64,000 nt of DNA from an uncultured Acidobacteriota bacterium (lineage in GTDB: Bacteria; Acidobacteriota; Thermoanaerobaculia; Gp7-AA8). Made by a program: the position numbers and the translations under genes. The notes beneath the pieces were generated by a model. The model worked only from the letters and a program-made list of their open reading frames with translations, ran no database searches and had not been told where the DNA came from. Within the stretch, counting starts at the first letter, position 1, and each line of letters starts with the position of its first letter. Shown here one piece after another: positions 1 through 64,000 of this stretch. The stretch covers positions 657 to 64,656 of the forward strand of contig CAWCBB010000028.1 in NCBI GenBank assembly GCA_963793695.1. The letters are read 5' to 3'.

Positions 1-160
1 TGCAGATTGCAGATTCGCGATTGACGGCCGCCGGTTTTGATTTTCGTTAATCGGCCAAGGTCATCCCCCAGAGCGGAGCGAGGATCTGGGTGGGGCAGCA
101 CTTACGCGATGGCGAAGAATGGCGCGGCCACCGATCCCACGAATCTCAATCTGCAATCGC
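1..160. repeat. Tandem-repeat-armed palindrome, TGCAGAT family (left edge cut by the window)
   Basis: TGCAGAT x2 plus a degenerate unit at 1-21. The inverted ATCTCAA TCTGCAA lies at 143-156. The core carries the box variant GTCATCCCCCAGAGCGGAGCGAGGATCTGG (60-89). Confidence 0.8.
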
Positions 161-1635
161 CCCCTACCGTTTCCCCGCCGCCATCAGCTTCTGGTTCAGC
201 TCCTTGATCCGCTCCTGGAGTTGGAGGATCTTCGCCTGGGCGTCGGCGCGGAGGCGCTCGAGCTCGCCCTTGAGGCGCGCGATCTCTTCCTCCTTGCCGT
301 TCCCGGCCGGCACTTTCTCCTCGAGCTGCCGGGCCCGGAACTCCAGATCGTGCCGCACCTGCTCGATCTCCTCGTCCTTCCGGAGGAGCTGGTTGCGGAA
401 ATTCTCCTGCTGCTCGTCGTAGAGCTTCTTGATCTCCATGAGCTCGACGATCTGCGAAAAATCGGCACGGCTCGGCATTGCGGATCCTCCCGGTTCGGGC
501 GCGCTCTTCGATTTGGGGGAACATCTTTCGGATCTTCAGGGAGAGGTCTTCCGGGTCGCTCGAGAGCTCCATCGCGTCCTCGTAGTTGATCCTCGACTGG
601 ACGAGCAGCGCGATCAGGCTCTGGTTCATCGACTGCATCCGGTAGTAGCCGACCGACCCTTCCATCTCCTCGAGGATGTCCTTGGTGAGTCCGTCCTCGA
701 TGAGCTTCGCGATCTTCGGCGAGTTCTTGAGGATCTCGACCGCGGCCGTGAGTCCGCCGTCGGCCGTCCGGACGAGCTTGAGTGAGATGATGCCGCGCAG
801 CACGAGCGAGAGCTGCGCCCGGATCTGCTTGTGCTGCTCGACCGGAAACGCGTCGATGATCCGGTCGATCGTCTGCGCCGCGTTGTTCGTGTGGAGCGTC
901 GAGAGGACGAGATGGCCCGTCTCCGCCGCGGTCATCACGGTCGCGATCGTCTCCATGTCGCGCATCTCCCCGACCATGATCACGTCCGGGTCCTGCCGCA
1001 TCGAGTTCTTGAGCGCCTCGCGGAAGCTCGGGGTGTCCGTGCCGACCTCCCGCTGCGAGACGACCGCGGTGTGGTCGGCGAAGAGGAACTCGATCGGATC
1101 CTCGACCGTGACGATGTGAAGCGGGTCGCGGTGCGAGACCTCCGAGATCATCGCGGCGAGCGTGGTCGACTTTCCCGAGCCCGTGGGGCCGGTCACCAGG
1201 ACGAGCCCGTCGGGCAGGCCGTCAGGTCGCGCAGGCCTCCGGCAGCTCGAGCTCGTCGATGCCGAGGATCTGAAAGGGAACGCGGCGGAAGACGGCGGCG
1301 ACCGTGCCGCGCTGGGTGTAGAGGTTCGCCCGGAACCGCGCGACGCCCGGCACTCCGTAGCCGAAGTCCACCGACTGGGTCTCCTCGTAACGGACCTTCT
1401 GCGCCGCGCTGAGAATGGGCAGGAGCATCCGCTCGAGGTCCGCCGGACGCAGCGGCTCGGCCTTGATCGGCACGAGCTTGCCCTGAACCCGGAGAAGCGG
1501 TGGGCGCATCGGCTTGAGGTGAAGATCCGACGCCTGCTGCTCCGAGACGAACGCCAGCAGGTCGTTCAGCTCCATCGGCCTGGCCGCCCCGGCGGTGGTT
1601 TCCTTCGCGCTGCATCTCTCGTGGGACTCCGTCAT
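102..1635 (-). CDS. pilT: Type IV pilus twitching-motility ATPase PilT, reading frame disrupted
   Basis: The N-terminal part (MELNDLLAFVSEQQASDLHL...GIDELELPEACAT) lies in the frame of ORF 1222..2124. The Walker A region onward (GPTGSGKSTT, DVIMVGEMRD, LVLSTLHTNNAAQTIDRI) lies in ORF 102..1196, and the frames switch near 1215-1225. PilT-like sequence ends near ~500 (..DLSLKIRKMF), but there is no in-frame stop until 102, so the ORF overlaps the next gene. The start is 1635 (ATGA overlap with the upstream stop) or 1575. Confidence 0.8.
164..478 (-). CDS. Small coiled-coil protein (E/K/Q/L-rich), function unknown
   Basis: 104-aa ORF. A GGGAGGA Shine-Dalgarno lies 6 nt upstream of the ATG at 478. 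The heptad-like sequence EEIEQVRHDLEFRARQLEE...LQLQERIKELNQKL is present. The stop at 164-166 abuts a repeat element. Confidence 0.55.
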   Translation of the reverse strand: MPSRADFSQIVELMEIKKLYDEQQENFRNQLLRKDEEIEQVRHDLEFRARQLEEKVPAGNGKEEEIARLKGELERLRADAQAKILQLQERIKELNQKLMAAGKR

Positions 1636-2015
1636 TTCCTTCGCATCACCGAGTCGAGGATCATCAGAAACGCCTCCTGCTGCTTCGCCTCGGTCTTGTT
1701 GATGACCGCGATCGCATCTCCGATCTGGAACCTGCGGTGCAGCTCTTCGGCGGAGTGCGAGGAGGTCACCAGGATCCTCTTCGAGGGGACCCCGCGCTGA
1801 CGAGCGTACTCGACGAACTTCTGGCCGTCCATCCCCGGCATCTCGAGATCGACGATCAGAAGGTGGATCGACTCGTCGATTTTCGGCAGCGCGTCGTACG
1901 GATGGCGATACGTCTCCACCTGCGCCGCCCCCTGATATCGCTCCTCGAGGATGTTCTCGAGAAGATGGCAGAACGCGACCGAGTCGTCGACGACGACGAT
2001 CCGCTTGCCGCTCAA
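1632..2015 (-). CDS. Stand-alone response-regulator receiver domain protein (CheY-like)
   Basis: Receiver motifs KRIVVVDDS...LLIVDLEMPGMDG...KRILVTS in the C-terminal part of ORF 1632..3053. A TTG start at 2015 overlaps the pyrC stop (TTGA), and the stop overlaps the pilT start (ATGA). Confidence 0.75.
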   Translation of the reverse strand: MSGKRIVVVDDSVAFCHLLENILEERYQGAAQVETYRHPYDALPKIDESIHLLIVDLEMPGMDGQKFVEYARQRGVPSKRILVTSSHSAEELHRRFQIGDAIAVINKTEAKQQEAFLMILDSVMRRK

Positions 2016-3406
2016 CGTTTCCGTTTCTCCTTCGAGCGCCGGGCCGGCGCCGGTGGGGTGCGGGCGTCTCGCCCGCCTTTCGACTTCTCCACCACGAGCG
2101 GCGGGCGGGACGCCCGCGCCACACCGGGCTCCGCGCGGAAGCGGATCCGCCCGCCGACGATCGTGGCCGCGACGCGGCCGCGATAGCTGTTTCCGATGAA
2201 CGGAGAGTTCGACGAGCGGGACACGAACGAGCTCCCGACCTCGGTCTTCCCGGCCGGGTCGAGGATCGTGACGTCGCCGATCGCCCCCTCCCGCAGCGTC
2301 CCTCCCGGGAGCCGGAAGATCCGTGCCGGAGAGGTCGACATCAGATCGATCAGCTTCATCAGGTCGATCTTCTTCGTCTTCGCCACGAGCAGGTCGTAGC
2401 AGACGGCGAACGCCGTCTCGAGGCCGATGACGCCGAAGGGCGCCAGGTCGAACTCGACGTTCTTCTCGTCGGGGTGATGCGGAGCATGGTCCGTCGCGAT
2501 GACGTCGACCGTCCCATCGGCGACCGCGTCGACGAGAGCCCGCCGGTGCTCTTCCGAACGGAGCGGCGGGTTCATCTTGAAGTTCGTGGAGAACGACCGG
2601 ATCTCTTCGTCCGTCAGGGCGAGGTGGTGCGGGGTGGCCTCGCACGTCACGCGGAGCCCGTTCTTCTTCGCCCGGCGCACCGCGTCGAGCGCCCCGCGCG
2701 TCGAGATGTGACCGACGTGCACGTGCCCCCCGGTCAGCTCCGCGAGGATCATGTCGCGCGTCGTGAGGACGTCCTCCGAGGCGGCCGGGATCCCGCGCAT
2801 GCCGAGGAGGGTCGAGATCATGCCCTCGCTCATGACGCCGCCGTCGCTCAGATCGAGGTCCTGCTCGTGGACGACGATCGGCGCCGAGAGCATCGTCGCG
2901 TACTCGAGCGCCCGCCGCATCAGGAGCGCGTTCTTCACCGGCCTGCCGTCGTCGCTGAACGCGACGCACCCTCCCAGCCTCAGGTCGGCCATCTCGGCGA
3001 GCGCCTCTCCCGCGAGCCCGCGGCTGACCGCCCCGATCGGATAGACGCGGCACGCGCCGTTGCGCGCCGCTTCCGCCACGATCATCTCCGTCACGGCGCG
3101 CTCGTCGTTCGGCGGCACCGTGTTCGCCATCGAGCAGACCGCCGTGTAGCCGCCCGCGACCGCCGCGCGCGTCCCCGTCGCGATCGTCTCCTTGTGCTCC
3201 TGCCCCGGCTCGCGAAGGTGCGTGTGCAGATCGATCAGCCCCGGCGCGACGACCAGCCCCGCGGCGTCGAAGATCTCCACCCCTTTCGGAGCCCGTACGC
3301 CGGCGCCGACCCGGGAGATCGATCCGTCTTCGATGAGCACGTCGAGCTTCGCGTCGACGCCCCGGCCCGGGTCGACGACCCGGCCGTTCTGAATGAGCAG
3401 GTTCAT
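2012..3406 (-). CDS. pyrC: Dihydroorotase
   Basis: 464-aa ORF with GLIDLHTHLREPG, HVGHIST and ATDHAPH metal-binding motifs of the amidohydrolase/DHOase family. The last ~40 codons run through a REP doublet (2055-2123). Confidence 0.9.
   Translation of the reverse strand: MNLLIQNGRVVDPGRGVDAKLDVLIEDGSISRVGAGVRAPKGVEIFDAAGLVVAPGLIDLHTHLREPGQEHKETIATGTRAAVAGGYTAVCSMANTVPPNDERAVTEMIVAEAARNGACRVYPIGAVSRGLAGEALAEMADLRLGGCVAFSDDGRPVKNALLMRRALEYATMLSAPIVVHEQDLDLSDGGVMSEGMISTLLGMRGIPAASEDVLTTRDMILAELTGGHVHVGHISTRGALDAVRRAKKNGLRVTCEATPHHLALTDEEIRSFSTNFKMNPPLRSEEHRRALVDAVADGTVDVIATDHAPHHPDEKNVEFDLAPFGVIGLETAFAVCYDLLVAKTKKIDLMKLIDLMSTSPARIFRLPGGTLREGAIGDVTILDPAGKTEVGSSFVSRSSNSPFIGNSYRGRVAATIVGGRIRFRAEPGVARASRPPLVVEKSKGGRDARTPPAPARRSKEKRKR
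2055..2123. repeat. REP-A doublet (REPIN-like) in the 3' end of pyrC
   Basis: GGGGTGCGGGCGTCTCGCCCGCC, a 22-nt spacer, then GGCGGGCGGGACGCCCGCGCCAC. The 69 nt are read in frame as GVARASRPPLVVEKSKGGRDARTPP. Confidence 0.85.
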
Positions 3407-3414
3407 CGCGGTCC

Positions 3415-4368
3415 CTATCCCTGATTCTCCGTGAGATGCCCCCCGGCGAGGAGGTAAAGAACGGCCATTCGCACGGCGACGCCGTTGGTCACCTGGTCGA
3501 GGATGACCGAGAAGCGGCCGTCGGCGACGTCCGAGGAGATCTCCACGCCGCGGTTCATCGGACCGGGGTGCATGACGAGCACTCCCTCCTTGGCCCGCCG
3601 CAGCCTCTCGGACGTCAGCCCGAACGTGTTGAAGTACTCGCGGACCGAGGGGAACGAGAGCTTCCCCTGACGCTCGAGCTGGATGCGCAGCATCATCACC
3701 ACGTCCGCCCCCTCGAGCGCCTCGTCGAGCGAGTGGACGACCCGCACGCCGAGCTTCTCGATCTCCGCCGGAATGAGCGTGGGAGGGCCGGCGAGCGTGA
3801 CGTTCGCCCCCATCTTCGTGAGCAGGTGAATGTTCGAGCGAACGACGCGGGAGAAGGTGATGTCGCCCACGATCGAGACGTTGACCCCGGAGAGGCGGCC
3901 GAGCCGCTCGCGGATGGTGAAGGCGTCGAGCAGCGCCTGCGTGGGGTGCTCGTGCGCGCCGTCGCCGGCGTTGATGATCGAGGCCGAAAGGACGTCCGCG
4001 AGCATCTTCGGCGAGCCCGCGTGACGGTGCCGGATCACGATCATGTCCGGTCGCATCGCCATCAGGTTCTTCGCCGTGTCGATGAGCGTCTCCCCCTTCT
4101 CGACCGACGAGCCGGAGGCGCTGAAACCGAGCGTGTCGGCCGAGAGCCGTTTCTCGGCGATCTCGAACGAGACCCGCGTCCGGGTGGACGCCTCCATGAA
4201 GAGGTTGATGACGAGCTGGCCGCGCAGCGCCGGAACCTTCTTGACCGGCCTCTCGCTGACTTCCTTGAACCCTTCCGCCGTATCGAGGATCAGCTGAATC
4301 TCCTCGGGGGTCAACGGCTCGATGCCGAGAAGGTCCTTCGAACGGAGGGAGGAGGTTTGAGCGCGCAT
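3415..4368 (-). CDS. pyrB: Aspartate carbamoyltransferase catalytic subunit
   Basis: 317-aa ORF with STRTR, HPTQ and HPGP motifs typical of ATCase, located next to pyrC. Confidence 0.95.
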
Positions 4369-4395
4369 TTCCTGTCAGTCTATCGATCGCGTTCG

Positions 4396-4566
4396 GAAGT
4401 CAAAGGCCGGGCACGGGCGCGGGCGCGTTCACGGGCGCGGGATTCGAACCGTGATCGACTCGCAGGACAAGGTCAACGATCAACGAACATGATCTCAATC
4501 AGCAATCGTACCGCTCGGCTCCCGTGCACGCGCCCGCGCCCGTGCCCGCGCCCGGCTTTTGCGTTC
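4396..4566. repeat. Tandem-repeat-armed palindrome, hexamer GGGCRC family
   Basis: Left arm: GAAGTCAAAGG followed by 6 hexamers (CCGGGC ACGGGC GCGGGC GCGTTC ACGGGC GCGGGA) at 4407-4442. Right arm: the inverted array at 4520-4555 followed by CTTTTG. It fills the pyrR-stop to pyrB-start spacer. Confidence 0.85.
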
Positions 4567-4568
4567 CT

Positions 4569-5108
4569 TTACGCCTTCTCCTGGATGAGGACCTCGTCCT
4601 CCCCGTCCATCTCCTCGAGCTTGACTTTGATCACTTCGTCGCGGTCGGTCGGGATCGTCTTTCCGACCACGTCGGCGTGGATCGGCAGCTCGCGATGGCC
4701 GCGGTCGACGAGGACCGCCAGCTGGACGGCGCGCGGGCGGCCGAAATCGATGAGGGCATCGAGCGCGGCGCGCACCGTGCGGCCGGTGTAGAGAACGTCG
4801 TCGACGAGCACGACGACCTTGTCGTCGATCGGCTCGGGGAGCTTGGTCGGCTTCACGACCGGCTGAGGGGCGATCGTGGTCAGGTCGTCGCGATAGAGGG
4901 TGATGTCGAGGATCCCGACCGAGACCGGCGTTCCTTCGATCTCTTCGATGTGGCGGGCGATCCGCTCGGCGAGCGGCACCCCGCGGCTGCGGATGCCGAT
5001 GATCAGGAGATCTTCGGTCCCGCGGTTCTTCTCGACGATCTCGATCGCCATGCGGTGAATCGCGCGGCGCATGCGCGCGCCGTCCATCAGCTTTTTCTTC
5101 GTCTTCAT
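4569..5108 (-). CDS. pyrR: Bifunctional pyrimidine operon regulator / uracil phosphoribosyltransferase PyrR
   Basis: 179 aa from the ATG at 5108 (GAGGA lies 8 nt upstream). The PRPP-binding motif [13 protein letters not shown] and the PyrR-like N-terminus are present. The gene heads the pyrR-pyrB-pyrC block. Confidence 0.9.
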
Positions 5109-5428
5109 TCCGGGATTCCTCGGCTGCGGAGCCGCAGCGGCGGGAGTCGGCCCCAGGGCCGTTCGTCCGGGGGAGGATAGCAGAACCCGGACGAGGGTTG
5201 AACGGAGCCCGGACCGAGAGGTTTCGAGAGGCGAGGGGAGCCCTCGCAGAGGGGCGGCGCGCCGCGGAAAACGAGCAGATATAGAACCCCCCTCCCAGAT
5301 ATGCGAAAGCAGCATAAATAAATCGCAGAATTCATTGATTCGCCGTGGGTTACGGGTAAGGCGCTTCAAGAGAAGAGTTTAAAAATGGAGTTTCCAAAAA
5401 GAAGTTGTCAGATGTGACGAACGCCACG

Positions 5429-5456
5429 TTGACACCTGAGGATCAAGTCATAGAAT
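5429..5456 (+). promoter_or_regulatory. Candidate sigma70-type promoter for the M23 peptidase gene
   Basis: TTGACA (5429-5434), a 16-nt spacer, then TAGAAT (5451-5456). It lies in the only AT-rich divergent spacer of this part of the window, ~60 nt upstream of the start at 5518. Confidence 0.45.
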
Positions 5457-5517
5457 GGCCCCCGTCTTTTCGGGACAACCCGGACAATCGAATCGCAAGA
5501 ATCAGGTGGATGCTGGA

Positions 5518-6396
5518 ATGGGTAAGCGTTATTCAACGATCATCTTCGTCCCGCACGCGCGAGCGAGATTTCGCAAGCTGCGCGTATCGCATCGGACGAT
5601 GTTCTCCCTCCTCTCAGTGATCACCTCCTCGCTCTGCCTCTCGAGCTTCTTTTCCTACCAGTACTTCACGACTCTTTCCCAGACGCACGAGCTGGCGAAG
5701 CTCCGCCACGAGAACCAGGAGCTCGAGAAAGCGAACGAGCAGTTCAGCCGCTCGGTCGAGACGCTCCGCGGACAGCTCGATTCCGTCGAAGAGAAGACGA
5801 AGAAGCTCGCGATCATCGCCGGAGTCGAGACTCTCGATTCGGGAGCCGCGGGCGGGGTGGGCGGCGCGCGTCTGACGGATCCCGTCACCGCGACGCCGGA
5901 CCGCGACGAAGTCGACAAGATGAACTACGACTCGCGGAGGATCGCGGACGAGCTGAACCTGCTCGAGCGGCGGCTTTCCGAGCGCTCGCGCATGCTCTCG
6001 GCGACTCCCTCGATCGCGCCGGCGCACGGCATTCTCACGGACGGCTTCGGCGGACGCCGCGACCCGTTCACGGGAGAGGCAGGGAGCCACGCGGCCGTCG
6101 ACATCTCCTCCGACTTCGGCCAGCCGGTCCGCGCACCGGCGGACGGCGTCGTCTACAAGGCCGAGTGGGCGAACGGCTACGGCAACGTCATCTTCATCTC
6201 ACACGGCTACGGCTTCTCGACGCGCTACGCCCACCTTTCGAAGTTCGGCGTCAAGCCGGGCGACAAGGTCAAGCGCGACCAGATCATCGGGTACGTCGGC
6301 TCGACGGGCCGCAGCACCGGCCCCCACCTCCACTACGAGGTGCGCCTCAACAACAACCCGGTCAACCCGCTCGAGTACATCCTGAACGCGTTCTGA
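5518..6396 (+). CDS. M23 family metallopeptidase (murein DD-endopeptidase-like) with N-terminal TM and coiled coil
   Basis: HAAVDI and GSTGRSTGPHLHYEV (HxxxD / HxH) LytM-type motifs. The N-terminus KRYSTIIFVPHARARFRKLRV is typical of this family. The alternative upstream ATG at 5455 is less likely. Confidence 0.85.
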   Translation: MGKRYSTIIFVPHARARFRKLRVSHRTMFSLLSVITSSLCLSSFFSYQYFTTLSQTHELAKLRHENQELEKANEQFSRSVETLRGQLDSVEEKTKKLAIIAGVETLDSGAAGGVGGARLTDPVTATPDRDEVDKMNYDSRRIADELNLLERRLSERSRMLSATPSIAPAHGILTDGFGGRRDPFTGEAGSHAAVDISSDFGQPVRAPADGVVYKAEWANGYGNVIFISHGYGFSTRYAHLSKFGVKPGDKVKRDQIIGYVGSTGRSTGPHLHYEVRLNNNPVNPLEYILNAF

Positions 6397-6424
6397 TCCT
6401 GCCACCACCGGGAGCCAGAACGAG

Positions 6425-6455
6425 AAAGGAGGCCGCAAGGCCTCCTTTCTTTGTG
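6425..6455 (+). terminator. Rho-independent terminator after the M23 peptidase gene
   Basis: Perfect 10-bp stem AAAGGAGGCC / GGCCTCCTTT with a GCAA tetraloop, followed by CTTTGTGT. Confidence 0.7.
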
Positions 6456-6655
6456 TCTGGGTGTCTTGGGGTCTGGGAGTCTTGGCGTCGGTCTCGGCGT
6501 CTGGGTGTCTTGGGGTCTGGGAGTCTTGGCGTCGGTCTGGGAGTCGGGCGTCTCGGCGTCGGTCTCGGCGTCTGGGCGTCTTGGGGGGGTGGACTCGTGA
6601 CTCTGGACGCCTGGACCGACTCCCAGACTCCTGGACTCCAAGACCCCAAGACTGG
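6453..6655. repeat. Tandem-repeat-armed palindrome, octamer GTCTKGGN family (largest copy)
   Basis: About 17 units at 6455-6588, with a 44-nt higher-order repeat (6455 and 6499). The inverted arm has ~8 units (..GACTCCCAGACTCCTGGACTCCAAGACCCCAAGACT) at 6590-6655. There is almost no core. Confidence 0.85.
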
Positions 6656-6724
6656 CGTACGATCGACCCATCCACTCTGGCAACATCCGGGCCCGCGAGC
6701 GGCCCGATCGGAGGACCCGGCCCG

Positions 6725-7456
6725 ATGGCATCGGCGGAGGCGCGCGGAAGCGGTCTCTTTCAGACGACCCGGTGGAGCCTGATCTTCGCCGCGGCCGGCG
6801 ACGCGAGCTCCGGCGCCGAGGCGCGCGCCGACTTCTGCCGGATGTACTGGTACCCCGTCTATGCGTTCATCCGGCGCCGCGGCTACCCGCACGAGCAGGC
6901 CGAGGACCTGGCGCAGGGCTTCTTTTCCATCCTCCTCGAGAAGAACTACCTCGGCGCCGCCGATCGCGCGCGGGGGCGGTTCCGCAGCTTCCTCCGCTCC
7001 GCGGTCGCGCACTACCTCTCGCACGAGCGCGAGCGCGAGCGCGCCGCGAAGCGCGGCGGCGGGATTCAGCATGTCCCCATCGATCCTCCCGCCGATGAAG
7101 CGCGCTACACGGCGGAGCTCCCGGGCGGCGAGACGCCCGAGCAGCTCTTCGACCGCCGGTGGGCCCTGACGATCCTCGACGCCGCCCTGACGGCGCTCCG
7201 TGCCGAGTACGAGAGCCGCGGAAAGCGGCGCGAGTTCGACATCCTCTGCCCCGCTCTCGTCGGGGATCTCGAAGGGGTTCCGCGCGCGGAGCTCGCCGCG
7301 GAGCTTGGGCTTTCCGACGGCGCTCTCCGCGTCACCCTCCACCGGTTCCGCCGCCGCTTTCAGGCCGTCCTCCGGACCGTCGTCGCATCGACGGTCGACG
7401 ACGATGGTGCGGTCGACGACGAGATCCGTCACCTGATGCAGGCAATCTCGTCATGA
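6725..7456 (+). CDS. ECF-type RNA polymerase sigma factor (kinase-associated type)
   Basis: The ATG at 6725 has GGAGGA 9 nt upstream. It carries the FQTTRWSLI N-terminus typical of planctomycete/acidobacterial ECF sigmas and the region 4 helix ELGLSDGALRVTLHRFRRRF. A Ser/Thr kinase gene follows 9 nt later. Confidence 0.8.
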   Translation: MASAEARGSGLFQTTRWSLIFAAAGDASSGAEARADFCRMYWYPVYAFIRRRGYPHEQAEDLAQGFFSILLEKNYLGAADRARGRFRSFLRSAVAHYLSHERERERAAKRGGGIQHVPIDPPADEARYTAELPGGETPEQLFDRRWALTILDAALTALRAEYESRGKRREFDILCPALVGDLEGVPRAELAAELGLSDGALRVTLHRFRRRFQAVLRTVVASTVDDDGAVDDEIRHLMQAISS

Positions 7457-7465
7457 GGCTCTGAG

Positions 7466-10093
7466 ATGACCGCCACGTGCGCGCATCACCATCCGAGCAG
7501 CGCCGAGCTGGGCGGCCTCTGTCCCCTCTGCCTTCTCGCCGCAGGCCTCGCGCCGTCGAACGAAGTGCACGAGACGACGATCGTCCGCGACGGCGATCCG
7601 TCGGACCCGTCGAGCGACTCCTTCTCGGGGGAGATGAACCGCGTCACCCCGGGAACGACGCTGGCGGGCCGCTTCCGCGTGACGGGCATGATCGGCGCCG
7701 GCGGCATGGGTGAGGTCTATCGCGCGGACGACCTCAAGCTCGGCCAGCCCGTCGCGCTGAAGTTCCTCAATCCCGAGTTCGCAGCGACCCCCGCGAGCCT
7801 CTCGCGCCTCTACGCGGAGGTCCGCCTCGGCCGCCAGGTCGCCCACCCGAACGTCTGCCGCCTTTACGACATCGTCGAGTTCGGCCACCACCGCTGCATC
7901 GTCATGGAGTATGTCGACGGCGAGGACCTCGCCTCGCTCCTCAAACGCGTCGGGCGGCTGACGCAGCGGAAGGCCGCGGCGATCTCGCGCGATCTCTGCG
8001 AAGGACTCGCGGCGTCGCATCAGGCGGGCATCGTCCACGGCGATCTCAAGCCGTCCAACATCATGATCGACGGGCGCGGCCGCGCGCGGATCATGGACTT
8101 CGGGCTCTCACGCCTCGCGAGCGACTCGGCCGGCGCGACCGTCGCCGGCACGCCCGCGTACATGGCCCCGGAGCAACTCGCCGGGGCGCCTCCCTCGTTC
8201 GCGGCGGACGTCTACTCGCTCGGGCTCATCGGCTACGAGATCTTCACCGGTGCGCGGGTGCGCGAGGGTCGATCGCTGACGGAGATCCGCGAGTCCGCCT
8301 CGAAGAACGTCGTCCCTCCCTCCGCCACCGGAGTGACCATCGATCCGTCGGTCGAGGCGATCATCCTCAGCTGTCTCGACCCCGACCCGGAGAGGCGGCC
8401 GGCGACGGCCACTCACGTTCTCTCGCGCTTCCCGGGACGCGACCCGCTCGATGAGGTGGTCGCCGCGGGGGAGACCCCGTCGCCGGAACTGGTCGCCGCC
8501 GCCGAGCGGAAAGAGATGCTCACGCCCCGCGCGGCGGCCGCCATCCTCGTCTCGATCATCGTCTTGATGGCCTTGCTCGCGATCACCGCCGTCCGCTCGG
8601 CGCTCCACCTCAGGGGCGAGCCGCCGAAACCGCCGGCCGTCCTCGCGGACCGCGCCGGAATCCACGCGACCCGCCTCGGCCTGAACCCGCGGGGCGACGC
8701 GGCGTCGTGGTTCGGGCGGAGGGAAGACCTGCTTCCGGCGGCGCCGTCGATCCCGCGCGCCGCGGGAGGCTCGCTCCTCTTCTTCCATCGGCGGAGCCCC
8801 GCACCGCTCGTTCCGGCAACCGAACCGTACGTTCGGTGGAGCGATCCTCCGGTGGATCAGAACGGGATGGTGAACCTCGCCCTCGACGGGCAGGGGCGCC
8901 TTCGCCTCCTTCGCGCGCGCGTCGCGTCGACGCCCGGCGTGCGAGGGGATCCCGAGGTGACGTGGCAGCGGCTCTTCGACGCCGCGGAGCTGAATCGCGC
9001 CGGCTTCGAGGAGAGCGCGAGCGCGTGGTCGCCCCCCGATCCGTACGACGTGAAGAAGGAATGGCGCGACCCGGCGTCGGGGGACCGCGTCCGCGCCGCC
9101 GCGCGGTCGGGCGTGCCGACGTGGTTCTCGATCGCTCCCGCGGCCGACACCGCGGGCGAGCGGGACGAGATCCCGTCCTCCCTCCCGACCGCCACGTACC
9201 TGATCGTGCTGACGGCGAGCCTCGTCGCGGGGGTGATCCTCGCTCGGCGGAACGTCCGCCTCCGCCGCGCCGATCATCGCGGCGCGCAGAGGACCGCCCT
9301 CTCCGTCTTCGTCTGCTGGATCGCCTACTGGCTTTTCACGGCCGACCACGCCTCGGCTCTCGCGATCGAGTCGAGGATGGCGACCGACGCGCTGGGGAAG
9401 GCGCTCTTCTTCGCGGCGCGCGTCTGGCTCGGCTACATGGCTCTCGAACCCTATGTCCGGCGCAGGCTGCCGGGGCTCATCATCGGGTGGAACCGGCTCG
9501 TCTCCGGGCGGCCCGTCGATCCGCTGGTCGGGCGCGATCTGCTCGTCGGCGCCGCCGCGGGCGCCGTCGCGCACGTCGTGGAGCAGCTCCGCTACTGGAT
9601 CCCGCCGCTCCTCGGCGCGGCCGAGCCGCCGCTCGAGAGCCGCGCGCTCGGGCCCCTCTCGTCGTTCGGCGACGCGCTCGGCGCGGTCTTCAACGTCCAA
9701 ACCCGGGCGGTCTTCTTCGCCTTCTTCGGCCTCTTCCTCCTGCTCCTCCTCCGGCTCGCGCTCCGGCGCGCGTGGGCGGCGGGGATCGCCTGGCTCGCCC
9801 TCGTGACGCTGATCTGGACGCCGATGGACATCCCGTCCGTCGACGTTCCGCTCTCGGTGATCCGGATCGGGATCCTCCTTCTGGTTCTCACGCGAAGCGG
9901 CCTTCTCTCGTTCACGGCGGCGCTGTACGTGAGCCTCCTTCTTCCGTTCGTTCCCTGGACCTCCACGGCCGGGGCGTGGTGGGCGCCGCAGTTCCTCGTC
10001 GTCGCGGGAGCCATCGCGCTCCTCGCCGTCTGGGCATTCCGCGCCGCCCTCGCGCACCGTTCGATTCTTCGCCGTCCCGCGCTCGACGATTGA
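7466..10093 (+). CDS. Ser/Thr protein kinase with large C-terminal multi-pass membrane region
   Basis: 875-aa ORF. Hanks kinase motifs are present: GAGGMGEVYRA, VALKF, HGDLKPSNIM, DFGLS and YMAPEQ. About 8 hydrophobic segments lie in the C-terminal half. Confidence 0.9.
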   Translation: MTATCAHHHPSSAELGGLCPLCLLAAGLAPSNEVHETTIVRDGDPSDPSSDSFSGEMNRVTPGTTLAGRFRVTGMIGAGGMGEVYRADDLKLGQPVALKFLNPEFAATPASLSRLYAEVRLGRQVAHPNVCRLYDIVEFGHHRCIVMEYVDGEDLASLLKRVGRLTQRKAAAISRDLCEGLAASHQAGIVHGDLKPSNIMIDGRGRARIMDFGLSRLASDSAGATVAGTPAYMAPEQLAGAPPSFAADVYSLGLIGYEIFTGARVREGRSLTEIRESASKNVVPPSATGVTIDPSVEAIILSCLDPDPERRPATATHVLSRFPGRDPLDEVVAAGETPSPELVAAAERKEMLTPRAAAAILVSIIVLMALLAITAVRSALHLRGEPPKPPAVLADRAGIHATRLGLNPRGDAASWFGRREDLLPAAPSIPRAAGGSLLFFHRRSPAPLVPATEPYVRWSDPPVDQNGMVNLALDGQGRLRLLRARVASTPGVRGDPEVTWQRLFDAAELNRAGFEESASAWSPPDPYDVKKEWRDPASGDRVRAAARSGVPTWFSIAPAADTAGERDEIPSSLPTATYLIVLTASLVAGVILARRNVRLRRADHRGAQRTALSVFVCWIAYWLFTADHASALAIESRMATDALGKALFFAARVWLGYMALEPYVRRRLPGLIIGWNRLVSGRPVDPLVGRDLLVGAAAGAVAHVVEQLRYWIPPLLGAAEPPLESRALGPLSSFGDALGAVFNVQTRAVFFAFFGLFLLLLLRLALRRAWAAGIAWLALVTLIWTPMDIPSVDVPLSVIRIGILLLVLTRSGLLSFTAALYVSLLLPFVPWTSTAGAWWAPQFLVVAGAIALLAVWAFRAALAHRSILRRPALDD

Positions 10094-10139
10094 CGTAACA
10101 CGCTGGCTCGATCACGTAACTGGCACGACGGAGGTCATC

Positions 10140-11087
10140 ATGAAACTGCCACGACTCGTCAGTCTGCTGCTCGTCGCCGCGCTCCTCGCGGGATGCACGT
10201 ACTCGCGAAGGATTCAGCGCCGCAGCGATCTCATGGGCTATCTCTATCCCGGCGCCGATGCTGCCCCGGCGACCAACCCATCCGGCGTCACCCTCCAGCT
10301 TCCGCTCAAGCTCGGCATCGCGTTCGTTCCGGGAGTCGCGACGGAGACGCGGTGCGGGCGTTGCCCCGACCGCCGTCCTGTTCCGGCGGCCAGCGAGAAA
10401 AAGCTCCTCGACATCGTGAAGAGCGCGTTTCAGGGGCGCGACTGGGTCAGCCAGATCGTCATGATCCCGTCGGTGTATCTGCGGCCGGGCGGCGGGTTCG
10501 AGAACCTCCGGCAGGCCGCGCGGATGCACGGGGTCGACGTGGTGGCCCTCGTCTCCGTCGACCAGCTCCAGTCGAGCCATCCCGAGAAGATCTCGTTCCT
10601 CTACCTCAGCGTCGTCGGCGCGTACCTGCTCCCGCTCGACCATCACGACACGCAGACCCTGATCGATGCCGCGGTCTTTCACGTGCCGAGCGAGACGTTC
10701 CTGCTTCGCGCGCCGGGTCTCAGCACGGTGAAAGGGCGCGCCGCGGCGGTCGACGTCGACCGCGACCTCGAGGCGCGCTCGGGCACGGGGCTGAAGCTCG
10801 CGATGGAGGACCTGAGCAAGAACCTCGACGTGGAGGTCGAGCAGTTCAAGTCGCAGGTCGTCAGCGGCGAGCGGAAGGACATCGACATCCGGACCGTGCT
10901 TCTCGGGCTGGTCGCCGCGAAGGCGGTTCTCGAAGCGTCGTCGCTCTCGCTCTTCCCGCATGACGGCTACTTCGTCGTCCCGCTCGCGCACCAGGCGGGG
11001 GCGTTGATGGGGCTCGGGGGCGCGGCCGTCTCGGCCGCCGTTGGCGCCGCGTCTCGCGGCGCCCGGCACGTTCTCGCGACGGATTGA
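10140..11087 (+). CDS. Lipoprotein of unknown function
   Basis: Signal peptide plus lipobox MKLPRLVSLLLVAALLAGC, with GGAGG 6 nt upstream. The C-terminal ~25 codons are encoded by a half REP-B copy (11016-11066), so the native C-terminus is uncertain. Confidence 0.6.
   Translation: MKLPRLVSLLLVAALLAGCTYSRRIQRRSDLMGYLYPGADAAPATNPSGVTLQLPLKLGIAFVPGVATETRCGRCPDRRPVPAASEKKLLDIVKSAFQGRDWVSQIVMIPSVYLRPGGGFENLRQAARMHGVDVVALVSVDQLQSSHPEKISFLYLSVVGAYLLPLDHHDTQTLIDAAVFHVPSETFLLRAPGLSTVKGRAAAVDVDRDLEARSGTGLKLAMEDLSKNLDVEVEQFKSQVVSGERKDIDIRTVLLGLVAAKAVLEASSLSLFPHDGYFVVPLAHQAGALMGLGGAAVSAAVGAASRGARHVLATD
11016..11066. repeat. Half REP-B copy (reverse orientation) in the lipoprotein gene tail
   Basis: GGGGGCGCGGCCGTCTCGGCCGCCGTTGGCGCCGCGTCTCGCGGCGCC is the reverse complement of the second half of REP-B. 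Confidence 0.8.
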
Positions 11088-11120
11088 GCGGCGGGCGGGG
11101 CGCCTGCACCACACGACCCT

Positions 11121-11150
11121 CCGGGCGGCCGCAGGCCGCCCCTACAGGAT
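11121..11150 (-). repeat. GTAG-type REP
   Basis: On the minus strand: GTAGGGGCGGCC TGC GGCCGCCC, immediately after the stop of gene 11142..12956, between convergent genes. Confidence 0.8.
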
Positions 11151-12956
11151 CCTGTGCCCCGGGAGGCCGATCTCGTCGGCCTCGTTCGTGAGGACCCAGC
11201 CGACGACCTCGCCGGGGACGAAGTCGCGCGGGAGGTAGCGCGACGCGTCGAACGCGGCGGAGCCGTTGGAGACGATGTCGGGGCGGGACTCGGCGAGCCG
11301 CGCCAGCCTCTCGCGCCAGTGCTCGAAGTTCGCGAGCCGCAGATCGACCCATCCGATCTCCGCGTACCGGTCGATCGCGCCGCTCTCGAGCGGGACGGGC
11401 GAGCCGTCCGCGGTCGGCACGGGGATGTTGAGCTTCGGGCCTCGCGTGAGGATGGCCTTCCCCTTTTCGTCGCGCAGCACGCCGATGCCGATCGTGGCGA
11501 TGAGGCTCACCACGTTCGGATGAGCGGCCAGCCACGCTTCGACCTTCTCGCGCATCTTCGCCGCGCCGGTGGCGATCATCTCCTCGAACTGGCACGTCCC
11601 GAGCGCGGCGCAGATGAGCCACGCTTCGATGAGGAGCTTCGAGAGGCGCGGCGGCCCGAGCTGGCCGATCGCGATCGACGGGAGCGCGTCCTTCTCGCTC
11701 TTGCGCAGCACTTCCTCGAGGGCATTCATCTCGGCGATCGCGCGCTCGCGCAGCGCTCCCGCGCGATAGCTCGGCTCGGTGATCGCTCCGTCGATCGCGG
11801 AGATCACGTCCCTCCCGGTCGACGAGCCGAGGATCTCGAGGATGACCGTGCGCGCGACTTCCTCGGGCGTGACGTACTCCATCTGGCGGGGATAGGTGAT
11901 CGCCTGGAACTCGCCGATCGAGAAGAATCCGTTCTCTCCCGTATCGGCGCCGATGATCTTCAACGGAACTCCGTCGCCCCCACCGATTCGGGGATACTCC
12001 GCGTACGGATGGCGAGGCTCCACCGAAGCGCCCAGAGTTTCGTTACGGGGCGCGAGCAGGTACGCCGGCTCCTTGCGCCCCGTCGGGCCGGGAAGCTTCA
12101 CGTGAGCGGCGCCGAGGCGGCGGAACCCGATCATGGCGCCGGGCTTGACCTCTTTGATCATGGTCGCGCGGGAGGCACCCTTCTCTCCGTCGCGGCCGGT
12201 GATTCCCGGAGTCCGCGCGAGAAGAAAAAGAAGCCCCGTGTGCGCGAAGCCGATCGCCGACTTCGAGAGGAGAGTCGCGGACGGCCGGTCTTCGCTATGC
12301 GTGTAGGGGATGTTGATCCCCATGCCGCCCGTGCCGGTCGTCCCGACCTTCACGTACACCTTGACCGCCGTCTCCTGCAGCGCGCGATGGAGGACGACGA
12401 TGTGCCGGGTGATCTGTGGAACGCCCTGCGCGATGAGGACCTCGCGCACCGACTGCACGAACGTGTCGAGCTCCTCTTTCGGGAGCGATCCGTCCGCGGC
12501 GAGCCGGTCGAGCATGACCTTGACCTTCCGCGAGGTCGTGAAGACGTCCTGATAGCTGATCGCGGTCGCCGTGTTGATGCAGTCGACGACGACGTCCGGC
12601 CGGTACTCGATCAGCATGTTCCGGAGGAACGAGCCCTCGTACGCGTCGGCGTCGGGCGCGAAGATGTCGCGGAACAGCTCGTCGAAGAGCTTCGAATCGC
12701 GGACGAGCTCTCCCCGCGGCTTCCCCTGAAGGTCGCTCGCCAGGAAGATGTCCCCCGGCGCAGCGACGATCTCGACGTCCCACGTCTCCTTCTTCGCCTC
12801 GTCGCGAAGGAGCGCGACCGCCTCGTCGACTTCCGGCGCGGTGAGCGCCGAGATGATGATCTGCGAGGGGCGCAGCTCGCGGGCGGCCTCGCGGGCGACC
12901 TGGATGCCGACCATCCCCCCCCCGCCCAGGATCAGAATCCGCTCGCCCTGTGTCAC
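11142..12956 (-). CDS. 604-aa NAD(P)-binding (Rossmann) domain protein, function unknown
   Basis: ILILGGGGMVG dinucleotide-binding motif near the N-terminus. The GTG start at 12956 has GGAGGAA upstream and a GTGA overlap with the trxB stop. I do not recognise the remaining ~500 aa. Confidence 0.6.
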   Translation of the reverse strand: MTQGERILILGGGGMVGIQVAREAARELRPSQIIISALTAPEVDEAVALLRDEAKKETWDVEIVAAPGDIFLASDLQGKPRGELVRDSKLFDELFRDIFAPDADAYEGSFLRNMLIEYRPDVVVDCINTATAISYQDVFTTSRKVKVMLDRLAADGSLPKEELDTFVQSVREVLIAQGVPQITRHIVVLHRALQETAVKVYVKVGTTGTGGMGINIPYTHSEDRPSATLLSKSAIGFAHTGLLFLLARTPGITGRDGEKGASRATMIKEVKPGAMIGFRRLGAAHVKLPGPTGRKEPAYLLAPRNETLGASVEPRHPYAEYPRIGGGDGVPLKIIGADTGENGFFSIGEFQAITYPRQMEYVTPEEVARTVILEILGSSTGRDVISAIDGAITEPSYRAGALRERAIAEMNALEEVLRKSEKDALPSIAIGQLGPPRLSKLLIEAWLICAALGTCQFEEMIATGAAKMREKVEAWLAAHPNVVSLIATIGIGVLRDEKGKAILTRGPKLNIPVPTADGSPVPLESGAIDRYAEIGWVDLRLANFEHWRERLARLAESRPDIVSNGSAAFDASRYLPRDFVPGEVVGWVLTNEADEIGLPGHRIL

Positions 12957-13937
12957 CGCCGTTCCTCCTCGCCGACTTCGAGATCCCAGCGCTCCGTGAT
13001 CCGCTCGTGCGTGAGCCACCGCTCACAGTCGAGCGCCGCCATGCACCCGCTCCCGGCGGCGGTGATCGCCTGCCGGTAAATGTGGTCGACCGCGTCGCCG
13101 CAGGCGAACACTCCATTGATGTTCGTCTGCGTACTGTTCGGCTTGACGACGAGATACCCCACCTCGTCCATGTCGAGCTGCCCCTTGAACGCGGCGGTGT
13201 TCGGCGTGTGGCCGATGGCGACGAACAGCCCCTGAGTCGGGAAGTCGCGCACCTCGTTCGTCTTCTTGTCGCGGAGACGGAGCTTCTCGATCCCCTTCTC
13301 CTTCGTGCCGACCACTTCCTCGACCGTCGTGTCGAGCAGGAAGTCGATCTTCGGGTTCTCGCGCGCCCGGTCGAGCATGATCTTCGACGCGCGGAACTCG
13401 TCGCGCCGGTGGATGATCGTCACCTTCGAGGCGAACTTCGTGAGGAACGTCGCCTCCTCCATCGCGGAGTCGCCGCCGCCCACGACCACGATCTCTTTCC
13501 CCTTGAAGAAGAAGCCGTCGCACGTCGCGCAGTAGGAAACCCCGAAGCCCTGCAGGCTCTTTTCCGACTCGAGGCCCAGCTGCATCGCCGAGGCGCCCGA
13601 GCCGATGATCAGCGCGTCGCATTCGTACGTCTTCTGGTCGGTCGTGACCATGAAGGGATGCGCCCGCAAGTCGACCTTTTCGACGGCCTCGAAGACGAAC
13701 TTCGAGCCGAACCGCTCCGCCTGCTTCCGCATCAGCTCCATCAGCTTCGGGCCGAGGATTCCTTCCGGAAAGCCGGGGAAGTTCTCCACCTCGGTCGTGA
13801 TCGTCAGCTGCCCGCCCGGCTGAAGCCCCTCGAGGATCGAGCGGCTTGAGGTTCGCGCGGGAGAGATAGAGCGCCGCCGTGCACCCGGCGGGGCCTGAGC
13901 CGATCACGATCACACGGTGATTCTTCACTACGTCCAT
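12953..13937 (-). CDS. trxB: Thioredoxin-disulfide reductase, one frame disruption
   Basis: VIVIGSGPAGCTAA (FAD), CATCDG redox centre and VVGGGDSAMEEA (NADPH). The N-terminal 33 codons (MDVVKNHRVIVIGSG...ANLKPL) are in another frame, and the switch is near 13838-13842. Confidence 0.85.
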
Positions 13938-14087
13938 CGTCGACTCCTCGCGTGAGTGTGCGGCCCGGGATGGGCCGGAGGCGGGCGGGGTTGGCTCGAC
14001 CGGAGTGGCTCGAAAAGCCGGGACCCGGCGCCGGTCGGAAAGCTATCACCGGGGGCGGCGGCCCGCAAGGATCACGGAATTCTCCTT

Positions 14088-15233
14088 TCAGCTCCGCGCG
14101 GTGCGCCTCCTCCGCAGGTCCGCCACCGCCTCGAGGAGCGCCTCCCCCAGGATCCCCTTCTGCCATTGCCGCATGGCCGAGACGGAATCGAGCTCGCTCG
14201 CCTCGGAGGGATCGAGCTCGGCGACGGCCGCGAGGATGTGCTTCGGCGCGAGGATCGCCGCGTCGATCCGGAGCTCGGCGGCGATCCGGTCGCGCGTCCG
14301 CTTGAGCGAGTCGATGATCCGCTCCTGTTCCCGGTCCCGCAGCCACGGCTTCGCCGCCACCTTCTCGGGAAGCTCCTCCTCCGGCAGCCCCGCGACCTCC
14401 TCGGTGATCGCGAGCAGTTCCCGCCCCCATTTCCTGACGTGCCACGAGGCGAGCCCCTTGATCCGCGCGAGCGCGTCGGAGGTAAGGGGCAGCTGCGTGG
14501 CGACCTCGACGATCGCCTCGTTGTTGAGGACCTTGAACGGCGGGCGGTCGAGCTCTTGCGCGATGCCGTCGCGCCACTTGTGAAGGCGCTTGACCGCCGC
14601 GAGCGGGCGTCGCTCGAGCTTGGCGCTTCCTTTGACCTTGCGCCACGCTTCCTCGTCGGAGGACGGAGCGAATCGGATCGACTCGAGCCGCTCGAACTCT
14701 TCGAGGGCCCACTCCCACCGGCCGAGCGCCTCGAGCTCGCGGCGGAGGATCGCGGCGAGCTCGATGAGGTGATGCGTGTCGTTCGCCGCGTACGCGAGCA
14801 GCTCGGGGCCGAGCGGCCTCTGCGCCCAGTCCGCGCGCTGATGCGACTTGTCGACCGCCAGGCCGAAATGGCGCTGGAGGAGCGCCGCCAGGCCGATCGC
14901 CTCGTAGCCGAGAAGCTGCGCGCAGATCATCGTGTCGGTCAGGTTGTGGAGCTCGAACCCGAAGTCGCGGTTCAGGATCCGGAGGTCGTAATCCGCTCCA
15001 TGCAGCACCTTCCGGATGGAGCGGTCGGCGAAGAGCGGCCCGAGGGGCGCGAGGTCGATCTTCGCGAGAGGATCGATGACGAAATCCTCGCCGTCCGCCG
15101 TGATCTGAATCAGGCACACTTTGTCGAAATAGCTGTGCAGCGAGTCCGCCTCGGTGTCGATGGCGAATTCCGTCGTCGCCTCGATCCGGGCGAGGGCGGC
15201 GTTGAGCGACTCCTGATCCGCGATCCACTTCAT
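14088..15233 (-). CDS. rnd: Ribonuclease D
   Basis: DEDD 3'-5' exonuclease motifs AIDTEADSL, HGADYDL and AANDTHHL, plus an HRDC-like C-terminus. The ATG at 15233 overlaps the upstream stop (ATGA). Confidence 0.85.
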   Translation of the reverse strand: MKWIADQESLNAALARIEATTEFAIDTEADSLHSYFDKVCLIQITADGEDFVIDPLAKIDLAPLGPLFADRSIRKVLHGADYDLRILNRDFGFELHNLTDTMICAQLLGYEAIGLAALLQRHFGLAVDKSHQRADWAQRPLGPELLAYAANDTHHLIELAAILRRELEALGRWEWALEEFERLESIRFAPSSDEEAWRKVKGSAKLERRPLAAVKRLHKWRDGIAQELDRPPFKVLNNEAIVEVATQLPLTSDALARIKGLASWHVRKWGRELLAITEEVAGLPEEELPEKVAAKPWLRDREQERIIDSLKRTRDRIAAELRIDAAILAPKHILAAVAELDPSEASELDSVSAMRQWQKGILGEALLEAVADLRRRRTARS

Positions 15234-15793
15234 GCGAGCACTTTCCCCTGCAGGCCGATCGAAACGAGCTTCCGATTCAGCCCTTCCAGGTCGAACTCCT
15301 CTCCCAGAGCGAGCCGCAACCGCGTCACCATCTCGGGCGCGTGCGGGACGTCGCTCACCAGCAGAAGGAGCGCGAGATCCTCGGCCGCGACGACTTTCGC
15401 CGGCGCGCCCGGCGTGGAGACCGGCGCTCCGTCCCGCACCATCCGGCCGTACAGTGCGTTCGAGGCGAACAGCACGTGCGCCCGCACCGGCGTTTCGGCC
15501 CCGAGCCACGTCATCGGCAGCAGATCGAGCTCCTCGGCCCGCTCCGCTTCCGCGGCGTCGATGCGGAATCCCTGATCCGGCGCCATCTTCGAGATCTGCC
15601 GCGACCGATCCGTCTGAACGAGCGCCAGCACGTCGATCGGCCCCGCGGGGTCGATCTGCCGGTCCAGCCAGACGTGAAGGGCGATCTCGCCGACGAACGC
15701 ATAGTCCATCCTCAGCGCGCCGAACAGCGCGGCGAGGGCTTGCGTGGCGGCGATCCGGGTCGGATCTCCTGTCAGGGTGAGCTCGCGGTCCAT
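15230..15793 (-). CDS. Hypothetical protein (possibly nucleotidyltransferase-fold)
   Basis: 187-aa ORF with protein-like composition, translationally coupled to rnd. A weak G-x-x-A...IDVLAL pattern is the only clue to fold. Confidence 0.45.
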   Translation of the reverse strand: MDRELTLTGDPTRIAATQALAALFGALRMDYAFVGEIALHVWLDRQIDPAGPIDVLALVQTDRSRQISKMAPDQGFRIDAAEAERAEELDLLPMTWLGAETPVRAHVLFASNALYGRMVRDGAPVSTPGAPAKVVAAEDLALLLLVSDVPHAPEMVTRLRLALGEEFDLEGLNRKLVSIGLQGKVLA

Positions 15794-15838
15794 ATCGAAC
15801 AGCGCCGATGGCGCTGCAGCGGGCGGGCCAACGGTATC

Positions 15839-15911
15839 AGAGTCGGGAGTCGGGAGTCAGGGGTTGATGGGGACGACGCCCCGCTCCCGACCCCAGACCT
15901 CCCGACTCGTC
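15839..15911. repeat. Tandem-repeat-armed palindrome, heptamer GAGTCGG family
   Basis: AGAGTCGG GAGTCGG GAGTCAG at 15839-15863. The inverted CTCCCGA CCCCAGA CCTCCCG ACTCGTC lies at 15884-15911. Confidence 0.75.
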
Positions 15912-16511
15912 TCACCGCTTCCTCGCCATCTGCACGAGGAGCCACGTGCAGTACGCGAGCGAGGCGAATCCGACCCCCGCGGCGAGCACCGCAACCATCC
16001 CGCCGATCGCCTTGTCCTGCTCGAGCAGCCCGAGCGAAGAGAGAATGTACTCCCAGTCGTGCTGCGCCTCGCCGCCGCCGATGCTCACGTAGACGCCGAA
16101 CTGGTCGCGCGAGTCGGCGATGTAGCGCCCGATCCCGAAGAGGTTGAACGAGAGCCAGCCGCCGAGGACCCCGATGCCGAAATAGTCGGGCTGCCGGAGG
16201 AACATCGCCATGCCGACGAGAGGGACGACGACTTCGACGCCGGACCCCGCGAGCGCGACGAGGAACTGCGGCAGGAATCCGAAGACCACGTGCCCCAGCT
16301 CGTGGAGGCCGAGGCTGAGCGCGGCGAAGATGCTCGAGTAGTCGTCGTCGACGACGTAGCGCACGAGGGCGTACGCGAGGTAGAGAACGAGCGGCGCGCG
16401 GATCGCCCACGATTTCCCGGCGGCCCACTCGCGCGAATCGGCGACAAACCGCCCCGCGCGCCCCGGCATCGCCGGTTCGCCGGCGGGGACCGGCCTCTCG
16501 AAGGTTCCCAT
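15912..16511 (-). CDS. Membrane protein with HExxH motif (putative zinc metalloprotease)
   Basis: 199 aa from MGTFERPV, with LGLHELGHVVFGF and 4-5 hydrophobic segments. The start overlaps the decarboxylase stop (TGATG). Confidence 0.55.
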   Translation of the reverse strand: MGTFERPVPAGEPAMPGRAGRFVADSREWAAGKSWAIRAPLVLYLAYALVRYVVDDDYSSIFAALSLGLHELGHVVFGFLPQFLVALAGSGVEVVVPLVGMAMFLRQPDYFGIGVLGGWLSFNLFGIGRYIADSRDQFGVYVSIGGGEAQHDWEYILSSLGLLEQDKAIGGMVAVLAAGVGFASLAYCTWLLVQMARKR

Positions 16512-17950
16512 CACTCGGTCCCGTCGAGAAAGTGGAGGATCTGCTCCACGTGGCGCCACTCGGTCATCCCGTTTCCGATCGCCACGCGGATGGCGAAGGC
16601 GCCGCGGAGCCTCGTCGTCGCGAGGAACGCCCGCCCGGAGTCGTTGATCCTCTCGACCAGCTCCAGCGAGGCTCGCTCCGACGCCTGCTCGTCGATCGCT
16701 CCGGAGGCGTCGCGGACGATGCGGCGGAAAACGACGACGCTGAGCGTCCGCGGCGCCACGAGCTCCACGTCGTCCCTCTCGGCGAGCGCCGCGGCGAGGC
16801 GCCGCGCGCACTCGATGTGCCCCCGCTGGGTGGCGCGCAGCCGCTCGAGGCCGTAGTGCTCGAAGATCATCCAGAGCTTGAGGGCGCGGAAGCGCCGCCC
16901 GAGCTGGAGCCCGTAATCCATGTAATTGACGTCCGCCGCGTCGGTCGTCTTCAGGTACTCCGGAATCAGCGAGAACGTCTTCTTCAGCTCGTCGGGCCGG
17001 CGCGTGTAGAGGACGCTGCAGTCGACGGGCGTGAAGAGCCACTTGTGCGGATTGATCACCACCGAGTCGGCCCTCTCGATCCCGCTCCAGAGGTGGCGCA
17101 GCTCGGGGCAGATCATCGCCGACCCGCCGTACGCGCCGTCGACGTGAAGCCAGATCTTCTCTTTTTCGGCGATCGCCGCGATCGCGTCGATCGGGTCGGC
17201 GGCGGTGGTGGCCGTGGTTCCCACCGTGGCCACGACGGCGCAGGGGAGCGCCCCTTCCTTCCGATCGCGCGCGATCGCCTCTTCGAGCGCGTCGGCGCGC
17301 ATCGCGTACGTCCCGTCGCTCGGGATCTTGATGACCCCGCGCGCGCCGAATCCGAGGGCCAGGGCTCCCTTCTCGATCGAGGAGTGCGCCTGGTCGGAAC
17401 AGTAGACGCGGAGAGGAGGAAGGTCACGCCCGGCGAGCCCTTCGCCGCGCACGTCGAGCCCGAGGGCCTCCCGCGCAGCGGCGAGCGCGAGAAACGAGTT
17501 CATCGACGCCGTGTCGTTGATGATCCCGAACCACCCCTCCGGCAGCGCGACCGCCCGCCGGAGCCACTCGAGGACCACCCGCTCGAGCTCCGTCGCCGCC
17601 GGACAGCTCTTCCAGAGCATCCCGTTGACGTTCAGCGCCGCGGAGAGGAGCTCGCCGAGAATCCCCGCCTGCGAGCCCGTCACCGCGAAGTACGCGAAGA
17701 AGCCGGGATGATTCCAGTGCGTCACCCCCGGGAGGATCTTCGTCTCGAACTCCCGCAGCAGGTCCGCGTAGCGCCGTCCCGTCTCCGGCGCGGAAGGGTC
17801 GGAACTGCGCCGCGATCTCCCCCGGCTCCACGCGCGCCATCACCGGCACGCCGTCGATCGCTCGAAGTGATCGGCGATCCAGTCGATCAGCCGATGCCCC
17901 ATCTCCCGGAATTCGTCTGTGGAAGGGTCGAGAACGGTTGGTTGATCCAT
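16511..17950 (-). CDS. Pyridoxal-dependent (group II, aromatic-L-amino-acid type) decarboxylase, two compensating frame disruptions near the 5' end
   Basis: THWNHPGFFAYF and INPHKW (PLP lysine) motifs. The N-terminus MDQPTVLDPSTDEFREMGHRLIDWIADHFE starts at the ATG at 17950 (GAGGTG upstream), in the same frame as the main ORF. About 63 nt between ~17878 and ~17815 read in another frame. Confidence 0.8.
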
Positions 17951-17980
17951 GGAGGACACCTCGGAGTGAGGATATCGCAC

Positions 17981-18129
17981 GGATTGCGGATTGCAGATTA
18001 CCGATTGCAGATTGCAGATTGCAGATTACGGAGCCGAACAGGACCATCCCGGCATCATGCAAGGGAGGTGGCCTCATGCGGAGATGGCTCGTTCCGGCTT
18101 CGTAATCTGCAATCTGCAATCTGCAATGC
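17981..18129. repeat. Tandem-repeat-armed palindrome, TGCAGAT family
   Basis: 7 units (GGATTGC GGATTGC AGATTAC CGATTGC AGATTGC AGATTGC AGATTAC) at 17981-18029. 4 inverted units (GTAATCT GCAATCT GCAATCT GCAATGC) lie at 18102-18129. The core is itself an imperfect palindrome (GGAGCCGAACAGGACCATC / GATGGCTCGTTCCGGCTTC). Confidence 0.9.
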
Positions 18130-19617
18130 TACGACGCGCCGCGTGCCGGAGAGAACCGCCGGGATCGTGCGGAGGAGGATCTTGAAGTCGAGCGCGGGCG
18201 ACCAGGTGTCGATGTACTGGAGGTCGAGCTCCATCCAGCGGTCGAAGTCGACGCTGTTGCGGCCGCTCACCTGCCAGAGGCACGTCAGCCCCGGCTTCAT
18301 CGACAGGCGCCGGCGCTGCCACCGCTCGTAGGACCAGACTTCCTCCGGCAGCGGCGGCCGCGGGCCGACCAGGCTCATGTCGCCGCGCAGCACGTTCCAG
18401 AGCTGCGGGATCTCGTCGAGCGAGAACTTCCGGAGGACCCTTCCGACCTTCGTGACCCGCGGATCCTGGCTCGACTTGAACACCGGGCCGTTCATCTCGT
18501 TGAGATGCGCGATCTCCTCCCGCATCCGATGCGCGTCCTCGATCATCGTCCGGAACTTGTAGAGCGTGAAGATCCGGCCGTTGAGCCCGAGGCGCTCCTG
18601 CTTGAAGAGGACGGAGCCGGGCGAGGTGAAGCGGATCGCCAGCGCCGCGACGGCGAGCATCGGGAGCGTCATCAGGAGAAGGAACGCCGACGCGCAGACG
18701 TCGATCGACCTTTTGAGGGCGAGCTGGCTCACGTTGCTCGGCGTGGTCGTGAACGTGAGGAACGGGATCCCTTCCAGGTCCTCGAGCTCCACGCGCGCGA
18801 GGCGGTTGGGGAAGAAGTTCATCGCGATCCGGGTCTTGACGCCGAGCTCTTCGCACAGGAGAAACGTCGATCGGAGCGCGTCGAGCTTCCGCCGCGTGAC
18901 CGCGAAGGCGACCTCGTCGATCGCGTCCTTGTGCCCCTGGATCCCCTTCTCGACGAGCTGGCGGAGGTCCTCGAGGCTCCCGAGGATCTTGTAGCGGGTG
19001 TTCCAGCCGTTCGGCAGCCGGTGCCCGTCCGAGACGAACCCGAGGATCTTGTAACCCCAGTAGGGATGCTGCTCGATCGTCTCGACGATCTCGCGGCCGC
19101 GACGGCCGGTGCCGACGACGACGATCGTCCGGTAATTCATCCCGCGAGACCGGACGTACCGCGCGAGGATGCGGATCGCGGAACGGTTGAGGGTGAGCAG
19201 GACGCCCGCGAAGATCGGGAAGAGGATGAACCAGGTGCGCGAGAGGAGCTCGAGCCGGAGAAGATAGGCGATCGCGGCGAGCAGGAGCGTGCCGATCCCG
19301 ACGATGTGGAGCACGTCGCGGATCTCGTGGCGGATCGGGATCGTGCGGTGGCTGTGGTAGCTCTGGTGCGAGAAGAAGAGGAGCGTCCACAGGATCAGCG
19401 CGACCGGAAGGAGCTTCGCGTACTCGAGGAACGGGTAGAGGCCGGTGGGGAACGCGTGGGGGGCGATCAGCGGAAACAGGACGTCGCGGACCCAGAAGGC
19501 CAGAAAGAATGCGCCGGCGGTCAGCACGACATCGCTGAGGTAAACCAGCCTTCTGACGAGTCTTGCGTGCTGCTTGAGCATTCGCTTCCGGTTCCGCCCT
19601 GCCGCCGTCCGGCGCAA
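18055..19617 (-). CDS. Undecaprenyl-phosphate sugar phosphotransferase (WbaP/EpsB-type initiating transferase)
   Basis: 520-aa ORF with N-terminal TM helices and the C-terminal bacterial sugar transferase motifs FKFRTM, GPRPPLPEEV and KPGLTCLWQVSGRN. The last ~25 codons read through the right arm and core of a TGCAGAT element, so the native stop is probably near 18130. Confidence 0.85.
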   Translation of the reverse strand: MRRTAAGRNRKRMLKQHARLVRRLVYLSDVVLTAGAFFLAFWVRDVLFPLIAPHAFPTGLYPFLEYAKLLPVALILWTLLFFSHQSYHSHRTIPIRHEIRDVLHIVGIGTLLLAAIAYLLRLELLSRTWFILFPIFAGVLLTLNRSAIRILARYVRSRGMNYRTIVVVGTGRRGREIVETIEQHPYWGYKILGFVSDGHRLPNGWNTRYKILGSLEDLRQLVEKGIQGHKDAIDEVAFAVTRRKLDALRSTFLLCEELGVKTRIAMNFFPNRLARVELEDLEGIPFLTFTTTPSNVSQLALKRSIDVCASAFLLLMTLPMLAVAALAIRFTSPGSVLFKQERLGLNGRIFTLYKFRTMIEDAHRMREEIAHLNEMNGPVFKSSQDPRVTKVGRVLRKFSLDEIPQLWNVLRGDMSLVGPRPPLPEEVWSYERWQRRRLSMKPGLTCLWQVSGRNSVDFDRWMELDLQYIDTWSPALDFKILLRTIPAVLSGTRRVVALQIADCRLRSRNEPSPHEATSLA

Positions 19618-19646
19618 CCCCTTGTGTAGGGGCGGCCTGCGGCCGC
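19618..19646 (+). repeat. GTAG-type REP
   Basis: CCCTTGTGTAGGGGCGGCCTGCGGCCGC, the same sequence as the 11121 copy. Confidence 0.8.
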
Positions 19647-19755
19647 ATCGATGGCCGCAGTTACCCCGTCGTCAACGGCACGATCCGCTCGCTGATACGG
19701 ATTCCCGCCCCGAGAGCGTCTAGGCGCCGTGCCGGATAACCTCCCGGGGTGCCCC

Positions 19756-19784
19756 AGTATTGCCGCCATAATGACAAATAACAA
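19756..19784 (-). promoter_or_regulatory. Weak candidate sigma70-type promoter upstream of the sugar transferase gene
   Basis: On the minus strand: TTGTTA, a 17-nt spacer, then AATACT. It sits in an AT-richer patch just after the GT4 stop. Confidence 0.25.
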
Positions 19785-19786
19785 GT

Positions 19787-21046
19787 TCAGCGGGCCGCAA
19801 TCTCCCGGAACAACGCCTCGTAGGCGTCGACGACGCCCTCCCACGCGTAGTTCGCCCGTGCCCGTGCCCGTGCCCGTGCCCGGATCTCCGTGTCGTCCGA
19901 AGCGAGCGCGTCCGCGAGAACACGCGGGAACGAAGCCTCCCCCTCGAATCGGAAGTACCGGACCGACTCTCCCCCGACCTCCCGGTTCTCCGGCGTATCG
20001 AGCGCGAGCACGGCGCCGTTCGATCCCATCGCTTCGATCAGCGCCGGATGCGTCCCGCCGACCTCGGTCGCCTGGATGTAGATGCGCGCGCTCCGCTGCA
20101 GCGTCCGGTAATCGGCTCCGTAAATTGCGCCGGGGAGGATGACGCGCCCGCAGGGACTGCCTGCGGCGGTCCGTTTCCCGGCTGCGACTTCCTCGAGCCG
20201 CCTGATCAGCTCACTCGAATACGGCGCGCTCCCCACCATGACGAGCGGCAGATCGGTCGCCACGCGACGGAACGCCTCCGCGACCTCGAGCGGATGATTC
20301 TCCGGTTCGAAGCGGCTGACGTAGAGGACGTACCTCTCGGCCTCGAGCCCCAGCCGGTCGAGCACATCGCTATCCGGCTCCTCGGGGAAGTCCGATCCGT
20401 ACGCGATCGTCTCGGCTTCCACGGCGAACGCGTCGCGGTAGTACCGCGCGATCGTCGACGCGTCGGCGACGACGCGCGTCGAGAAGTGCGCCGCGAGCGC
20501 CTCCCCCGTCAGATAGACGACCTTCCCGAGGGCGTTCCACTTCTTCCTCTTCCGTTCGATGCCGTCGACGTTGGTCGCGACGGGAAACCGCGCGGCGCGG
20601 AGGATCGGGAGCACGAATGCGTTCGCCGCGTTGCACAAAAGGATCGCGTCGAACGTGTGCGCCGCCCGGTGTGGTGCGGGCGTCTCGCCCGCCCCTGGTT
20701 GGGCGGCTTCGTTCGAAGGGAGGCGGGCGAGGACGCCCGCACCACACGAGCCCTCGATCGCGCCGTTTTCGCGAATTGCACCCACGAAGATCGCGTGCAG
20801 CGCCGAGAGAAACGCATGCGAGACCGTCTCGAGGTACTTCTGCTCGATCGCGGGAAGGTGGACGAGCTCGATCCCTTCCCACGAAGCGGGTCGCTCGGGA
20901 TAGAGATACGAGCGGCAGTAGACCGTGACGCGGTGGCCGCGCGCGACGAGCCTGGTCCCGAGCTCCGCCGCGAACGTCTCGAATCCGCCGTAGCGCGGCG
21001 GGACCCCGCGCGTGCCGAGGATGGCGATCGAGAGAGGCGTCGGCAT
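19787..21046 (-). CDS. Glycosyltransferase family 4
   Basis: MPTPLSIAILGTRGVPPRYGGFETF N-terminus and GT4 C-terminal motifs (YIQATEVGGTHPALIEAMG). It carries three repeat insertions that keep the frame: REP doublet 20671-20745, REP 20150-20182, and (CCCGTG)4 at 19855-19878. Confidence 0.8.
   Translation of the reverse strand: MPTPLSIAILGTRGVPPRYGGFETFAAELGTRLVARGHRVTVYCRSYLYPERPASWEGIELVHLPAIEQKYLETVSHAFLSALHAIFVGAIRENGAIEGSCGAGVLARLPSNEAAQPGAGETPAPHRAAHTFDAILLCNAANAFVLPILRAARFPVATNVDGIERKRKKWNALGKVVYLTGEALAAHFSTRVVADASTIARYYRDAFAVEAETIAYGSDFPEEPDSDVLDRLGLEAERYVLYVSRFEPENHPLEVAEAFRRVATDLPLVMVGSAPYSSELIRRLEEVAAGKRTAAGSPCGRVILPGAIYGADYRTLQRSARIYIQATEVGGTHPALIEAMGSNGAVLALDTPENREVGGESVRYFRFEGEASFPRVLADALASDDTEIRARARARARANYAWEGVVDAYEALFREIAAR
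19855..19878. repeat. (CCCGTG)4 hexamer run inside the GT4 coding sequence
   Basis: It reads as ..IRARARARARA.. in frame. It is the same unit as the GGGCRC arm family, in reverse complement. Confidence 0.7.
20150..20182 (+). repeat. REP (GCAG variant) inside the GT4 gene
   Basis: GCAGGGACTGCC TGC GGCGGTCCGTTTCCCGGC. It is 33 nt, in frame (AGKRTAAGSPC on the coding strand). Confidence 0.8.
20671..20745. repeat. REP-A doublet inside the GT4 gene
   Basis: GTGGTGCGGGCGTCTCGCCCGCCC, a 27-nt spacer, then GGCGGGCGAGGACGCCCGCACCAC. It is 75 nt, or 25 codons, in frame. Confidence 0.9.
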
Positions 21047-22014
21047 CAGACGAACCAGGGGAGGATCTCGCGATCCGAGACCACGCGCCGGCGCTGGATC
21101 TCCCGGCGATGGCGAAGGATCCGCGCCCGATGTTGCCACAGCCACGCCCATGCGGGAAGCGAGCTTCGCTCGACCGTGAGCGTCGCCAGCGCGACGGCCA
21201 GGTCGCGGCCGATCTCCCACGGCGCGTTCCGGAGCGCGAGCGAGCGTCCCTCGTTCTTGAGCCGCAGCAGGAACCGGTTCTTCACCGAGTGCATGTTGAT
21301 CTCTTCCGGAAGCTCCCTCCGCACCTCCGGCGTCACGCGCCGCACGTGGTACGCGATCGCCTCCGGCACGTGGATGCTCCGCCACCCGAAGAGGCGCGCG
21401 CGCCATGCGAGATCCGCGTCCTCGCGGTACGCGAAAAAGTCCTCGTCGAAGATCTCGCCGTCGACGGCGACCGCTTCGAGACAGGCGCGCCGGTACATTC
21501 CGGCGGCGCCGGAGACCCCGAACACCTCCCGCGGCGCGGAGCCGCGGGGAGGAGGAGGATCCGTGATGTCGAGGTGCCGGCCGCTCCGCGTCATCCGGAT
21601 TCCGGTCGTGTCGATCGCCGCGAGCGGGCGCATCTCCTCCCCGGCCGCCCGGTAGAGCGTTCCCGTCGCCGACCCGAACGGCTCGCCGGAGCGCTCGAGC
21701 GCCGCGACGCACTCCTCGATGTAGCCCGTCTCGAGCCGCACGTCGGGATTGAGCAGGAGGACCCAGGGACCGCCGCTCGCGGCGATCCCCTGGTTCGCCG
21801 CCGCGGCGAAGCCTCGATTCTCGCGATTCCGGATCAGCGCCGCCGGAGCCGCGCGCTCGAGGATCCGCGCGGAGTCGTCGCTCGAGGCATTGTCGATGGC
21901 GACGAGATGGATCGCGCCCCCCTCGAGCTTCTGCCGCGAGAGCGCGTCGAGACAGCGCGGCAGCCAGCGCGCGCTGTTCCAGGCGATCAGGACCGCTGTG
22001 ACGTCTCGTCCCAT
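21046..22014 (-). CDS. Glycosyltransferase family 2
   Basis: VTAVLIAWNS, DNASSDDS, NRGFAAAAN, LLNPD and a DxD-like EDAD. Confidence 0.8.
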   Translation of the reverse strand: MGRDVTAVLIAWNSARWLPRCLDALSRQKLEGGAIHLVAIDNASSDDSARILERAAPAALIRNRENRGFAAAANQGIAASGGPWVLLLNPDVRLETGYIEECVAALERSGEPFGSATGTLYRAAGEEMRPLAAIDTTGIRMTRSGRHLDITDPPPPRGSAPREVFGVSGAAGMYRRACLEAVAVDGEIFDEDFFAYREDADLAWRARLFGWRSIHVPEAIAYHVRRVTPEVRRELPEEINMHSVKNRFLLRLKNEGRSLALRNAPWEIGRDLAVALATLTVERSSLPAWAWLWQHRARILRHRREIQRRRVVSDREILPWFV

Positions 22015-22946
22015 CGCCGCCACGCCTGAGAGAGCACCCGCCGGTACGCCGCGATCGCCTCGCCCTTCGGCGCCGCGCCGGTTCCGATCCCCACGGCCGC
22101 CGCTCCGATCCGGAGGATCATCCCGCCGACGACCGCCATCCGCACTCGTTCCGCATCCTTCTTCCCGAGCCATTTTCCCGCGTAGCGATAGAGATTGCGA
22201 TACCAGAGCTCGAGGAACCCGCCGAGCCCGAGGACCGCGAGCGAGGAGCCGCCCGCATGAACGACGCGCGCCGAAGGGACCAGGTAGAGCCGCGCGCCGG
22301 AATCGTGGATGCGCCGCGAGTAGTCGACGTCCTCGAACCAGGCGGGGAGGAACCTCTCGTCGAACGAGCCGATCGAGTCGAGCGTCTCTTTCCGCAGCAT
22401 GAGCGCGGCCGCCGCCGGCTGCTCGATCGCCTGCGTGCGCGTCAGGTCGAGCCCGCCGTAGCGGTAATGCCTCGACGCGCGGTTCGCCGGGTGGATCTTC
22501 TCGAAGAGGAGCACGTCCGCGAGGATGCTCCGGAGCGTCGGAAAGCGGCGCAGCTGAAACTCGCTCTGCGGCTCCCCGTCCTCGCCGATGAGCAGCGGGG
22601 CCGCTCCCGCCGCCGCGTTCCCGTCGAGAAACGCGACGAGCGTCTCGATCGACCCCGGCTGCGGCTCGCAATCGGGATTCAGAAGGAAGAGATACCTTCC
22701 CCGCACCCGCGGCAGCACGTCGTTGATCGCCCCCGCGAACCCCCGGTTCGTCCGCGACTCGACGAGCTCGGTTCCCTCGAGATCGACCCTCGCCGCGATC
22801 GCCGCGCTCTCATCGCCGGACGCGTTGTCCCAGACGATCGTCTCGAACGATCGCGCGCCCGCGGCCGCGGGGATCGCCCGCAGGCAGCGCTCGATCCAGG
22901 GAGCGCTGTTCCAGGAAACGACGAGGATCGAGACGTCGGGAGTCAT
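21987..22946 (-). CDS. Glycosyltransferase family 2
   Basis: VSILVVSWNS, DNASGDES, NRGFAGAIN, LLNPD and FEDVDY. The start codon directly abuts a repeat arm. Confidence 0.8.
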   Translation of the reverse strand: MTPDVSILVVSWNSAPWIERCLRAIPAAAGARSFETIVWDNASGDESAAIAARVDLEGTELVESRTNRGFAGAINDVLPRVRGRYLFLLNPDCEPQPGSIETLVAFLDGNAAAGAAPLLIGEDGEPQSEFQLRRFPTLRSILADVLLFEKIHPANRASRHYRYGGLDLTRTQAIEQPAAAALMLRKETLDSIGSFDERFLPAWFEDVDYSRRIHDSGARLYLVPSARVVHAGGSSLAVLGLGGFLELWYRNLYRYAGKWLGKKDAERVRMAVVGGMILRIGAAAVGIGTGAAPKGEAIAAYRRVLSQAWRRWDETSQRS

Positions 22947-23094
22947 TGCAGATTGCTGATCGCAGATTGCAGATTGAAAGTCAAAAACCGGGCGCGGGCG
23001 CGTTCACGGGCGCGCCCCCCTCGCCCCGTGAGCGAAGCGAACGGGGAGAGGGGCCGGGGGTGAGGGGCAATCTGCAATCTGCAATCTGCAATCA
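22947..23094. repeat. Tandem-repeat-armed palindrome, TGCAGAT family, with nested modules
   Basis: Left arm TGCAGAT TGCTGAT CGCAGAT TGCAGAT at 22947-22974. Right arm GCAATCT x3 plus GCAATCA at 23067-23094. Inside are a single GGGCRC arm (GAAAGTCAAAAACCGGGCGCGGGCGCGTTCACGGGCGCG, 22973-23013) and a CCCCGT..ACGGGGAGAGGGGCCGGGGGTGAGGGG box (23015-23067). Confidence 0.9.
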
Positions 23095-24204
23095 TCGATG
23101 ATCGATCGCCTCGACCAGCGGCCGGACCACTTCGCTCCACGCAAACCGCGGGCGCAGCCGCTCGAGGTTCAATACGCACGCCGCGTGAAATGCGTCGTCT
23201 TCGACGAGCCGGCGGATCCCCGCCGCGACCGTCGGCAGCGACTCCGGCTCGACGACGACCCCGAGCCCTTCCGACTCGACGAGATCCGCGGCCCATCCGC
23301 CGCGCGTCGCGACGACCGGGATCCCGAAGGCGATCGCGTCGAAGAGGCGCGTCCGGATCGAGAGCTCGGACTCCGCCGTCACTCCGTGCAGCATGATCGA
23401 GAGGCGGCACCCCGCGAGCCATCGCCCCCGCTCGCGATACGGGACCCACTCGTCGTTCCGCAAAATGAACGATTCATCCCCGCTGATCGGCAGCCCCACC
23501 TTCCCGTCGATGTTCCGGTTCGGATGCCCCGTTCCGAGGAAGAGGAGCCGCACGGCGACTCCGTCGGCGTTGAGCTGCTCGACGGCGGTGACCGCGAGCT
23601 TCGGATCGAGCCACTCCCACGTTCCTCCTCCCCAGGCCGCCACGGGCGGTCCGGGAGGAATGGCCGGCTCTCCCCTTCCGGGATCGACCTCCGCGCCGAA
23701 GGGGATCTCGAGCCAGCGGTCGGGCCAGCGGACGATGTCTCCGGTGCGCGAGGCGTGGACGCCGAGGTAGAAGTCGCGCTGGCGGGAGGTGGCGGCGATG
23801 CAGCGCCAGCCGGTGCGGAGCGCGACGGCGAGGCGCCCCCACTCGAGCTGCCGGTGCACGCGCATCCGCAGCGTGGGATCCCGGCGCACGAGCTCCTCGA
23901 GCTCGAGCACCGTCGGATCGAACAGGTCGTAGATGGCGCGCCGGTGCCGCACCGAGAGCACCTCGCGCCGCGGCTGCCCGATCAGCACGTCCGCGGATCG
24001 CATCGCGGCGCGCGCGCCGGGGGACCCCCACTCGGCGGTCTCGAACCCCTGCGGCTCCAGCTCCCGCAGCTGCGCGACGAGCACCACGTCGAAGTGGCGC
24101 GCGAGCTCGGTCGCGAAGTGAAACGCACGGATTCCCGGGCCGGCCATGCGGGAGCCGACCACATCGGGGGTCACGACGGCGACGCGCGTCATCGGCGCGG
24201 ACAT
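23092..24204 (-). CDS. Glycosyltransferase (GT-B fold, GT4-like)
   Basis: 370 aa with a C-terminal FDAIAFGIPVVATRGGWAADLVESEGLGVVVEP motif. The start overlaps the upstream stop (TAATG), and the stop lies inside a repeat arm. Confidence 0.65.
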   Translation of the reverse strand: MSAPMTRVAVVTPDVVGSRMAGPGIRAFHFATELARHFDVVLVAQLRELEPQGFETAEWGSPGARAAMRSADVLIGQPRREVLSVRHRRAIYDLFDPTVLELEELVRRDPTLRMRVHRQLEWGRLAVALRTGWRCIAATSRQRDFYLGVHASRTGDIVRWPDRWLEIPFGAEVDPGRGEPAIPPGPPVAAWGGGTWEWLDPKLAVTAVEQLNADGVAVRLLFLGTGHPNRNIDGKVGLPISGDESFILRNDEWVPYRERGRWLAGCRLSIMLHGVTAESELSIRTRLFDAIAFGIPVVATRGGWAADLVESEGLGVVVEPESLPTVAAGIRRLVEDDAFHAACVLNLERLRPRFAWSEVVRPLVEAIDHR

Positions 24205-25079
24205 TACACGAATCGACCGTCGGGCGACAGCGGGGCGAGCAGCCCTTCCCGCACCGCGGACGCGATCGCGGCGGCGCCGCGCAGGTCGAGCCGGACAGCC
24301 GACCGCGCGATCCGCCCCAGATCCTCCGCTACGAGCGCGGACCTGCGGCCGACCTCGGGGTGGAGGCGGTGGATCCAGTAGCGGTTCCTCACGCGCATCC
24401 GGTCGGCGCGCGGCTCGAGGCGCGCGCTTCTCGACCCGCCGTGGTGGGCGAGCGGCTCGCGGACGAGCGCGAGCCGCCACCCGCCGTTCCGGAGCCTGGC
24501 CGAGAGCTCCACGTCCTCGTAGTAGAGGACGAAGTCGGGATGGAGGACGAAGGGGCCGTACGCGACGTCGCGAAGCGCGCGCGTCCGGTAGAGCGCCGCC
24601 GTCGCGGAGATCCCCCACGGCTCCTTCACGCGATGCGCGATCTCCCCCACGGAGAAGCCGCGCCCTTCCTGCCGGTACGTCCCATCGTCGATGTTGATCC
24701 CGGCGCCGTCGACCGTGCCCTCGTCCGCCACGTTGATCGCCTGCGCCGCGGCGACGCCCGAATCGGCGATCGCCGTCAGGAGCCGCTCCGACCACTCCGG
24801 CTCGAGGCGGACGTCGCTGTTGATCCAGGCGACGAACGGCGCGTCGGTCAGGTACATCGCTTGGTTGATCCCGCCGGAAAACCCCAGGTTCTTCTCGGAG
24901 CGGTGGATGCGGATCGGAAGCGCCGTCGGCGCGATTCGCGAAGCCGTCGGGACGGCCGATCCGTTGTCCCAGACGATGACATTCCGAAACGGGATCGTCT
25001 GCGCCGCCATCGACGCCAGAAGCGCGTCGAGCATCGGACCTCCGTCGAGGTCGAGGACGATGGCGTCGATGGCATCCAT
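24204..25079 (-). CDS. Glycosyltransferase family 2
   Basis: IDAIVLDLDG, WDNGS, NLGFSGGINQ, INSDV and YYEDVEL. Confidence 0.75.
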   Translation of the reverse strand: MDAIDAIVLDLDGGPMLDALLASMAAQTIPFRNVIVWDNGSAVPTASRIAPTALPIRIHRSEKNLGFSGGINQAMYLTDAPFVAWINSDVRLEPEWSERLLTAIADSGVAAAQAINVADEGTVDGAGINIDDGTYRQEGRGFSVGEIAHRVKEPWGISATAALYRTRALRDVAYGPFVLHPDFVLYYEDVELSARLRNGGWRLALVREPLAHHGGSRSARLEPRADRMRVRNRYWIHRLHPEVGRRSALVAEDLGRIARSAVRLDLRGAAAIASAVREGLLAPLSPDGRFV

Positions 25080-25100
25080 TGTTGATCGCCGTTTGTCGTT

Positions 25101-25127
25101 GAATTGCAGATTGCAGATTGCAGATTA
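25101..25127. repeat. One-armed TGCAGAT array
   Basis: TGCAGAT x3 at 25105-25125, between the stop at 25125-25127 and the start at 25079. I see no inverted partner. Confidence 0.7.
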
Positions 25128-27187
25128 CCGATCCCGTTCGATGCGATCGAACGTGATCGCGCCGCGAGTCACGCGAATCGCGGGCCGTTGGTGCTGACGT
25201 TCAGTGGGAAGTTTGACGAAGCCGTCGCCCGTCGGCGGTACTTCGTGGATCCGGCCGTCGATCTCGAAAGACCCTCCATTCTCCGCGCGCACGTGGATCG
25301 TCGCGGGCCCCGGCTGCATGCGGAAGCGCATCGATTCGCCTTCGCCGAGCCGCCACCCTCCCGTGAAGCGGAAGCGCGCGACGGTCCAGATCTCCGGGTC
25401 GAGCAGGCCCTGGCGGTGATCGACGTGCACGTCTTCGAATTGAACCACGGAACCGGGGCGCAGCCCCGCCGCGAGGAAGAGCGTGAGCGCGAGAGCTGCG
25501 ACGATCGCGGCGGCGCGGCCTGTGGTGCGGGCGTCCGCCCGCCCAGGAGGGCGGCATCCCCCACCCGAGGCGGGCGAGACGCCCGCACCACACCGAACGC
25601 CACGATCGCGATGAGCAGCAGGATCGCCGCGGCCCACGCCGCGCCGTTCGGCCGGATGAAGCTCGGCAGCAGCCGCGAGAAATCGCTTCCGAAACGGATC
25701 GACAGCCATTCGCCGAGCACCGACTCGCCGCTCGCGATGTGGAAGAGGCGCCAGGGGAACGCGACGCCGTGGACGGCGAGGAGCGCGGTCCAGACCGCGA
25801 CGGGCGCGAGCCATGCGCGCGTCCGCTCGAGCAGCGCGCCCGCGGAGACCGCGACCAGCGGCGCGAACACGACCAGATAGCGCAGCGGCGGCGACCAGCC
25901 GCCATGCCACTCTTCGCGCGGCAGGAGGAGGATCAGATACGGGACAGCGGCGATCGAAGCTGCACGGATCGCGAAGTGACTCGTTCTCCGTTCTCCGTTC
26001 TCCGTTCTCCGCGGCAGGGGCTCGTCTTGCGCCGACGGAACGGCGTTTGCGCCGGAGAACGGAGAACGGAGAACGGAGAACGCCTTTGTGAGAGCAGCAA
26101 CGAGTGCCGCGAACCAGACAGGCGCTTGCAGCAGCATCCCCGCCTGCCCGTCGAGGAGCAGCCCGAACATGCCGCGCGCGTATTTCCAGAGCGACGCCGG
26201 CGCGAGCTCACTCCACCGATGCACCTGGAGAGGGTTGCCGACCAGGAGCCAGCCGCCGAGGAGCGGAAGGGCGACGACCGCCGCGAGCGCGAGCGCGAGT
26301 TTCCGCGCGCCTCGGTCGGAGATCACGACGACGAGCGCGAACACGGCCGCGATCGCCATGAAGCGGAGTTGCAGGAGCGAGAGAGCGACGAGCCACGCCG
26401 CCAGCCGGCCGTACTTCCGCTTCCCCGCGGCCCGCATCGCTTCGCTCAGGCAGAGGGCTCCCGGAACCTCCGGCCAGATGCGCACCGCGTAGAAAAGGAA
26501 GGGAGGGGCGAACGCGAGGAGCGGCCAGAGGCGAAGCGCCGCCTTGCGGGAAACGCCGTGCTCCTCGGTGAGCGCGAAAATCGATCCGACGGCGGCCGCG
26601 CCGAGGAGCGCGATCGTCGCCATGGCGCCCCATAGGCCGCCGAGGGCGACCCCCGGGACGAGCAGGAGCGGCAGGAACGGCTCGTGCCGCGCGTAGATCT
26701 CCCCCGCCGGCCCGACGGGATCGAACGGCTGCGGCTGGAGATCCAACCGCTGCGTCGCGGACCGCTCGAGGTGCGCGTACTGGTTCGCGAGATCGAGATC
26801 GCGGTCGTGAAGGATCGACTCCGCGATCAGCACGTAGTACGGCTCGTCGCCGTCGATCGGCCAGGCGAGCGTCTCGGTTCCCACGATCAGGAAGATCGCG
26901 GCGGCGAAGACCGCGGCCGCGCGCGGCGACCACCGCACTTCGCCTGCGGGAACGAGCGCGCACCAGAGAAGGAAGTGCGCGAGCTTCGCCGCGACGACGA
27001 TCGCGAGGAGAAGCGAGGGGGCTAGATGGACCCCGAGCGCGCCGGCGGAAGCGAGGGAGCCGCCGAGGGCGACCCACGTCGCCACGTCGGAGATCACGAA
27101 GCGGCGGCGATGGAGAGGGAGAAACCAGTGCGGCGCGGCGCTGATCAGCGCCGCGAAAAGGATGAGGAGGATCTGCTCGCGCGTCAT
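25125..27187 (-). CDS. Large polytopic GT-C-like (ArnT/PMT_2-like) membrane glycosyltransferase, frame switched at a REP doublet
   Basis: More than 12 hydrophobic segments and a DGDEPYYVLIAESIL first-loop motif. ORF 25169..27187 is protein-like down to the REP doublet at 25522-25591. Downstream of it, the protein-like frame is that of ORF 25125..25910 (..VVQFEDVHVDHRQGLLDPEIW..). The gene also contains the 99-nt GGAGAAC palindrome at 25983-26081 in frame. Confidence 0.6.
25522..25591. repeat. REP-A doublet inside the GT-C gene, 70 nt, coincident with the frame switch
   Basis: The first hairpin reads GCGGGCGTCCGCCCGC, one nt shorter than GCGGGCGTCTCGCCCGC in the other copies. Confidence 0.85.
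25983..26081. repeat. Tandem-repeat-armed palindrome, GGAGAAC family, inside a CDS
   Basis: GTTCTCC x4 (25983-26010), a 43-nt core, then GGAGAAC x4 (26054-26081). The total is 99 nt, or 33 codons, read through in frame as SVLRSPFSGANAVPSAQDEPLPRRTENGERR. Confidence 0.9.
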
Positions 27188-28923
27188 CGCGGCGCGACCT
27201 CCATCCTCTCGATCTGGAGGCGCGCTCCGGGCGGGAGCGCGCGGTCGGCCGCGACGATCATCCTGCCGATCGGCCGTTCGAGGCGGACCCGCAGCCGCCC
27301 CTCGCCGCGCAGCGACGCCTCGCGACCTTCACCGCCGATCGTCCATCCCGGACTCCGCGGCAGAGGATTCCGCGTGCGGAAGAGATCGCCGCTTCGAAAG
27401 GCGCCCCAGTCGGCGATCTCGCCGGCGCGGATCGGCCGCGCCCAGGCCTCCCCCGCCGCGTCGACGACGTCGAGGCGCCCGAGGAGCGTTCCCTCGTCGA
27501 GGCCGGAGATGTTGGCGCCCGAGATGATCACGTCGATCGCCCGGCTCTCGAGCGGCGGCTCGAGGACGAACGACTCCCCGGCGGCGATCGAAGTGAGGAC
27601 CGGCTCGACGTGTCGCGGCTCCTCGGGGAGGACGATGATGAAAACGACGAATGAGGCCGCAGCGATCGCGGACGCTGCGATCGTGGGGTGCGGGCGTCCC
27701 GCCCGCCCCCGGGTGGGGGAGGAGGCCCACGCCACCGCGATCGCCGCGACGATCGCGAACGGCACCCAGAGCTCGCGATCCGCAAAGAGCGGAAACGCGG
27801 CCGCCGCGGCGCCGCTCCACGCGGAGAGGGCGATCGCGCAGAAGAGGAGCGCGCCGGTGACGGCCGCGGCCCGTGACGCACGCGGCGACTCGCGCCGCGA
27901 CAAGACGAGGAGCGCCATCAGCGCGAGCAGCAGCGCCGGATGCGGGCGCGCGAACAGCGAGAGCGCGAAGAGGAGCGCCGCCGCGACACGCTGCCACCAT
28001 TCCGCGGGCGCGAACAAAGCCCCCGGCGCGAACCCGGCGCCGGCGATGGCCCCGGCCGCGCGGCTCGCCGTCAGCGCCGGGATGGCGATCATCGCCGCAG
28101 GGACCGGCTGCGCCGGTCCGTTTCTCCTTCGAAGAAACGTCGCCCCCGCCCGTGCCGCGAGGACGACCGCGACGCCTGCCGCCATCCACCTGCCGACGAC
28201 GAGCGCGAGAACCAGCGACGCGACCCCGAATGCAATCGCAGGGGCGCTCCGCGGGCGCCCGGAATCGCGGACCGCGAAGAACGCCAGCGCGATCGCCACC
28301 GGGATCAGCGCAGCGTCCCACGGCGCCAGCGGCGTCGCGAGGGCGATCGCGACGATGAGGAAGAAAGCCGCGAGCGACACCCCGGGTGGGGTGCGGGCGT
28401 CCTCGCCCGCCCCCGGGCGGGGGGATTCCGCGACCGCCCAGCCAGAGGCGGGCGAGGACGCCCGCACCCCACCGGTCCCTACGACCAGCGCCACGGTCCC
28501 CGCTGCCAGCAGAAGGAGCGGCGGAACCACGCTCCCGTCGAACGGAAACGCCCGCGTCGCCACGACGAGCAACGCGAGCGCGATCGCGCGCCCCTGCGGC
28601 ACCGTCCCCTCACGCGCGACGTCGACGACCGCGATCGCGAATGCCGTCGCAAGGAGAACGCCGTAGACGAGGTGCCGCGCGGGATCCGCCGGGATCGCGA
28701 TCGCCGCGCCGAGGATCAGCGGGATCGTCAGCGCGATCCATTGCGCCGCCCCCTCCGAGACCGCGATCGCGCCCGCGACCGACGCGAGAAACACCCAGTA
28801 CGGCAGAGCGGCGTCGGTGCCGCTCGTGAACCCGGCCAGCCGGGCCACCGCGAACGCGAGGGCGCAGCCGGCCAGAGCGAGGAGAAAGGCGCCGGGTCCA
28901 CGATTCGCCGTCACGTCCGGCAC
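27184..28923 (-). CDS. Polytopic membrane protein with C-terminal soluble domain (polymerase/ligase-like role possible)
   Basis: 579-aa ORF with a GTG start and ~12 hydrophobic segments. The stop overlaps the next start (ATGA). It contains three in-frame REP insertions (27685-27746, 28097-28127, 28385-28473). Confidence 0.5.
   Translation of the reverse strand: MPDVTANRGPGAFLLALAGCALAFAVARLAGFTSGTDAALPYWVFLASVAGAIAVSEGAAQWIALTIPLILGAAIAIPADPARHLVYGVLLATAFAIAVVDVAREGTVPQGRAIALALLVVATRAFPFDGSVVPPLLLLAAGTVALVVGTGGVRASSPASGWAVAESPRPGAGEDARTPPGVSLAAFFLIVAIALATPLAPWDAALIPVAIALAFFAVRDSGRPRSAPAIAFGVASLVLALVVGRWMAAGVAVVLAARAGATFLRRRNGPAQPVPAAMIAIPALTASRAAGAIAGAGFAPGALFAPAEWWQRVAAALLFALSLFARPHPALLLALMALLVLSRRESPRASRAAAVTGALLFCAIALSAWSGAAAAAFPLFADRELWVPFAIVAAIAVAWASSPTRGRAGRPHPTIAASAIAAASFVVFIIVLPEEPRHVEPVLTSIAAGESFVLEPPLESRAIDVIISGANISGLDEGTLLGRLDVVDAAGEAWARPIRAGEIADWGAFRSGDLFRTRNPLPRSPGWTIGGEGREASLRGEGRLRVRLERPIGRMIVAADRALPPGARLQIERMEVAPR
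27685..27746. repeat. REP-A copy with adjacent degenerate partner, inside a CDS
   Basis: GGGGTGCGGGCGTCCCGCCCGCCCCC followed by GGGTGGGGGAGGAGGCCCACGCCACC. Confidence 0.7.
28097..28127 (+). repeat. REP (GCAG variant) inside a CDS
   Basis: GCAGGGACCGGC TGC GCCGGTCCGTTTCTCC. Confidence 0.8.
28385..28473. repeat. REP-A doublet inside a CDS
   Basis: GGTGGGGTGCGGGCGTCCTCGCCCGCCCCC ... GAGGCGGGCGAGGACGCCCGCACCCCACC, read through as GVRASSPASGWAVAESPRPGAGEDARTPP. Confidence 0.85.
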
Positions 28924-28941
28924 TCGAGAGAGTCAGAAGAC

Positions 28942-29052
28942 AAATGCAAAATGCAAAATGCAAAATGCAAAGTCCAAGAAAGGGTCGAGGATCCTGGCGT
29001 CGAAACCCTTTTTGCATTTGTCATTTTGCATTCTGCATTTTGCATTTCTTCT
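28942..29052. repeat. Tandem-repeat-armed palindrome, AT-rich AAATGCA family
   Basis: AAATGCA x4 at 28942-28969. The inverted TTTGCAT TTGTCAT TTTGCAT TCTGCAT TTTGCAT lies at 29011-29045. The core holds the hairpin AAAGGGT..ACCCTTT. Confidence 0.9.
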
Positions 29053-29067
29053 TTCTCACCACCTTAT

Positions 29068-29961
29068 TTACGTGCGAGGCCCCGCCTCCGTCGGGTTTCT
29101 CACCCACTCCGGATCGAAGCCCGCCACGGTCTCCTCGGTCATCTCGCCGCGATAGACCACGCGCGCGTCCCCGCTCAGGCGGATCGCCTCGGGCAGCAGC
29201 TCGACCTCGAGCGTGATCCCGCTCCGCGTCAGCACGTGCAGCGGCGAGGTCGCCTTCCCCAGGCGCGCGCTCATCGAAGAGGAGGCGACCACGCCGGACC
29301 CGCACGAGAGCGTCTCCCCCTCGACTCCCCGCTCCCACGTCCGGACCGCGATCTCGCCCTTCCCCGTCACGCGCACGAAATTCACGTTCGCCCCCGCCGG
29401 AAGATCGGCATGGTGGCGGATCTCCCGCCCGATCGGGTCGATGTCCATCGACCAGAGGTCCCCCTCGACGAAGATCACGTAATGCGGCACCCCGACCATC
29501 AGATACGAGCCCAGGGCCGTGGATCCGTCCGCGAGGCGCAGCGGCCGCGCCTCCGCGACCTCCGTCGGCGGCGGGAGCGTGAGCGTCACCCGCTCGCCCT
29601 CGACCCTCGCCGGGACGATCGCGTATCCCGTCTCGATCGTCATCTCCGCCGGCGCCATCCCTTCGAGGAAGGCGGCCCGGGCGGCGCAGCGGGTCCCGTT
29701 CGCGCAGAAGTCCGCGAGGCTGCCGTCGGCGTTGTGGTAGACCATTCGTACGCTCGCCCGCTCGGAGGGCCGCAGCAGGATGATCCCGTCCCCCCCGACC
29801 GAGAGCCGCCGGGTCGTGAGTCTGCGCGCCAGCCCGGTCGGGTCCCCGAGCGCCTCCGCCCGGTCGTCGAAGACGGCGAAGTCGTTTCCTCCCCCCGCCA
29901 TCTTCAGAAAGCGCTTCGGGAGGGAACCCGATGAAGGGACGCGATTTGCGGTTCTGGCCAT
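29068..29961 (-). CDS. dapF: Diaminopimelate epimerase
   Basis: FLKMAGGGNDFAVFD, CANGTRC and SCGSGVVA (the two catalytic Cys motifs). Confidence 0.85.
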   Translation of the reverse strand: MARTANRVPSSGSLPKRFLKMAGGGNDFAVFDDRAEALGDPTGLARRLTTRRLSVGGDGIILLRPSERASVRMVYHNADGSLADFCANGTRCAARAAFLEGMAPAEMTIETGYAIVPARVEGERVTLTLPPPTEVAEARPLRLADGSTALGSYLMVGVPHYVIFVEGDLWSMDIDPIGREIRHHADLPAGANVNFVRVTGKGEIAVRTWERGVEGETLSCGSGVVASSSMSARLGKATSPLHVLTRSGITLEVELLPEAIRLSGDARVVYRGEMTEETVAGFDPEWVRNPTEAGPRT

Positions 29962-29962
29962 C

Positions 29963-29976
29963 GTGAAATTTTTCAC
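29963..29976. promoter_or_regulatory. Perfect 14-nt palindrome GTGAAATTTTTCAC (CRP/FNR-family-like GTGA-N6-TCAC)
   Basis: It lies in the divergent dapF / VWA spacer, 2 nt from the dapF ATG. It is AT-rich in a GC-rich context. Confidence 0.3.
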
Positions 29977-30130
29977 CTCGTGCGGACGCTTGGAACCGGC
30001 GATTCTGGTGGGCGCGCGTTCCGGGCGGGGAGCGTACCTTTTTGCCTCTCCCGTGCGTCGAAAGAGTCGGGCGCCCTTCAGCCGGAAGTCTGATCGAAGC
30101 TCCCGAGTTGCGCAACACCGCTCGTCCACG

Positions 30131-31834
30131 ATGGAGGTCCGCCGCTTGAAACTCGTCATCTCGCTCCCTCTCGCCCTCTCGCTTCTCCTCCCCTTCTCCC
30201 TGGCCGCCCAGGAGCAGCCCGAACAGGCGCAGAGCGAAGTTCCCCGCCTCATCGAGACGGTCGACGTCCGCGTCATCAACGTCGACGTCGTCGTCACCGA
30301 CCGTAAGGGGAACGCGGTCACCGGCCTCACCAGGGACGACTTCATCATTTACGAGAACGGCCGCCCGCAGAAGGTCAGCAACTTCTACGAGGTCGTGACG
30401 CGCACCGACCACCCCGAGGAACCGCAGATCCGCTCCGAGGAGTCTTCCGAGCTGCGCGCTCCGGAGCAGCCGGAGCAGCTGCGGCGGAAGATCGTCATCT
30501 TCATCGACAACCTCTCGCTCGCCCCCTTCAACCGGAACCGCGTCTTCACGGCGATGAAGAAGTTCGTCAACGAGACGCTGCGGCCGGGCGACCTCGCGAT
30601 GGTCGTGACCTGGAACCGCAGCATGAAGGTGCGCCTCCCTTTCACGGGTGACGCGAAGCAGATCGAGCAGACGCTCGACGCGATCGCCGGCGAGAGCGCT
30701 CTCGGCATCCAGCAGATCAGCGACCGCCGCCAGATCCAGAGCCAGATTCGCGACGCGAAGCGGTTCGAGGAAGCCGTGGCCGCGGCGCGCGGGTACTCGC
30801 AGGCCCTCGAGCACGACCTCCGGCAGACCGTCCGCGAGATCAACGCCCTGATGGCCACCCTCGGCGGCGTCGAGGGAAAGAAGATCATGCTCGTCACGAG
30901 CGAAGGCTTCCAGATGCAGCCGGGGCGCGAGCTCTTCTACTTCATCGACGACATCGGCCGCGAAAAGGAGAGCTGGATGGGCGTCGGCTCCACGTTCCTC
31001 GAGTCGATGTCGTTCAATCTGACCAATCAGATCGAGTCGATCGCCCGCTCCGCGAACTCGAACAACATCACGCTCTACACGCTGCACGCGGGCGGCCTGA
31101 TGGGCTTCAACGAGGGGTCGGCCGAAAACCAGCAGCCCGTCTCCGCGAGCGTGCAGCAGGCCGCGCTCTCCAACAGCACCGACTCGCTCCGGATGATGGC
31201 CGACCTCACGGGCGGCCTCGCCGTCGTCGGGACGAACAACTTCGGCGCCGCGTTCGATCGCATCGCGCAGGACATCTCCTCGTACTACTCGCTCGGCTAC
31301 CGCTCCGGGACCGAGCGCGTCGACCGCCAGCGCTCGCTCGAGGTGAAGACGAGGAACCCGCAGTACCTCGTCCGCTCCCGCCGCAGCTTCGTCGAGAAAT
31401 CGGTCAACAGCGAGATGAGCGACAAGGTCATCGCGAACCTCTTCTACGAGAGCTCCCTGAACGATCTCGGCATCGTCATCCGGACCGGCCCGCCGCGCCA
31501 GCAGGACAACGGAACGTTTCTCGTCCCGCTCGAGACCCTCATCCCGATCGACCGCCTCACCCTCCTCCCGCGCGGCGACGAGTACGTCGGCAGCTTCGCC
31601 ATCTACATCGTCGTCTCCGACAAGAACGGCGACATGTCCGAGGTCCAGAGGCAGAGCCACCAGGTGCGCGTCCCCGCCGCCAAGATGGGCGGGCTGAAGG
31701 GGCAGCACTACACGTTCGCCCTCGACCTGGTGATGAACCCGGGGCGCGGGAAGATCTCGGTCGGCCTCGCGGACGAGGTCACGAACGCGACCGGCTTCCG
31801 GACGACCGAGCTGGTCGCGCGGGACCTCCGCTAG
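30131..31834 (+). CDS. VWA domain-containing secreted protein (TIGR03436 'acidobacterial VWFA-related' type)
   Basis: Signal peptide MEVRRLKLVISLPLALSLLLPFSLAAQ, followed by VDVRVINVDVVVTDRKGNAVTGLTRDDFIIYENGRPQKVSNF and VIFIDNLS (the VWA MIDAS region). Confidence 0.8.
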   Translation: MEVRRLKLVISLPLALSLLLPFSLAAQEQPEQAQSEVPRLIETVDVRVINVDVVVTDRKGNAVTGLTRDDFIIYENGRPQKVSNFYEVVTRTDHPEEPQIRSEESSELRAPEQPEQLRRKIVIFIDNLSLAPFNRNRVFTAMKKFVNETLRPGDLAMVVTWNRSMKVRLPFTGDAKQIEQTLDAIAGESALGIQQISDRRQIQSQIRDAKRFEEAVAAARGYSQALEHDLRQTVREINALMATLGGVEGKKIMLVTSEGFQMQPGRELFYFIDDIGREKESWMGVGSTFLESMSFNLTNQIESIARSANSNNITLYTLHAGGLMGFNEGSAENQQPVSASVQQAALSNSTDSLRMMADLTGGLAVVGTNNFGAAFDRIAQDISSYYSLGYRSGTERVDRQRSLEVKTRNPQYLVRSRRSFVEKSVNSEMSDKVIANLFYESSLNDLGIVIRTGPPRQQDNGTFLVPLETLIPIDRLTLLPRGDEYVGSFAIYIVVSDKNGDMSEVQRQSHQVRVPAAKMGGLKGQHYTFALDLVMNPGRGKISVGLADEVTNATGFRTTELVARDLR

Positions 31835-31844
31835 CAGGCCGACC

Positions 31845-32588
31845 GTGCGCGTTCTCCTGACGCTGCAATACCTCGGCACGCGCTACGCCGGGTGGCAGTC
31901 GCAGGAGAACGCGCTCGCGGTCCAGCAGGTCGTCGAGGCCGCTCTCGGCACGCTCTGCCGCGAGCCGGTCCGCGTCGTCGGCGCCAGCCGCACCGACGCG
32001 GGCGTTCACGCCGAGGATCAGAAGGCGCACTTCGACCTGCCGATCCCCATCGGTCTCCGGGGCCTCCTCCTCGGGCTCAACGACCTGCTGCCGAGAGACG
32101 TCCGCGCGATCGCGGCGCGCGAGGTCGCGCCCGACTTCCACGCGCAGCATCGCGCGATCGCGAAGACCTACCGCTATCAGATCTGGAACGGGGAGATCGC
32201 CGACGTCTTCCGCGCCGCGACCTGGGCTCACGTCCGCGCGCCCCTCGAGCTGGGGCTGATGATCGAAGCCTCGCGCGCCCTGGTCGGGCCGCACGACTTC
32301 CGCGCATTCACCGTCGTGGAGCCGGAGGTCGCCTCGACCGAGCGGGCGATCGACGGCCTCGAGCTGAGCGGGGAGGGCCCGGCCATCACCATGCGCGTGA
32401 CGGCCGCGGGCTTCCTCCGCTACATGGTCAGACGCATCGCCGGCCAGCTCATCGAGATCGGCCGGGGCAAGCTGCCGGTCGACGCGGCCGCCGCCGCCCT
32501 CGAGCCGACCTTCGCCGAAGCGCGCTGGACCGCGCCGCCGGAGGGGCTGGTCCTCGAGCGGGTCCGTTATGAGGACGAGGACGAATGA
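31845..32588 (+). CDS. truA: tRNA pseudouridine(38-40) synthase
   Basis: GASRTDAGVHA catalytic motif. 247 aa with a GTG start. Confidence 0.9.
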   Translation: MRVLLTLQYLGTRYAGWQSQENALAVQQVVEAALGTLCREPVRVVGASRTDAGVHAEDQKAHFDLPIPIGLRGLLLGLNDLLPRDVRAIAAREVAPDFHAQHRAIAKTYRYQIWNGEIADVFRAATWAHVRAPLELGLMIEASRALVGPHDFRAFTVVEPEVASTERAIDGLELSGEGPAITMRVTAAGFLRYMVRRIAGQLIEIGRGKLPVDAAAAALEPTFAEARWTAPPEGLVLERVRYEDEDE

Positions 32589-32733
32589 GTCCAGGAGTCC
32601 AGGAATCTAAGAGTCTTGGCGTCCGAAATTCAGCGTCCGCGATGCGGATCGGACCGTTTCGGGGCGTCCCGATTGCTGCATTCAGGTGCTGACCGCCGAC
32701 TCCCAGACGCCAAGACTCGTGGACTCCCGACTG
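32587..32733. repeat. Tandem-repeat-armed palindrome, octamer GAGTCCAG family
   Basis: 5 octamers at 32587-32626, starting inside the truA stop codon. 5 inverted octamers lie at 32694-32733. Confidence 0.85.
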
Positions 32734-32768
32734 CCGTTAACCGCTGTGCTAACATTCATTTCCCGACG

Positions 32769-33614
32769 ATGATCGACCTCACCAAACTCGCCGAGCCGGG
32801 CTCGATCGAAGAGAGCCTGATCCGCGGAATCGATCTGAAACGCCTTCCCCGTCACGTCGCCGTGATCATGGACGGCAACGGGCGCTGGGCGCGACAGCGC
32901 AGCCTTCCGCGCGTCGAGGGGCACCGCGCCGGGATCGCCTCCGTCCGCGAGACCGTCGAGACGGCGGCGCGCCTCGAGCTCGGGGCGCTCACCCTCTACG
33001 CTTTCTCGGTCGAGAACTGGAAGCGTCCCCGCTACGAAGTCTCGACGCTGATGATGCTTCTCAAGGAGTACCTCCGGAAGGAGATCGACACCCTCCGGGA
33101 GAACAACATCCGGTTCGTTCCGATCGGCCGCATCGAGGGACTCGATCCGACCGTGCAGCGCGAGCTGCGCTGGGCGGAGAAGGAGACCGCGGAAAACACG
33201 GGCCTCCTCTTCCAGATCGCCCTCAACTACGGCGGCCGCGCCGAGATCGTCGACACGGTCAACCGCATCATCGGCGTGCTTCGCGAGAAGGGCCTCCGCG
33301 ATTTCGAAGTCGACGAAGAGTTCTTCGCGAACCACCTCTACACGGCGCGCGTCCCCGATCCCGACCTCCTCATCCGGACGAGCGGCGAGCTGCGGGTCTC
33401 GAACTTCCTCCTCTGGCAGATCGCCTACTCCGAGATCCACGTCACCAAGGTCCTCTGGCCCGACTTCCGCCGCCGCCATCTCTTCGAGGCGATCGTCGAC
33501 TTCCAGTCGCGCGATCGCCGCTACGGCGGCGTGCCCGACGAGGAGTCGGAGATCTTCGCCGAGGCGGAGCCGGACGCTCTCGAAAGGAGAGAACAGCAGC
33601 CTCGCTCGAGGTGA
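32769..33614 (+). CDS. uppS: Isoprenyl transferase (undecaprenyl diphosphate synthase)
   Basis: HVAVIMDGNGRWA and IRTSGELRVSNFLLWQIAYSE. Confidence 0.9.
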   Translation: MIDLTKLAEPGSIEESLIRGIDLKRLPRHVAVIMDGNGRWARQRSLPRVEGHRAGIASVRETVETAARLELGALTLYAFSVENWKRPRYEVSTLMMLLKEYLRKEIDTLRENNIRFVPIGRIEGLDPTVQRELRWAEKETAENTGLLFQIALNYGGRAEIVDTVNRIIGVLREKGLRDFEVDEEFFANHLYTARVPDPDLLIRTSGELRVSNFLLWQIAYSEIHVTKVLWPDFRRRHLFEAIVDFQSRDRRYGGVPDEESEIFAEAEPDALERREQQPRSR

Positions 33615-34466
33615 GCTCTCCGATGACGGACGCGCCGTCGACCCCCGTTCCCCGCCGTTTCGCCCGTGAGCTGACGACGATCGTCGCCGCGCCCGTCGTC
33701 GTCTGGATCATCGGCTGGGCTCCGGTCTGGGCGTACGTCGCCCTCGTCACCGTCGCGCTCGCGATCGCGCTCTGGGAGTTCATCGCTCTCGGCGCGCGCA
33801 AGGGATACCCGGTCCAGCAGGTCATCTCGATCCTGCTCATGCTCCTTCTCGTCTGGACCTTCCTCGAACCGGGAGTGTCCGTCGAGATCGGCGTCTTCGC
33901 AGTCCTCCTCATCATTCCGGCGTCGTACGTCTTCGCGCGCTCCCCGTTGGAGGAGGCGCTTCCGGCGACCGCGGTCTGCGTCCTCGCGACGCTCTACGTC
34001 GGCATGCTCGGCGGCGCGATGATCCGGCTTCGAACGGATTTCCCCGGCGTCGGCCCCGAGCTCGTCTTCTTCCTGCTCATCGCGGTGTGGGCGAGCGATG
34101 CCGGGGCGTACTACGTCGGAAGGCGCTTCGGCACGCCACCGCCTCTCCCCTCGCGTGAGCCCGAAGAAGACCATCGAAGGGGGGATCGGCGGTCTCGCGA
34201 CCTCGCTTCTCGCCGCCGCGATCGTCCACTTCACCTTCTTCCCCGAGTTCCCGCTCATGCACGCGCTCCTCGCCGCGCTCCTCCTCTCGATCGCCGGCGT
34301 CGTCGGCGACCTCGCCGAGTCGATGTGGAAGCGCTCGGCCGCGGTCAAGGACTCGGGCGTCCTCATCCCCGGCCACGGCGGCTTCCTCGACCGCGTCGAC
34401 TCGATCCTCTTCACCGCCCCGATCCTCTACGCCTACTGGTTCGTCCTCAACGAGCCCTGGCCGTAA
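33611..34466 (+). CDS. cdsA: Phosphatidate cytidylyltransferase, one frame disruption
   Basis: SDAGAYYVGRRFG lies in ORF 33611..34531. SPKKTIEGGIGG and GHGGFLDRVDS lie in ORF 34098..34466. The switch is near 34131-34135. Confidence 0.8.
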
Positions 34467-34470
34467 AGGC

Positions 34471-34568
34471 GGTCTGGGGGTCTAGGGGTCCCGCGCCCGG
34501 GCCCGCGCCCGGACCCGCGCCCGGCCTTTGACTTCTGGACTCGATACCGCCCTCGCGCCTAGACTCGG
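34471..34568. repeat. Composite: octamer GGTCTGGG arms enclosing a single GGGCRC-family arm
   Basis: GGTCTGGG GGTCTAGG GGTCCCGC (34471-34494), then CCGCGC CCGGGC x3 plus TTTGACTT (34491-34534), then the inverted CTGGACTC..CTAGACTC (34535-34566). It ends about 6 nt before the dxr ATG. Confidence 0.8.
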
Positions 34569-34573
34569 CGCGC

Positions 34574-35753
34574 ATGCGCCGCATCTCGATCCTCGGCTCC
34601 ACCGGCTCCATCGGCCGCAGCACTCTCGCGGTCGTCGACGCCTTCCCCGACCGGCTGGAGGTCATCGCCCTCTCCGCGGGGCGCAACGTCGAGGTCCTCG
34701 CCGAACAGGTCCGCCGCTACCGCCCGCAGCTCGTCTCCCTCGGCCACGAGGCCGACGAGCCGCGCCTTCGCGAGCTTCTCGGACCCGAGGACCCTCCCGA
34801 GATCGTCTGCGGCAGCGAGGGGGCGCGCGCGGTCGCGACGCACCCCGGCTCGGACACCGTGATCGCGGCGATCGTCGGCGCGGCCGGGATTCCTCCCGTC
34901 TACGACGCCCTCCTCCGCGGCAAGCGCGTCGGCATCGCGAACAAGGAAGTCCTCGTCGCCGCGGGCGACCTGATGACCGAGGCCGCGCGGAAGCATGGAG
35001 GCGAGATCCTTCCGGTCGACTCCGAGCACAACGCCGTGCACCAGGCGATCCGCTGCGGCGGCCATGACGAGATCCAGCGCATCATCCTCACCGCCTCCGG
35101 CGGGCCGTTCCTGCGGCGCGACATCGCGACCTTCGGCGAGATCACCGTCGACGCCGCCCTCGCGCATCCGACCTGGAAGATGGGGAGCAAGATCTCGATC
35201 GACTCCGCGACGATGATGAACAAGGGGCTCGAGGTCATCGAGGCGCATCACCTCTTCGGGCTCGAGGCCGACCGGATCGACATCATCATCCACCCGCAGT
35301 CGATCGTTCACTCGATGGTGGAGTTCGTCGACGGATCGATCATCGCGCAGATGTCGACCGACCGACATGAAGTTCCCGATCCAGTACGCCCTCCTCTATC
35401 CCGAGCGCACCCCCGCTCCCTTCGCCCGCCTCGACCTCGGCAAGATCCGGCAGCTCGAGTTCCTCCAGGTCGAACCGGAACGTTTCCCGGCGGTCGCGCT
35501 GGCGTACGAAGCCCTCTCCGCCGGCGGCTCCGCGCCGGCCGTGCTCAACGCCGCGAACGAGATCGCCGTCAGCCGGTTCCTCCACGGCGAGATTCCGTTT
35601 CTGAGCATCGTGGAGATCGTCCGCACGGTCTTCGACAAGCACCTCCCCTCGCGCGCCCCCCTCGGCTCCATCGACGACGCCCTCGAGTGGGACCGCTGGG
35701 CGCGCAATGAAGCGCGCGGAGTGCATGTTGCTCAAGTAGTCGGGGAGAAGTAG
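34574..35753 (+). CDS. dxr: 1-deoxy-D-xylulose-5-phosphate reductoisomerase, one frame disruption
   Basis: ILGSTGSIG, DSEHNA, SGGPF, HPTWKMG and NKGLEVIEA lie in ORF 34574..35710. The C-terminal domain (MKFPIQYALLYPER...) lies in ORF 35367..35753. The switch is near 35356-35366. Confidence 0.9.
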
Positions 35754-35891
35754 GCAGGGAGAAGGGTCCCCCCCCGACCGGGTGGCACGATCTTCGATGA
35801 GCGAAACCGCGGTCCCTATCGGGTCGTACTGAATTGGAACGGATCCCGGTCACGCGAACCCTTCTCCCTGACTCCATTTCCCTGACTACAA
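35735..35891. repeat. Tandem-repeat-armed palindrome, 14-nt unit GGGAGAAGTAGGCA
   Basis: Left arm at 35735-35769, overlapping the last dxr codons and the TAG stop. Right arm CTTCTCCCTGACTCCATTTCCCTGACTAC at 35861-35889. The rseP ATG is at 35896. Confidence 0.75.
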
Positions 35892-35895
35892 AAAT

Positions 35896-37212
35896 ATGGC
35901 CTCCAACATCGCCACCAACCTCGTCGCCTTCGTCATCGTCCTCGGCTTTCTGATCTTCGCCCACGAGGCGGGTCATTTCGTCGTGGCGAAGCTCTTCCGC
36001 GTGCGCGTGCTCGTCTTCTCGTTCGGCTTCGGAAAACGGCTGTTCGGGTTCCGGCGGGGTGACACCGACTACCGCGTCTCTCTCCTTCCTCTCGGCGGCT
36101 ACGTCCGGATGGCGGGGGATGCGGCCGAGGAGGAGCTGACCGGGGCGCCGGACGAGTTTCTCTCGAAGCCGAAGTGGCAACGGTTTCTGATCCTGCTCGC
36201 CGGGCCCGCGATGAACATCCTCATCGCGATCCTGTTTCTCGCCGGGCTGCTCATGGCGGGGCGGGAGATGCTGCGCGAGTCGCAGCCGGTGATCGGGAGC
36301 CTGGTCGCCGGGAAGCCGGCGGAGACGGCGGGGCTGCGGATCGGCGACCGGATCGTGAGCGTGGGCGACGAGCGGATCCGGACGTGGGAGGATCTCAAGC
36401 TCGCGATCAGCATGAATCCCGGGACGCGGGTCCGCGTCGGGTACGAGCGCGACGGCCAGGAGCGGACGACGCTCCTCACGCCGGAGCGCGTGGTGACGGA
36501 CTACGGCGTCACGGGCGTGGCGGGGATCACCCCGTTCATCTCGACGGAAGTCGGCAAGGTTCTCCCTGGATCGGCGGCTGAGGGGGCGGGGCTCCGTTCC
36601 GGAGACGTGATCGTCGCCGCGGACGGAAAGCGCACCGGGCAGCTCGTCGAGCTGGAGAAGGCGCTCGACGAGAACAAGGCGAAGAGCGTTCGGCTGACGG
36701 TCGCACGCGGCGGCGCGGAGGTCGATCTGATTCTCGCTCCGATGAAGAGCGCGCAGGAGGCCTGGCCCGGCTTCGTCCCGCCGACGGAGGTCCGCAAGCT
36801 GGCCCTCGGGCCGGCGCTCTCCGAGAGCGTCTCGCAGAACTGGAAGATGGTGAAGTACACCTTCACGGTCATCGGTCGCCTCTTCAAGGCGCAGGGAAGC
36901 GTGAAGGACTTCTCCGGCCCGATCTCGATCGCCCGGATCTCGGGCGAGATGCTCCGCACCGGCGCGCAGGCGGTCATCTTCCTGATGGCGACGATCTCGC
37001 TCCAGCTCGGCGTGCTGAACCTGCTTCCGATCCCGGTCCTCGACGGGGGGCACATCTTCATCCTGCTGTTTGAAGGGGTCGCGGGCAGGGATCTGTCGTT
37101 GACCGCGAAGGAGCGGTTGTTCCGGATCGGATTCGCGTTTCTGGCGGCCTTGATGATCGTCGTGCTCTTCAACGACGTCATCCAGAACATTGGGATCATG
37201 AGGCGGGGATAA
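35896..37212 (+). CDS. rseP: RIP metalloprotease RseP (M50 site-2 protease)
   Basis: HEAGHF, PDZ region and NLLPIPVLDGGH. It completes the conserved uppS-cdsA-dxr-rseP order. Confidence 0.9.
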   Translation: MASNIATNLVAFVIVLGFLIFAHEAGHFVVAKLFRVRVLVFSFGFGKRLFGFRRGDTDYRVSLLPLGGYVRMAGDAAEEELTGAPDEFLSKPKWQRFLILLAGPAMNILIAILFLAGLLMAGREMLRESQPVIGSLVAGKPAETAGLRIGDRIVSVGDERIRTWEDLKLAISMNPGTRVRVGYERDGQERTTLLTPERVVTDYGVTGVAGITPFISTEVGKVLPGSAAEGAGLRSGDVIVAADGKRTGQLVELEKALDENKAKSVRLTVARGGAEVDLILAPMKSAQEAWPGFVPPTEVRKLALGPALSESVSQNWKMVKYTFTVIGRLFKAQGSVKDFSGPISIARISGEMLRTGAQAVIFLMATISLQLGVLNLLPIPVLDGGHIFILLFEGVAGRDLSLTAKERLFRIGFAFLAALMIVVLFNDVIQNIGIMRRG

Positions 37213-37224
37213 CCGTTCGGCGAC

Positions 37225-38191
37225 GGGAGCGCGGGCGTCCTCGCCCGCCGTTGCGGCGGCGTCCCGCCGCCGATCCGCAATGGCGCCGCGGGACGCGGCG
37301 CCAACGGCGGCCGAGACGGCCGCGCCCCTGAAGGCTTTCCGAGGTACACTTTCCCTCCCACCTTCGCTCTCTGACGCTGCCTGCTTCGGCGACGTCAAAT
37401 GAGAACCACACGAACGATCCTCTATTCAACAACTGCGCATCTGAGGATCCGCGGCCGGTCCCGCCTTCCACACTTCGAGCTGGATCACGCGATCTATTTC
37501 GTCACCTGGCGACTCGCCGATTCGCTGCCGCAGCATGTCGCAGAGGATCTGCAGAAGGAATGGAAGTGGCTGGGTGAGCAGCTTCAGACGCGCGAAATGA
37601 CGCCCGCCGCACGGAGCGCTCTGTTGAGTCACTATTCGAAGACATACGAGGGGGCTCTCGACGAGGGGTTCGGCTCCTGCATTCTTTCGAATCGCGACGC
37701 GGCGCACATCGTCCAGGGAGCACTCCTCTTTTTCGACCAGCAGCGGTACGACCTGTTCGCCTGGGCGGTAATGCCCAACCACGTTCACGTCGTGTTCTTC
37801 CTTGAGAGAGGAGACCAACTGGATCGCGTACTCCATTCGTGGAAGTCGTTCACGGCACATCGAATCAACCAACGTCTCGACCGGCGCGGAAAACTGTGGC
37901 AGGACGAGTACTTCGACCGGATTGTCCGCGACGAGCGCGAGCTCGAGCAGACGATTCAATACGTGATCAACAACCCCGCCGCGGCGGGCATGCAGGACTG
38001 GCCTTTCGTCGGAGCAAAGTTCCGGGGAATTGAATAACGGAGCAGCTGCAGCTGGTGTCGGGCGTCCTCGCCCGCGACAGGGGCGCGGGCGTCCTCGCCC
38101 GCCGTTGCGGCGGCGTCCCGCCGCCGCCAGATCCGGATACAAGGCGCCGCGGGGACGCGGCGCCAACGGCGGCCGGGACGGCCGCGCCCCT
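37225..38191 (+). mobile_element. RAYT gene with flanking compound REP-B palindromes
   Basis: Left flank 37225-37329 and right flank 38080-38191 are near-identical ~105-nt units: GGG(A/G)GCGCGGGCGTCCTCGCCCGCCGTTGCGGCGGCGTCCCGCCGCCG..GGCGCCGCGGGACGCGGCGCCAACGGCGGCCG(A/G)GACGGCCGCGCCCCT. An extra half hairpin lies at 38055-38079. Confidence 0.7.
37399..38037 (+). CDS. REP-associated tyrosine transposase (RAYT, IS200/IS605-like Y1 HUH enzyme)
   Basis: 212 aa with the HUH motif PNHVHVVF, the catalytic-Tyr motif IQYVINNPAAAG, and the N-terminal RLPHFELDHAIYFVTWRL. It is flanked on both sides by compound REPs. Confidence 0.8.
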   Translation: MRTTRTILYSTTAHLRIRGRSRLPHFELDHAIYFVTWRLADSLPQHVAEDLQKEWKWLGEQLQTREMTPAARSALLSHYSKTYEGALDEGFGSCILSNRDAAHIVQGALLFFDQQRYDLFAWAVMPNHVHVVFFLERGDQLDRVLHSWKSFTAHRINQRLDRRGKLWQDEYFDRIVRDERELEQTIQYVINNPAAAGMQDWPFVGAKFRGIE

Positions 38192-38227
38192 GTGGGACCC
38201 ATCACGATCGCGAACCAACGCGCCGTG

Positions 38228-39478
38228 CTATTCGTCCACGCCCAGAATCATCAATCGCAATCCATTCAGCGCCATCTGCGTCGCGTAATGCTTCACGAGC
38301 TCCCGGTTCCCGACGAACTGATACAACCGGTGGCGCACCTGCTCGCGGCTCGCGACGGCCACGTGCACCGTCCCGACCGGCTTCTTCGGCGTTCCGCCGG
38401 CCGGCCCCGCGATGCCGGTGATCCCGATGCCGTACGTCGTGTCGAACCGCCGCCGCACACCCTTCGCCATCTCGCGCGCGACCGGCTCCGACACCTCCCC
38501 CTCCTCCTGCACGAGCTTCGGGTCGACCCCGATCATGAAGAGCTTCGCCTGCTGCGAGTATGTGACGACGCCTCCCATGAAGTACGCCGAGCTCCCCGAC
38601 ACGTCCGTCAGCCTCGACGCGAGCAGACCTCCGGTGCACGACTCCGCCGTCGACACCGTCTCCCCGCGCGAGGCGAGCTGCCGTCCCACTGCGCACTCGA
38701 GCGTCTCGTCGTCCAGGCCGAACACGCGCGAGCCGTAGATCTCCCGCAGCTCCTTCTCCATCGCCACGAGCCGCGGATACGACTCGTCCGCCGTCCCGTC
38801 CGCCCGCAGATGGATCTGGATCTCGCCGCGCGACGCGAGGATCGTGATCACCTCGCCTCGATGGTTTCGGTAGAACGGCCGGAGCTTCTCCTCCACCGCC
38901 GACTCCGTCATCCCGACCACGCGGACGATCCGCCGGTGGATCGACTGCGACGAGAGACTCCGCAGCCACGGCTCGAGATCATCCTTCACCATCCCTTCGA
39001 GCTCGCGCGGCACTCCGGGGAACACCCAGATGTGCCGCTGCCGGCCGTTCCAGCGGACGTTCAGATGAAATCCCGGCGCGGTGCCGCGCTTGTTCTCGAG
39101 AATGCGGTGTCCGGGAAAGACGAGAGCCTGCTTCCGGTTCACCTCGGGCATTTCCAGCCCGCGCTCCTCGAACATCTTCCGGATCCGCGCGAGGACCCCC
39201 GCATCCTCCTCGAGCGGCACCCCGATCACCTTCGCGATCACGTCCTTCGTCAGATCATCCTCGGTCGGGCCGATGCCGCCCGAGGTGATGACCAGCTCGT
39301 GGCGATCGAGCGCCGCGCGCAGCTCCTGCTCGATGATCTCGGGATCGTCCGGCACGACGTACTTCCGCGCCAGCTCCACCCCGTACTTCTCGAGCGCTTC
39401 GGCGATCCCGAGAGAGTTCGTGTCGACGCGCGTGTGCCCCAGGAGCTCGGTTCCAATCGCGAGAATTGCGGCCTTCAT
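38228..39478 (-). CDS. cinA: Competence/damage-inducible protein CinA (MoCF-type domain + nicotinamide-nucleotide amidase domain)
   Basis: AILAIGTELL, ITSGGIGPTEDDLT and ESCTGGLL, with GGGAGG upstream of the ATG. Confidence 0.9.
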   Translation of the reverse strand: MKAAILAIGTELLGHTRVDTNSLGIAEALEKYGVELARKYVVPDDPEIIEQELRAALDRHELVITSGGIGPTEDDLTKDVIAKVIGVPLEEDAGVLARIRKMFEERGLEMPEVNRKQALVFPGHRILENKRGTAPGFHLNVRWNGRQRHIWVFPGVPRELEGMVKDDLEPWLRSLSSQSIHRRIVRVVGMTESAVEEKLRPFYRNHRGEVITILASRGEIQIHLRADGTADESYPRLVAMEKELREIYGSRVFGLDDETLECAVGRQLASRGETVSTAESCTGGLLASRLTDVSGSSAYFMGGVVTYSQQAKLFMIGVDPKLVQEEGEVSEPVAREMAKGVRRRFDTTYGIGITGIAGPAGGTPKKPVGTVHVAVASREQVRHRLYQFVGNRELVKHYATQMALNGLRLMILGVDE

Positions 39479-39507
39479 TCAGCCTCCCGTTTTGCTCCGT
39501 GGCGCGA

Positions 39508-39702
39508 ATTGCAGATTGCAGATCTCGGATTGCAGATTGGCGTCGGCCCCATCACTCCGCCATTTCAAGACTACGCGTCATGCGCCTCCCCCACCCAGAT
39601 CCCTCGCTACGCTCGGGATGACATGAGCGCGAGTAGCTGCCTCCGCGCCCGTGCACGCGCCCGCGCCCGCGCCCGGTTTTTCCAATCTGCAATCTGCAAT
39701 CA
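39508..39702. repeat. Tandem-repeat-armed palindrome, TGCAGAT family, with nested modules
   Basis: Left arm at 39508-39538. Right arm AATCTGC x2 plus AATCACG at 39684-39704, overlapping the ABC-F stop. Inside are the inverted box CCAGATCCCTCGCTACGCTCGGGATGACATG (39595-39625) and a single GGGCRC arm (39644-39683). Confidence 0.9.
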
Positions 39703-41613
39703 CGTCTCCAGCCCCTGCCACTCCGCATACAGCCCCTCGATCTCCTGCTTCAATTCGCCCTTCCGTTCCTGCAGAACCCGCACCCGCTCCCCGTCCCTCC
39801 AGACGCTCTCCGAGCAGAGCTCCAGATCGTGCGCCTCGATCTCCTTCTCCGCCGCGGCGATCCGCGCCTCAATCGCGGCCGCGCGCTCGGCCGCCTTTCG
39901 CGTCGCCTTGTCGCGCCGCTTCTGTTGATCCCGGGCGAGAGTGGGATCGGCCTGCGCCGGCGCGGCCGTCTTCGGCGCCGGCTTCCGCACCGCCTCCGAC
40001 TCCGCCCTCGACGACTCCTCGACCAGCCGCGCAACCACCTGCGAGTAGTTCCCGGCGTGGATCTCCGCTTCTCCGTCCTCGACCGCGATGATGTGCTCCG
40101 CGACGCGGTCGATGAAATATCGGTCGTGCGAGACGACGATCAGCGCGCCGGTGAACCCTTCGAGCGCTTCTTCCAGGGCCTCGCGCGTGTAGACGTCGAG
40201 ATGGTTCGTCGGCTCGTCGAGCAGGAGCAGGTTCCCGCCGACGTACATGATCTTCGCGAGCGCGAGCCTCCCCTTCTCGCCGCCGGAGAGCGCCGCGGTC
40301 TTCTTCTCGATGTCGTCCTCGAAGAACGAGAAGCGCGCGAGGTACGACCGCACCTGCTCTTCGGTGCGCGAGTGATCGAGGTCCCAGATCTCGTCGAGGA
40401 CGGTCGCCGTGGGGCGCAGGTCGCCGAGGGTCTGGTCGTAGTAGCCGACCTGGACGTTGTGGCCGTAGTGGACGTCGCCGCCGAGCGGCATGATCCGGCC
40501 TGCGAGCGTCTTGAGGAGCGTCGATTTGCCGGAGCCGTTCGGCCCCATGATCGCGTAGCGCTCGCCGCGGCGCACGGTGAGGTCGACGCCGCGCACGACC
40601 ACCGTGTCGTCCCATCCAACGGTGAGCTTCTCGGCGGTCAGCGCGATCGCGCCGGAGCGCGGCCCGGCGTCGAGCTTGAACTTCGCGAGCGTCTCGTCGT
40701 GCTCCGGCCGCTCGAGGCGCTCGAGCCGGTCGAGCATCTTCCGGCGCGATTGCGCCTGCTTCGTCTTCTGGCCGGCGATGTTGCGGCGGATGAACTCCTG
40801 CGTCCGCGCGATCTCCTCCTGCTGCCGCTCGAAGAGCGTCGCCATCTGCTCCATCCGCTCGGCGCGCTGCGCGACGAAGCGGTCGTAGTTGCCGTGGTAC
40901 TCGATGAGGTTGCCGTGCGCGAGCTCGACGATCCTCTGGACGGTCCGGTTGAGGAACGTCCGGTCGTGCGAGATGACCAGGTACGCCCCCGCGTACGAGT
41001 TGAGGAACTCCTCGAGGAACTCGATCCCGCGGAGGTCGAGGTGGTTCGTCGGCTCGTCGAGCAGGAGGACGTCGACGCGCGAGAGAAGCATGCGCGCGAG
41101 CATCGCCCGGTTCTGCTGCCCGCCGCTGAACTCCTGGATCGGCCGCTCCCAATCCTCCTTCGCGAATCCCACCCCCGTCAGCACCCTCTCCACCTCGGAG
41201 TGGATCGTGTACCCGTCCGAGTGCTCGTACTCGTGCTGCAGGTCGGCGTACTTGTGGAGGATCGCGTCGTGGTCCGGCTCGTCCGGGTCGGCGAGCCGGT
41301 GCTCGATGTCGCGCATCTTCTGCTCGATCGCCAGCACGTCCGCGAACGCCGAGAGGACGAAATCGAAGAGCGACACGGACCGATCCGCGTCGAGGTGCTG
41401 CCCGAGGTGGCCGATGCGCAGCCCGTTGAGGCGGAACACCTCTCCCCCGTCCGGCTCCTCGGTACCGAGGAGGATCCGGAAGAGGGTCGTCTTCCCCGCG
41501 CCGTTGCGGCCGACGAGCCCGACCCGCTCGCCCGGGTTGTGCTGCCACGTCGCGTCGCGGAGGACGTCGTTGAAGCCGTAGGATTTCCTTATGTTTTCGA
41601 ATCGATAAAGCAT
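39700..41613 (-). CDS. ABC-F family ATPase (two ABC domains, C-terminal coiled coil)
   Basis: GRNGAGKTT / LSGGQQNR / LLLDEPTNHLD and GPNGSGKST / LSGGEKGR / LLLDEPTNHLD. The ATG at 41613 (MLYRFENIRKSYG) is chosen because the upstream part of the ORF is repeat-encoded. Confidence 0.9.
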   Translation of the reverse strand: MLYRFENIRKSYGFNDVLRDATWQHNPGERVGLVGRNGAGKTTLFRILLGTEEPDGGEVFRLNGLRIGHLGQHLDADRSVSLFDFVLSAFADVLAIEQKMRDIEHRLADPDEPDHDAILHKYADLQHEYEHSDGYTIHSEVERVLTGVGFAKEDWERPIQEFSGGQQNRAMLARMLLSRVDVLLLDEPTNHLDLRGIEFLEEFLNSYAGAYLVISHDRTFLNRTVQRIVELAHGNLIEYHGNYDRFVAQRAERMEQMATLFERQQEEIARTQEFIRRNIAGQKTKQAQSRRKMLDRLERLERPEHDETLAKFKLDAGPRSGAIALTAEKLTVGWDDTVVVRGVDLTVRRGERYAIMGPNGSGKSTLLKTLAGRIMPLGGDVHYGHNVQVGYYDQTLGDLRPTATVLDEIWDLDHSRTEEQVRSYLARFSFFEDDIEKKTAALSGGEKGRLALAKIMYVGGNLLLLDEPTNHLDVYTREALEEALEGFTGALIVVSHDRYFIDRVAEHIIAVEDGEAEIHAGNYSQVVARLVEESSRAESEAVRKPAPKTAAPAQADPTLARDQQKRRDKATRKAAERAAAIEARIAAAEKEIEAHDLELCSESVWRDGERVRVLQERKGELKQEIEGLYAEWQGLET

Positions 41614-41623
41614 GGCGTAGGAC

Positions 41624-41761
41624 GATTGCGGATTGCAGATTGCAGATTGCAGATTACGGAGCCGGACGGAGCGTTTCTCTCTCCGAACGACCCTCGGCAC
41701 TGCAAACCACGAGCGCTAGCGTACAATTGCACCGATTCTCAATCTGCAATCTGCAATCGAC
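41624..41761. repeat. Tandem-repeat-armed palindrome, TGCAGAT family
   Basis: 5 units at 41624-41658. The inverted units GATTCTC AATCTGC AATCTGC AATCGAC lie at 41734-41761. The core begins TACGGAGCCGGAC, as in the 17981 copy. It lies between the divergent ABC-F and pdxJ starts. Confidence 0.9.
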
Positions 41762-41764
41762 ACC

Positions 41765-42478
41765 ATGTTTCTCGCGGTCAACATCGATCATATCGCCACC
41801 ATCCGCCAGGCACGGAGGGCGGACGAGCCGGATCCGGTCGCCGCGGCGGTGATCTGCGAGCTCGCGGGGGCGCGCGGGATCACCGTCCATCTCCGGAGCG
41901 ACCGGAGGCACATCCAGGACCGCGACATCGAGGTGCTTCGGCGGACGGTGACGACCCATCTCAACGTGGAGATGGCGGCGACGCGGGAGATGACGCGGAT
42001 CGCGCAGCAGCAGAAGCCGCACCGGGTGACGCTCGTCCCCGAGCGGCGGGAGGAGCTGACGACCGAGGGCGGGCTGGACGTCGTACTTCATGCCGGCAAC
42101 GTCGAGGGCGCGGTGCGGGAGCTCTCGTCCGCGGGGATCGAAGTCTCGATCTTCGCCGATCCCGACCTCGAGCAGATCCGCGCCTGCCACAGGCTGGGCG
42201 CGCCGGCGGTCGAGATCAACACCGGCAAGTTCGCCGACCAGTGGCGTGACGCGAAGGCGGCGCGCGAGCAACTCGAGAAGATCGAGAACGCCGCGAAGGC
42301 GGGCCGGAAGCTCGGCCTCCGCGTCTTCGCCGGGCACGGCCTGACTTACCGCAACATCCACCCGATCGCGCGCATCACCGAGATCGAGGAGCTGAACATC
42401 GGGCATTCGATCATCGCCCGGGCGTCGCTCGTCGGGCTGGAGCGGGCGGTGAGGGAGATGATCGCGCTGCTCGGATGA
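41765..42478 (+). CDS. pdxJ: Pyridoxine 5'-phosphate synthase
   Basis: [24 protein letters not shown] and FAGHGLTY. Confidence 0.95.
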
Positions 42479-42500
42479 CGCCGGCGGCTTCGCCGCCGGC

Positions 42501-42630
42501 AAATGCAAAATGCAAAATGACAAATCCAAAGGGGGAGCTCGGTTCTCTCCCTGAATCAGCGTCCCTGCCCCACGCACGGTTCTCTTTTTGGATTTTTCAT
42601 TTTGCATTTTGCATTTTGCATTTTTCTTCT
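42501..42630. repeat. Tandem-repeat-armed palindrome, AT-rich AAATGCA family
   Basis: AAATGCA AAATGCA AAATGAC AAATCCA at 42501-42528. The inverted ..CATTTTG x3.. lies at 42584-42630. It is preceded by a perfect 9-bp GC hairpin GCCGGCGGC TTC GCCGCCGGC (42480-42500). It lies between convergent genes. Confidence 0.9.
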
Positions 42631-42631
42631 G

Positions 42632-43555
42632 TCACCGCGTTCGCAGCCACTCCATCGTCACCCGCAGCCCCTCGGACAGCGGAACAGGCAACGGCAACCC
42701 CGCCGCCTTCCGCAGCTTCGATCCATCCAGCACCGACCGCATCTGCTCCCCCTTCTTCGCGGGTGCATGCGATGAGACGCCCTTCATCCCGGCTGCTTTC
42801 TGGATCCCTTCCCACAGCTGGACGACGGACGTCTCGATCCCCGTCCCGACGTTGAACACGCCCGACAGCTCCTGCTCGGAGACGGCCATATTCGCGCGGA
42901 CGACGTCGCCGACGAAGACGTAGTCGCGCGTCTGTTCGCCGCTCCCGTTGATGACGACCGGTTCGCCGGCGAGCAGCTTCCCGCCGAAGATCGCGATCAC
43001 GCCCGCCTCGCCGTCGCGCCGCTGGCGCGGGCCGTAGACGTTGCCGTAGCGGAGCGACGCCGTCTGGAGCCCGTAAACCTGCCGGTAATAGCCGAGGTAG
43101 GAGTCGAAGGCGAGCTTGGCGCAGCCGTAGGGGGAGATCGGGTTGGCGGGGTGCGACTCGTCCTGGGGCGTCGTGAGCGGCTCGCCGTACGCGGCGCCGC
43201 CGGAGGAGGCGAAAATGAACGTCTTCACGCCCGACTCGAGCGCCGCCTGCGCGAGGCGGAGCGCGCCCACGACGTTCGTCTCCGCGTCGAGCGCCGGATC
43301 CGCGACCGAGACGCGGACGTCGATCTGCGCCGCGTGGTGGTTGACGACGTCGAACTTCCCGCTCCTCACGCGATGGAGAACGCCCGGGTCGTTCAGATCG
43401 CCCTCGATGAGATCCGCCTTCGGATTGACGTTCTCGCGAACGCCGGTCGAGAGATTGTCGAGAACGGCAACCTCCCATCCTCCATCGATGTAGGCATCGG
43501 CGATGTGCGACGCGATGAACCCGGCGCCGCCGGTGACGAGGACGCGTTTTTCCAA
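42632..43555 (-). CDS. NAD-dependent epimerase/dehydratase (UDP-glucose 4-epimerase-like)
   Basis: VLVTGGAGFIASH and YGCAK (YxxxK). 307 aa with a TTG start and GAGGGA upstream. Confidence 0.85.
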   Translation of the reverse strand: MEKRVLVTGGAGFIASHIADAYIDGGWEVAVLDNLSTGVRENVNPKADLIEGDLNDPGVLHRVRSGKFDVVNHHAAQIDVRVSVADPALDAETNVVGALRLAQAALESGVKTFIFASSGGAAYGEPLTTPQDESHPANPISPYGCAKLAFDSYLGYYRQVYGLQTASLRYGNVYGPRQRRDGEAGVIAIFGGKLLAGEPVVINGSGEQTRDYVFVGDVVRANMAVSEQELSGVFNVGTGIETSVVQLWEGIQKAAGMKGVSSHAPAKKGEQMRSVLDGSKLRKAAGLPLPVPLSEGLRVTMEWLRTR

Positions 43556-43575
43556 GGTATCCCTCGATCTTGAAT

Positions 43576-43770
43576 TGCAGATTGCAGATCGCAGATCGCA
43601 GATTGCAGATTAGCTCTCTACCGCAGGCTGCGGATTATAGGATGTCATCCCGAGCGTAGCGAGGGATCTGGGCGGAGGACGCGCGTAACGCGGCTTCGTT
43701 CTCAGGCGGGATCCTCAACCCCACGCCCGATCAGCAATCCCCAATCCCCGATCCGCAATCCCCAATCCGG
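43576..43770. repeat. Tandem-repeat-armed palindrome, TGCAGAT-related, diverged right arm
   Basis: TGCAGAT/CGCAGAT x5 at 43576-43610. The box GATGTCATCCCGAGCGTAGCGAGGGATCTGG lies at 43641-43671. The right arm GATCAGC AATCCCC AATCCCC GATCCGC AATCCCC AATCCGG lies at 43729-43770. Confidence 0.8.
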
Positions 43771-44312
43771 CATATACCGATCGATAGATACCGCCTCGCC
43801 CCCTCCCCTGCCACAATCCCCCTGCGCCCTGAGCGGCGATTGCTGATCCCGCGTGGGGAACGATCTGACCGGAGCGTTCTCCCGCCTTCAGCAATCGTCG
43901 GTCCGGGCGACCGTGGAACCGATCCCCTCCCTCACCGACAATGGGTCCGGGAGCCCGGCCATTTTTCTCAGCAGCGATCCATCGAGCGCGTTCCGCGCGC
44001 GATCGTCACCGCGCGCGGGACTCCGCTCGACCGTGCCGCGCATCCCGAGCGCTTCCTGCACGATCTCCCACACGTCCGCGATCGAGGTCTCCACGCCGGT
44101 ACCGACGTTGAACGCCCCCGCGAGCCGCTGATCCGCGGCCGCCAGGTTCGCCCGTACGACGTCGCCAACGAAGATGAAGTCGCGAGTCTGCCCCCCATCC
44201 CCCGCAATCTTCGCCGCCTCCCCTCGACGCAGTGCATCCGCAAAGCGAGCAATCACCGAGCGATCCCTCGACCTCTCATTCAAAAGAGGAGCGACATCGC
44301 CGCGCGTCAGTA

Positions 44313-44371
44313 CCCTCTCCCCGCTGACGGCGGGGAGAGGGTGGCCGAGCGAAGCGAGGCCGGGTGAGGGG
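44313..44371. repeat. Hairpin box CCCTCTCCCCGC TGAC GGCGGGGAGAGGG + GAGCGAAGCGAGGCCGGGTGAGGGG inside the epimerase paralog
   Basis: Related to the box at 23015-23067. It is read through as ..PLPAVSGERV.. Confidence 0.7.
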
Positions 44372-44794
44372 TACGCGCGATCCGAGCTCGAGTTCGGGTC
44401 GGGCGGCGGGAGGAGACCCTCGTAGAGATTGGCGTACCGAAGAATCGTGAGCCCCACACCCCGCGAAGTGCACACCGCAGAAACCGCCCGCTCCACCGCC
44501 AGCTTCGACCGCCCGTTCGCCGTATTCGGCCGCAGCGCATGCGTCTCCGAAATCGGCAGCATCTCCGCGTCCCCATACACGAAGCCGCTGGAAGCCAGCA
44601 CGACGTGCGAAGCCCCGCCGTCGATCGCCGCCTCGACGAGTCGCGCGGATCCGAGAACGTTGACGCGCCGGTCCTCCTCCTCGCCGGCATTCAAGGCCGC
44701 CAGGTCATACGCGAGATGGTGCACGACGTCGGCGCCCGCCTCGCGGACGGCACCCTCGAGCACCGGATCCCCGAGCGATCCTTCGATGGCGGCG

Positions 44795-44827
44795 TTCGGG
44801 ACCGCCTGCGGCGGTCCGTTTCCCGCC
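44795..44827 (+). repeat. REP inside the epimerase paralog, at its frame switch
   Basis: TTCGGGACCGCC TGC GGCGGTCCGTTTCCCGCC. Confidence 0.8.
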
Positions 44828-45105
44828 TTTCGGAAACCGCCGAACCGCCGCCACGACCTCGTCTCCCCTCTCCAGATACGCCCGAACGAGGCGCGCCCCC
44901 AGAAACCCGGTCGCGCCGGTGATCAGCACCCTCATGCGATTCATTGTAGATCGCGCCCTCGCCGGCGCCCCGTCCCAGCCGGGCTCCCGTTCACACGCTT
45001 TCCGTCACCTCGACCTTTGACTTATGCGGTTCGATATATCGACGCCTCGCACGAAAAGGGGCGATCCTCGTTCCACCCGGGAATCGACCTGGACGGGGGC
45101 TGGCC

Positions 45106-45483
45106 ATGGCCATTCTGCATCCGACGCGAATCATCACGAATGAGAAGCCGTGGGGCACGGAGCTCGTTCTCGCGCAGAACGACAGTTACGTCGGGAAGCT
45201 GCTCCATCTCAGGCGCGGTGAGTCGGTCAGCCGGCACTATCACACCGAGAGGAGGGAAACGCTCTATCTCCTCTCCGGGACCGTGCTCCTCACTCTCCGC
45301 ACCCCGAGAGAGATGCAGGTCACGACCATGGCGCGCTCGGAGGCGTACCACATCCCGCCGGGCCTCACGCACTGGCTCGAGGCGGTCGAGACTTCCGAGA
45401 TCCTCGAGATCACCTCGGCCGCGCCCGAACCGATCCCGCGCCTCGACGCCTCCTACGCCCGCTCCGAATCGTCGGCGCCCTGA
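45106..45483 (+). CDS. Cupin domain protein (mannose-6-phosphate isomerase type II C-terminal-like)
   Basis: 125 aa with EKPWGTE...GESVSRHYHTERRETLYLLSG...YHIPPGLTHWLE. Confidence 0.7.
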   Translation: MAILHPTRIITNEKPWGTELVLAQNDSYVGKLLHLRRGESVSRHYHTERRETLYLLSGTVLLTLRTPREMQVTTMARSEAYHIPPGLTHWLEAVETSEILEITSAAPEPIPRLDASYARSESSAP

Positions 45484-45553
45484 CCGGCGGGGTGGCGGCT
45501 CTGGACTGCGGGCAGCGGCCGTTCCCCGGCGCCGCCGGCACGATCCAAATTGG

Positions 45554-45585
45554 CCCCGTAGGGCCGCACAGCGTGCGGCCGTTTC
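45554..45585 (+). repeat. GTAG-type REP
   Basis: CCCCGTAGGGCCGCAC AGC GTGCGGCCGTTTC. Confidence 0.8.
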
Positions 45586-45884
45586 TGATGCAGTCGAGCG
45601 GAGCTCTCGTGTCGCTTGACGAAATCCATTCGTGGGCGCGCGGGCGCGGCTAAACGCCTGCTTCGCAAATCTCGCGTCAGTATGAGCCTGCCCGAAAAAG
45701 TGCAGCAGGTCGTCGAGTTGCAGAAGATTGCAGTGACCACGATTCGGCGACGCAGGCCCTTACGCGACATTGAGCGCGTTTGGCCGCTCCGTCACCCATG
45801 ATCCGTCCAGGCAGGCGGTGCGATCTTCAACCGACTCTGGCGCTTGACCGCGGATGATCGCGGCGAACACCTCACGCCGCCGCG

Positions 45885-45945
45885 GTGACCGGCCCGCTTG
45901 AGCCGACGAACGAGGCGTACGCGGTCGCGAAGGATCGCGGGGCTC
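45885..45945 (+). pseudogene. Short remnant resembling GDP-L-fucose synthase
   Basis: TGPLEPTNEAYAVAK matches the conserved L-TGPLEPTNEPYAIAKIAG block of fcl/WcaG. No further similarity is visible on either side. Confidence 0.25.
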
Positions 45946-45952
45946 AATACAG

Positions 45953-45985
45953 CGCCGTAGCGGCGCACAGCGTGCGCCGTTCCCC
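45953..45985 (+). repeat. GTAG-type REP
   Basis: CGCCGTAGCGGCGCAC AGC GTGCGCCGTTCCCC. Confidence 0.8.
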
Positions 45986-46067
45986 GGTCGGGTGGGGGCT
46001 TTGGACTGCGGCAGCGGCAGCGGCCGCTTTCGAATTCAGGCTACCCCGTACCCGCTATACTCGGGCG

Positions 46068-46343
46068 ATGATCTCCCCTGCTCTCCCTGGAGCGGACATG
46101 ATTCGGCAGGGCCTCGATGACCTCGGCCGCGGAGCCGAGACCGTTCCGGCGCTGCTCGTCCGGATCGGAGCGCCTCGGCTGCGCGGGATCGGCATCGACG
46201 TTCCACACGTCGACGGCGACGACGCCGAAATCAGGCTCTACGAGCTTCTGGCCAGCTCGGATCCGGACGCCGCGCACTCCCGGTACAACGCACTCATCAG
46301 GCTCCTCGTGAGCTTCGAGCGGGCGGCCGAATGCGCGAGTTGA
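46068..46343 (+). CDS. Small protein, putative partner of the downstream nucleotidyltransferase
   Basis: 91 aa, overlapping the next gene by 13 nt. I recognise no domain. Confidence 0.4.
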   Translation: MISPALPGADMIRQGLDDLGRGAETVPALLVRIGAPRLRGIGIDVPHVDGDDAEIRLYELLASSDPDAAHSRYNALIRLLVSFERAAECAS

Positions 46344-46870
46344 CGGACGCCGAACGTCTGGGGCATCTCATGCGCGCGCTCGGAGCTGAGGCGCGAATCG
46401 AAACACGCGCGTACCTGACCGGCGGCTCGAGCGCGGTTCTGATCGGATGGCGTGGAACCACCGTCGATGTAGACCTGAAATTCGAGCCGGACGACGACCG
46501 CGTGCTGCGCGCAATTCCTGAGTTGAAGGAGCGACTGAAGATCAACATCGAACTCGCCTCCCCCGGCGATTTCATCCCGGAGCTCCCGGGCTGGCGCGAG
46601 CGAAGCGTCTTCATTGTCAGAGAGGGGACAATCGACTTCCTCCATTACGACTTCTATGCGCAGGCGCTCTCGAAGATCGAGCGCAGCCACGCCCGCGATC
46701 TCGGCGACGTCCGGGAGATGATCGCTCGCAAACTCGTCAATCCGGAAAAGCTCCTCGAGCTGTATGCGCTCATCGAACCTGGCTTGTACCGCTATCCCGC
46801 ACTCGACCCGGATTCTTTCCGCTCGCGGGTCGAAGCCGTCGCGCGAGGCGAGCTCGCGATCGAGCCATAG
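46331..46870 (+). CDS. Minimal nucleotidyltransferase-fold protein (DUF6036/AbiEii-like)
   Basis: 179 aa with YLTGGSSAVLIGWRGTTVDVDL (the G[GS]-x9-13-DxD NTase signature). Confidence 0.6.
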   Translation: MRELTDAERLGHLMRALGAEARIETRAYLTGGSSAVLIGWRGTTVDVDLKFEPDDDRVLRAIPELKERLKINIELASPGDFIPELPGWRERSVFIVREGTIDFLHYDFYAQALSKIERSHARDLGDVREMIARKLVNPEKLLELYALIEPGLYRYPALDPDSFRSRVEAVARGELAIEP

Positions 46871-46894
46871 CGGCCGCGGGCGCCGTCTCGTCGC

Positions 46895-46926
46895 GTAGGG
46901 ACCGGCTGCGCCGGTCCGTCTTCGCC
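46895..46926 (+). repeat. GTAG-type REP after the nucleotidyltransferase gene
   Basis: GTAGGGACCGGC TGC GCCGGTCCGTCTTCGCC, 25 nt after the TAG stop. Confidence 0.8.
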
Positions 46927-46985
46927 TGCGGCTGGGCACGAGATCCTCGGCTTCGAACCGCGCGTCGCCGAAGCCCTGATCCGTT

Positions 46986-48653
46986 CTATCGCACCACCGC
47001 GGAGAAGCTGGGCGTTTCCCCATCGATTGCGCGAAGCGCAAAGATCGACCGACCGCGACGATTCCCAATTGGAATTCGAAGCTGGCCAGAGGTCGTGACG
47101 AAAATCGTCTCGTATCGGATGCCATCCCAGAGGAGCTCGAGCAAAGCCGGTTCCGTCACATGCAGATCCGCGACGAGGAGCCGATCGTTTTCCCGGAGGC
47201 AGAGTGGAAGCGATCCGCGGCTCGTCGATTGCGACCCGGATTGCTCTCGAGCGCGATCGATCATCGTTTCCACGGCGTGCAGCTCCGCTTCCGCGGCCAG
47301 CCCGCGGCGCACGAGAAGCACATCGCAAGCGTCGCGAGCAGCCGGCGGAATCTGCTTCAATGCGAACGCGGCGCGCTCACGATCTCCGCGACGCAGCCAC
47401 TCGCGCGCGACGGCGCCCCAGAAGGGTGTCCACTCCAGGGTGCCGGCTGATCCTGACCGAAGCGCGAAGCGTTGAGCTTCTTCGATCATGCCGCTCGCGG
47501 ACATCGCGATTGCTCGAATCGGCTCGGGCATCCCTTCGAGCGGAATGGCGGCCCGCCAGATCGCCTTGCCGGTTGCTCCCCCAATTTCGAGATCGTTCGT
47601 GAGCAGGGCCGCCACCATGCTGGTTCTCGGGTCGCGTCGCCACATCCCCGGATCGCCTAGAGGCCAGATCTGCAGGAGCCGCACGAGCTGGGCCGATCCC
47701 TTCTCGCCGAAATCGGTAGGCGAATGTGCCGACGCCCACGACTTTACGAGACGCGCGAGTCGGGTGCGGTCGCCGAGAGTCGCAACTCGCTCCGCCTCGC
47801 GCAGCTCACTCCCGCGAGCGCTCCACTCAGCTTTCTCGAACCGTTTCCAGACAGCAGCGGCGCGCCGCACGTCGTCGCCCGCAGCGAGGTGGTCGAATGC
47901 GCGCTGCAGAGGGCGCGGCTCCTCGGGAACGATTCGTAGCGCTTGATCGATGCCTAGCAGAGCGACAGTCGCAGGGAAAGCCGCTTGCAGGAACGCGGGA
48001 TCACGAAAAGAGCGCTCGATCGTTCTCTTTTCGGGCTCGCCGAGGCCAACCCTGCCCGCGATGGCGAGCTCGATCTCCGTCGCGGCGCGGAAAATCGACA
48101 CGACATCCGAACCGGGGGCTCCTCCCGCGGCAAAGGAGAGGGGATGTCTCCACCGATCCGGTTCCAATTCTCCCTGCTGCCTCGCCTGCAGCGAGTACTC
48201 GACCTGACCGAGCGAGGCGAGATGCATGGCCCAGCCGGGGCGGGATCGGAGCGAGTCCAGCAGAACTTCCCGGCTGGCTTCCAGCTCTGAATCGATTCTC
48301 GGAAGAAGCTCCATCCACGCCTGACGAGCTTCAGGAGAGGCTTCCCCGAGATCGACCTCGCCGTAGACATCATCGAGAACGGCGTCGGCGGCGATTCCGC
48401 CGAGCCAATCGCCTCGAGGCGCGAGGTCGACGGTGCCCACTACCAGAGGCCTCCTCGTGTCATGCGCATACTCAACGAAGAATTGACGAGCTCTCTCCCG
48501 CTGAGCACGATCCTGCTGGAACGTCCAGACCGCGATTGCCGCGCCGAGCAGGGATATCGAAACGGTTGCGACGGCGAGAGCGCGGGAGCGAAACGGTCGG
48601 GACTCGTTCATGCGGCGGTTGTCTTCCTCGGGGTTGACTACGTCGGTTGGCAT
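46986..48653 (-). CDS. Membrane-anchored hypothetical protein, last gene of the export operon
   Basis: One N-terminal TM segment (ALAVATVSISLLGAAIAVW) followed by ~500 aa with no motif I recognise. The ATG at 48653 lies 1 nt after the upstream stop. Confidence 0.5.
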   Translation of the reverse strand: MPTDVVNPEEDNRRMNESRPFRSRALAVATVSISLLGAAIAVWTFQQDRAQRERARQFFVEYAHDTRRPLVVGTVDLAPRGDWLGGIAADAVLDDVYGEVDLGEASPEARQAWMELLPRIDSELEASREVLLDSLRSRPGWAMHLASLGQVEYSLQARQQGELEPDRWRHPLSFAAGGAPGSDVVSIFRAATEIELAIAGRVGLGEPEKRTIERSFRDPAFLQAAFPATVALLGIDQALRIVPEEPRPLQRAFDHLAAGDDVRRAAAVWKRFEKAEWSARGSELREAERVATLGDRTRLARLVKSWASAHSPTDFGEKGSAQLVRLLQIWPLGDPGMWRRDPRTSMVAALLTNDLEIGGATGKAIWRAAIPLEGMPEPIRAIAMSASGMIEEAQRFALRSGSAGTLEWTPFWGAVAREWLRRGDRERAAFALKQIPPAARDACDVLLVRRGLAAEAELHAVETMIDRAREQSGSQSTSRGSLPLCLRENDRLLVADLHVTEPALLELLWDGIRYETIFVTTSGQLRIPIGNRRGRSIFALRAIDGETPSFSAVVR

Positions 48654-48654
48654 T

Positions 48655-49395
48655 TCATGCCGGCGGTCCTTCGAACCCGCCGTGCTCGTCACCGACGATC
48701 TGTCGCGGATTATCGATGAAGAGAGCGCGCTCAGCCTCGTCTCCCCAGTTGGCCCGAACCCACTCCCTCGCCCTCTTCATGCGCGGCGGTCGCTGGTCCT
48801 CTGAATGAGCGTCCGACGCGACGACGTGAATCAAACCCATTTCATTGAAAGCCAGCGCAGTCTCGAAGGCGCCGCGTCCGAACTCGCCGATCAGGCTTCC
48901 CGCCGTCACTTGCGTTCTCGCACCGATCCTGACCAGTGATGCGAGGCGCTGCGGGTTGGCGGCGAGCTCGAGATTCCGTTCGGGGTGTGCCACCACCACA
49001 GTGATCCCGATCAGGGCCAACTCGTGGAACACGAGTTCGGCCTCGCGCGGAACGGAAAGTGCCGGAAACTCGATCAGGATGTGGCTTCCCCGGTTCAGCG
49101 TCGTCAGCGGGCCATGCTCTCCTGCTTCGAGGAGCTCGGGGAGATCGGGAGTGAAGTAGACCTCGCATCCAGGCAGGATCGCGGGGGTCCCTCCGAGCAG
49201 ATCGTTCAGCCGGAGAATCGAAGCGTCACGGACGGCGCAGTCGGCGTTGATCCAGGGATCTCGGAGGACGTGCGGCGTCGCGACGATGGTTTCGGTCCCT
49301 TCGTCCGCGGCCGCTCGGCAGAGATCCACCGCTTCGGTCCACGATCGAGGGCCGTCATCCAGAAAGGGAAGACAATGAAAATGCACATCCGTCAT
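48655..49395 (-). CDS. CpsB/Wzh-type PHP-domain protein-tyrosine phosphatase
   Basis: MTDVHFHCLPFLDDGP, ATPH, AHPER and ASDAHS. Confidence 0.8.
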   Translation of the reverse strand: MTDVHFHCLPFLDDGPRSWTEAVDLCRAAADEGTETIVATPHVLRDPWINADCAVRDASILRLNDLLGGTPAILPGCEVYFTPDLPELLEAGEHGPLTTLNRGSHILIEFPALSVPREAELVFHELALIGITVVVAHPERNLELAANPQRLASLVRIGARTQVTAGSLIGEFGRGAFETALAFNEMGLIHVVASDAHSEDQRPPRMKRAREWVRANWGDEAERALFIDNPRQIVGDEHGGFEGPPA

Positions 49396-49455
49396 GAATT
49401 CGAATCAGGCCGAGGAAACCGACGCTGGGGCTCACTAGAACACGCTGCAGGCAGG

Positions 49456-51676
49456 TCAGCCATTCGCGGTTTTCGCCGGCGCCGAGGAACTTTCGCCATA
49501 GGAGCCCCCGCCATAGTAGCCGTAGTACTTTCCGTAGACGCTTTCAGCCTCCGGTAGATTATTGATGAGCACTCCCAGGACGCGGACACCGGCGCGGACG
49601 AGGTTGTTCCGGGCCTGGCCGACGAGGTCGCGGGGTGTCGCTGCTCCTTTAACGGTCAGAACGACTCCGTCCGACAGGCGCCCGAGAATGAGAGCATCGG
49701 CGATCGGCCCTACGGGAGGGGTATCGAAAATCACGTAGTCGAACGACGCAGCCGCCCACTCGACGAGCCGCGCCATGGCCTGCGAGGACAAAAGTCCGGA
49801 AGGATTCGGCGATAGAGGGCCCGCTGGAAGCACAAAGAGATTCGGGATCGGAGTCGGCTTGACGATCGTCGCGGGATCGGTTCCTTCCGCGAGAACGGTC
49901 ACCAGACCCTGGCGATTCGAGACGCGAAAGACCTCGTGCATCCTCGGATTGTGGAGATCGGCGTCGATCACGAGCACATTCTTTCCGAGCTGACTGAGCA
50001 CGATCCCCGCATTCGCCGCTGTGGACGTTTTCCCTTCCTGGGGCTGAGAGGAAGTCACGGTGATCGACTTGACTCCTCCGGCGCGCGACAGGAGGAGCGC
50101 GGCCCGGAAGCGCCTGTACGCTTCGGCGACGGTCGAGTGGGGTTGGGTGTGCGGGATGAGCTCCACAGCCGTTTCGGCGCCGGACATGGCTGCTTTCTTC
50201 CGTAAATACCCGTAACCGTAAGTCAGGCGGGCCGCGGTCCCCACCGACGGAATGATGCCGAGAGCCGGCAGTCCGAGGAGATCTTCCACCTGGTCCGTCG
50301 ATCGGATGCTTCGATCGAGATATTCGAGGAGGAAGGCAAGCCCGAGCCCGGCCGCGAGCCCGAAGAACAGGGCCAGCAGAGCGTTTCGCCTGTACGAAGG
50401 GCGAAAGCGTGACGAGGGCGGCAGGGCGCGATCGACCACCCGAATGTTCGAAACGCGCTCACCACGAAGCCGGGACGATACTTCCGTTTCCGCCTGCCGC
50501 TTGGCGAGACTGTCGAGAAGAGCGCGCCGCGTCTCCACCTCCGTCTTCAGGTTGTTGTACTCGACGGCGTTCGTATTGAGCGCCATCGCCTCCCGCTTTC
50601 CACCCTGAAGAACTCCCGCGAGACTCTCCTCCCGCCGCCGAGCCGCCATGTATTCGGTACGGGCATTATCGCGGGCCTTCGAGACAGTCTCGTTGATCAC
50701 TTCGGTGAGGTTCTGCCGCCCCTTATCGATCTGTGCTTTCAGCTGCTGCATCGCCGGCCATTCCGGCTTGTAAAGGTTCAGCTTTTCCGCGTAGTCCCGC
50801 TCGAGTCTGGCAAGGTCCGTCCGAAGCTGCGAGACGAGGCCGGTCGACAGCGTGTCGGCAATCGACTCGGGCCGGGCATTCTGCAGCTCGAAGTAACGAG
50901 CTTCCTTTGAGACCCTGTCCGCCACGGAAGCGGAGTAGTCGCGATTGAGCGACTCGAGTCTCTGCATCGTGATGTTCGTCTGCGGATCGACCGACACGAT
51001 GTCGTCTGCGCGCCGTACACCTGCAGCGCCCGCTCTTTCTCGTCGACCTCCGCCTTGAGTTGCTCGATCTGTGTTCCGAGAAACGCGAGGCCTGGCCGAC
51101 GACGGCGAATTTCGCCTCCAGATTCCAATCGATGTATGCGTCCGCGAGCGCGTTCGCCACATCCGAGGCGAATTGCGCCGACGTCGCCACGTACGACAGC
51201 TCGACCAGGTTCGTACCGCGAATCGGACGTGTCTCGATCCCCGACTGAATGCCGCGCGCTACGTCGACGGCTGCGGGCTGTTTGACTTCCTTCGGATCTC
51301 TTCGCAGTAGAGACGACAGGAAGCCGGTGGACGGTGGCGCCGAGTCGGTCAGGTTCAACAGCCTGACTACTCTCTCGGCGACCTCGCGGCTCTGCATCAG
51401 CCGGGTCTGCGTCGGCAGGAACTCCGGATCGTAGCCGTACGATTGTCCAGCCGTGCCGATGTCGAACGCGCTCGCCTTTTCCCTTTCCACATTCAACAGA
51501 ACGGTCGCTTTGTACGTCGGCGTCGTGAGCAGGGAAGCGACAAGTGCCAGGAGCAGAGCCGTGCCCACGGCGAGGGCAATCAGGCGCCTGCGTTTCACGA
51601 CGATCCGCCAGTACTGCTGGAGGTCGATCGCTTCGGTGTCATTTCCGAATGGCTCGTTGTCCGCGTCCACGATCAT
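49456..51676 (-). CDS. Polysaccharide co-polymerase / tyrosine autokinase (Wzc/GumC-EpsG type), two frame disruptions
   Basis: The N-terminal Wzz part (IDLQQYWRIVVKRRRLI...) lies in ORF 50723..51676. The middle part (LGTQIEQLKAEVDEKERALQVYGA) lies in ORF 50778..51128. The remainder lies in ORF 49456..51162, with Walker A SSQPQEGKTSTAANAG, VLVIDADL, DYVIFDTPP and the Tyr cluster YGKYYGYYGGGSYG. The switches are near ~51078 and ~51008. Confidence 0.8.
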
Positions 51677-51688
51677 GGGCTTCTCCGC

Positions 51689-52541
51689 TCAGAAGAACGA
51701 CTGCTTGACGATGACTACGTCATCGGCGCGCAACTCCGGGTCGGGCTCGTCACCAGAGATGATCCGCCGGTAATTGATTTCGAGCTCGGTGTCCTTCCCA
51801 TCCATCCCGCGCCGTTTGAGAAGAATTCTCTTCGAGGCGCGGTCCGTCAATCCTCCCGCTTTCGAAATGACCGATAGCAGCGAGATCCGATCGTCGCTGT
51901 CGAACTCCACCGCTCCCGGAGACCTCACTTCTCCCAGAACGAAGATGCGAATCGTCGTCCGCGCCGGAATGTTGACGACGTCCGAGGGGAATATCGGGAT
52001 GTCCCATTTTGCCGACGAGCGCTGAAGCAACTCGTCACGATCGATCTCGAGCGTGTCCGAAAGACCGTTCTCGGCGCGTCGCAGAACATAGATCTTTCTG
52101 CCTGCCTGCTGGGTAAGCCCCCCGGCAGCCGAAATCGCCTGAAGCAGCGTCCACCGCCCTGAGATGTTGAGTGACCCGGGCCGCGCGACGGCTCCTACGA
52201 TCGGAGACCGGCTTGTTCGCGAACTCTTTGATGACGATCGAGACGTTTGCGCGGTTCACGTACTTCTCGCGAAGTAATGTCTCCAGCCGCTTCTGGACTT
52301 CACTCGCGGTGAGACCGGCGACCGGAAGGTCGCCGATCAGCGGTAGCGTCAATGTTCCCGACTCGGAGACGCGGCGCTCGAGGTTCAACTCCGGGACTTC
52401 GAGAACCCGGATCTCGACCAGATCCCGCGTCCCCAGGCGGTATTCGCCCATGTCCTGACCAAAGAGCGGCGACGCCAAGAGAGAAACGGTCGACAGCAGA
52501 AGCACCATGAGCGGACGCAGTCGATCATGAGGGGCGCGCAT
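51689..52541 (-). CDS. Polysaccharide export outer-membrane protein (Wza-like), one frame disruption
   Basis: Signal peptide MRAPHDRLRPLMVLLLSTVSLLASPLFGQ and the Poly_export motif EYRLGTRDLVEIRV lie in ORF 52035..52691. SLBB-type IVGAVARPGSLNI and IFVLGEVRSPGAV lie in the frame of ORF 51689..52030. The switch is near ~52190. Confidence 0.75.
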
Positions 52542-52732
52542 CAGATTCTGTCTCCTGGTCACCGGAAAAAGACCGCGCGCCGGAGACCGATGGTCGTTCT
52601 CGCCGCTGGTCTCATTCTGACGCAGTCGCGCGGCGGGATCGCGGCGAAGGCGTTCGTGGAGGTCGTCGGAATCGTGATGTCTCGCATTCATCCGTCGGAG
52701 CTGCGGCGGCGCGAAGTCACGCGCTCGGCGCC

Positions 52733-53245
52733 GTGCTCGCGGTGATCGGGATCGTCATTTTCATCGCGATCTCGACGGGATTCCGGCCGCTGCTCCGGTT
52801 CCTCGCCGCGGACCCGCGCGATCCGATGGCGGACATGCGGCCGCAGATGTGGTCGCTCTCGATCGACGCGTGGCGGCAGTTCCCGACGTTCGGCTCGGGG
52901 CTCGGGACGTTCCGCGAGGCGTTCCGCCGCGTGCAGCCGCGCGAGCTGCACGGGCTCGTCGAGCAAGCGCACAGCGAGCCGCTGCAGATGCTCGTGACGG
53001 GAGGGTGGGTGGGTCTGGTGATCACATCTCTGCTCGTTCTGTCGCTGCTGTTCGTATTGGCGCGGGGATGGTGGAAGCAGCAGCATCGGGAGGAAGCGGC
53101 GATCGCGCTCGCCGGGTTCCTTGCCCTGCTATCGCTGCTGGTCCACGGGCTGGTCGAGTTCAATTTCTCGATTCCGGCGATTCCGGTGACGCTGGCCGTC
53201 GTGCTGGGGTGGTCGTTCGCGGCGTCGATGCGGCCTGAAAGTTAG
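52733..53245 (+). pseudogene. C-terminal fragment of an O-antigen ligase/polymerase (Wzy_C) family protein
   Basis: 170 aa with RPQMWSLSIDAWRQFPTFGSGLGTF and EQAHSEPLQMLVTGGWVG. The ~250 N-terminal residues expected for this family have no room upstream. Confidence 0.5.
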
Positions 53246-53254
53246 GGTCTTCCT

Positions 53255-53715
53255 TCAGAGCGCCGTAGGGGCGAAATCGTCTAGCCCCGGGCGTCAGCCC
53301 GGGGTCTCGCGCAGACGCGCAATCCCGAGCGCCGTAGGCGCGACATCGTCTCCCCTCGCGATTTCGGGGGAACGATGTCGCCGCTACGCGGCTCGGATCT
53401 TTCCAACTTGCGGCAGACCCCGGGCTTACGCCCCAATGGCCTTAACTTAACGCGACGCAAAGATGTCATCCCGAGCGTAGCGAGGGATCGGCTGGGGCGC
53501 GGGCGTCTCGCCCGCCGTTGCGGCGGCGTCTCGCCGCCGCCACCGGGCGCCGCGGGACGCGGCGCCAACGGCGGCCGGGACGGCCGCGCCCCTTGCGCAC
53601 CGATCCCGGTCATCGGCGGTCGGGCGCAGCCCGCGCCTGCCTACGCTCGGGATGACAAACGTGCGGATCACTTACGCCCGGGGCTACACGATGTCGCGCC
53701 TACGGCGCTCGTGAG
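53255..53715. repeat. Cluster of nested palindromic repeats
   Basis: The outer pair GAGCGCCGTAGGCGCGACATCGT (53326-53348) / ACGATGTCGCGCCTACGGCGCTC (53688-53710) is an exact inverted repeat. Inside are a REPIN (53324-53395), the hairpin CCCCGGGC GTCA GCCCGGGG (53285-53304), and box - REP-B - box (53462-53660). Confidence 0.85.
53494..53593. repeat. REP-B compound palindrome (third copy)
   Basis: Near-identical to the units flanking the RAYT gene. Here it is bracketed by inverted GATGTCATCCCGAGCGTAGCGAGGGATC boxes (53462-53491 and 53640-53660). Confidence 0.9.
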
Positions 53716-53728
53716 GAAACCCGGAGGT

Positions 53729-54286
53729 TTACGCGCTCTGCTTCACCGGCGCAACGCCGTCCCGGCTGACGTCGACGAGCACCGATCGCCGGATCAGCGA
53801 GATCGACACGACGAGCCGCATCTCGCCCCGCTCGCGCACGACCACGCCCGTGTAACCCTTGAAGACGCCGTCGGTGAGCTTCACCGGATCGCCCGTCGTG
53901 ATCTCCTCGTACGGCACCAGCATCGCGCCGCTCGTCTGCAGGTCACGGATCTGGCGCAGCTCGCCGGCGAGCATCTCCTGGTCGACGACCTCGAGCGTCG
54001 AGGCGATCACGTTGCTCCGGAGCGCCATCGCGCGCTGCTCCCGGCTGCCGCGAAGGAAGACGTAGCCAGGGAAGAGCGGAATGTACGAGGTGAAGTTCCG
54101 CCCGTTCCGCTTCGTCTTCTTCTCCGCCTGCGGGAGATAAAACGGGATGTCGCGTTCGAGGAGGAAGCGCGCGAGGACCTTCTCCTGGCGGCTCGCGACG
54201 TGGAGGACCCACCAGGGGCAGTCGGCCGGCGGAAGCTCGAAGAAGTCGGCGGGATGGAAGTCTGGTTCTTTTTTCAGCAGGGGCAT
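53729..54286 (-). CDS. NusG-paralog transcription antiterminator (UpxY/RfaH-like)
   Basis: NGN-like WWVLHVASRQEKVLARFLLERDIPFYLP and KOW-like GDPVKLTDGVFKGYTGVV. It points toward the wza-wzc-wzh genes. Confidence 0.7.
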   Translation of the reverse strand: MPLLKKEPDFHPADFFELPPADCPWWVLHVASRQEKVLARFLLERDIPFYLPQAEKKTKRNGRNFTSYIPLFPGYVFLRGSREQRAMALRSNVIASTLEVVDQEMLAGELRQIRDLQTSGAMLVPYEEITTGDPVKLTDGVFKGYTGVVVRERGEMRLVVSISLIRRSVLVDVSRDGVAPVKQSA

Positions 54287-54338
54287 ACGCAGGACCAACA
54301 GTTATTGTCACTTACGAACGTAGATAATTCTCTCACGG

Positions 54339-54378
54339 AAGTCAAAAGCCGGGCGCGGGCACGGGCGCGGGCGCGGGT
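54339..54378. repeat. Single GGGCRC-family arm (forward)
   Basis: GGAAGTCAAAAGCCGGGC GCGGGC ACGGGC GCGGGC GCGGGT. Confidence 0.75.
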
Positions 54379-54487
54379 CACGGACCGCGCCTCTTCGTCA
54401 TCAGAGAGCGTCGCTTGCCGCCGGAGATGGACCGAGGTACCGTCGAAAGTCGTCCACGTCGGAATCGTCGCAGCAGGGAGCCCTGGC

Positions 54488-57400
54488 ATGCTGGTGTTCG
54501 TCATCATCCTCGCCGTCATCGCCTTCTTCGCCATCGTCAATTTCTGGCGGAAACTCGGGCGGCTCGAGTACGAGCTCGACTATTTCCGCTCGCGCGCCCA
54601 CGAGGACATGAGCCGGCTTCAGAAGGAGATGCGCGACCTGCGCGGCGAGCCGGCGCCGACGCCGGAGCCGACCCCCGAACCGGAGTGCGTCCCAGCCTCG
54701 CACCCGAACCGGTCTTCTCCACTCCTCCCGCAGAACCCGAACCCACGAGCACGCCCGCGCCCGAGCCCGCGCCCGGCTTTCCCCCTCCACTCGCGAACCC
54801 GAGCCGATCCCGCGGCCGCACGAGAGGCGCAGCCCTCTAGACCGAAGTTCGACTTCGAGTCCCTCGTCGGCGTCAAGCTCTTCTCCTGGATCGCCGGCAT
54901 CGCGCTCGTCCTCGCCGCCGTCTTCTTCCTCCGCTACTCGATCGACCACGGCTGGCTCACCCCGCCCATCCGAATGGCGATCGGCTTCCCGACGGCGTCG
55001 GGCTGCTCCTCGTCTTCTCCGGCTTCCGCTTCGGCGCGGAACTACCCGGTGACCGCGAACGCGCTCGACGGCGCCGGCCGTCGCGATCCTCTACGCGACG
55101 ACCTTCGCCTCGCACGCGCTCTGGACGCTGATCCCCTTCACCGCATCGTTCGTGATGATGGCGATCGTCACGTCGTCGCCGTCCTCCTCTCCATCCGCCG
55201 CGACTCCGTCTTCATCGCGCTCCTCGGCATGCTCGGCGGCTTCGCCACCCCGGCGCTCCTCTCCTCGGGCGAGAACCGCCCGGTCGCGCTCTTCTCGCTA
55301 CCTTCTGATCCTCAACGCCGGCCTCGCGTGGACCGCGCACCGCCGCCGCTGGCCGTTCCTCACTCGCCGCGAGCGTCGCCTTCACCGCGTTCTACCAGCT
55401 GGCCTGGGTCGGACGATTCCTCGACGCCGCGCAAGCTCCCTCTCGCCACTGCGATCTTCCTCGCCTTCCCGATCCTCTTCACGGTCTTCCACCTCGTGAG
55501 AGGCTCGAAGGACGACCTCTCGCCGCTCTTCCGCGGCAGCGTTTCGTTCGCGGGCCTCGTCCCGCTCGGCGTTCTCGATCTACACGGCGGCGATCCCGGC
55601 GATCGGCACGCGCTTCCACATCCTCTTCGCGTTCCTTCTCCTCGCCGTCGCCGGCTTCGCGTTCGTCGCCGTGCGCGTCGCGAAGGACCCGCTCACCGGC
55701 GGTCTTCCCGCCGTCGCGACGCTCGTCGTCTTCGGCGTCTGGCTCGCGCGCGGCTGGACGCCCGCCGCCTGGCCCGCGATCCTCGGATGGCTCGCGCTGT
55801 TCGTCGTCCTCTTCGCGTTCGGTCCGCTGCTGCTCCGCCGCCTCGGCGAGAACGGGATGATCGAGCGGAGCACGATCGTCGCGGGCGTGCTCCTCTTCGC
55901 GATCGCCCCGATCATCGCGCGCGAGCCCGCAACCGAATCGCCGGCGCTGATCTTCCTCACCGGCGCCGCACTCCTCTGCGCGGTCGCGGCTTCGTCGTTC
56001 CGCACCGGGCGCCACGGCGACTGGATCACCGGCGCGGTCGCGATTGTCGTCGCGCAGGAGTTCTGGACGTTCCGCTATCTCGCCCCCGAGACGTTCCGGG
56101 CGGCGATGCTCCTCTACTGCGGCTTCGCCCTCCTGACGCTCGCGATCGCCGCACTCGGGCGGAGGCGGCACGGCGACCGGTGGACCATCGGCTCCTATCT
56201 CGCGCTCGGCGCGTTCTTCTTCCTGCTCGTCGCCGCGAGCGAGGCGCGGATCACGAATCCCGGGCCCCTCCTGCTCACGGCGCTCGCGATCACGCTCCTC
56301 GCCTCCTCGGTCGCCGCTCTCCATCTGCGGCGGCCGTCCCTTCATCTTCTCTCGATCCTCGGCGCGTTCGCGGTGCTGATCGTCTGGCAGAGCGCGCGCG
56401 GCGGGGAGGAATCGCTGGCCGCGCCGGCCTGGGCCGCGGTCGGAGTCACGGCCTTCGCGATCCTCTGGATCGCCGCGGCGCGGCGGGAGGTGGCCGGCCC
56501 GCACGAGGCCGCGATCGGAGAAGCGCCCCTCGCCGCCTGGACCGCGACAGCGATCGTCGCGATCCTCTTCCTGCAGGGAATCACGAGCGGGGGCGCCGCG
56601 GCTGCGATGCACATCGACGCGCGGGCGATCGGCGCAATCCTGTTCTCTGCAACTCTCGCGTTCCTCGCTCTCACGTTCCTCGCCCGGTGGCATGCCGTGG
56701 CGCTCGTCGCGGTCGTCACGAGCGCGATCTCGACGCTCCTTTTCGGCGGGGTTCTCCAGCCCGAGCCGCCGACGTGGCTCCCCTTCTCCGTCGCGGCGGC
56801 ACAGTACGCGCTCTTCACGCTCTACCCGTTGGCGCTCGGCCGGCGCTCCGGGCGCGAGTTGGCTCCTGCGCTGGTCGCCGTCGCCGCTGCCGTGCCGTTC
56901 TTCTTCTTCGCGCGGGACGCGATGAAGGACTGGGAACTCGAAAACGTGATCGGGCTGCTTCCCGTTGCGCTGGGCCTCGTCCTTCTGGCGCTGTTGCGGA
57001 GGAACGTGACTCTCGAGCGCGAGGCCGGGGAGGAAGTTCTCGGACGGCGCGCGCTCGTCGCGGGCGCCGCGCTCGCGTTCCTCACGGCCGCGATCCCGCT
57101 GCAACTGGACAAGGAGTGGATCACGGTCGGATGGGCGCTCGAGGCAGCGGCGCTCGCATGGCTCTTCGGACGGATCCGCCATCGCGGATTGCTGGCGTGG
57201 TCGGCGGGGCTCTTCGCGGTCGTCTTCATCCGGCTGGTCTTCAACCCAGCCGTCTTCTCGTATCACCCGCGGTCCGCGACCGCGATCCTCAACTGGTACT
57301 TCTACAGGTATGCGGTCGCGGCGGCGGCGTTCTACGCGGGGGCGCGACTGCTGCGGAGGCTGGTCGGCGAGGCGCGCGTCGAGCGAAAGCTGCCGAAGGC

Positions 57401-57780
57401 GCTCGCGTCGGGCGGCACGGTCCTCCTGTTCCTGCTCCTCAACATCGAGATCGCCGACTTCTACTCGACCGGCGCGACGCTCACGTTCGACTTCTTCCGC
57501 GCGGGCCTCGCGCAGGAGCTGACGTACACGCTCGGGTGGGCGCTCTTCGCGATCGCGATGCTCGTCGCCGGGATCATCGGCGCGAGCCGCGAGCGCCCGC
57601 ATCGCGGCGATCACTCTTCTCTCGCTCACCGTCTTCAAATGCTTCCTTTACGACCTCGGGCGCCTCGGCGGCCTCTATCGCGTCGGCTCGTTCGTCGGCC
57701 TGGCGATCTCGCTCGCGCTCGTCGCGGTGCTGCTGCAGAAATTCGCGTTGCACCGTCCGGTGGGAGGAGCGCAGCGATGA
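54488..57780 (+). pseudogene. DUF2339 family large membrane protein with at least 9 frame disruptions
   Basis: N-terminal TM, coiled coil and Pro-rich linker, then FESLVGVKLFSWIAGIALVLAAVFFLRYSIDHGW and more than 20 hydrophobic segments. The C-terminus TLLSLTVFKCFLYDLGRLGGLYRVGSFVGLAISLALVAVLLQKF is found in a third frame after ~57600. Eight frame switches are packed between ~54980 and ~55580. Confidence 0.7.
54752..54782. repeat. Single GGGCRC-family arm (inverted) inside the DUF2339 Pro-rich linker
   Basis: CGCCCG CGCCCG AGCCCG CGCCCG GCTTTCC, read as ..PRPSPRPAF.. Confidence 0.6.
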
Positions 57781-58076
57781 AGTACTTCCTCGCTCTCCTC
57801 CTTCTCGCGTCCTCACTCGGCGCGGCGGCAGCGGGGTGGTCGCGGTTCCGGTGGCGGAACGTGGGCACGGCGTCCCGCCGTGCAACCCACCGAACGAGAT
57901 ACCCGAATGCCGCACGAAGCCGCCGACCGAGCCCTCCGCCCTCACGATCCACATCCGCGCATCTCGTCCGGCCGGGCTGGGCGGTGAGACGCCGCCCGCC
58001 ACTATGGGCCCGGGCGTTCGGGAACGTGGGCACGGCGTCTCGCCGTGCAACCCAAACGAACGAGCGACCCGGATGA
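57777..58076 (+). other. Signal-peptide remnant ORF running into tandem repeats (possibly a truncated DUF3999-like gene)
   Basis: MKYFLALLLLASSLGAAAAGWSRFRW starts with an ATGA overlap on the DUF2339 stop. Everything after codon ~27 is encoded by the 165-bp repeats. Confidence 0.2.
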
Positions 58077-58335
58077 CGCCCGAAGCGACCGACCGCACGA
58101 TCCGCCCTCACGATCCACATCCGCGGACCTCATTCGGCCGGGCTGGGCGGCGAGACGCCGCCCGCCACTATGGGCCCGGGCGGTCGGGAACGTGGGCACG
58201 GCGTCTCGCCGTGCAACCCAAACGAACAGCGACCCGGATGACGCCCGAAGCGGCCGACGAACGATCCGCCCTCACGATCCACATCCGCGGACCTCACTCG
58301 GCCGGGCTGGGCGGCGAGACGCCCGCACCACACCC
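57856..58335. repeat. Tandem repeat, ~165-bp unit x 2.9
   Basis: Units start at 57856, 58021 and 58187 (GGAACGTGGGCACGGCGTCYCGCCGTGCAACCCA...). Each unit holds the hairpins GCACGGCG TCY CGCCGTGC and GGGCGGYG AGA CGCCGCCC and a diverged GGATGACGCCCGAAGCG box. The last unit ends in a REP-A half (GGCGGCGAGACGCCCGCACCAC). Confidence 0.9.
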
Positions 58336-58336
58336 G

Positions 58337-60312
58337 TCACGAAGACGCCGAAAGCTGCCGCAGCGCCCTCGCGGCCGCGGCGCGGAGATCCTCCGGCGCG
58401 GGCCGCGGCGCGAAGCGGTCGCGCAGGTAGGTCTCGATGACGGGCTCGACGAGTGGGACCAGATCCGGACGCCGCGCGCGCACCAGGTCGAGCACTTCCC
58501 GCGGCGCGGTCGCCTCACCCGACTCGATCCCGAGGTCCGCGAGAATGCGGAGGAGGCGGCCGTAGTCGCCGCGGCGGCGCGCAAAAAGGAAGATCGCAAC
58601 CGCCGCGCCCGCGCCGAGGAGGACGACGAGGGCGAGGCGCCAGGCGTTGTCGCGCGCGTCGACGGCCGCGAGCGTCATGTTCCCGCGCACCTGCTGCCAC
58701 GCGTCGCGCGCCGCGTAGAAGACCTTCGCGAGCAGCGCGATCTGGTCCGAGCTGCCGAAGGTCAATACGTACCGATCCCAGAAGTACGCGACCGAATCGG
58801 CCAGGGCGGTCGCGTACGCGCGAACGAGGTTCTGCGTGGCGCTCCCCGGCCGTAGCGACGGAGGCGTCGGGTCGTACGTCCGCCACGTCCCGCCGTCGAA
58901 CACCTCCACCCACGCGTGGGCGTCGCGCTCCCGGACGATGAACGACCCGATGAGCGGATTGAGCTCCCCGCCGTAATAGCCGCCGACGATCCGCGCGGGC
59001 ACGTCGAGCGCGGTGAGGAGGACGACCATCCCCGCCGCGAAGTACTCGCAGTGTCCCGATGGACCCTCAGGAGAAAGTCGTCGACGCTGTAGGGTTGCCC
59101 CAGCTCGGAGGGGTCGGCGATGTAGGTGAAGTTCCTCTCGAGATAGTTCGAGACGACGGCGGCCTTCTGCCGGTCGGTCTGGGCGTTCCGCGCGATCTGC
59201 GCCGCGAGCGCGCGGATCTGCGGGCTCACGGGATAGTCGACGACGACGGCCGGGCGGGCGAGCAGGGGCCGGGTCTCCCGGCTCATCACGACTTCGTACC
59301 GCACTTCTCCGCGGACGCGCTCGCCGTCGATCCAGTTCGGATGAAAGGCCGTCGCGTACGGCTCGACGACGAACAGATGGTCGAACCCGGCGACGTCGAA
59401 CGTCCCCTCGGGGAGCAGCAGCCTTCCTCGGAGCGTCTTCTGCTCGATCCTCGCGCCGCGCGAGAACGCCGACGGTCGCGCGAGCGTCACGTGCCCGTCG
59501 ATCCCCTCGACGAGCTCCCGCGTGCTCCGGAGCTTCTGGGTCCACTCCCCCCCGGACCACCCGTCGTACACCGTCGCGCGAAGGCGGAGCGGCGTGAAGA
59601 AGGGCACCGCGTCGCGCGGCATCCAGATGCGCGCCACGGCCATCGGGTCGGACGAGATCCGCCGCTCTTCGCCGAAGTCGATCGTGTCGCTGATCCCGGT
59701 TGCGGACGACTCGAGCCCCGTCCTGATCCCGCGCACCATCGGGTTCTGAACCCGCGGGAGCGCCGGAAAGAGGAGCGCGGCCAGCAGCGCGGTCGGCAGC
59801 GCGAATCCGAGCGCGGCGCGGAGAGCCGGCCTCTGTTGCGGCTCCTGGCCGATCTCGGCGGAGGAGTCCTCCTGGCTCGCGCGGATCAGCCGCGCGAACA
59901 TCATCACCGTGAACGCGATGACGTAGAGGAGGATCGCCTGATGCGTCGAGGTCGCGAGGCTCGTCACGAAGAGGAGGAAGATGACGAGGAGGCGCTGGTT
60001 TCGCGCGCCGCGCGCCTTCTCGTCAACCGCCTGGTAGAACGCGATGAAGAAGAGGAGATGGACCGACGCCCGGATGAGGCTCGATGCGGCCGCGTCGACG
60101 ATGAAGAGCGGGAGGTAGACGATCGCGGCGACCCGCGCGGCCGCGCTGATCCTCCGCATGCTCCGTTGCGACGCCGCCGCGGCCGCCGCAACGGCGAGGC
60201 CGAAGTGGAACGCTCCGACGATCAGGGGCGAGACCGCCTGCGAGAGGTAGAGCGGCGTCGCCGCGAACGCGGCGAGCAGGATCATCCCGATCTCAGGCGC
60301 TCTTCGGTTCAT
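58337..60312 (-). CDS. Transglutaminase-like membrane protein (DUF3488 + TGase core), one frame disruption
   Basis: The N-terminal multi-TM part lies in ORF 58762..60312. The Cys-His-Asp core (GHCEYFAAGMVVLL, DAHAWVEVF, WRTYDPT) lies in ORF 58337..59560. The switch is in a G run near ~59065. Confidence 0.8.
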
Positions 60313-61306
60313 GTTCGCTCCTGAGCGAGAAGAGGACCGCGCCCCGCGGGACGACGGGAAGGTCGCCCCGCTCCTCCGCCTGGAGGAGCGCCAGCTCGCG
60401 GAAAATCGGGACGCGCACGCGGTCCCCCTTCCCCTCGATCCGCTCCGCCGGAAGGATCAGCGTGACGTCCGCTCCATGCTCGATGCCGTCCCAGAGGAGC
60501 GTCGCCGCCTCGCTGATCATCCGCTCGAAGCGCTCCTCGCTCACCCACGCGGGCCGCACCGGGTCGATCGCGACCGCGAGCGAGATCCCCGCCTCCTCCT
60601 GCTGCTGCTTCATGATCCAGCGGCCGAGGCTCGCGGACTTCTTCCAGTGGACGTGGCGGAGCGAGTCGCCGCGGACATAGTCGCGAAAGGCGAAGATGTC
60701 CTGCCCCGAGCCCGCGCGCGGCCGCGGAATCGCATCGCGCGTCGTGGCGTCGGCCGCGAGCCGCGCCTCGTCGACTTCGAGCAGGCGCGGATAGACGACG
60801 ACCTCCCCTTCGATGCGCGCGCGTCGCTTCTTGAGAATCAGGCCGAACGGATAGCGGGTGTAGAGATCGAGCCTCTGGAGCTTCACGGGCCCGCGCTTCG
60901 GAAAGAGAAATCGAGCCGGCAGATCGATCGATGAGCGACGAGTGACGAGCGGCACCAGAACCGGCTTCTCGAGGTGCTCGGAGGAGACCAGGACGTCGCG
61001 CACGGTCCAGATGCGCGAGCGGTTATGGACGCGGAGCAGCACCTCGACAGGGCGGCCGGCCCACGCTTCGTCGACGCCCGCGATCTCGACCTCGAGGTGA
61101 TGGAGCCCTCCCTTCGAGGCCATGCCCGAGACGAGGAGCCCGGCGAGCATGTACGCAAGGCCGATGTAGAGGGAGTTGTTGCCCGTATTCAGCGCCGCGA
61201 ATCCGATCAGCAGCGTGAAGAGGAGGTAGCCGGCCCCGAAGCGGGTGAGCCGGACGACGCCATCGAACGCGAACGGGGGCGTGGGCGCAGCAGCCAAGGG
61301 TGTCAC
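60293..61306 (-). CDS. DUF58 domain protein
   Basis: FAFRDYVRGDSLRHVHWKKSA motif and two N-terminal TM helices. Confidence 0.85.
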   Translation of the reverse strand: MTPLAAAPTPPFAFDGVVRLTRFGAGYLLFTLLIGFAALNTGNNSLYIGLAYMLAGLLVSGMASKGGLHHLEVEIAGVDEAWAGRPVEVLLRVHNRSRIWTVRDVLVSSEHLEKPVLVPLVTRRSSIDLPARFLFPKRGPVKLQRLDLYTRYPFGLILKKRRARIEGEVVVYPRLLEVDEARLAADATTRDAIPRPRAGSGQDIFAFRDYVRGDSLRHVHWKKSASLGRWIMKQQQEEAGISLAVAIDPVRPAWVSEERFERMISEAATLLWDGIEHGADVTLILPAERIEGKGDRVRVPIFRELALLQAEERGDLPVVPRGAVLFSLRSEHEPKSA

Positions 61307-62265
61307 CTCGGCACGGGGATCTCGCCGATCAGCCTCAGGATGAAGCGCGCTTCGGGAGACGCCGCGCCGCGCGCCGCGCGCCTCTCGCGCAGCATGATTC
61401 GATGCGAGAGCACCGGCACCGCGAGCGTCTTCACGTCGTCGGGGATGACGAAGTCGCGCCCGCTCACCATCGCGAGCGCCTGGCAGGCCCGAAAGTACGT
61501 CAGCGCGCCGCGCGTCGAGACGCCGAGCTCCACCTCCGGATGTTTCCGGGTCGCGTGCACGATCGTCATCAGGTAATCGACGAGCGACTCGTTGACGTGG
61601 ACGAGCCCGACCTGCTCCTGGAGCTCCTCCAGATCCTCCGCCGACATGACCGGCCGCAGATTCTCGAGCGCGTCGTGCGCCCCTCCCATGCGGAGAAGCT
61701 CCTTCTCGTCGTTCGAGCTCGGATAGCCGATGGTGAGCTTCATGAGGAAGCGGTCGAGCTGGGACTCGGGGAGCGGGTACGTGCCGACGTGCTCGACCGG
61801 GTTCTGCGTCGCGATCACGAGAAACGGCGTCGGGAGCGGGAGCGCGTGCTTCTCGATCGTCACCGTCCCTTCGCTCATCGCCTCGAGGAGCGCGGACTGC
61901 GACTTCGGCGTGGCTCGGTTGATCTCGTCGGCGAGCAGGACGTTCGCGAAGACCGGGCCGCGGATGAACTCGAACTCGTGGCGCTCCTGATTGAAGATGC
62001 TGACTCCGACGATGTCGGAGGGGAGCAGATCGCTCGTGAACTGAATGCGCTGGAAGTCCAGGGAGACCGAGCGCGCGAGCGCGTGCGCGAGCGTCGTCTT
62101 GCCGACGCCCGGAACGTCTTCGAGCAGGATGTGCCCCCGCGCGAGCATCGCCGCGATCGCGAGCCGGATGATGTCCGACTTGCCGCGAATCACGCGCTCC
62201 ACGCTCGCCTGGAGATCGGCGATGCGGGAGAGCGAAACCGGGGTGAGCGCCTTTTCGACTGCCAT
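61303..62265 (-). CDS. MoxR-family AAA+ ATPase
   Basis: GVPGVGKTT (Walker A), LLADEINRATPKSQSALLEAM (Walker B/sensor) and VIATQNP. The start is the ATG at 62265 (MAVEKALTPV). Confidence 0.9.
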   Translation of the reverse strand: MAVEKALTPVSLSRIADLQASVERVIRGKSDIIRLAIAAMLARGHILLEDVPGVGKTTLAHALARSVSLDFQRIQFTSDLLPSDIVGVSIFNQERHEFEFIRGPVFANVLLADEINRATPKSQSALLEAMSEGTVTIEKHALPLPTPFLVIATQNPVEHVGTYPLPESQLDRFLMKLTIGYPSSNDEKELLRMGGAHDALENLRPVMSAEDLEELQEQVGLVHVNESLVDYLMTIVHATRKHPEVELGVSTRGALTYFRACQALAMVSGRDFVIPDDVKTLAVPVLSHRIMLRERRAARGAASPEARFILRLIGEIPVPR

Positions 62266-62306
62266 CGCTCCTTCTACGGCCCGGTCCCGCGCTCGGTTAC
62301 GCGGCC

Positions 62307-63989
62307 TCAGGCCTTCTTGTAATGCGGCCCCCCTCCTCCCTCCGGAGGAACCCAGGTAATCACCTGGTAGGGGTCCATGATGTCGCACGTCTTGCAGTGG
62401 AAGCAGTTCGTGAAGTTCAGGAACGGGACGCGCCCCCGCCCGTCTTCCGTCGGCCGCGGCTCGTAGACGTTCGCCGGGCAGAAGTGGAAGCACGGGTTGC
62501 CGTATTCGACCGTGCACCGCGTAATGCAGATCTCGGTGTCCGAGATCAGCAGGTGCGCCGGCTGGTTCTCCTCGTGGACCACGCCCCCGTAGTAGACGTC
62601 CGTCACCTTGTCAAAGAGATACTGGTTGTCGAACTTGGTCTTTTCCGGCGGATGCGGGTCCTCGCTCCCGAACCAGCGCTGGATCCGCTCCATCTGAGCG
62701 TACCCTTCGTGACCCTCGAGTCGATTGGCCATGCCGAAGCCGCGGCCGCCGGTGACCATTCCCAGCCCCGCATTGAGCATGCCAGCCAGATTTCCCCAGT
62801 GGAACGCCTGGTGGAAGTTGCGGTCTTTCCAGAGCTCATCCCTGGCCCAGGACTCCTCGAACTTCCGGTCGTAGGAGGCGAGCGTCGCCGCGGACGGATC
62901 GCCGCTCACGAGCGCGTCGAACGCCGCCTGGGCCGCCATCATCCCCGACTTGATGGCGAGATGGATCCCCTTGAGGCGAGCCCCGTTGAGATAGCCGCCC
63001 GAGTCGCCGACGATGAGGAATCCGTCGCCGTACATCTGCGGCATCGAGAAGTAGCCGCCCTCCGGAATCGCCTTCGCGCCCGCCTCGATCATGGTGCCGC
63101 CCTCGAGCAGGCCACGGACGACCGGGTGCGTCTTGAAGCGCTGGAACTCGTGATGCGGGTCGAGCGTCGGGTCCTTGTAATCGAGGCCGACGACGAGGCC
63201 GATGTCGACGATGTCGTCCTTCATTCCGTAGATGAAGCCGCCCCCGAACGTCTGCATGTCGAGGGGCCAACCCATCGTGTGGATGACGTCCCCGGCGGCG
63301 ATCCGGCCGGCGGGAACCTGCCAGAGCTCCTTCACGCCGACCGAGTAGACCTGCGGGTTCTTGCCGCGATAGAGATCGCGCTCGGCCGCGAGCTGCTTGG
63401 TGAGCGTTCCGCGCGGCCCTTCGGCGAGGATCGTGATCTTCGCCTTGATGTCGACCCCGGGCTCGTAGTTCGCTTTCGCGGCGCCGTTCTTGTCGATCCC
63501 CTTGTCCGCCGTCCGGACGCCCACGACGCGGCCGTCTTCGTAGAGGACGCGCGAGGCGGGGAACTCCGGAAAGATGTCGACGCCCTCCCCGGCGACGATG
63601 CCGCCGAGCCAGCGGGTGAGCTGGCTGAGCGAGACGACGTAGTTCCCGTGCTGCCGCATCATCGGCGGGACCCACGGCGAGTCGATCTTCTTCTTTTCGG
63701 TGAGGAAGAGGAGCCGATCCTTCCCCGCGGGAGCTTCGAGGGGGCAGCCGCGCTCGAGCCAGTCGGGCATCAGCTCGGCGATCCCGCGCGGGTCCATCAC
63801 GGCGCCGGAGATGCCGTGCGAGCCGATCTCCTCCCCTTTTTCGAGGAGGCCGATGGCCGTGCCCTCGAGCTTCGTCTCGCTCGTTTCGTCGTGGCGCCTG
63901 ATCAGCTGCGCGAGGTGATACGCGGCCGCGAGGCCCGCCGGTCCGCCGCCGACGATGACGACGTCCAGGTCGAGGATTTCGCGTTCCAC
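62307..63989 (-). CDS. Electron-transfer flavoprotein:ubiquinone oxidoreductase (ETF-QO)
   Basis: VVIVGGGPAGLAAA FAD motif and the C-terminal 4Fe-4S region CTVEYGNPCFHFCPANVY...NCFHCKTCD. 560 aa. Confidence 0.9.
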   Translation of the reverse strand: MEREILDLDVVIVGGGPAGLAAAYHLAQLIRRHDETSETKLEGTAIGLLEKGEEIGSHGISGAVMDPRGIAELMPDWLERGCPLEAPAGKDRLLFLTEKKKIDSPWVPPMMRQHGNYVVSLSQLTRWLGGIVAGEGVDIFPEFPASRVLYEDGRVVGVRTADKGIDKNGAAKANYEPGVDIKAKITILAEGPRGTLTKQLAAERDLYRGKNPQVYSVGVKELWQVPAGRIAAGDVIHTMGWPLDMQTFGGGFIYGMKDDIVDIGLVVGLDYKDPTLDPHHEFQRFKTHPVVRGLLEGGTMIEAGAKAIPEGGYFSMPQMYGDGFLIVGDSGGYLNGARLKGIHLAIKSGMMAAQAAFDALVSGDPSAATLASYDRKFEESWARDELWKDRNFHQAFHWGNLAGMLNAGLGMVTGGRGFGMANRLEGHEGYAQMERIQRWFGSEDPHPPEKTKFDNQYLFDKVTDVYYGGVVHEENQPAHLLISDTEICITRCTVEYGNPCFHFCPANVYEPRPTEDGRGRVPFLNFTNCFHCKTCDIMDPYQVITWVPPEGGGGPHYKKA

Positions 63990-64000
63990 GTCAGGCAGTT

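Follow-up and report, generated by a model that had tools for sequence, protein, structure and literature searches.

Heptamer repeats have been on record since 2007 as being in excess in bacteria, and no explanation for it was found in the literature searched. In Xanthomonas, arrays of 2-26 GGGAATC units were described by Rehm et al. (2015, PLoS One), with 70-75 'convergent' pairs per genome (PMC4692102). These pairs consist of one array per strand, are capable of forming stem-loops or cruciforms and have no known function; about 90% of the repeats are intergenic and situated near the ends of ORFs (PMC4692102). Related species have the arrays between the same pairs of genes; the copy number shifts there, while the single or paired type stays (PMC4692102). 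In cyanobacteria, STRR sequences, made of 7-bp repeats, constitute hairpins in the spacers of operons, for example between hupS and hupL of Anabaena, Nostoc and Lyngbya; their function is unknown as well, stability or translational coupling having been suggested (PMC2670836). Few of the GGGGATT arrays of Nostoc 7120 are paired (PMC4692102). TAACTGA direct repeats were reported by MacGregor (2015) from Beggiatoaceae, Cyanobacteria and Bacteroidetes, mostly intergenic and beside start codons, and horizontal transfer by an unknown mechanism is suspected (PMC4679880). REPs, finally, are described as imperfect palindromes of 20-40 nt with a GTAG or CGTC tag (PMC3733652).

The DNA analysed here, referred to as the window, is a stretch of 64 kb from a Thermoanaerobaculia MAG of about 68% GC, a soil acidobacterial genome. 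Like Xanthomonas, the window has tandem heptamers, strict convergent pairs, and intergenic sites near ORF ends that are kept in relatives. While Xanthomonas uses one G-rich unit per genome, for which a G-quadruplex (G4) reading was given, the window contains at least six units, most of them unable to form G4. In-frame insertions, compensatory unit change, a general polarity rule and mosaic cores were found for the window, unlike in the Xanthomonas report. With STRR, the window shares the presence of several heptamer units per genome and of hairpin-capable sequences in operon spacers, but the STRR hosts are filamentous cyanobacteria with units of their own, whereas in the acidobacterium the units are others and pairing is the rule. 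STRR repeats are reportedly present within the gene of the RNase P RNA as well (Vioque, 1997). TAACTGA resembles the window in that one exact heptamer is found across distant phyla; these arrays are direct, however (one inverted repeat in 170 sets; PMC4679880), and contain forward stop codons, whereas the arms of the window are inverted and stop-free.

Intergenic hairpins, inverted doublets, mosaics, tolerance in operons and the presence of a RAYT-like gene are common to REP/BIME/REPIN sequences and the window. The arms of the window are tandem 6-8-mers without a GTAG or CGTC tag, however, and its RAYT-like gene is flanked by other repeats. The FB and Galileo elements of Drosophila have inverted arms of tandem subrepeats, unequal in length, with a variable or absent middle; these elements are eukaryotic, kilobase-sized, mobilised by transposase and accompanied by target-site duplications. 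Subrepeat arms and a variable middle are thus shared with the window, whose elements lack the target-site duplication. Rickettsia palindromic elements are located between genes and also in frame within protein-coding genes, whose products thereby gain a peptide segment, and their families have a conserved consensus of about 100-150 bp. In-frame insertion is shared, but the window elements have no full-length consensus; only the arm unit is common and every loop is different.

In the earlier note on this DNA, the combination of unit-variable tandem arrays with inverted arms had not been recognised. The architecture had, however, already been reported in cyanobacteria (PMC2670836) and Xanthomonas (PMC4692102), and with this match to a described repeat family its novelty falls. 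The class is therefore known, and several properties found here are absent from the literature searched: the polarity across units and phyla, the insertion behaviour, the concerted change of the arms, and the unique central loops.

Arrays and inverted pairs in the window

Searches with TRF revealed 21 arrays of period 7, 16 of period 6 and eight of period 8 in the window, compared to about 1.7, 1.7 and 1.4, respectively, per dinucleotide shuffle (n=50). Eight strict inverted array pairs were detected, while all 50 shuffles contained none. By these numbers, chance is excluded. The junction GAAGTCAAARRCCGGGC yielded six matches in the window against 0.05 expected. All 16 loci listed in the earlier note were found at their coordinates with the units given, the right arm of 43576-43770 excepted, and treating them as one architectural family was borne out (Table 1). 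The rule that both arms share a unit within a locus breaks down at 43576-43770, where the left arm is of the TGCAGAT type and the right arm AATCCCC, the complement of GGGGATT. Unequal arm copy numbers are indeed frequent, and locus 25105-25125 is one-armed as had been noted; degenerate TTGTTGA-like heptamers are located directly upstream of this arm.

Table 1. Array elements of the 64-kb window: arms with unit and copy number, cores, settings and folding z-scores
Position	Type	Left arm	Core	Right arm	Setting	z
1-160	cut by window start	(TGCAGAT)2.1, 1-15	diverged copy of CATCCC..GGGATCTGGG module	AATCTCAATCTGCAATC, ~141-157		-4.3
4396-4566	hexamer	junction GAAGTCAAAGGCCGGGC, 4396-4412; (CGGGCG)n, 4408-4441	present	(CCCGCG)n, 4521-4554; inverted junction, 4550-4566	between pyrB-like start (4368) and PRTase stop (4569)	-8.2
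6453-6655	octamer	GTCTKGGN x ~16, 6453-6584		complement x ~4.5 clear copies, 6618-6653	preceded by canonical terminator-like hairpin 6423-6452	-8.1
15839-15911	GAGTCGG	(GAGTCGG)2.7, 15840-15858		degenerate CCGACTC	adjoins stop codon (15912) of upstream minus-strand gene	-3.9
17981-18129		(GATTGCA)6.6, 17982-18027	76 nt	(AATCTGC)3.4, 18104-18127		-9.1
22947-23094		(TGCAGAT)4.6	junction-plus-hexamer module, 22977-23014; module CCCCTCGCCCCGTGAGCGAAGCGAACGGGGAGAGGGG	(GCAATCT)3.9	entire spacer, glycosyltransferase stop codon (23092-23094) to next glycosyltransferase start codon (22946)	-8.6
25103-25126	single forward arm, +	(ATTGCAG)3.4		absent within 300 nt		
25983-26081	99 nt	(GTTCTCC)4.3	41 nt	(GGAGAAC)4.3	inside ORF 25169-27187 (-)	-8.7
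28942-29052		(AAATGCA)4.3	present	(TGCATTT)5.4		-7.5
32587-32733	octamer	GAGTCCAG, 32587-32615		degenerate complement	begins at truA stop codon, within truA-uppS-cdsA-dxr-rseP row	-3.8
34471-34568	weak member	(GGTCTRGG)2.5	(CCCGCG)n with inverted junction, 34519-34535	poor		-0.2
35735-35891	14-nt unit	unit x 2.2, 35734-35764		degenerate complement	ends 4 nt ahead of rseP start codon	-5.3
39508-39702		(ATTGCAG)4.6	inverted module CATCCCGAGCGTAGCGAGGGATCTGGG, 39594-39620; (CCGCGC)5.5	(CAATCTG)2.7		
41624-41761		(GATTGCA)4.6	84 nt	(CAATCTG)2.7	ABC-F/pdxJ divergent spacer, between start codons	-5.2
42501-42630		(AAATGCA)3.3	present	(TGCATTT)5.6	pdxJ/epimerase convergent spacer	-8.2
43576-43770	hybrid	(ATTGCAG)5.4	module CATCCC..GGGATCTGGG, 43646-43672	(CAATCCC)4.9		

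TGCAGAT-type units are present at seven loci of the window, and at least six unrelated units of 6, 7, 8 and 14 nt occur within the 64 kb. The cores are mosaics of other repeat modules. An inner inverted repeat, ATTACGGAGCCG..CGGCTTCGTAAT, is common to the loci at 17981 and 41624, and its ATTACGGAGCCG part was also detected in an element of a relative (assembly L120). In 42501-42630, a variant unit, AAATCCA, is mirrored as TGGATTT at the symmetric position.

Strict periodicity and a core, GATTG, that recurs in many units (GATTGCA, GATTGCT, GATTGGG, GATTGAT, GATTGAC, GATTGTT; an enrichment biased by the way loci were fetched) could indicate that the elements act as DNA, either as arrays of binding sites, for example with one protein subunit per heptamer, or as non-B structures such as G-quadruplex or i-motif, which have been put forward for the repeats of Xanthomonas and Nostoc. 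CspB was found bound to heptamer repeats with one protein per heptamer (reviewed in PMC4679880), and GGGAATC and GGGGATT repeats form G4 in vitro (PMC4692102). However, TGCAGAT, AAATGCA, GGAGAAC and GAGTCGG do not contain a run of three G. Four or more GGG runs are provided only by GTCTGGG, the hexamers and the AATCCCC arm. Since most units lack a three-G run, G4 formation is not a common property, and since the units differ widely within one genome, a single binding protein cannot read all of them. An action as DNA is therefore regarded as very improbable.

The elements are located in tandem, convergent and divergent spacers and also inside ORFs. The statement that they occupy nearly every long spacer applies to the region from 1 to 44 kb, where about 14 of roughly 17-20 spacers contain one (real spacers of at least 50 nt, counted on a rough gene map of our own), but not to 44-64 kb, where none of the 16 loci is found. 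Nor are all of them confined to spacers: 25983-26081 is in frame inside a gene, and the right arm of 17981-18129 together with part of the core is coding, specifying the C-terminal 24 aa and the stop codon of a sugar-transferase ORF, 18055-19617(-). The right arm of 39508-39702 overlaps the ABC-F stop codon.

For the question of an assembly artefact, raised in the earlier note, L120 (JGI) and L121 (ENA), assembled independently from one relative, were compared. They are 99.975% identical across 12,189 nt with zero indels and agree on the copy numbers of all arrays, by which an artefact is ruled out. As copy numbers do not differ between these near-identical assemblies, the arrays are also not hypervariable. 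Short-read assemblies are broken by the elements, and many adjoining genes are found on contigs of about 1 kb.

Insertion, persistence and change in relatives and proteins

Comparisons with relatives, labelled 90%, 84% and 75%, revealed differences at orthologous spacers. In the 75% relative, the spacers of the truA-uppS-cdsA-dxr-rseP row measure 8-86 nt, while the window and closer relatives have elements of 100-280 nt there. At the truA stop (window 32587-32733), relatives contain TTGTTGC arms, TGCAGAT arms, or no element. In the ABCF-pdxJ spacer, (GATTGCA)3/(TGCAATC)2 of the window corresponds to (GATTGCT)3/(AGCAATC)2 in the 90% relative (L119), with the core conserved, and in the x552-dapF spacer (28942-29052), (AAATGCA)4/(TGCATTT)3 corresponds to (GAATGCA)3/(TGCATTC)2. 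The 90% and 84% relatives retain the core motif GGCACGAWCTTCGAT of 35735-35891 but have different stems. Overall, elements persist at orthologous sites with little sign of turnover.

In ORF 25169-27187 (minus strand), which encodes a conserved membrane protein of about 640 aa, the element at 25983-26081 is inserted in frame and adds 33 codons to a loop. This loop is short in 14 of 18 homologs. The 33 residues are identical in the window and the 90% relative, whereas the remainder of the protein is 82% identical; going by these sequences, the identity could reflect constraint. In the same loop, L136 has a single-copy stem, TTCACCG..CGGTGAA, in place of the 4+4 array TTCTCCG..CGGAGAA of the window. 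The idea that arms had been added around a native segment was rejected: the DNA of L136 contains an older hairpin at this site, and the shared motif is located at different parts of the hairpins. In other phyla, in-frame TGCAGAT hairpins were detected in a Ser/Thr kinase, a histidine kinase, a P-type ATPase and a membrane protein, and the peptides added to kinases and transporters are exemplified by IADCRLQ..SAICNLQ. The arms contain no stop codon in any frame. Public gene calls are extended by elements, and P0121 is annotated through one.

These comparisons show that the elements arrive as short-palindrome insertions at tight gene junctions, occasionally in frame in protein loops, that they then stay at the insertion site through speciation, and that arm complementarity is kept while the unit sequence changes. 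Slippage, invoked in the earlier note for the unequal arms, agrees with the different copy numbers of the window and the 90% and 84% relatives, but no such difference exists between the two near-identical assemblies, and slippage is thus supported in part.

Our preferred reading, to which we assign about an even chance, is that the elements are non-coding, self-maintaining palindromic simple-sequence DNA of the class formed by STRR hairpins and the Xanthomonas convergent GGGAATC pairs. They resemble neither dedicated terminators nor classical transposons. Replication slippage would lengthen or shorten the arms by about 7 nt at a time, and a change in one arm could be copied to the other by intrastrand, hairpin-templated template switching, a known route of quasipalindrome correction. 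Perfect centres might be broken and then repaired, giving rise to unique loops. The host would tolerate only insertions that fold compactly, are free of stop codons and do not expose the C-rich arm until its G-rich partner has been copied into RNA, and because of this filter the elements would be able to sit inside operons and ORFs. Whatever they do in the cell is probably incidental, amounting to a long intercistronic RNA hairpin or an additional peptide loop. Slippage and template switching reshape a palindrome, yet they cannot put a TGCAGAT hairpin into a kinase gene.

Folding and possible RNA functions

The arms had been expected to pair into long periodic hairpins, and upon folding one long hairpin was obtained for 12 of the 15 two-armed loci (z -3.8 to -9.1). 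The sequence of 34471-34568 folds no better than shuffles (z = -0.2). For 43576-43770 and 39508-39702, folding is weak on the plus strand (z -1.6 and -2.5), and minus-strand MFEs are -92.7, reached via G-U pairs, and -90.9. The fold of 6453-6655 includes 18 G-U pairs on the plus strand only.

Long and stable hairpins of this kind could be functional RNA structures selected locus by locus, serving as bidirectional terminators, RNase III sites, 3'-end stabilisers or devices of stop-start translational coupling. Pairing survives a complete change of the arm sequence at orthologous spacers, and pairing kept through sequence change would be expected from selection on RNA structure as much as from the template switching proposed above. 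Many arms are situated 0-30 nt from stop or start codons. For STRR hairpins, an involvement in stability and translational coupling has been proposed (PMC2670836), and in Xanthomonas the majority of the repeats are transcribed (PMC4692102). G-U pairs give the transcribed strand a much better fold at 6453 and 39508; over all loci compared, however, the more stable strand is the transcribed one in just five out of eleven. U-runs at the element ends, which on both strands resemble a bidirectional terminator, are restricted to the AAATGCA type, and a scan for terminator-like sites showed no enrichment. The elements do not have the form of intrinsic terminators, a GC stem followed by a U-run and placed downstream of genes only. 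Since the essential genes between which they are inserted form a tightly packed row in a relative, they cannot be terminating transcription within that row.

Rfam scans, also proposed earlier, detected no family for the window elements, whether the gathering threshold or a limit of E<=0.5 was applied, the only matches at elements being chance hairpin hits with E 0.17-0.46. Elements are also found within a divergent promoter spacer and, in frame, within five proteins, positions at which the roles listed above fail, and an RNA function requires neither arms of tandem repeats nor a fixed polarity. Selection for RNA function at each locus is thus considered unlikely.

Polarity, central loops and possible origins

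In genomes of several phyla, TGCAGAT pairs are arranged forward-then-reverse in 26 cases and in the opposite order in none, and in viral contigs the ratio is 3:0. A scan of 241 million metagenome records, which covered the reversed orientation only, yielded just three reversed pairs. Among 41 unit classes, the 5' arm has more G than C in 28 versus 6 and is purine-rich in 32 versus 9; the T-A bias of this arm is 13:23, and none of the 41 classes was found in both polarities. The orientation is therefore almost absolute, with the purine- and G-rich array 5' of the dyad on both strands. Such near-absolute polarity is hard to derive from a selective filter alone, which suggests a mechanistic cause outside the slippage model.

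The boundaries of the arrays also show preferences. Arrays begin with (G)ATTGCAG in 93 out of 145; forward arms terminate in ..GATT or ..GATTG in 23 out of 31, and reverse arms open with CAATC in 16 out of 31. All 31 loops are different, vary in size from 3 to 180 nt and are located at the palindrome centre, as are other small repeat modules; GATTGCAATC is a palindrome in its own right. Neither a target-site duplication nor a flank motif was detected in 24 inspected elements and at 145 array ends.

Genes for PF05635 proteins ('23S rRNA intervening sequence', four-helix bundle) in L122 and L002 are located exactly between forward and reverse arms (two of two in the first data set), and all seven homologs sampled adjoin arrays. 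A link between PF05635 and the arrays was not established, as arrays are almost as frequent at other spacers of these loci (10 of 12 versus 11 of 18, p = 0.25).

The identical TGCAGAT-type unit recurs across many phyla. Together with its presence at seven loci of the window, this argues for copying or templated synthesis over local genesis. A special status of TGCAGAT among heptamers is unsupported by a comparison with units of matched composition: (TGACGAT)3 occurs in 41 viral contigs, (TGCAGAT)3 in 14 and (TCGAGAT)3 in one. TGACGAT is no neutral control, since its rotation gives GATTGAC of the GATTG group.

Polarity would follow from defined ends, and the arrays could accordingly be terminal inverted repeats, recognised by a trans-supplied transposase, of a non-autonomous MITE or foldback transposon that is spread by cutting or copying. 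The non-random outer register, new copies within conserved genes, one unit in many phyla as after horizontal spread, and the inner repeat ATTACGGAGCCG in the elements at 17981 and 41624 and in L120 are consistent with this, and Drosophila FB elements likewise combine tandem-subrepeat arms with variable middles. On the other hand, target-site duplications and flank motifs are both absent, and all 31 loops differ in sequence and length, some being only 3 nt long, so that the common internal sequence of MITE copies is missing. No array-bounded transposase gene was detected in about 1.5 Mb of fetched loci, nor an IS with such ends, and elements are kept at orthologous sites with few signs of turnover. 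The only transposase-like gene of the window (37399-38037) is of the Y1/RAYT type. It was rejected as a partner of the arrays, as it has different flanking repeats of its own, GC-rich direct repeats of about 105 nt unrelated to the arrays. REPs of the GTAG type in relatives were found beside the Y1 gene only. Overall, a transposon origin appears improbable.

Alternatively, the elements could be scars of repaired double-strand chromosome breaks, to both 3' ends of which a short unit was added repeatedly as in telomere healing, followed by head-to-head joining and sometimes by capture of filler. The forward-then-reverse polarity, in which the added strand points 5'->3' to the centre, is predicted by this process with no additional assumptions, and so are unequal arms, a unique loop in each element with central repeat modules or even an entire gene, and the missing target-site duplication. 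The appearance inside conserved genes would be accounted for, and connecting residues are seemingly missing in the kinase and histidine-kinase insertions, judged by the known domain consensus, as though bases of the target had disappeared. Telomerase repeats cover a range of lengths into which the units of 6-8 nt fall. However, no candidate enzyme or template was found, and at least six unrelated units in 64 kb would need several templates or long divergence in situ. The 5' arm is rich in purines rather than in G and T (T-A bias 13:23), preferred registers at both array boundaries require extra assumptions, and the arms of the L136 hairpin at the membrane-protein site are not repetitive. Break healing is accordingly given only a slim chance. 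If true, it would be a single process accounting for polarity, unequal arms, unique loops, missing duplications and genic copies.

Self-maintaining palindromic simple-sequence DNA remains our preferred reading. Any mechanism is constrained by the polarity across phyla, the co-evolution of the arms at fixed loci, the unique centres, and insertion at operon junctions and in protein loops. Should the polarity have a mechanistic cause, an uncharacterised DNA transaction that takes place in many soil phyla would be recorded directly in these loci.

Palindromic arrays in the window

The earlier note had listed 16 palindromic loci, an observation that is confirmed with corrections. All 16 were found with the units given, and the structural reading is right: tandem copies of a short unit lead into a core of 41 to ~110 nt, beyond which the unit is repeated as its reverse complement. 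In sum, the loci amount to 2,195 nt, 3.4% of the window (GC ~68%). RseP and a membrane protein assign the window to a metagenome-assembled genome of Thermoanaerobaculia (Acidobacteriota); the public proteins P0001 and P0121, encoded on a 78.6-kb contig, are 100% identical to those of the window. Tandem Repeats Finder (TRF) detected 21 arrays of period 7, 16 of period 6, and 8 of period 8, compared to ~1.7, ~1.7, and ~1.4 in 50 dinucleotide-preserving shuffles. If pairs were defined strictly, by equal period, reverse-complement consensus with at most one mismatch, and a gap of at most 300 nt, eight inverted pairs were obtained in the window and none in any shuffle. Folding against shuffles yielded a single long hairpin for 12 of the 15 two-armed loci (z -3.8 to -9.1), while locus 34471 did not differ from its shuffles and loci 43576 and 39508 folded weakly on the plus strand. 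The claim that both arms of a locus share one unit fails at 43576, where TGCAGAT stands opposite AATCCCC, the complement of GGGGATT. Single hexamer arms, also claimed, do exist, the partnerless array in the table being one.

Positions were judged on our own rough gene map, which drew support from Pfam and from the genes called in syntenic relatives. Nearly every long spacer had been described as occupied, which holds for the first 44 kb (~14 of 17-20 real spacers of at least 50 nt) but not for the last 20 kb, where none of the 16 loci is located. Elements are present in co-directional spacers, in a convergent one (42501), and in one with divergent start codons on either side (41624). Many arms abut the stop or start codon next to them. 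Two of the loci contain some coding sequence. Element 25983-26081 (99 nt) is in frame within a membrane protein ORF (25169-27187), and 17981-18129 encodes the C-terminal 24 residues of a sugar-transferase ORF (18055-19617) together with its stop codon. The octamer element at 6453 directly follows a terminator-like hairpin (see table), and the M23 peptidase gene does not have this element as its terminator. A dedicated RNA function is unlikely, since the elements occupy all spacer types and the inside of proteins and interrupt a row of essential genes needing read-through. Moreover, folding is not consistently better on the transcribed strand, and terminator-like sites are not enriched.

The region 44000-53000 has a lower GC content (0.62-0.65) and weak coding scores, and carries polysaccharide-export and chain-length genes (GNVR/AAA_31, Poly_export). 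No heptamer hairpins were found in it.

The cores are mosaics in which further small repeats are combined. Six copies of the junction GAAGTCAAARRCCGGGC with GGGCGC-type hexamers after it are present in the window (0.05 expected), as are three of the module CATCCCGAGCGTAGCGAGGGATCTGGG (0 expected), and a third module, CCCCTCGCCCCGTGAGCGAAGCGAACGGGGAGAGGGG, was seen again in a relative. The junction-plus-hexamer arm in the 5' region of the DUF2339 gene has its inverted hexamer partner 374 nt away, in the Pro/Ala-rich linker of that gene; this could be either a seventeenth element, one whose core is coding, or a coincidence.

Additional features of the window
Feature	Position	Strand	Description
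Terminator-like hairpin	6423-6452		Canonical, with T-run, AGAAAGGAGGCCGCAAGGCCTCCTTTCTTT; directly upstream of element 6453
Partnerless hexamer array	19854-19882		Perfect (GCCCGT)4.8; near 3' end of minus-strand ORF called at 19787-21046
Small-hairpin block, direct copies	37226-37330, 38082-38195		~105 nt, GC-rich, GCGGGCGTCCTCGCCCGC and others; bracket Y1 gene
Y1 transposase gene	37399-38037		IS200/RAYT-like, PF01797
Acido-Lenti-1 sRNA match	53259-53304	-	39.9 bits, above Rfam gathering cut-off of 37
Weaker Acido-Lenti-1 match	53677-53709	+	26.3 bits; ~370 nt from the first, opposite strand
Junction-plus-hexamer arm	within 54338-54775		GAAGTCAAAAGCCGGGC then (CGGGCG)4.7; 5' region of DUF2339 gene
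166-nt tandem repeat	57856-58323		2.8 copies, 91% identity, TRF score 775

Both Acido-Lenti-1 matches fall in the spacer that precedes a NusG-like gene (53729-54298). The 166-nt repeat spans the 3' end of the DUF2339 ORF (55671-58076) and extends into the spacer before a TgpA-like gene (58762-60312).

Comparison with related genomes

The window was set against three relatives with conserved synteny, L119 (90% RseP identity), L120/L121 (84%; independent JGI and ENA assemblies of one relative), and L122 (75%). The comparison indicates that the elements are insertions which thereafter stay at their site. In the truA-uppS-cdsA-dxr-rseP row of L122, the spacers measure 86, 37, 8, and 8 nt; in the window, L119, and L120, these junctions contain elements of 100-280 nt. 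Only two sequences, those of the window and the 90% relative, have the 33 additional residues in the membrane protein; at this site the loop is short in 14 of the 18 homologs aligned. Over 12,189 nt, L120 and L121 show three substitutions, no indels, and identical arrays, which excludes the assembly artefact considered in the earlier note and also shows that hypervariability is not a property of the arrays.

Both arms of an element evolve together. In the ABC-F/pdxJ spacer, (GATTGCA)3 ... (TGCAATC)2 of the window is replaced in L119 by (GATTGCT)3 ... (AGCAATC)2, with the core between the arms conserved. In the spacer upstream of dapF, (AAATGCA)4 / (TGCATTT)3 corresponds to (GAATGCA)3 / (TGCATTC)2 in L119, and one leftover unit of the other type is kept in each array. 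The truA-uppS arms consist of GAGTCCAG, TTGTTGC, or TGCAGAT in three lineages, and within 42501-42630 the variant unit AAATCCA is matched by TGGATTT at the symmetric position. In L136, from the 84% relative (73% identical in the membrane protein), the same protein loop contains a non-repetitive hairpin including TTCACCG..CGGTGAA, compared to a 4+4 array of TTCTCCG..CGGAGAA in the window. Thus, a 7-nt stem segment that occurs once in one lineage forms a symmetric array in the other.

The Y1 gene is found at the same place in relatives, with GTAG-type REPs on its flanks; L122 has a PF05635 gene ('23S rRNA intervening sequence', four-helix bundle) instead. Such genes lie exactly between forward and reverse arrays in L122 (10511-11162) and L002 (1104-1740), fetched loci from two acidobacterial classes with different array units. 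Arrays adjoin all seven sampled PF05635 homologs, but also most other spacers of those loci (p = 0.25). The homologs (public proteins P0242-P0360) are mostly on contigs of only 0.5-3 kb, which fits short-read assemblies broken by flanking repeats.

Distribution and polarity

An exact scan for (TGCAGAT)3, one genome per species, revealed at least 118 loci, those listed belonging to Chloroflexota, Acidobacteriota, Planctomycetota, Verrucomicrobiota, Gemmatimonadota, Armatimonadota, and others. Among the loci listed, 26 TGCAGAT pairs within 300 nt were forward-then-reverse and none was reversed. Three reversed pairs, each with two copies per arm, were detected in 241 million metagenome records, and viral contigs yielded three forward elements and no reversed one. 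TRF detected 102 inverted pairs in all fetched loci combined. They fall into 41 unit classes, and no class shows both polarities. The 5' arm has more G than C in 28 classes versus 6 (p = 2e-4) and is purine-rich in 32 versus 9 (p = 4e-4), both values being optimistic because the classes are interrelated. Array ends have preferred registers. GATTGCAATC is a palindrome in itself; of 31 forward arms, 23 finish at ..GATT or ..GATTG, and of 31 reverse arms, 16 begin with CAATC. The 31 loops, 3 to 180 nt long, are all distinct. The cores are thus located at the centre of an otherwise perfect palindrome.

Forward-then-reverse hairpins with the units GATTGCA, GATTGCG, and GATTGAC are present on IMG/VR 'viral' contigs (L126, 1236-1312 and 2946-3026; L127, 3004-3065; L140; L143; L159; L170). 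GATTG-core units are common in all fetched loci, the sampling of which is biased toward them.

In-frame TGCAGAT hairpins were detected in four proteins of other phyla, a Gemmataceae Ser/Thr kinase (..HRDLKPANI[LLQIADCRLQIDNKSAICNLQSAI]PKITDFGLA..), an Oscillochloris histidine kinase, a P-type ATPase, and a membrane protein. None of the six frames through the arms contains a stop codon and, because the period is seven, all frames specify one and the same peptide repeat.

Possible origin and relation to known repeats

DNA-level palindromic simple-sequence elements fit the data best. Judged from established mechanisms, slippage within arms and hairpin-templated correction between arms would maintain them and would account for concerted changes and symmetric arrays; break and repair at the palindrome centre would account for the unique loops. 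Part of the polarity may be due to selection that disfavours stop codons, spacers without structure, and C-rich RNA left exposed. An insertion step is suggested by the near-absolute orientation and by the fact that one unit appears at new sites. Movement as a classical MITE is unlikely, as there is no target duplication, internal sequence is not common to the copies, and a cognate transposase was not found in the fetched loci. A break-healing model would explain both the orientation and the recurrence of the unit at new sites but lacks a candidate enzyme, and it is considered quite improbable.

The architecture, not recognised in the earlier note, has been described in Xanthomonas (PMC4692102) and filamentous cyanobacteria (PMC2670836). 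Rehm et al. (2015, PMC4692102) report 70-75 convergent inverted GGGAATC array pairs per Xanthomonas genome, mainly intergenic and close to ORF ends, kept across species with altered copy number, and transcribed, with a function stated there to be unknown. In several filamentous cyanobacteria, hairpins of 7-bp STRRs (short tandemly repeated repetitive heptamers) lie between hupS and hupL (PMC2670836). Over-representation of heptameric repeats, with polymerase slippage as the suggested cause, is credited to Mrazek et al. 2007 in PMC4692102, and a single heptamer common to several phyla was described without a transfer mechanism (MacGregor 2015, PMC4679880). String and keyword searches of the open-access literature found no description of the elements for Acidobacteriota, Chloroflexota, or Planctomycetota, nor of the polarity rule, compensatory unit change, or in-frame insertions. 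The elements belong to a known but unexplained repeat class for which these phyla are new, and the window and its relatives place several new constraints on the mechanism of this class.

Follow-up and report, generated by a model that had tools for sequence, protein, structure and literature searches.

The window that we analysed, a stretch of 64,000 nucleotides (64 kb) from an uncultured member of the Thermoanaerobaculia, carries a GT4/DUF1972 glycosyltransferase gene whose coding sequence holds a 75-nt near-perfect inverted doublet of a palindromic repeat, REP-A, with arms GTGGTGCGGGCGTCTCGCCCGCC ... GGCGGGCGAGGACGCCCGCACCAC (Table 1). The first-pass annotation of this DNA had placed the doublet in frame inside the gene, and the inverted arrangement, the repeat family and the open reading frame were all borne out. 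Repeat families in the genome comprise REP-A and two-hairpin units akin to it, a hairpin of 30 nt named REP33 here (33 nt in the GT4 gene) and hairpins made of inverted heptamer arrays.

The REP-A unit has the form GTGG(G)GTGCGGGCG-TC(C)T-CGCCCGCC; its stem is 7 bp long and its head is of the GT[AG]G type. Its core, GTGCGGGCGTCTCGCCCGCC, matches the 64-kb window seven times with at most two mismatches, where dinucleotide shuffles give an expectation of 0.01. Other families in relatives have a GTAG head. The GT4 doublet is predicted to fold at -62.8 kcal/mol (z = -7.5) on the mRNA strand, and the inverted doublets as a group (those in pyrC and GT4, the one at the GT-C-like frame break and that of the membrane protein) reach -59 to -93 kcal/mol (z = -6 to -9). 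The elements are ~80% GC and the GT4 doublet, like all of the intragenic elements, is free of stops in all six frames; read on the minus strand within the GT4 frame, it predicts the peptide SCGAGVLARLPSNEAAQPGAGETPAPH. The reading of one REP-A arm differs by gene: GAGETPAPH, GAGEDARTPP, GRAGRPHPT or GGRDARTPP. Across its host genes REP-A thus shows no fixed-frame conserved peptide of the kind that marks each family of Rickettsia palindromic elements (RPEs), which argues that no particular peptide is under selection.

Table 1. Repeat elements, host genes and related features of the window (positions 1 to 64,000)
Feature	Coordinates	Strand	Host or context	Remarks
REP-A doublet	2055..2123		C-terminal tail of dihydroorotase (pyrC; gene 2012-3406, -)	
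Two-hairpin REP unit	11016..11066		Tail of rhombotarget lipoprotein (~10140-11087, +)	
GATTGCA heptamer-array hairpin	17982..18135		End of sugar-transferase ORF (18055-19581, -)	
GT4/DUF1972 glycosyltransferase	19787..21046	-	Host gene	Pfam matches, homologs, alignment, AlphaFold2
(CCCGTG)4 run	19855..19878	-	GT4 gene	Encodes RARARARA; no insertion
REP33 hairpin	20148..20180		GT4 gene	GGACyGCC-TGC-GGCGGTCC, then GTTTCC
Full block differing from closest relative L001	20652..20789	-	GT4 gene	blastn and alignment
REP-A inverted doublet (REPIN-like), focal element	20671..20745		GT4 gene	
REP-A doublet at frame break	25520..25595		GT-C-like gene	Frame -1 before, -3 after
Heptamer-array hairpin (GTTCTCC x4 ... 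GGAGAAC x4)	25982..26082		GT-C-like gene 25125-27187 (-)	
Single REP-A unit	27683..27720		Membrane protein 27184-28848 (-)	+11 aa
REP33 copy	28095..28124		Membrane protein 27184-28848 (-)	In L002, not in L085
REP-A doublet	28385..28473		Membrane protein 27184-28848 (-)	Loop between hydrophobic segments (hydropathy)
REP cluster	37220..37333		Left RAYT flank	First hairpin GCGGGCGTCCTCGCCCGC is the REP-A hairpin
REP-associated tyrosine transposase (RAYT), 212 aa	37399..38037	+		HUH motif (NHVHVV), YVINNP motif
REP cluster	38074..38193		Right RAYT flank	REPtron arrangement with left cluster
Palindromic element CCCTCTCCCCGC...GCGGGGAGAGGG	44312..44371		Epimerase paralog 43888-44962 (-)	
REP33 copy	44798..44825		Exact frame-change point of epimerase paralog	96% identical to GT4 copy
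(GCCCGC)n-GCCCGGCTTT element copy	54752..54782		Proline-rich linker of DUF2339 gene	

Presence and absence were read from contigs of relatives found by their encoded proteins (L001, L002 and L083-L086). In the closest of these, L001, which comes from sample SRR30681586 and whose contig is 98.1-98.5% identical in DNA on both sides of the site and lacks the doublet, 12 nt stand where our gene has 138 nt, a net gain of 126 nt or 42 codons. The doublet, once credited with adding 25 codons, is only the middle part of this block, with 44 nt of other sequence on one side of its 75 nt and 19 nt on the other. The same insert is missing from L003, L005 and most of 120 homologs, and in-frame elements occur in the GT4 genes of independent assemblies from other samples (L002, L083, L084 and L086). 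The closest species representative is only 64% identical and was of little help in judging presence or absence. The host protein has 419 aa against ~370 aa in typical orthologs; it keeps every invariant residue of its family in the ortholog alignment, and its dN/dS is 0.21-0.30.

A second insert in the same gene is the REP33 hairpin, which adds ~10 aa (GKRTAAGSPCG, alignment columns 341-352) and is common only to the two closest orthologs; it is present in L001. The (CCCGTG)4 run that had been listed beside it does exist and was ruled out as an insertion, aligning gaplessly with RxRARxRxxxRY in all orthologs. An AlphaFold2 model of the protein (pLDDT 83) has a GT-B fold matching BshA, MshA and PimA, with residues 93-129 and 294-299 at pLDDT <50 between a helix and a strand. 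Mapping onto a predicted structure had been suggested as a check, and in this model both inserts, the doublet block and REP33, sit in those low-confidence loops and appear to spare the GT-B core.

Read-through copies had also been reported in the pyrC tail, a lipoprotein tail, a membrane protein (n = 3), a GT-C-like gene (99 nt) and an epimerase paralog; each was found in its place, in an open frame. The pyrC insert lies in the tail beyond the amidohydrolase domain, where it makes the protein 27 aa longer than the 78%-identical orthologs P0124 and P0125, which keep a terminal KRKR/RKR; the orthologs P0122 and P0123 have related REP-coded tails. In the membrane protein the inserts fall between hydrophobic segments. 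Its doublet (hairpin of -92.6 kcal/mol) accounts for 22 aa more than in L002, and at that spot L002 and L085 both carry a different element, TGTCATCCCGAGCGTAGCGAGGGATC; its single REP-A unit faces an 11-residue gap in the L002 and L085 proteins. The 99-nt hairpin of the GT-C-like gene (-73.2 kcal/mol) is present in L002 and missing from the syntenic relative L085. Ortholog alignment, another check proposed, thus found the insert absent, with no homologous residues, for GT4, pyrC and the membrane protein, and the 99-nt hairpin absent from L085. Frame and conserved residues run on across these inserts in all four genes.

The epimerase element corresponds to ~33 extra residues relative to a paralog in the window (42632-43555) that is only 36% identical. 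The unit in the lipoprotein tail is of the same type as the RAYT-flanking units and is read through at a distance of 7 codons from the stop of its host, a gene for a rhombotarget lipoprotein (TIGR04179, 159 bits) that is missing from the syntenic L002; its tail, GLGGAAVSAAVGAASRGAR, found no support as a GlyGly-CTERM sorting signal in an NCBIfam scan. Two ORFs had been described as ending inside element arms: the sugar-transferase ORF does enter its hairpin ~25 codons before its stop (the L002 ortholog covers residues 1-479 of 508), and dxr is instead frameshifted, with no element at its end. The DUF2339 linker copy, previously counted among the read-through insertions, was rejected as a lineage insertion; a 78%-identical ortholog also has the element (TSTPAPAPEPAPGF), and the gene carries at least three frameshifts. 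As for the expectation that lengths be divisible by three, it holds in the window for the net indels and fails for several elements as first delimited (62, 31, 89, 59 and 31 nt).

The RAYT gene of the window matches Pfam Y1_Tnp (2e-10), NCBIfam NF047646 (81.2 bits, cut-off 80) and the TnpA-REP structure PDB 4ER8 (E = 1.6e-6), and has a GC content of 58.5% against 67.5% for the window. The REP clusters that flank it have a first hairpin equal to that of REP-A; the head differs by one base (GGGGCG versus GGGGTG). From the co-occurrence of RAYT and REPs we infer that the RAYT may mobilise the REP copies. Only two REP-A matches were found in 86 related loci (1.36 Mb), so most relatives do not share this family. 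A scan of metagenome contigs with the REP-A core returned many matches to a stretch that natively codes for GSGGRDARTT in an actinobacterial gene, which from its sequence we take to be the proteasome beta subunit; the core pattern alone is therefore unspecific. When an inverted partner was required, 13 true REP-A-type doublets were retained, 12 of them intergenic, a sample too small for testing lengths modulo three.

Relative to L001, the GT4 site is a replacement (138 nt for 12 nt) rather than a simple insertion, and the membrane-protein sites resemble replacements as well; at the GT4, membrane-protein and GT-C sites, comparison with relatives revealed neither a target-site duplication nor a clean empty site. 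The loop of L001 at the GT4 site, GAGYD, is closer to distant orthologs than to the product of a precise excision. Such features could mean that the repeats did not arrive through a transposase and were formed or exchanged at the site itself. Recombination or gene conversion with other copies or with alleles of other lineages could have done this, or else slippage or hairpin-templated synthesis within loops of prior variability, and heptamer arrays, classic slippage products whose units change in concert, would fit as well. We nonetheless regard an origin in place as rather unlikely: the inserts scarcely differ from dispersed intergenic copies or from the RAYT-flanking units, which indicates that a family has spread rather than that repeats were invented locally, and recombination would still require a donor copy at the homologous site.

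Within the window, which is 85-90% coding, we counted ~16 repeat loci between genes and 13-14 inside them, so the elements are strongly depleted from genes. The first-pass annotation had put roughly 9 of ~15 intragenic copies in the glycosyltransferase cluster at 18-29 kb; our count is 8 of 13-14 (binomial P ~4-7e-4, post hoc), confined to 3-4 of the nine genes of the cluster. A second polysaccharide-export locus, at 46.9-53.1 kb, has no intragenic copies. Polysaccharide genes are genuinely enriched in copies within the window, but the enrichment is limited to a few fast-evolving genes.

That no frame is broken is true of the inserts in GT4, pyrC and the membrane protein and of the 99-nt GT-C-like hairpin. 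Frame changes coincide, however, with two copies that had not been listed before: a REP-A doublet (25520-25595) and a REP33 copy (44798-44825). The first break was seen by tblastn with the L002 protein, with a net difference of +17 nt in the DNA alignment, and the C-terminal part of the GT-C-like protein beyond it still has a dN/dS of 0.15; the second lies in an epimerase paralog with a weak coding signal. Frameshifts also occur in cdsA and dxr, near 34130 and 35355, and in DUF2339, so the base-level accuracy of the assembly is imperfect and, given that essential genes are affected, the two breaks at REP copies may be sequencing errors or may be true gene-breaking copies.

These defects, together with the fact that two of at least seven frameshifts lie in repeats that make up 1.4% of the coding DNA (P ~0.004), could be taken to mean that intragenic copies are assembly artefacts or sit in dead genes, and that being in frame is biologically meaningless. 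We judge this very improbable. Similar in-frame elements recur in independent assemblies, not only in GT4 but also in pyrC (P0122 and P0123) and the membrane protein (L002 and L085), and the GT4 REP33 insert is present in L001. Frame and conserved residues are unbroken on either side of every in-frame insert, and a dN/dS of 0.15-0.33 across the host genes indicates purifying selection. The comparisons support the view that REP/REPIN-type palindromes, as judged from sequence, lie in frame inside real, selected genes.

The account that we consider quite probable is that stop-free elements are scattered through the genome and that selection then filters them to loops and tails. Copies would spread most plausibly through a RAYT acting on single-stranded hairpins, an inferred step, and the majority would settle between genes. 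A copy landing inside a gene could be read through because, at ~80% GC, it has no stop in six frames, and its survival would depend only on a net length that is a multiple of three and on a site where a peptide rich in Gly, Ala, Arg and Pro does no harm. Selection would then leave copies in the surface loops of glycosyltransferases, in inter-helix loops of membrane proteins and in disordered C-terminal tails, while out-of-frame insertions would be purged or turn their hosts into pseudogenes. A loop once lengthened may tolerate more insertions, and hairpins may draw further ones, which would account for different elements occupying one loop across lineages. Intragenic REPs and Rickettsia palindromic elements behave in the same way in the literature (PMC3733652, PMC10969869).

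Some of the hairpins are more alike between lineages than the genes around them. The 99-nt hairpin of the GT-C-like gene is, with its flanks (~120 nt), 98-100% identical to L002, whereas the whole gene is 82.8% identical; zero mismatches in ~120 nt at that gene identity has P ~1e-10. Similarly, the REP33 copy in the membrane protein shares an identical 22-nt core with L002 within a stretch that is only 55-65% identical. Passive tolerance does not predict hairpins that are more conserved than their host genes, as these two are.

Such conservation raises the idea that intragenic hairpins are kept for a role of the nucleic acid, the peptide being a by-product. Candidate roles in the polysaccharide operon include RNA processing or decay, a barrier to antisense transcription or read-through, a translation pause for membrane proteins, and DNA sites for gyrase or another protein. 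Consistent with this, REP33 stems show a compensatory change between copies (CGCC/GGCG versus CGGC/GCCG), all three REP33 copies of the window are intragenic in one orientation, heptamer-array hairpins persist in orthologous intergenic spacers of the operon even as the heptamer changes in both arms together (AAATGCA versus GAATGCA), and unrelated hairpins fill identical loops in different lineages. L001, 98% identical in DNA, however, has neither the GT4 doublet nor any sign of a substitute; the 99-nt hairpin is missing from L085, and all of the inserts from typical orthologs; high identity fits equally well with a shared active family that has recently spread or become homogenised; and the sample is a handful of loci. 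We therefore think it unlikely that a nucleic-acid role explains the intragenic copies. An extended form, in which selection on nucleic-acid structure holds the operon hairpins both between and inside genes and the loops serve as reusable 'sockets' for hairpin families, would explain the 120-nt block identical in L002, the compensatory heptamer arms and the repeated occupation of loops, and strikes us as similarly doubtful.

Our observations add an uncultured soil lineage, the Thermoanaerobaculia, to those with in-frame REP insertions, and provide an unusually clean presence/absence pair, with 98% DNA identity with or without a 42-codon insert. In high-GC genomes, stop-free REP-like elements can freely lengthen protein loops, which bears on loop variation in glycosyltransferases and membrane proteins. 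For the annotation of proteins from metagenome-assembled genomes, REP-coded peptides such as GGRDARTP and CHPERSEGS are best read as repeat DNA, not as domains. Peptides covering ...EGSCGAGVLARLPSNEAAQPGAGETPAPHR... would be proof that the insert is translated. Should loop reuse and the excess conservation of hairpins be confirmed across the genome, it is these that would merit a dedicated study.

Several known systems resemble parts of what we describe. Mazel and colleagues reportedly described in 1990 the short heptanucleotide tandem repeats (STRR) of cyanobacteria, which share with our arrays the tandem 7-nt unit, at least 3-4 repeats, several families per genome and a mainly intergenic location. 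The arrays here differ in forming inverted pairs with 21-28 bp stems, in belonging to a different phylum and in occupying nearly every spacer of one operon, with one array intragenic. Bacterial MITEs (ERIC, Nezha, Chunjie and others; PMC10969869) are likewise small non-autonomous repeats that can be read inside ORFs and operons, whereas the elements here are REP-like hairpins for which comparison with relatives revealed no IS-type terminal inverted repeats or target-site duplication.

Rickettsia palindromic elements are a closer parallel, being in-frame palindromes in functional genes, with orthologs that lack them and sites that the fold tolerates. They are, however, ~100-150 bp long and AT-rich, with a conserved peptide per family in a preferred frame, whereas the elements here measure 30-100 nt at ~80% GC, are read in frames that vary by gene, are linked to a RAYT and are mostly intergenic.

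The closest relatives are REPs themselves. Our case had been proposed as one independent of the Rickettsia elements, but it is not of a new kind: Di Nocera et al. (2013) had catalogued GTAG/CGTC REPs inside genes of Opitutus, Thauera, Rickettsia and others, most of them as dimers that code for 20-30 aa (PMC3733652). With these, and with the REP/REPIN-RAYT systems of E. coli and Pseudomonas, the present elements share several traits: they are short palindromes, rich in GC and headed by a GT[AG]G-type motif (GTGG here); their copies are numerous, dispersed and mostly intergenic; inverted dimers are frequent; and a single RAYT gene is flanked by REPs. As among the GTAG/CGTC REPs (PMC3733652), a minority lies in ORFs, mostly as dimers of 20-30 aa, and as in Thauera (PMC3733652) repeats stand beside exopolysaccharide genes. 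Unlike the GTAG/CGTC REPs, the present elements have an acidobacterial host (Acidobacteriota, Thermoanaerobaculia) and other unit sequences, they sit in genes for glycosyltransferases and membrane proteins rather than for DNA repair and replication, and several unrelated families share the same protein loops across lineages.

The in-gene REP finding holds, and so does its main interpretation, with several details corrected. The inverted REP-A doublet (GTGGTGCGGGCGTCTCGCCCGCC ... GGCGGGCGAGGACGCCCGCACCAC) that the first-pass annotation had placed in frame inside a GT4 glycosyltransferase gene does lie there, and it was inserted, being missing from L001, a contig from a different sample (Logan, SRR30681586) whose DNA is 98.1-98.5% identical to the window over 2.8 kb on both sides of the insert. 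Where L001 has 12 nt, the window has 138 nt (20652-20789), made up of the doublet in the middle and 44 nt plus 19 nt that do not belong to it; the window is a net 126 nt longer, which makes 42 codons rather than the 25 claimed. The 20-nt core of the family has seven window matches (≤2 mismatches) against 0.01 expected from dinucleotide-preserving shuffles. Folding of the mRNA strand gives -62.8 kcal/mol (z = -7.5) for this doublet and -59 to -93 kcal/mol for the others.

The host ORF, which matches Glyco_trans_4_4, Glycos_transf_1 and DUF1972, has 419 residues as against 360-380 in nearly all of 120 listed homologs, and the extra residues fall between LSALHA and FDxxLLCNAANAF in the protein alignment A1. 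A 33-nt REP reported in the same gene holds up as a REP33 hairpin adding ~10 residues, an insert that in A1 only the two closest orthologs share. The (CCCGTG)4 run is not an insertion, because its RARARARA aligns gap-free to RxRARxR in every ortholog. An AlphaFold2 model from A1 (mean pLDDT 83, pTM 0.82) resembles solved structures of GT4 enzymes (BshA, MshA and PimA among them) and contains only two internal segments with pLDDT <50: residues 93-129 (the large insert), leading from helix 70-93 to strand 134-138, and residues 294-299 (the REP33 insert), leading from helix 278-289 to strand 302-306. Each insert is thus predicted to be a loop joining regular elements. All family-invariant residues are retained (A1), and dN/dS is 0.30 versus L001 and 0.21 versus L002. 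At the DNA level we also compared the stretch from the ETVSHA to the CNAAN anchor in seven close relatives (basal length 86 nt); because its contents differ among them (see table), one GT4 loop is filled by unrelated palindromic families across lineages.

Coordinates of genes and repeats, with GT4 loop contents (extra length over basal)
Feature	Position	Detail
GT4 gene	19787-21046(-)	
Focal REP-A doublet	20671-20745	
REP33 hairpin in GT4	20148-20180	
pyrC tail copy	2055-2123	
Membrane-protein gene	27184-28848	
Its REP copies	27683-27720, 28095-28124, 28385-28473	single REP-A unit, REP33, doublet
GT-C-like gene	25125-27187	
Epimerase-paralog element	44312-44371	
DUF2339 gene	54488-57756	
RAYT gene	37399-38037	
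RAYT-flank REP clusters	37220-37333, 38074-38193	
Similar REP cluster	53487-53593	without transposase
Heptamer-array hairpins	17982-18135, 22945-23094, 25095-25132, 28934-29047, 39506-39539, 41623-41666, 42500-42631, 43570-43612	
(GCCCGY)n family	4386-4442, 4514-4567, 34486-34545, 39638-39687, 54336-54386	
ATGTCATCCCGAGCGTAGCGAGGGATC unit	39574-39624, 43642-43692, 53463-53489	also in related loci L002, L085, L009, L011
164-166-nt tandem units	57856-58334	three copies
8-nt periodic array	6431-6604	
Second export locus	46986-54298(-)	GC 62-65% (lower)
NusG-like gene	53729-54298	
Acido-Lenti-1 RNA (Rfam)	53259-53304	
48-nt inverted repeat	53250-53297 / 53671-53718	
GT4 loop, L001, L003, L005		+0 nt; no extra content
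GT4 loop, L085		+9 nt; short extension
GT4 loop, L086		+30 nt; GATCAAC x4
GT4 loop, L002		+102 nt; includes GGAGAAC x4
GT4 loop, window		+126 nt; REP-A doublet
GT4 loop, L083		+135 nt; GTAG-headed REP doublet + GATCAAC x4
GT4 loop, L084		+156 nt; GTAG-headed REP doublet + GATCAAC x4

Orthologs bear on the other read-through copies as well. The pyrC tail is 27 aa longer than in P0124 and P0125, both with the same RKR end, and two further orthologs (P0122, P0123) have related REP-coded tails. In the membrane protein, whose three sites all lie between hydrophobic segments, the doublet adds 22 aa relative to L002, which has a TGTCATCCCGAGCGTAGCGAGGGATC unit at that exact position, as L085 has a long doublet of the same unit; the single REP-A unit adds 11 aa relative to both. 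Two copies are insertions relative to L085 but are present in L002 too: the REP33 copy in this protein and the 99-nt hairpin of the GT-C-like gene (GTTCTCC x4 / GGAGAAC x4). The epimerase-paralog element is read through, giving ~33 residues more than the in-window paralog (only 36% identical), and the sugar-transferase ORF does run ~25 codons into a GATTGCA hairpin before its stop. The lipoprotein gene encodes a genuine rhombotarget lipoprotein (TIGR04179, 159 bits) with a REP-coded tail. As an insertion, the DUF2339 linker copy falls, since the 78%-identical ortholog P0242 has it too. At and past the 3' end of that ORF stand tandem units, 86-97% identical, each terminating in a REP-A-like arm GGCGGCGAGACGCCCGCACCAC.

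That insertion leaves the frame unbroken is true of the listed in-frame copies but not of two others, at 25520-25595 and 44798-44825. By tblastn with the L002 protein, the GT-C-like gene carries residues 1-519 in frame -1 and 575-682 in frame -3, switching inside or beside the REP-A doublet 25520-25595, where the window has 17 nt more than L002; one added base in the right-arm loop would restore the frame. The N-terminal Rossmann segment of the epimerase paralog switches frame exactly at the REP33 copy 44798-44825. Frameshifts also affect cdsA (near 34130, one additional base in GGCACGCCACCGC), dxr (near 35355, at a GACCGACCGAC repeat) and DUF2339 (at least three frame changes versus P0242), so the assembly is not base-perfect; in conserved, probably essential genes they suggest assembly indel errors or pseudogenes. 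Two of at least seven frameshifts lie within repeats making up 1.4% of coding DNA (P ~0.004), an excess that could reflect either hairpins prone to assembly error or real disruptive insertions. With a dN/dS of 0.15 still seen in the out-of-frame C-terminal part, the break in the GT-C-like gene is recent or artefactual.

The window has a GC content of ~67.5%, and homologs of its proteins carry names of Thermoanaerobaculia (Acidobacteriota). Its 18-29 kb region is a minus-strand polysaccharide gene cluster comprising a Bac_transf sugar transferase, GT4/DUF1972, three GT2, one GT1, the GT-C-like membrane protein and a second membrane protein, then a DAP epimerase gene, in an order that L002 (GCA_040961035.1) and L085, both from other assemblies, share. 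Intragenic copies are concentrated here (8 of 13-14, P ~4-7e-4, post hoc), rather than the roughly 9 of ~15 first counted. The enrichment in surface-polysaccharide genes stands for GT4, the two membrane proteins and the sugar-transferase tail and is confined to these; the second polysaccharide-export locus holds no intragenic repeat copies (46.9-53.1 kb). That locus encodes a CpsB/CapC phosphatase, a Wzc-like tyrosine kinase, Wzz and Wza, with a NusG-like gene upstream and a 430-nt leader containing the Acido-Lenti-1 RNA, a REP cluster and a 48-nt inverted repeat.

All intragenic elements are stop-free in six frames, so any in-gene copy is read through; one in three would preserve frame, and the inserts are probably translated. 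No peptide is selected, because the same REP-A arm is read in differing frames from one gene to another. Repeat loci number ~16 between genes and 13-14 within them, with 85-90% of the window coding, and among metagenome contigs 12 of 13 true REP-A doublets are intergenic; genes are therefore depleted of these elements. The remaining in-gene copies occupy loops and tails of proteins still under purifying selection. Most likely the elements dispersed first, with a selective filter then leaving the loop and tail copies.

The putative mover of the REPs is the product of a gene for a REP-associated tyrosine transposase (RAYT) of 212 aa, whose GC content of 58.5% is below that of the genome. It has HUH (NHVHVV) and YVINNP motifs, passes the NCBIfam RAYT model (81.2 bits, cut-off 80), and matches Pfam Y1_Tnp and E. 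coli TnpA-REP (PDB 4ER8, E = 1.6e-6). REP clusters on both flanks consist of a two-hairpin unit with the REP-A hairpin, GCGGGCG-TCCT-CGCCCGC, as its first, and gene and clusters together form a classic, complete REPtron arrangement.

Some hairpins are themselves conserved. The 99-nt hairpin with ~20-nt flanks (25970-26090) is 98-100% identical to L002 in a host gene at 82.8%, and is far more conserved than expected for neutral or coding sequence; the REP33 core is identical in a stretch otherwise 55-65% identical. Orthologous operon spacers in L002 and L085 retain the heptamer-array architecture with different heptamers, changed jointly on both arms (AAATGCA vs GAATGCA). Selection acting on the hairpin would account for such conservation, and so would recent homogenisation. 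The heptamer-array hairpins, in which inverted arrays of 3-4 heptamers in tandem (GATTGCA, TGCAATC, AAATGCA) pair up, occur in nearly every polysaccharide-operon spacer and also surround pdxJ and the epimerase gene.

Further repeats accompany them. Hexamer runs, (GCCCGY)n ending in GCCCGGCTTTTG, are intergenic in both orientations, some as convergent pairs, and look like terminators. The ATGTCATCCCGAGCGTAGCGAGGGATC unit is widespread in related Acidobacteriota loci (16 matches in 1.36 Mb); read through, it gives CHPERSEGS, and in L002 and L085 it lies within the membrane-protein gene. A dense array of GTCTGGGT / GTCTTGGG variants separates an M23 peptidase gene from an ECF-sigma-like gene. REP searches by pattern meet a trap in a conserved actinobacterial gene (L096, L100, L125, L129 and others), where the exact core of REP-A is native coding sequence (GSGGRDARTT); from its sequence we take this gene to be the proteasome beta subunit.

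Window elements share the testable defining features of both REP/REPIN-RAYT systems and in-frame palindromic insertion. They do not fit the MITE definition, because comparison with relatives at the GT4, membrane-protein and GT-C sites revealed no target duplication. They differ from Rickettsia palindromic elements, the textbook in-frame palindromes (PMC10969869), in size, in composition and in having no fixed frame, and the heptamer-array hairpins resemble cyanobacterial STRR repeats. In-gene REPs are an already known kind, to which the window case adds a member: Di Nocera et al. 2013 described, in several species, GTAG- and CGTC-tagged REPs that lie within genes, over half of them as dimers or groups encoding 20-30 aa, and REP arrays adjoining exopolysaccharide genes in Thauera (PMC3733652).

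Follow-up and report, generated by a model that had tools for sequence, protein, structure and literature searches.

Introduction

Heptamer repeats rank among the most over-represented simple repeats of bacteria, and their function has been unresolved since 1990. The heptameric simple-sequence repeats, which include the cyanobacterial STRR sequences, were reportedly the subject of work by Mazel in 1990 and by Mrazek in 2007. The GGGAATC repeats of Xanthomonas and the GGGGA(C/T)T repeats of Nostoc are of the same kind and have the same strand bias as the elements presented here: behind ORFs the coding strand is the G-rich one, and the repeats are transcribed, with a function left unresolved (Rehm 2015, PMC4692102). 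STRR hairpins also lie between the co-transcribed genes hupS and hupL, and roles of the cyanobacterial hairpins in transcript stability and translational coupling have been proposed (PMC2670836). In marine Beggiatoaceae, direct repeats of the heptamer TAACTGA abut start codons devoid of a Shine-Dalgarno (SD) sequence (MacGregor 2015, PMC4679880).

Here we analyse palindromes with tandemly repeated arms in a 64-kb stretch of a Thermoanaerobaculia (Acidobacteriota) genome, hereafter the window, which holds about 15 copies, the ATTGCAG unit being found at seven loci. A first-pass annotation had interpreted these hairpins as operon punctuation. We compared the window with the orthologous uppS, cdsA, dxr and rseP junctions of 80 relatives.

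Results

The focal spacer

The focal spacer (22944-23094) runs from the stop codon of a glycosyltransferase gene to the start codon of a family 2 glycosyltransferase (GT2) gene (21987-22946). Its 145 nt consist wholly of (ATTGCAG)n, a core and (CTGCAAT)n, both ends overlapping codons, so that the palindrome does fill the spacer as had been claimed. Its parts are the following:

23067..23094, minus strand: 5' arm in mRNA sense, (ATTGCAG)x3.9 at 23093-23067, overlapping the upstream stop TGA (23094-23092)
22977..23066, minus strand: core, a GC-rich mosaic of other repeat families, comprising half a (CGGGCG)n palindrome with a T-run and a CCCCTCGCCCCGTGAGCGAAGCGAACGGGGAGAGGGG hairpin
22944..22976, minus strand: 3' arm, (CTGCAAT-like)x4.6 at 22976-22945, G-poor, sharing 2 nt with the GT2 ATG (22946-22944)

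The predicted RNA fold reaches -102 kcal/mol (z = -8.8), a value equalled by none of 200 shuffled sequences, and pairs the start AUGA with a UCAU within the last codons of the upstream gene. Among the copies examined for direct repeats, the focal one is the only one flanked by ATGA...ATGA. The Rfam covariance models gave no match at E <= 1 over 22850-23200, and the sole gathering-level match in the whole window, Acido-Lenti-1, lies away from the focal spacer. The plasmid BLAST returned no match and the literature search on the heptamer string retrieved nothing relevant. For a strain-level comparison, no contig with the exact focal protein was found, the metagenome relatives of the GT2 gene being at most 58% identical.

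Copies elsewhere in the window

The other copies are listed below, with the strand where one was assigned:

1..15: partial ATTGCAG-type arm at the window edge
4408..4548: hexamer-armed palindrome (CGGGCG)n of a related class, flanked by A and T runs, with co-directional neighbours on the minus strand
6448..6657: octamer arrays GTCTNGGN with inverted partner GACTCCNN, a terminator-like hairpin lying upstream of the arrays; the next start, 6725, bears an SD
15840..15900: (GAGTCGG)x2.7 with a partial inverted partner, co-directional minus-strand genes on either side
17982..18127: ATTGCAG element containing the stop of the upstream gene (18057-18055); the start at 17950, 31 nt away, has its own SD
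25103..25126: single-armed (ATTGCAG)x3.4, CTGCAAT in mRNA sense, overlapping the TAA at 25127-25125 and stopping 23 nt short of the start at 25079
25982..26082: (CGTTCTC)x4.3 ... (GAGAACG)x4.3, in frame within a membrane-protein ORF
28942..29047: (AAATGCA)n ... (TGCATTT)n element, preceded by the diaminopimelate-epimerase stop (29070-29068) and followed by the start at 28923
32587..32727, plus strand: octamer arms of GAGTCCAG type, beginning within the truA stop, with the uppS start 41 nt further 3'
34471..34567, plus strand: cdsA-dxr spacer element with a GGTCTGGG/GGTCTAGG arm, a (CCCGCG)n core and a CCTAGACTC partner, starting 4 nt past the stop
35736..35889, plus strand: dxr-rseP element with arms of 14-nt period
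39508..39701: ATTGCAG element whose 39683-39701 arm holds the ABC-F stop (39702-39700); the CinA start at 39478, 29 nt away, has an SD
41624..41758: ATTGCAG element between the divergent starts of ABC-F (41613) and pdxJ (41765), its arms ending 10 nt from the ABC-F ATG
42501..42624: AAATGCA element separating pdxJ from a convergent epimerase gene, stop to stop
43574..43768: (ATTGCAG)x5.4 with (CAATCCC)n as its partner array; a TTG start at 43555, 18 nt away, has an SD

Most of the boundary positions given by the first-pass annotation are borne out: the truA and ABC-F stops lie inside their respective copies, the dxr-rseP element begins within the last dxr codons, and the arms end close to the dxr and rseP ATGs, with a gap of 6 nt in each case. 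The gap ahead of the pdxJ ATG, given as 3 nt, measures 6 nt. The dxr-rseP element codes for the final six dxr codons and the stop, the true dxr stop (35751-35753) lying inside the arm. Stop codons and C-terminal residues can come from such repeats, which can also lie in frame within genes; in-frame copies are found in a Gemmataceae kinase gene as well. The window sequence carries frameshifts in cdsA, in dxr, in a decarboxylase gene and in a membrane-protein gene. As for placement, 12-13 of the 15 copies do lie between co-directional genes, as had been noticed, but this is no excess, since junctions of that kind make up about 75% of the window's total by our own count from the gene map.

A -10-like TACAAT is present at 41722-41727, in the core of the 41624..41758 element; -10-like hexamers near pdxJ were assigned by eye and are putative.

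Geometry and polarity of the arms

That the hairpins sit at coding boundaries was well observed: the folds are very stable and their bases touch the stop and start codons, the helix base lying at a median of 1.5 nt past the stop and 8.5 nt ahead of the start. The arms form near-perfect duplexes of 24-45 bp and are strongly oriented. The G-rich arm is the 5' arm in 59 of 70 elements (p = 4e-9), and the G-rich-first order prevails by 28 to 0 among ATTGCAG pairs across phyla. NTG triplets number 38 in the start-proximal half and 104 in the stop-proximal half. The sense strand shows no excess of G-U wobbles; the trend is opposite, with few G-U pairs, and in 45 of 67 spacers it is the antisense strand that gives the more stable fold.

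Orthologous junctions in relatives

In the relatives, the cdsA-dxr and dxr-rseP spacers fall into two classes, of -4 to 15 nt and of 50-290 nt, the long ones being filled by tandem-armed hairpins of 7-8-mers whose units are genome-specific. The presence of the element is patchy and lineage-specific on the RseP tree: the closest relatives of the window have a cdsA-dxr spacer of 6-8 nt, relative L121 has a dxr-rseP spacer of 8 nt, and the same operon junction may carry, from one relative to another, no element or an element with a different unit. Within one genome a single unit family recurs at many loci, and the units differ between genomes. In two pairs of relatives (L144/L169 and L148/L175), the hairpin has been kept through matching changes of the unit in both arms at a divergence where 4-fold synonymous sites are only 51-62% identical. 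The arms are shown to co-evolve by concerted, compensatory changes, staying Watson-Crick complementary, and the loops differ even among close relatives.

Shine-Dalgarno status of the downstream genes

The eight starts said to lack an SD do lack it: none is preceded by GGAG/GAGG, and the anti-SD duplex is never stronger than a dG of -2.1. Five of these starts are confirmed by Pfam domains, which begin at residues 3-11 for 22946, 34574, 35896 and 41765 and at residue 33 for uppS (32769); for 25079, 28923 and 41613, no N-terminal Pfam domain confirms the start. The seven starts listed as SD-positive have a dG of -5.9 to -10.7, in agreement with the statement that genes behind ordinary spacers carry SDs, but about half of the ordinary genes of the window have none. 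A threshold of dG <= -6, which 25% of random 20-mers reach, is attained in the window by none of the eight starts abutting an element and by 18 of the 37 remaining genes (Fisher p = 0.014).

The relatives change the meaning of this association. Among the uppS, cdsA, dxr and rseP orthologues, an SD precedes 13% of the starts behind 139 element-free short spacers and 3% of those behind 38 armed ones (Fisher p = 0.08): starts without SD prevail regardless of the elements, and the proposed link between elements and SD-lessness does not hold. Since the same cistrons are SD-less in 87% of element-free cases, SD-lessness predates the elements. The pattern noticed in the window is therefore real yet largely ordinary, these being operon genes without ribosome-binding sites, repeat or no repeat. 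The pdxJ gene is likewise SD-less in six of the six relatives that retain the divergent arrangement, and appears leaderless in these relatives, so that the clade seems to tolerate short leaders. For annotation, hairpin-filled spacers are not to be taken as evidence of a special SD-less regulation.

An SD looped to the AUG from upstream of the 5' arm was also considered and is unsupported, the duplex energies before the stop being only marginally stronger than at element-free junctions.

Possible punctuation and coupling

At 24-45 bp, the duplexes exceed the 20 bp or so expected of an RNase III site and, by general biochemistry, would be substrates of the enzyme. If the hairpins were dedicated operon punctuation, they would be selected RNase III sites at which the mRNA is cut, leaving downstream cistrons short-leadered or leaderless and making the SD unnecessary. 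The perfection of the duplexes, the poverty in G and in start codons of the 3' arm beside the AUG, the retention of hairpins with compensatory changes and the leaderless look of the pdxJ relatives would all agree with such a device. The seniority of SD-lessness over the elements does not, nor do the absence of a G-U signature in the sense strand and the lack of excess at co-directional junctions. Moreover, because the elements are patchy at each junction, being missing in the closest relatives, and also occur between convergent or divergent genes and inside ORFs, we consider a conserved role in punctuation unlikely, and likewise the operon punctuation put forward by the first-pass annotation.

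Another possible role starts from the junctions themselves. Ancestral junctions that overlap or measure at most 15 nt imply translational coupling, and the stem base could be a hinge joining stop and start: the terminating ribosome would melt or shunt the lower stem, and downstream initiation would need upstream translation. The position of the helix base, the focal AUGA-UCAU pairing, the presence of an SD wherever the arm is at least 18 nt from the start and the coupling proposed for STRR hairpins are in line with this hinge. Yet coupling cannot operate at divergent starts or convergent stops, both of which carry the same elements; the geometry would be a trivial outcome of insertion into tiny spacers, G-U pairs leave no signature and SD-like sequence before the 5' arm is not clearly enriched; we judge the hinge distinctly unlikely. 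We give equally little credence to the broader proposal that the hairpins are a functional, class-wide substitute for overlapping stop/start junctions, the stem base bringing stop and start together for a terminating ribosome to re-initiate across a 70-150-nt palindrome, possibly with RNase III cutting. If true, this would amount to ribosome shunting in a bacterial form, and the G-first polarity and NTG depletion would be selected features of the device.

Membership of the repeat class

In 844 kb of relatives' sequence, arrays of at least three copies number 17 for 6-mers, 126 for 7-mers, 19 for 8-mers and one for 9-mers, so that the head-to-tail 7-nt unit is over-represented against the neighbouring periods as in STRR-type repeats. 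An inverted partner accompanies 68 of the 126 7-mer arrays under strict matching, and relaxed matching gives 88 inverted pairs. The convergent stem-loop pairs, the G-rich coding strand behind ORFs and the variation of length and sequence at each junction are STRR-type traits as well. The abundance of genome-specific extragenic palindromes, in the window and in the relatives' contigs, is that of REPs; a fixed 5' tetranucleotide consensus was not found, the arms being periodic heptamers of several unrelated units. Taken together, the elements are probably heptamer-repeat (STRR/LSSR-type), REP-like palindromes, in which heptameric simple-sequence repeats are arranged as inverted pairs.

Several other identities were rejected. 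A RAYT association is ruled out: the Y1_Tnp gene of the window (37399-38037) is flanked by GC-rich palindromes of a separate REP family, and in relative L120 the repeats bordering a Y1 transposase gene likewise belong to another REP family. A MITE reading based on a common body is ruled out as well, the window cores aligning only over an unrelated nested repeat. Inverted arms, as in MITEs, are present, and the 35 junction copies show no consistent flanking direct repeat of the kind left by target-site duplication. We identified no trans-acting factor or dispersal mechanism for the elements. Among the matches listed, the exact ATTGCAG array occurs in more than 118 contigs of many phyla, and an arbitrary control heptamer, (ACTGGAT)x3.4, is equally widespread, which rules out ATTGCAG as a conserved cross-phylum motif.

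This control also bears on a reading at the DNA level. Ribbon-helix-helix proteins of the omega/ParG type bind 7-bp heptads, and the arrays could be bound cooperatively by a genome-specific or nucleoid protein, the hairpin being incidental. The strict 7-bp period, the genome-specific unit families common to many loci, the Watson-Crick-perfect arms free of an RNA signature and the fixed orientation would suit such arrays. We nevertheless find them very improbable: no candidate protein was found, a single genome holds several unit families, the elements lie behind stop codons and not at promoters, and a control heptamer as widespread as ATTGCAG points to a mutational origin more readily than to specific recognition.

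Lastly, the elements might be terminators or attenuators devoid of a U-tract that set the relative expression of genes within operons. They lie near stops, the 3' arm is U-rich in the AAATGCA family, of which one copy separates convergent genes, and the REPs of E. coli modulate termination and decay (bioRxiv 10.64898/2026.03.23.713779). However, no element is picked up by the terminator consensus scan, T-runs are missing from most units and the elements occur within essential conserved operons such as uppS-cdsA-dxr-rseP, which makes this role extremely improbable. The promoter scan of the elements was equally empty. A consensus of either type was rejected, the AAATGCA family with its U-rich arm being a possible exception as regards intrinsic terminators, in which a U-tract comes immediately after a GC-rich stem.

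Discussion

The explanation we favour, and hold to be fairly probable, is that of an abundant REP-like palindrome family tolerated behind the stop codons of ancestrally SD-less operon junctions. The operon spacers of this lineage measure ancestrally -4 to about 15 nt and its internal cistrons are ancestrally devoid of an SD, as would suit translational coupling or an initiation independent of the SD. In such a tiny spacer, an insertion tolerated behind the stop would account for a spacer filled from stop to start, and would put the G-poor arm in the place of a would-be SD. The arrays would lengthen and shorten by slippage in 7-nt steps, while a DNA-level process, arm-to-arm templating or copy turnover, would keep the arms complementary. 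Copies would spread within the genome, and those harmful to neighbouring genes would be purged by selection. In the polycistronic mRNA, the element would fold into a 25-45-bp hairpin, which may behave in a REP-like manner, as a barrier to 3'-exonucleases or a modulator of decay or termination, and would be a likely target of RNase III. A ribosome terminating at the stem base might open the lower part of the stem, giving access to the next start codon. RNase III processing or translational coupling at the elements would be plausible.

Some observations are counted against this explanation. SD absence is significantly associated with abutting arms in the window (p = 0.014), the repeats of the window's Y1 transposase gene are of a different family, no consistent target-site duplication is present and neither a route of dispersal nor a trans-acting factor was identified. 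The persistence of the hairpin at near-saturated synonymous divergence, its polarity and its anchoring to the stop could all reflect positive selection for a function of the RNA instead of tolerance. The lineage offers an unusually clean comparative system for such questions, the same junctions existing with and without the hairpin in dozens of genomes; the strong polarity, the stop anchoring and the co-evolution of the arms make coupling, mRNA processing and the birth of repeats directly testable.

Comparison with known systems

The RNase III sites of the phage T7 early mRNA and the Correia elements of Neisseria have a conserved sequence or position and mapped cleavage. Like them, the elements described here are long duplexes in polycistronic transcripts, where cleavage would split cistrons; unlike them, they are not conserved in position.

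The resemblance to the REP, BIME and REPIN sequences of Enterobacteria and Pseudomonas is closer. Both are abundant genome-specific palindromes of 3' UTRs and intercistronic spacers, forming mRNA hairpins and mosaic clusters with poor positional conservation and with effects on decay or termination, predicted ones in our case, that depend on context. The present arms differ in being tandem heptamers without a GTAG-type head, and no cognate RAYT was found for them.

The TAACTGA arrays of Beggiatoaceae share with our elements their position within a few nt of starts, their G-poor sequence, their scattering across phyla and the rarity of canonical SDs behind them, about 10% in that case (PMC4679880). 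They are almost all direct repeats of a single unit, with one indirect repeat, whereas ours are inverted pairs anchored at the upstream stop.

The closest relatives remain the STRR and the Xanthomonas and Nostoc heptamers. In the accessible parts of their descriptions, these share 7-nt units in arrays of about four copies, an intergenic location with many convergent stem-loop pairs, a position nearer the upstream than the downstream ORF, and variability in length and sequence among close relatives. Compensatory concerted evolution and NTG depletion are not among the features given in those parts. The elements presented here also have a new host, the Thermoanaerobaculia of the Acidobacteriota, use many unit families instead of a single G4-prone unit, and occupy spacers so short that the hairpin reaches from stop to start.

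Anatomy of the focal spacer

The minus-strand sequence confirms that the spacer upstream of the GT2 gene (21987-22946), in a window of 67.5% G+C, is occupied by a palindrome whose arms abut the coding boundaries, as the first-pass annotation had described. Its parts are the following:

23094-23092, minus strand: stop codon TGA of the upstream glycosyltransferase gene, overlapping the first ATTGCAG unit
23093-23067, minus strand: 5' arm, (ATTGCAG)x3.9
Between the two arms, minus strand: GC-rich core
22976-22945, minus strand: 3' arm, (CTGCAAT-like)x4.6

The final two bases of the 3' arm are the AU of the GT2 start codon (22946-22944); no other in-frame start was found upstream of it, and the Pfam GT2 domain begins at residue 6. 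A 191-nt region covering the element has a predicted fold of -102 kcal/mol (z = -8.8), in which the start AUGA pairs with a UCAU from the final codons of the upstream gene. A direct repeat ATGA stands on both sides of the element (22944-23098, minus strand; CG-ATGA-TTGCAG ... CTGCA-ATGA-CTCC) and would agree with entry of the element into an ATGA stop/start overlap of the ancestor and a duplication of 4 bp; no ATGA-type flanking repeat was found at the other copies, and a consistent target-site duplication is absent across the 35 junction copies compared. Many metagenome GT2 homologues (L403-L478, e.g. L413, 3001-4286) span about 1,250-1,300 nt for about 310 residues, implying an insertion of about 300 nt inside these genes relative to the window copy.

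The other contacts between arms and coding boundaries were upheld, apart from minor corrections; 6 nt, and not the 3 nt first given, separate the arm from the pdxJ ATG. The copy at 25103 has a single arm only, and that at 25982-26082, with (CGTTCTC)/(GAGAACG) arms, lies in frame within a membrane-protein ORF; the ATTGCAG, AAATGCA and CGTTCTC units are stop-free in all six frames. An in-frame heptamer-armed hairpin is likewise found in a Gemmataceae kinase gene (L079, 2280-2341), between HRDLKPANIL and KITDFG. Elements also contribute stop codons and C-terminal residues, namely six codons at the end of dxr and about 24 in the gene that terminates at 18055. Frame shifts were observed in cdsA (~34150), dxr (~35360), a PLP-dependent decarboxylase gene (~17840) and a membrane-protein gene (~25500), across which Pfam domains or coding signal carry on in another frame; they are probably assembly indel errors, pseudogenes being less likely.

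About 15 heptamer-armed elements lie in the first 44 kb and none in the last 20 kb (44000-64000); at 48-52 kb the coding signal is weak and the G+C content drops to 0.62-0.63.

Neighbouring repeats and rejected assignments

The element cores in the window are mosaics of other repeat families, without a shared body. The repeats concerned or lying nearby are:

37240-37315 and 38077-38193: GC-rich palindromes flanking the Y1_Tnp gene, built around GCGGGCGTCCTCGCCCGC
2039-2138, 28385-28473, 53494-53592 and 58033-58323: palindromes related to these
43645-43672, 39600-39637, 58-90 and 53464-53494: dispersed repeat ATGTCATCCCGAGCGTAGCGAGGGATCTGGG
4395-4565 and 54340-54780; also 19854-19882, 22989-23014, 34490-34524 and 39643-39675: (CGGGCG)n hexamer-armed palindromes or half-palindromes

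The ATGTCATCCCGAGCGTAGCGAGGGATCTGGG repeat is frequently nested in heptamer-element cores, as are halves of the (CGGGCG)n palindromes; the latter are bordered by AAAG...CCGGGC and GCCCGG...TTTT and look like bidirectional terminators. A 166-nt tandem repeat (57856-58323; 2.8 copies, 91% identity) has REP-like palindromes inside, and an Acido-Lenti-1 RNA (Rfam RF01687; 39.9 bits, gathering score 37) lies at 53259-53304 on the minus strand.

The heptamer elements themselves have no Rfam and no plasmid match. Their hairpins could be taken for U-less terminators, a reading to which we give scarcely any credence; a consensus scan for terminators picked out none of them, and the 3' arm of the AAATGCA family is U-rich. 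The region 37240-38193 is a classical REP-RAYT arrangement around an IS200-like Y1 transposase gene (37399-38037, Pfam Y1_Tnp). An association of the elements with this RAYT-like gene was rejected, its flanks belonging to a different, GC-rich REP family; the homologue in the relative L120 (6080-6689) is likewise flanked by its own REP, unlike the window's and other than the heptamer elements. Among the matches listed, the identical ATTGCAG array occurs in Chloroflexota, Planctomycetota, Verrucomicrobiota and other phyla; it was discarded as a special cross-phylum motif, an arbitrary control heptamer being equally widespread there, mostly as unpaired direct arrays.

Orthologous junctions in relatives

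RseP relatives, the best of them at 75% identity, place the source of the window in the Thermoanaerobaculia (Acidobacteriota), and the gene order truA-uppS-cdsA-dxr-rseP is kept in 80 genomes. The cdsA-dxr and dxr-rseP spacers exist in two states: tiny (-4 to ~15 nt, ATGA overlap common), or filled (50-290 nt) by end-to-end hairpins with tandem 7-8-mer arms, whose units depend on the genome (GTGCTGA, CGTTGGC, AGTCCTG, AAGGCAG/AAAGCAG, ATGAGGC, AGTAGGC, GGTTTTC, GTTGTCC, AAAGGCTC). Element presence is patchy on the RseP tree, and the window copies at these two junctions are lineage-specific gains, because the nearest relatives have a cdsA-dxr spacer of 6-8 nt and, in L121, a dxr-rseP spacer of 8 nt. 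Insertion into a spacer of 0-15 nt is bound to yield such filling from stop to start. The divergent pdxJ/ABC-F spacer holds, depending on the relative, no element, a 9-mer-armed element or a CGTTAAC-armed element.

In 844 kb of relatives, 126 arrays have period 7 (17, 19 and 1 have periods 6, 8 and 9), and 68 of the 126 have a strict inverted partner. A single unit recurs at several loci of one genome (within the window, ATTGCAG at seven loci; AAGGCAG in L143; AGTGCTG in L148), and related unit families reappear in scattered lineages. Between the stop and the beginning of the main helix lies a median of 1.5 nt (<=5 nt in 27/38), and between its end and the start codon a median of 8.5 nt; at truA-uppS, 10-35 nt of ancestral spacer are retained downstream of the hairpin. 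Of the 70 elements left after de-duplication, 59 have a 5' arm with G > C (p = 4e-9; by loci, 35 vs 5), and the G-rich arm comes first in all 28 ATTGCAG pairs across phyla. The start-proximal half of operon spacers holds 38 NTG triplets and 413 G, vs 104 and 640 in the stop-proximal half. Since a palindrome reads alike on both strands, the G-poor, start-codon-poor arm adjoins any downstream start.

The arms evolve in concert. At the same junction, the relatives L144, (GTGCTGA)n...(TCAGCAC)n, and L169, (GTGCTCG)n...(CGAGCAC)n, each have a 71-nt spacer, and their 4-fold sites are only 51-62% identical although the hairpin is kept; L148 (AGTGCTG) and L175 (AGTCCTG) show a matching compensatory change in both arms, while loops are free to diverge. 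In 45 of 67 spacers the antisense fold is stronger than the sense fold, and few G-U pairs occur, so that an RNA-level signature in these two measures was not found and complementarity looks to be kept at the DNA level. Such DNA-level maintenance might also suit arrays of sites for a genome-specific heptad-binding protein; we hold this to be very unlikely.

Shine-Dalgarno status

Duplexes of the anti-SD sequence with positions -22 to -3 were scored, an SD being called at dG <= -6. The eight starts named SD-less in the first-pass annotation score +1.0 to -2.1 kcal/mol and the seven named SD-positive -5.9 to -10.7, in agreement with it. In the window, the threshold is reached by 0/8 element-abutted starts vs 18/37 other genes (Fisher p = 0.014), and by 25% of random 20-mers; where the arm ends >= 18 nt from the start (43555, 39478, 17950, 6725), an SD is present in the gap. 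The absence of SD with abutting arms is a real pattern within the window, and about half of its ordinary genes also lack an SD. Among relatives, an SD precedes the orthologous starts of uppS, cdsA, dxr and rseP in 13% of short spacers free of elements (n = 139) and in 3% of armed ones (n = 38; Fisher p = 0.08). The proposal that the elements explain SD-lessness fails, since element-free orthologous starts are mostly SD-less too, the outcome set beforehand as counting against it; judged from these orthologues, SD-lessness is evidently ancestral and older than the elements.

The pdxJ start is SD-less in 6/6 relatives keeping the divergent arrangement. In L199-L206, -10-like hexamers spotted by eye 6-16 nt before the ATG (TATAAT, CATAAT, TATACT, TACTCT, TACCCT) suggest leaderless or very short-leadered pdxJ mRNAs in this clade; a consensus promoter scan gave no signal. 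In the window, TACAAT lies within the element core, 37 nt upstream of pdxJ, and if it is a -10 box the mRNA would bear the G-poor 3' arm only, without a hairpin.

Proposed model and comparison with known repeats

The model we propose builds on the anatomy, stop anchoring, arm polarity, turnover and concerted arm evolution of the elements and on ancestral SD-lessness. The arrays would change length by slippage in 7-nt steps, their arms being held complementary through DNA-level templating or copy turnover, and purifying selection would spare only the copies lying directly behind stops with the G-poor arm towards the start that follows. Once transcribed, the predicted hairpin would act as a 3'-exonuclease barrier and would probably serve RNase III as a substrate; by melting the base of the stem, a ribosome that has reached the stop would free the start downstream. 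Elements dedicated to RNase III punctuation would share the predicted substrate and would have to accommodate the patchy distribution; we regard this as unlikely. A hinge coupling translation of the two genes, which would exploit the melting of the stem, appears rather improbable. The functional reading nevertheless stays alive, because the hairpins are retained through deep divergence and their polarity is strong. From the earlier interpretation, hairpins with likely RNA consequences remain plausible, whereas a tie to SD-lessness and punctuation as a conserved role are not supported.

PMC4679880 and PMC4692102 cite Mrazek (2007) for heptamers as the long simple repeats with the strongest over-representation in many bacteria, with polymerase slippage as the proposed cause. 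Xanthomonas (PMC4692102) has about 185 GGGAATC arrays, 70-75 of them in convergent pairs, at a mean of 28 nt from the upstream ORF, with the same strand bias as elements of the window type; they are transcribed, and no function has been found for them. Beggiatoaceae TAACTGA arrays abut start codons, an SD being present in only ~10% of those spacers (PMC4679880), and in Nostocales transcript stability or translational coupling has been proposed for the 7-bp STRR hairpins between hupS and hupL (PMC2670836). In E. coli, the modulation of termination and decay by REPs depends on the context (bioRxiv 10.64898/2026.03.23.713779). The window elements belong to the known heptamer-repeat kind; new to it are a host in this phylum, the variety of units and the comparative findings on anchoring, polarity, concerted arms and ancestral SD-lessness.
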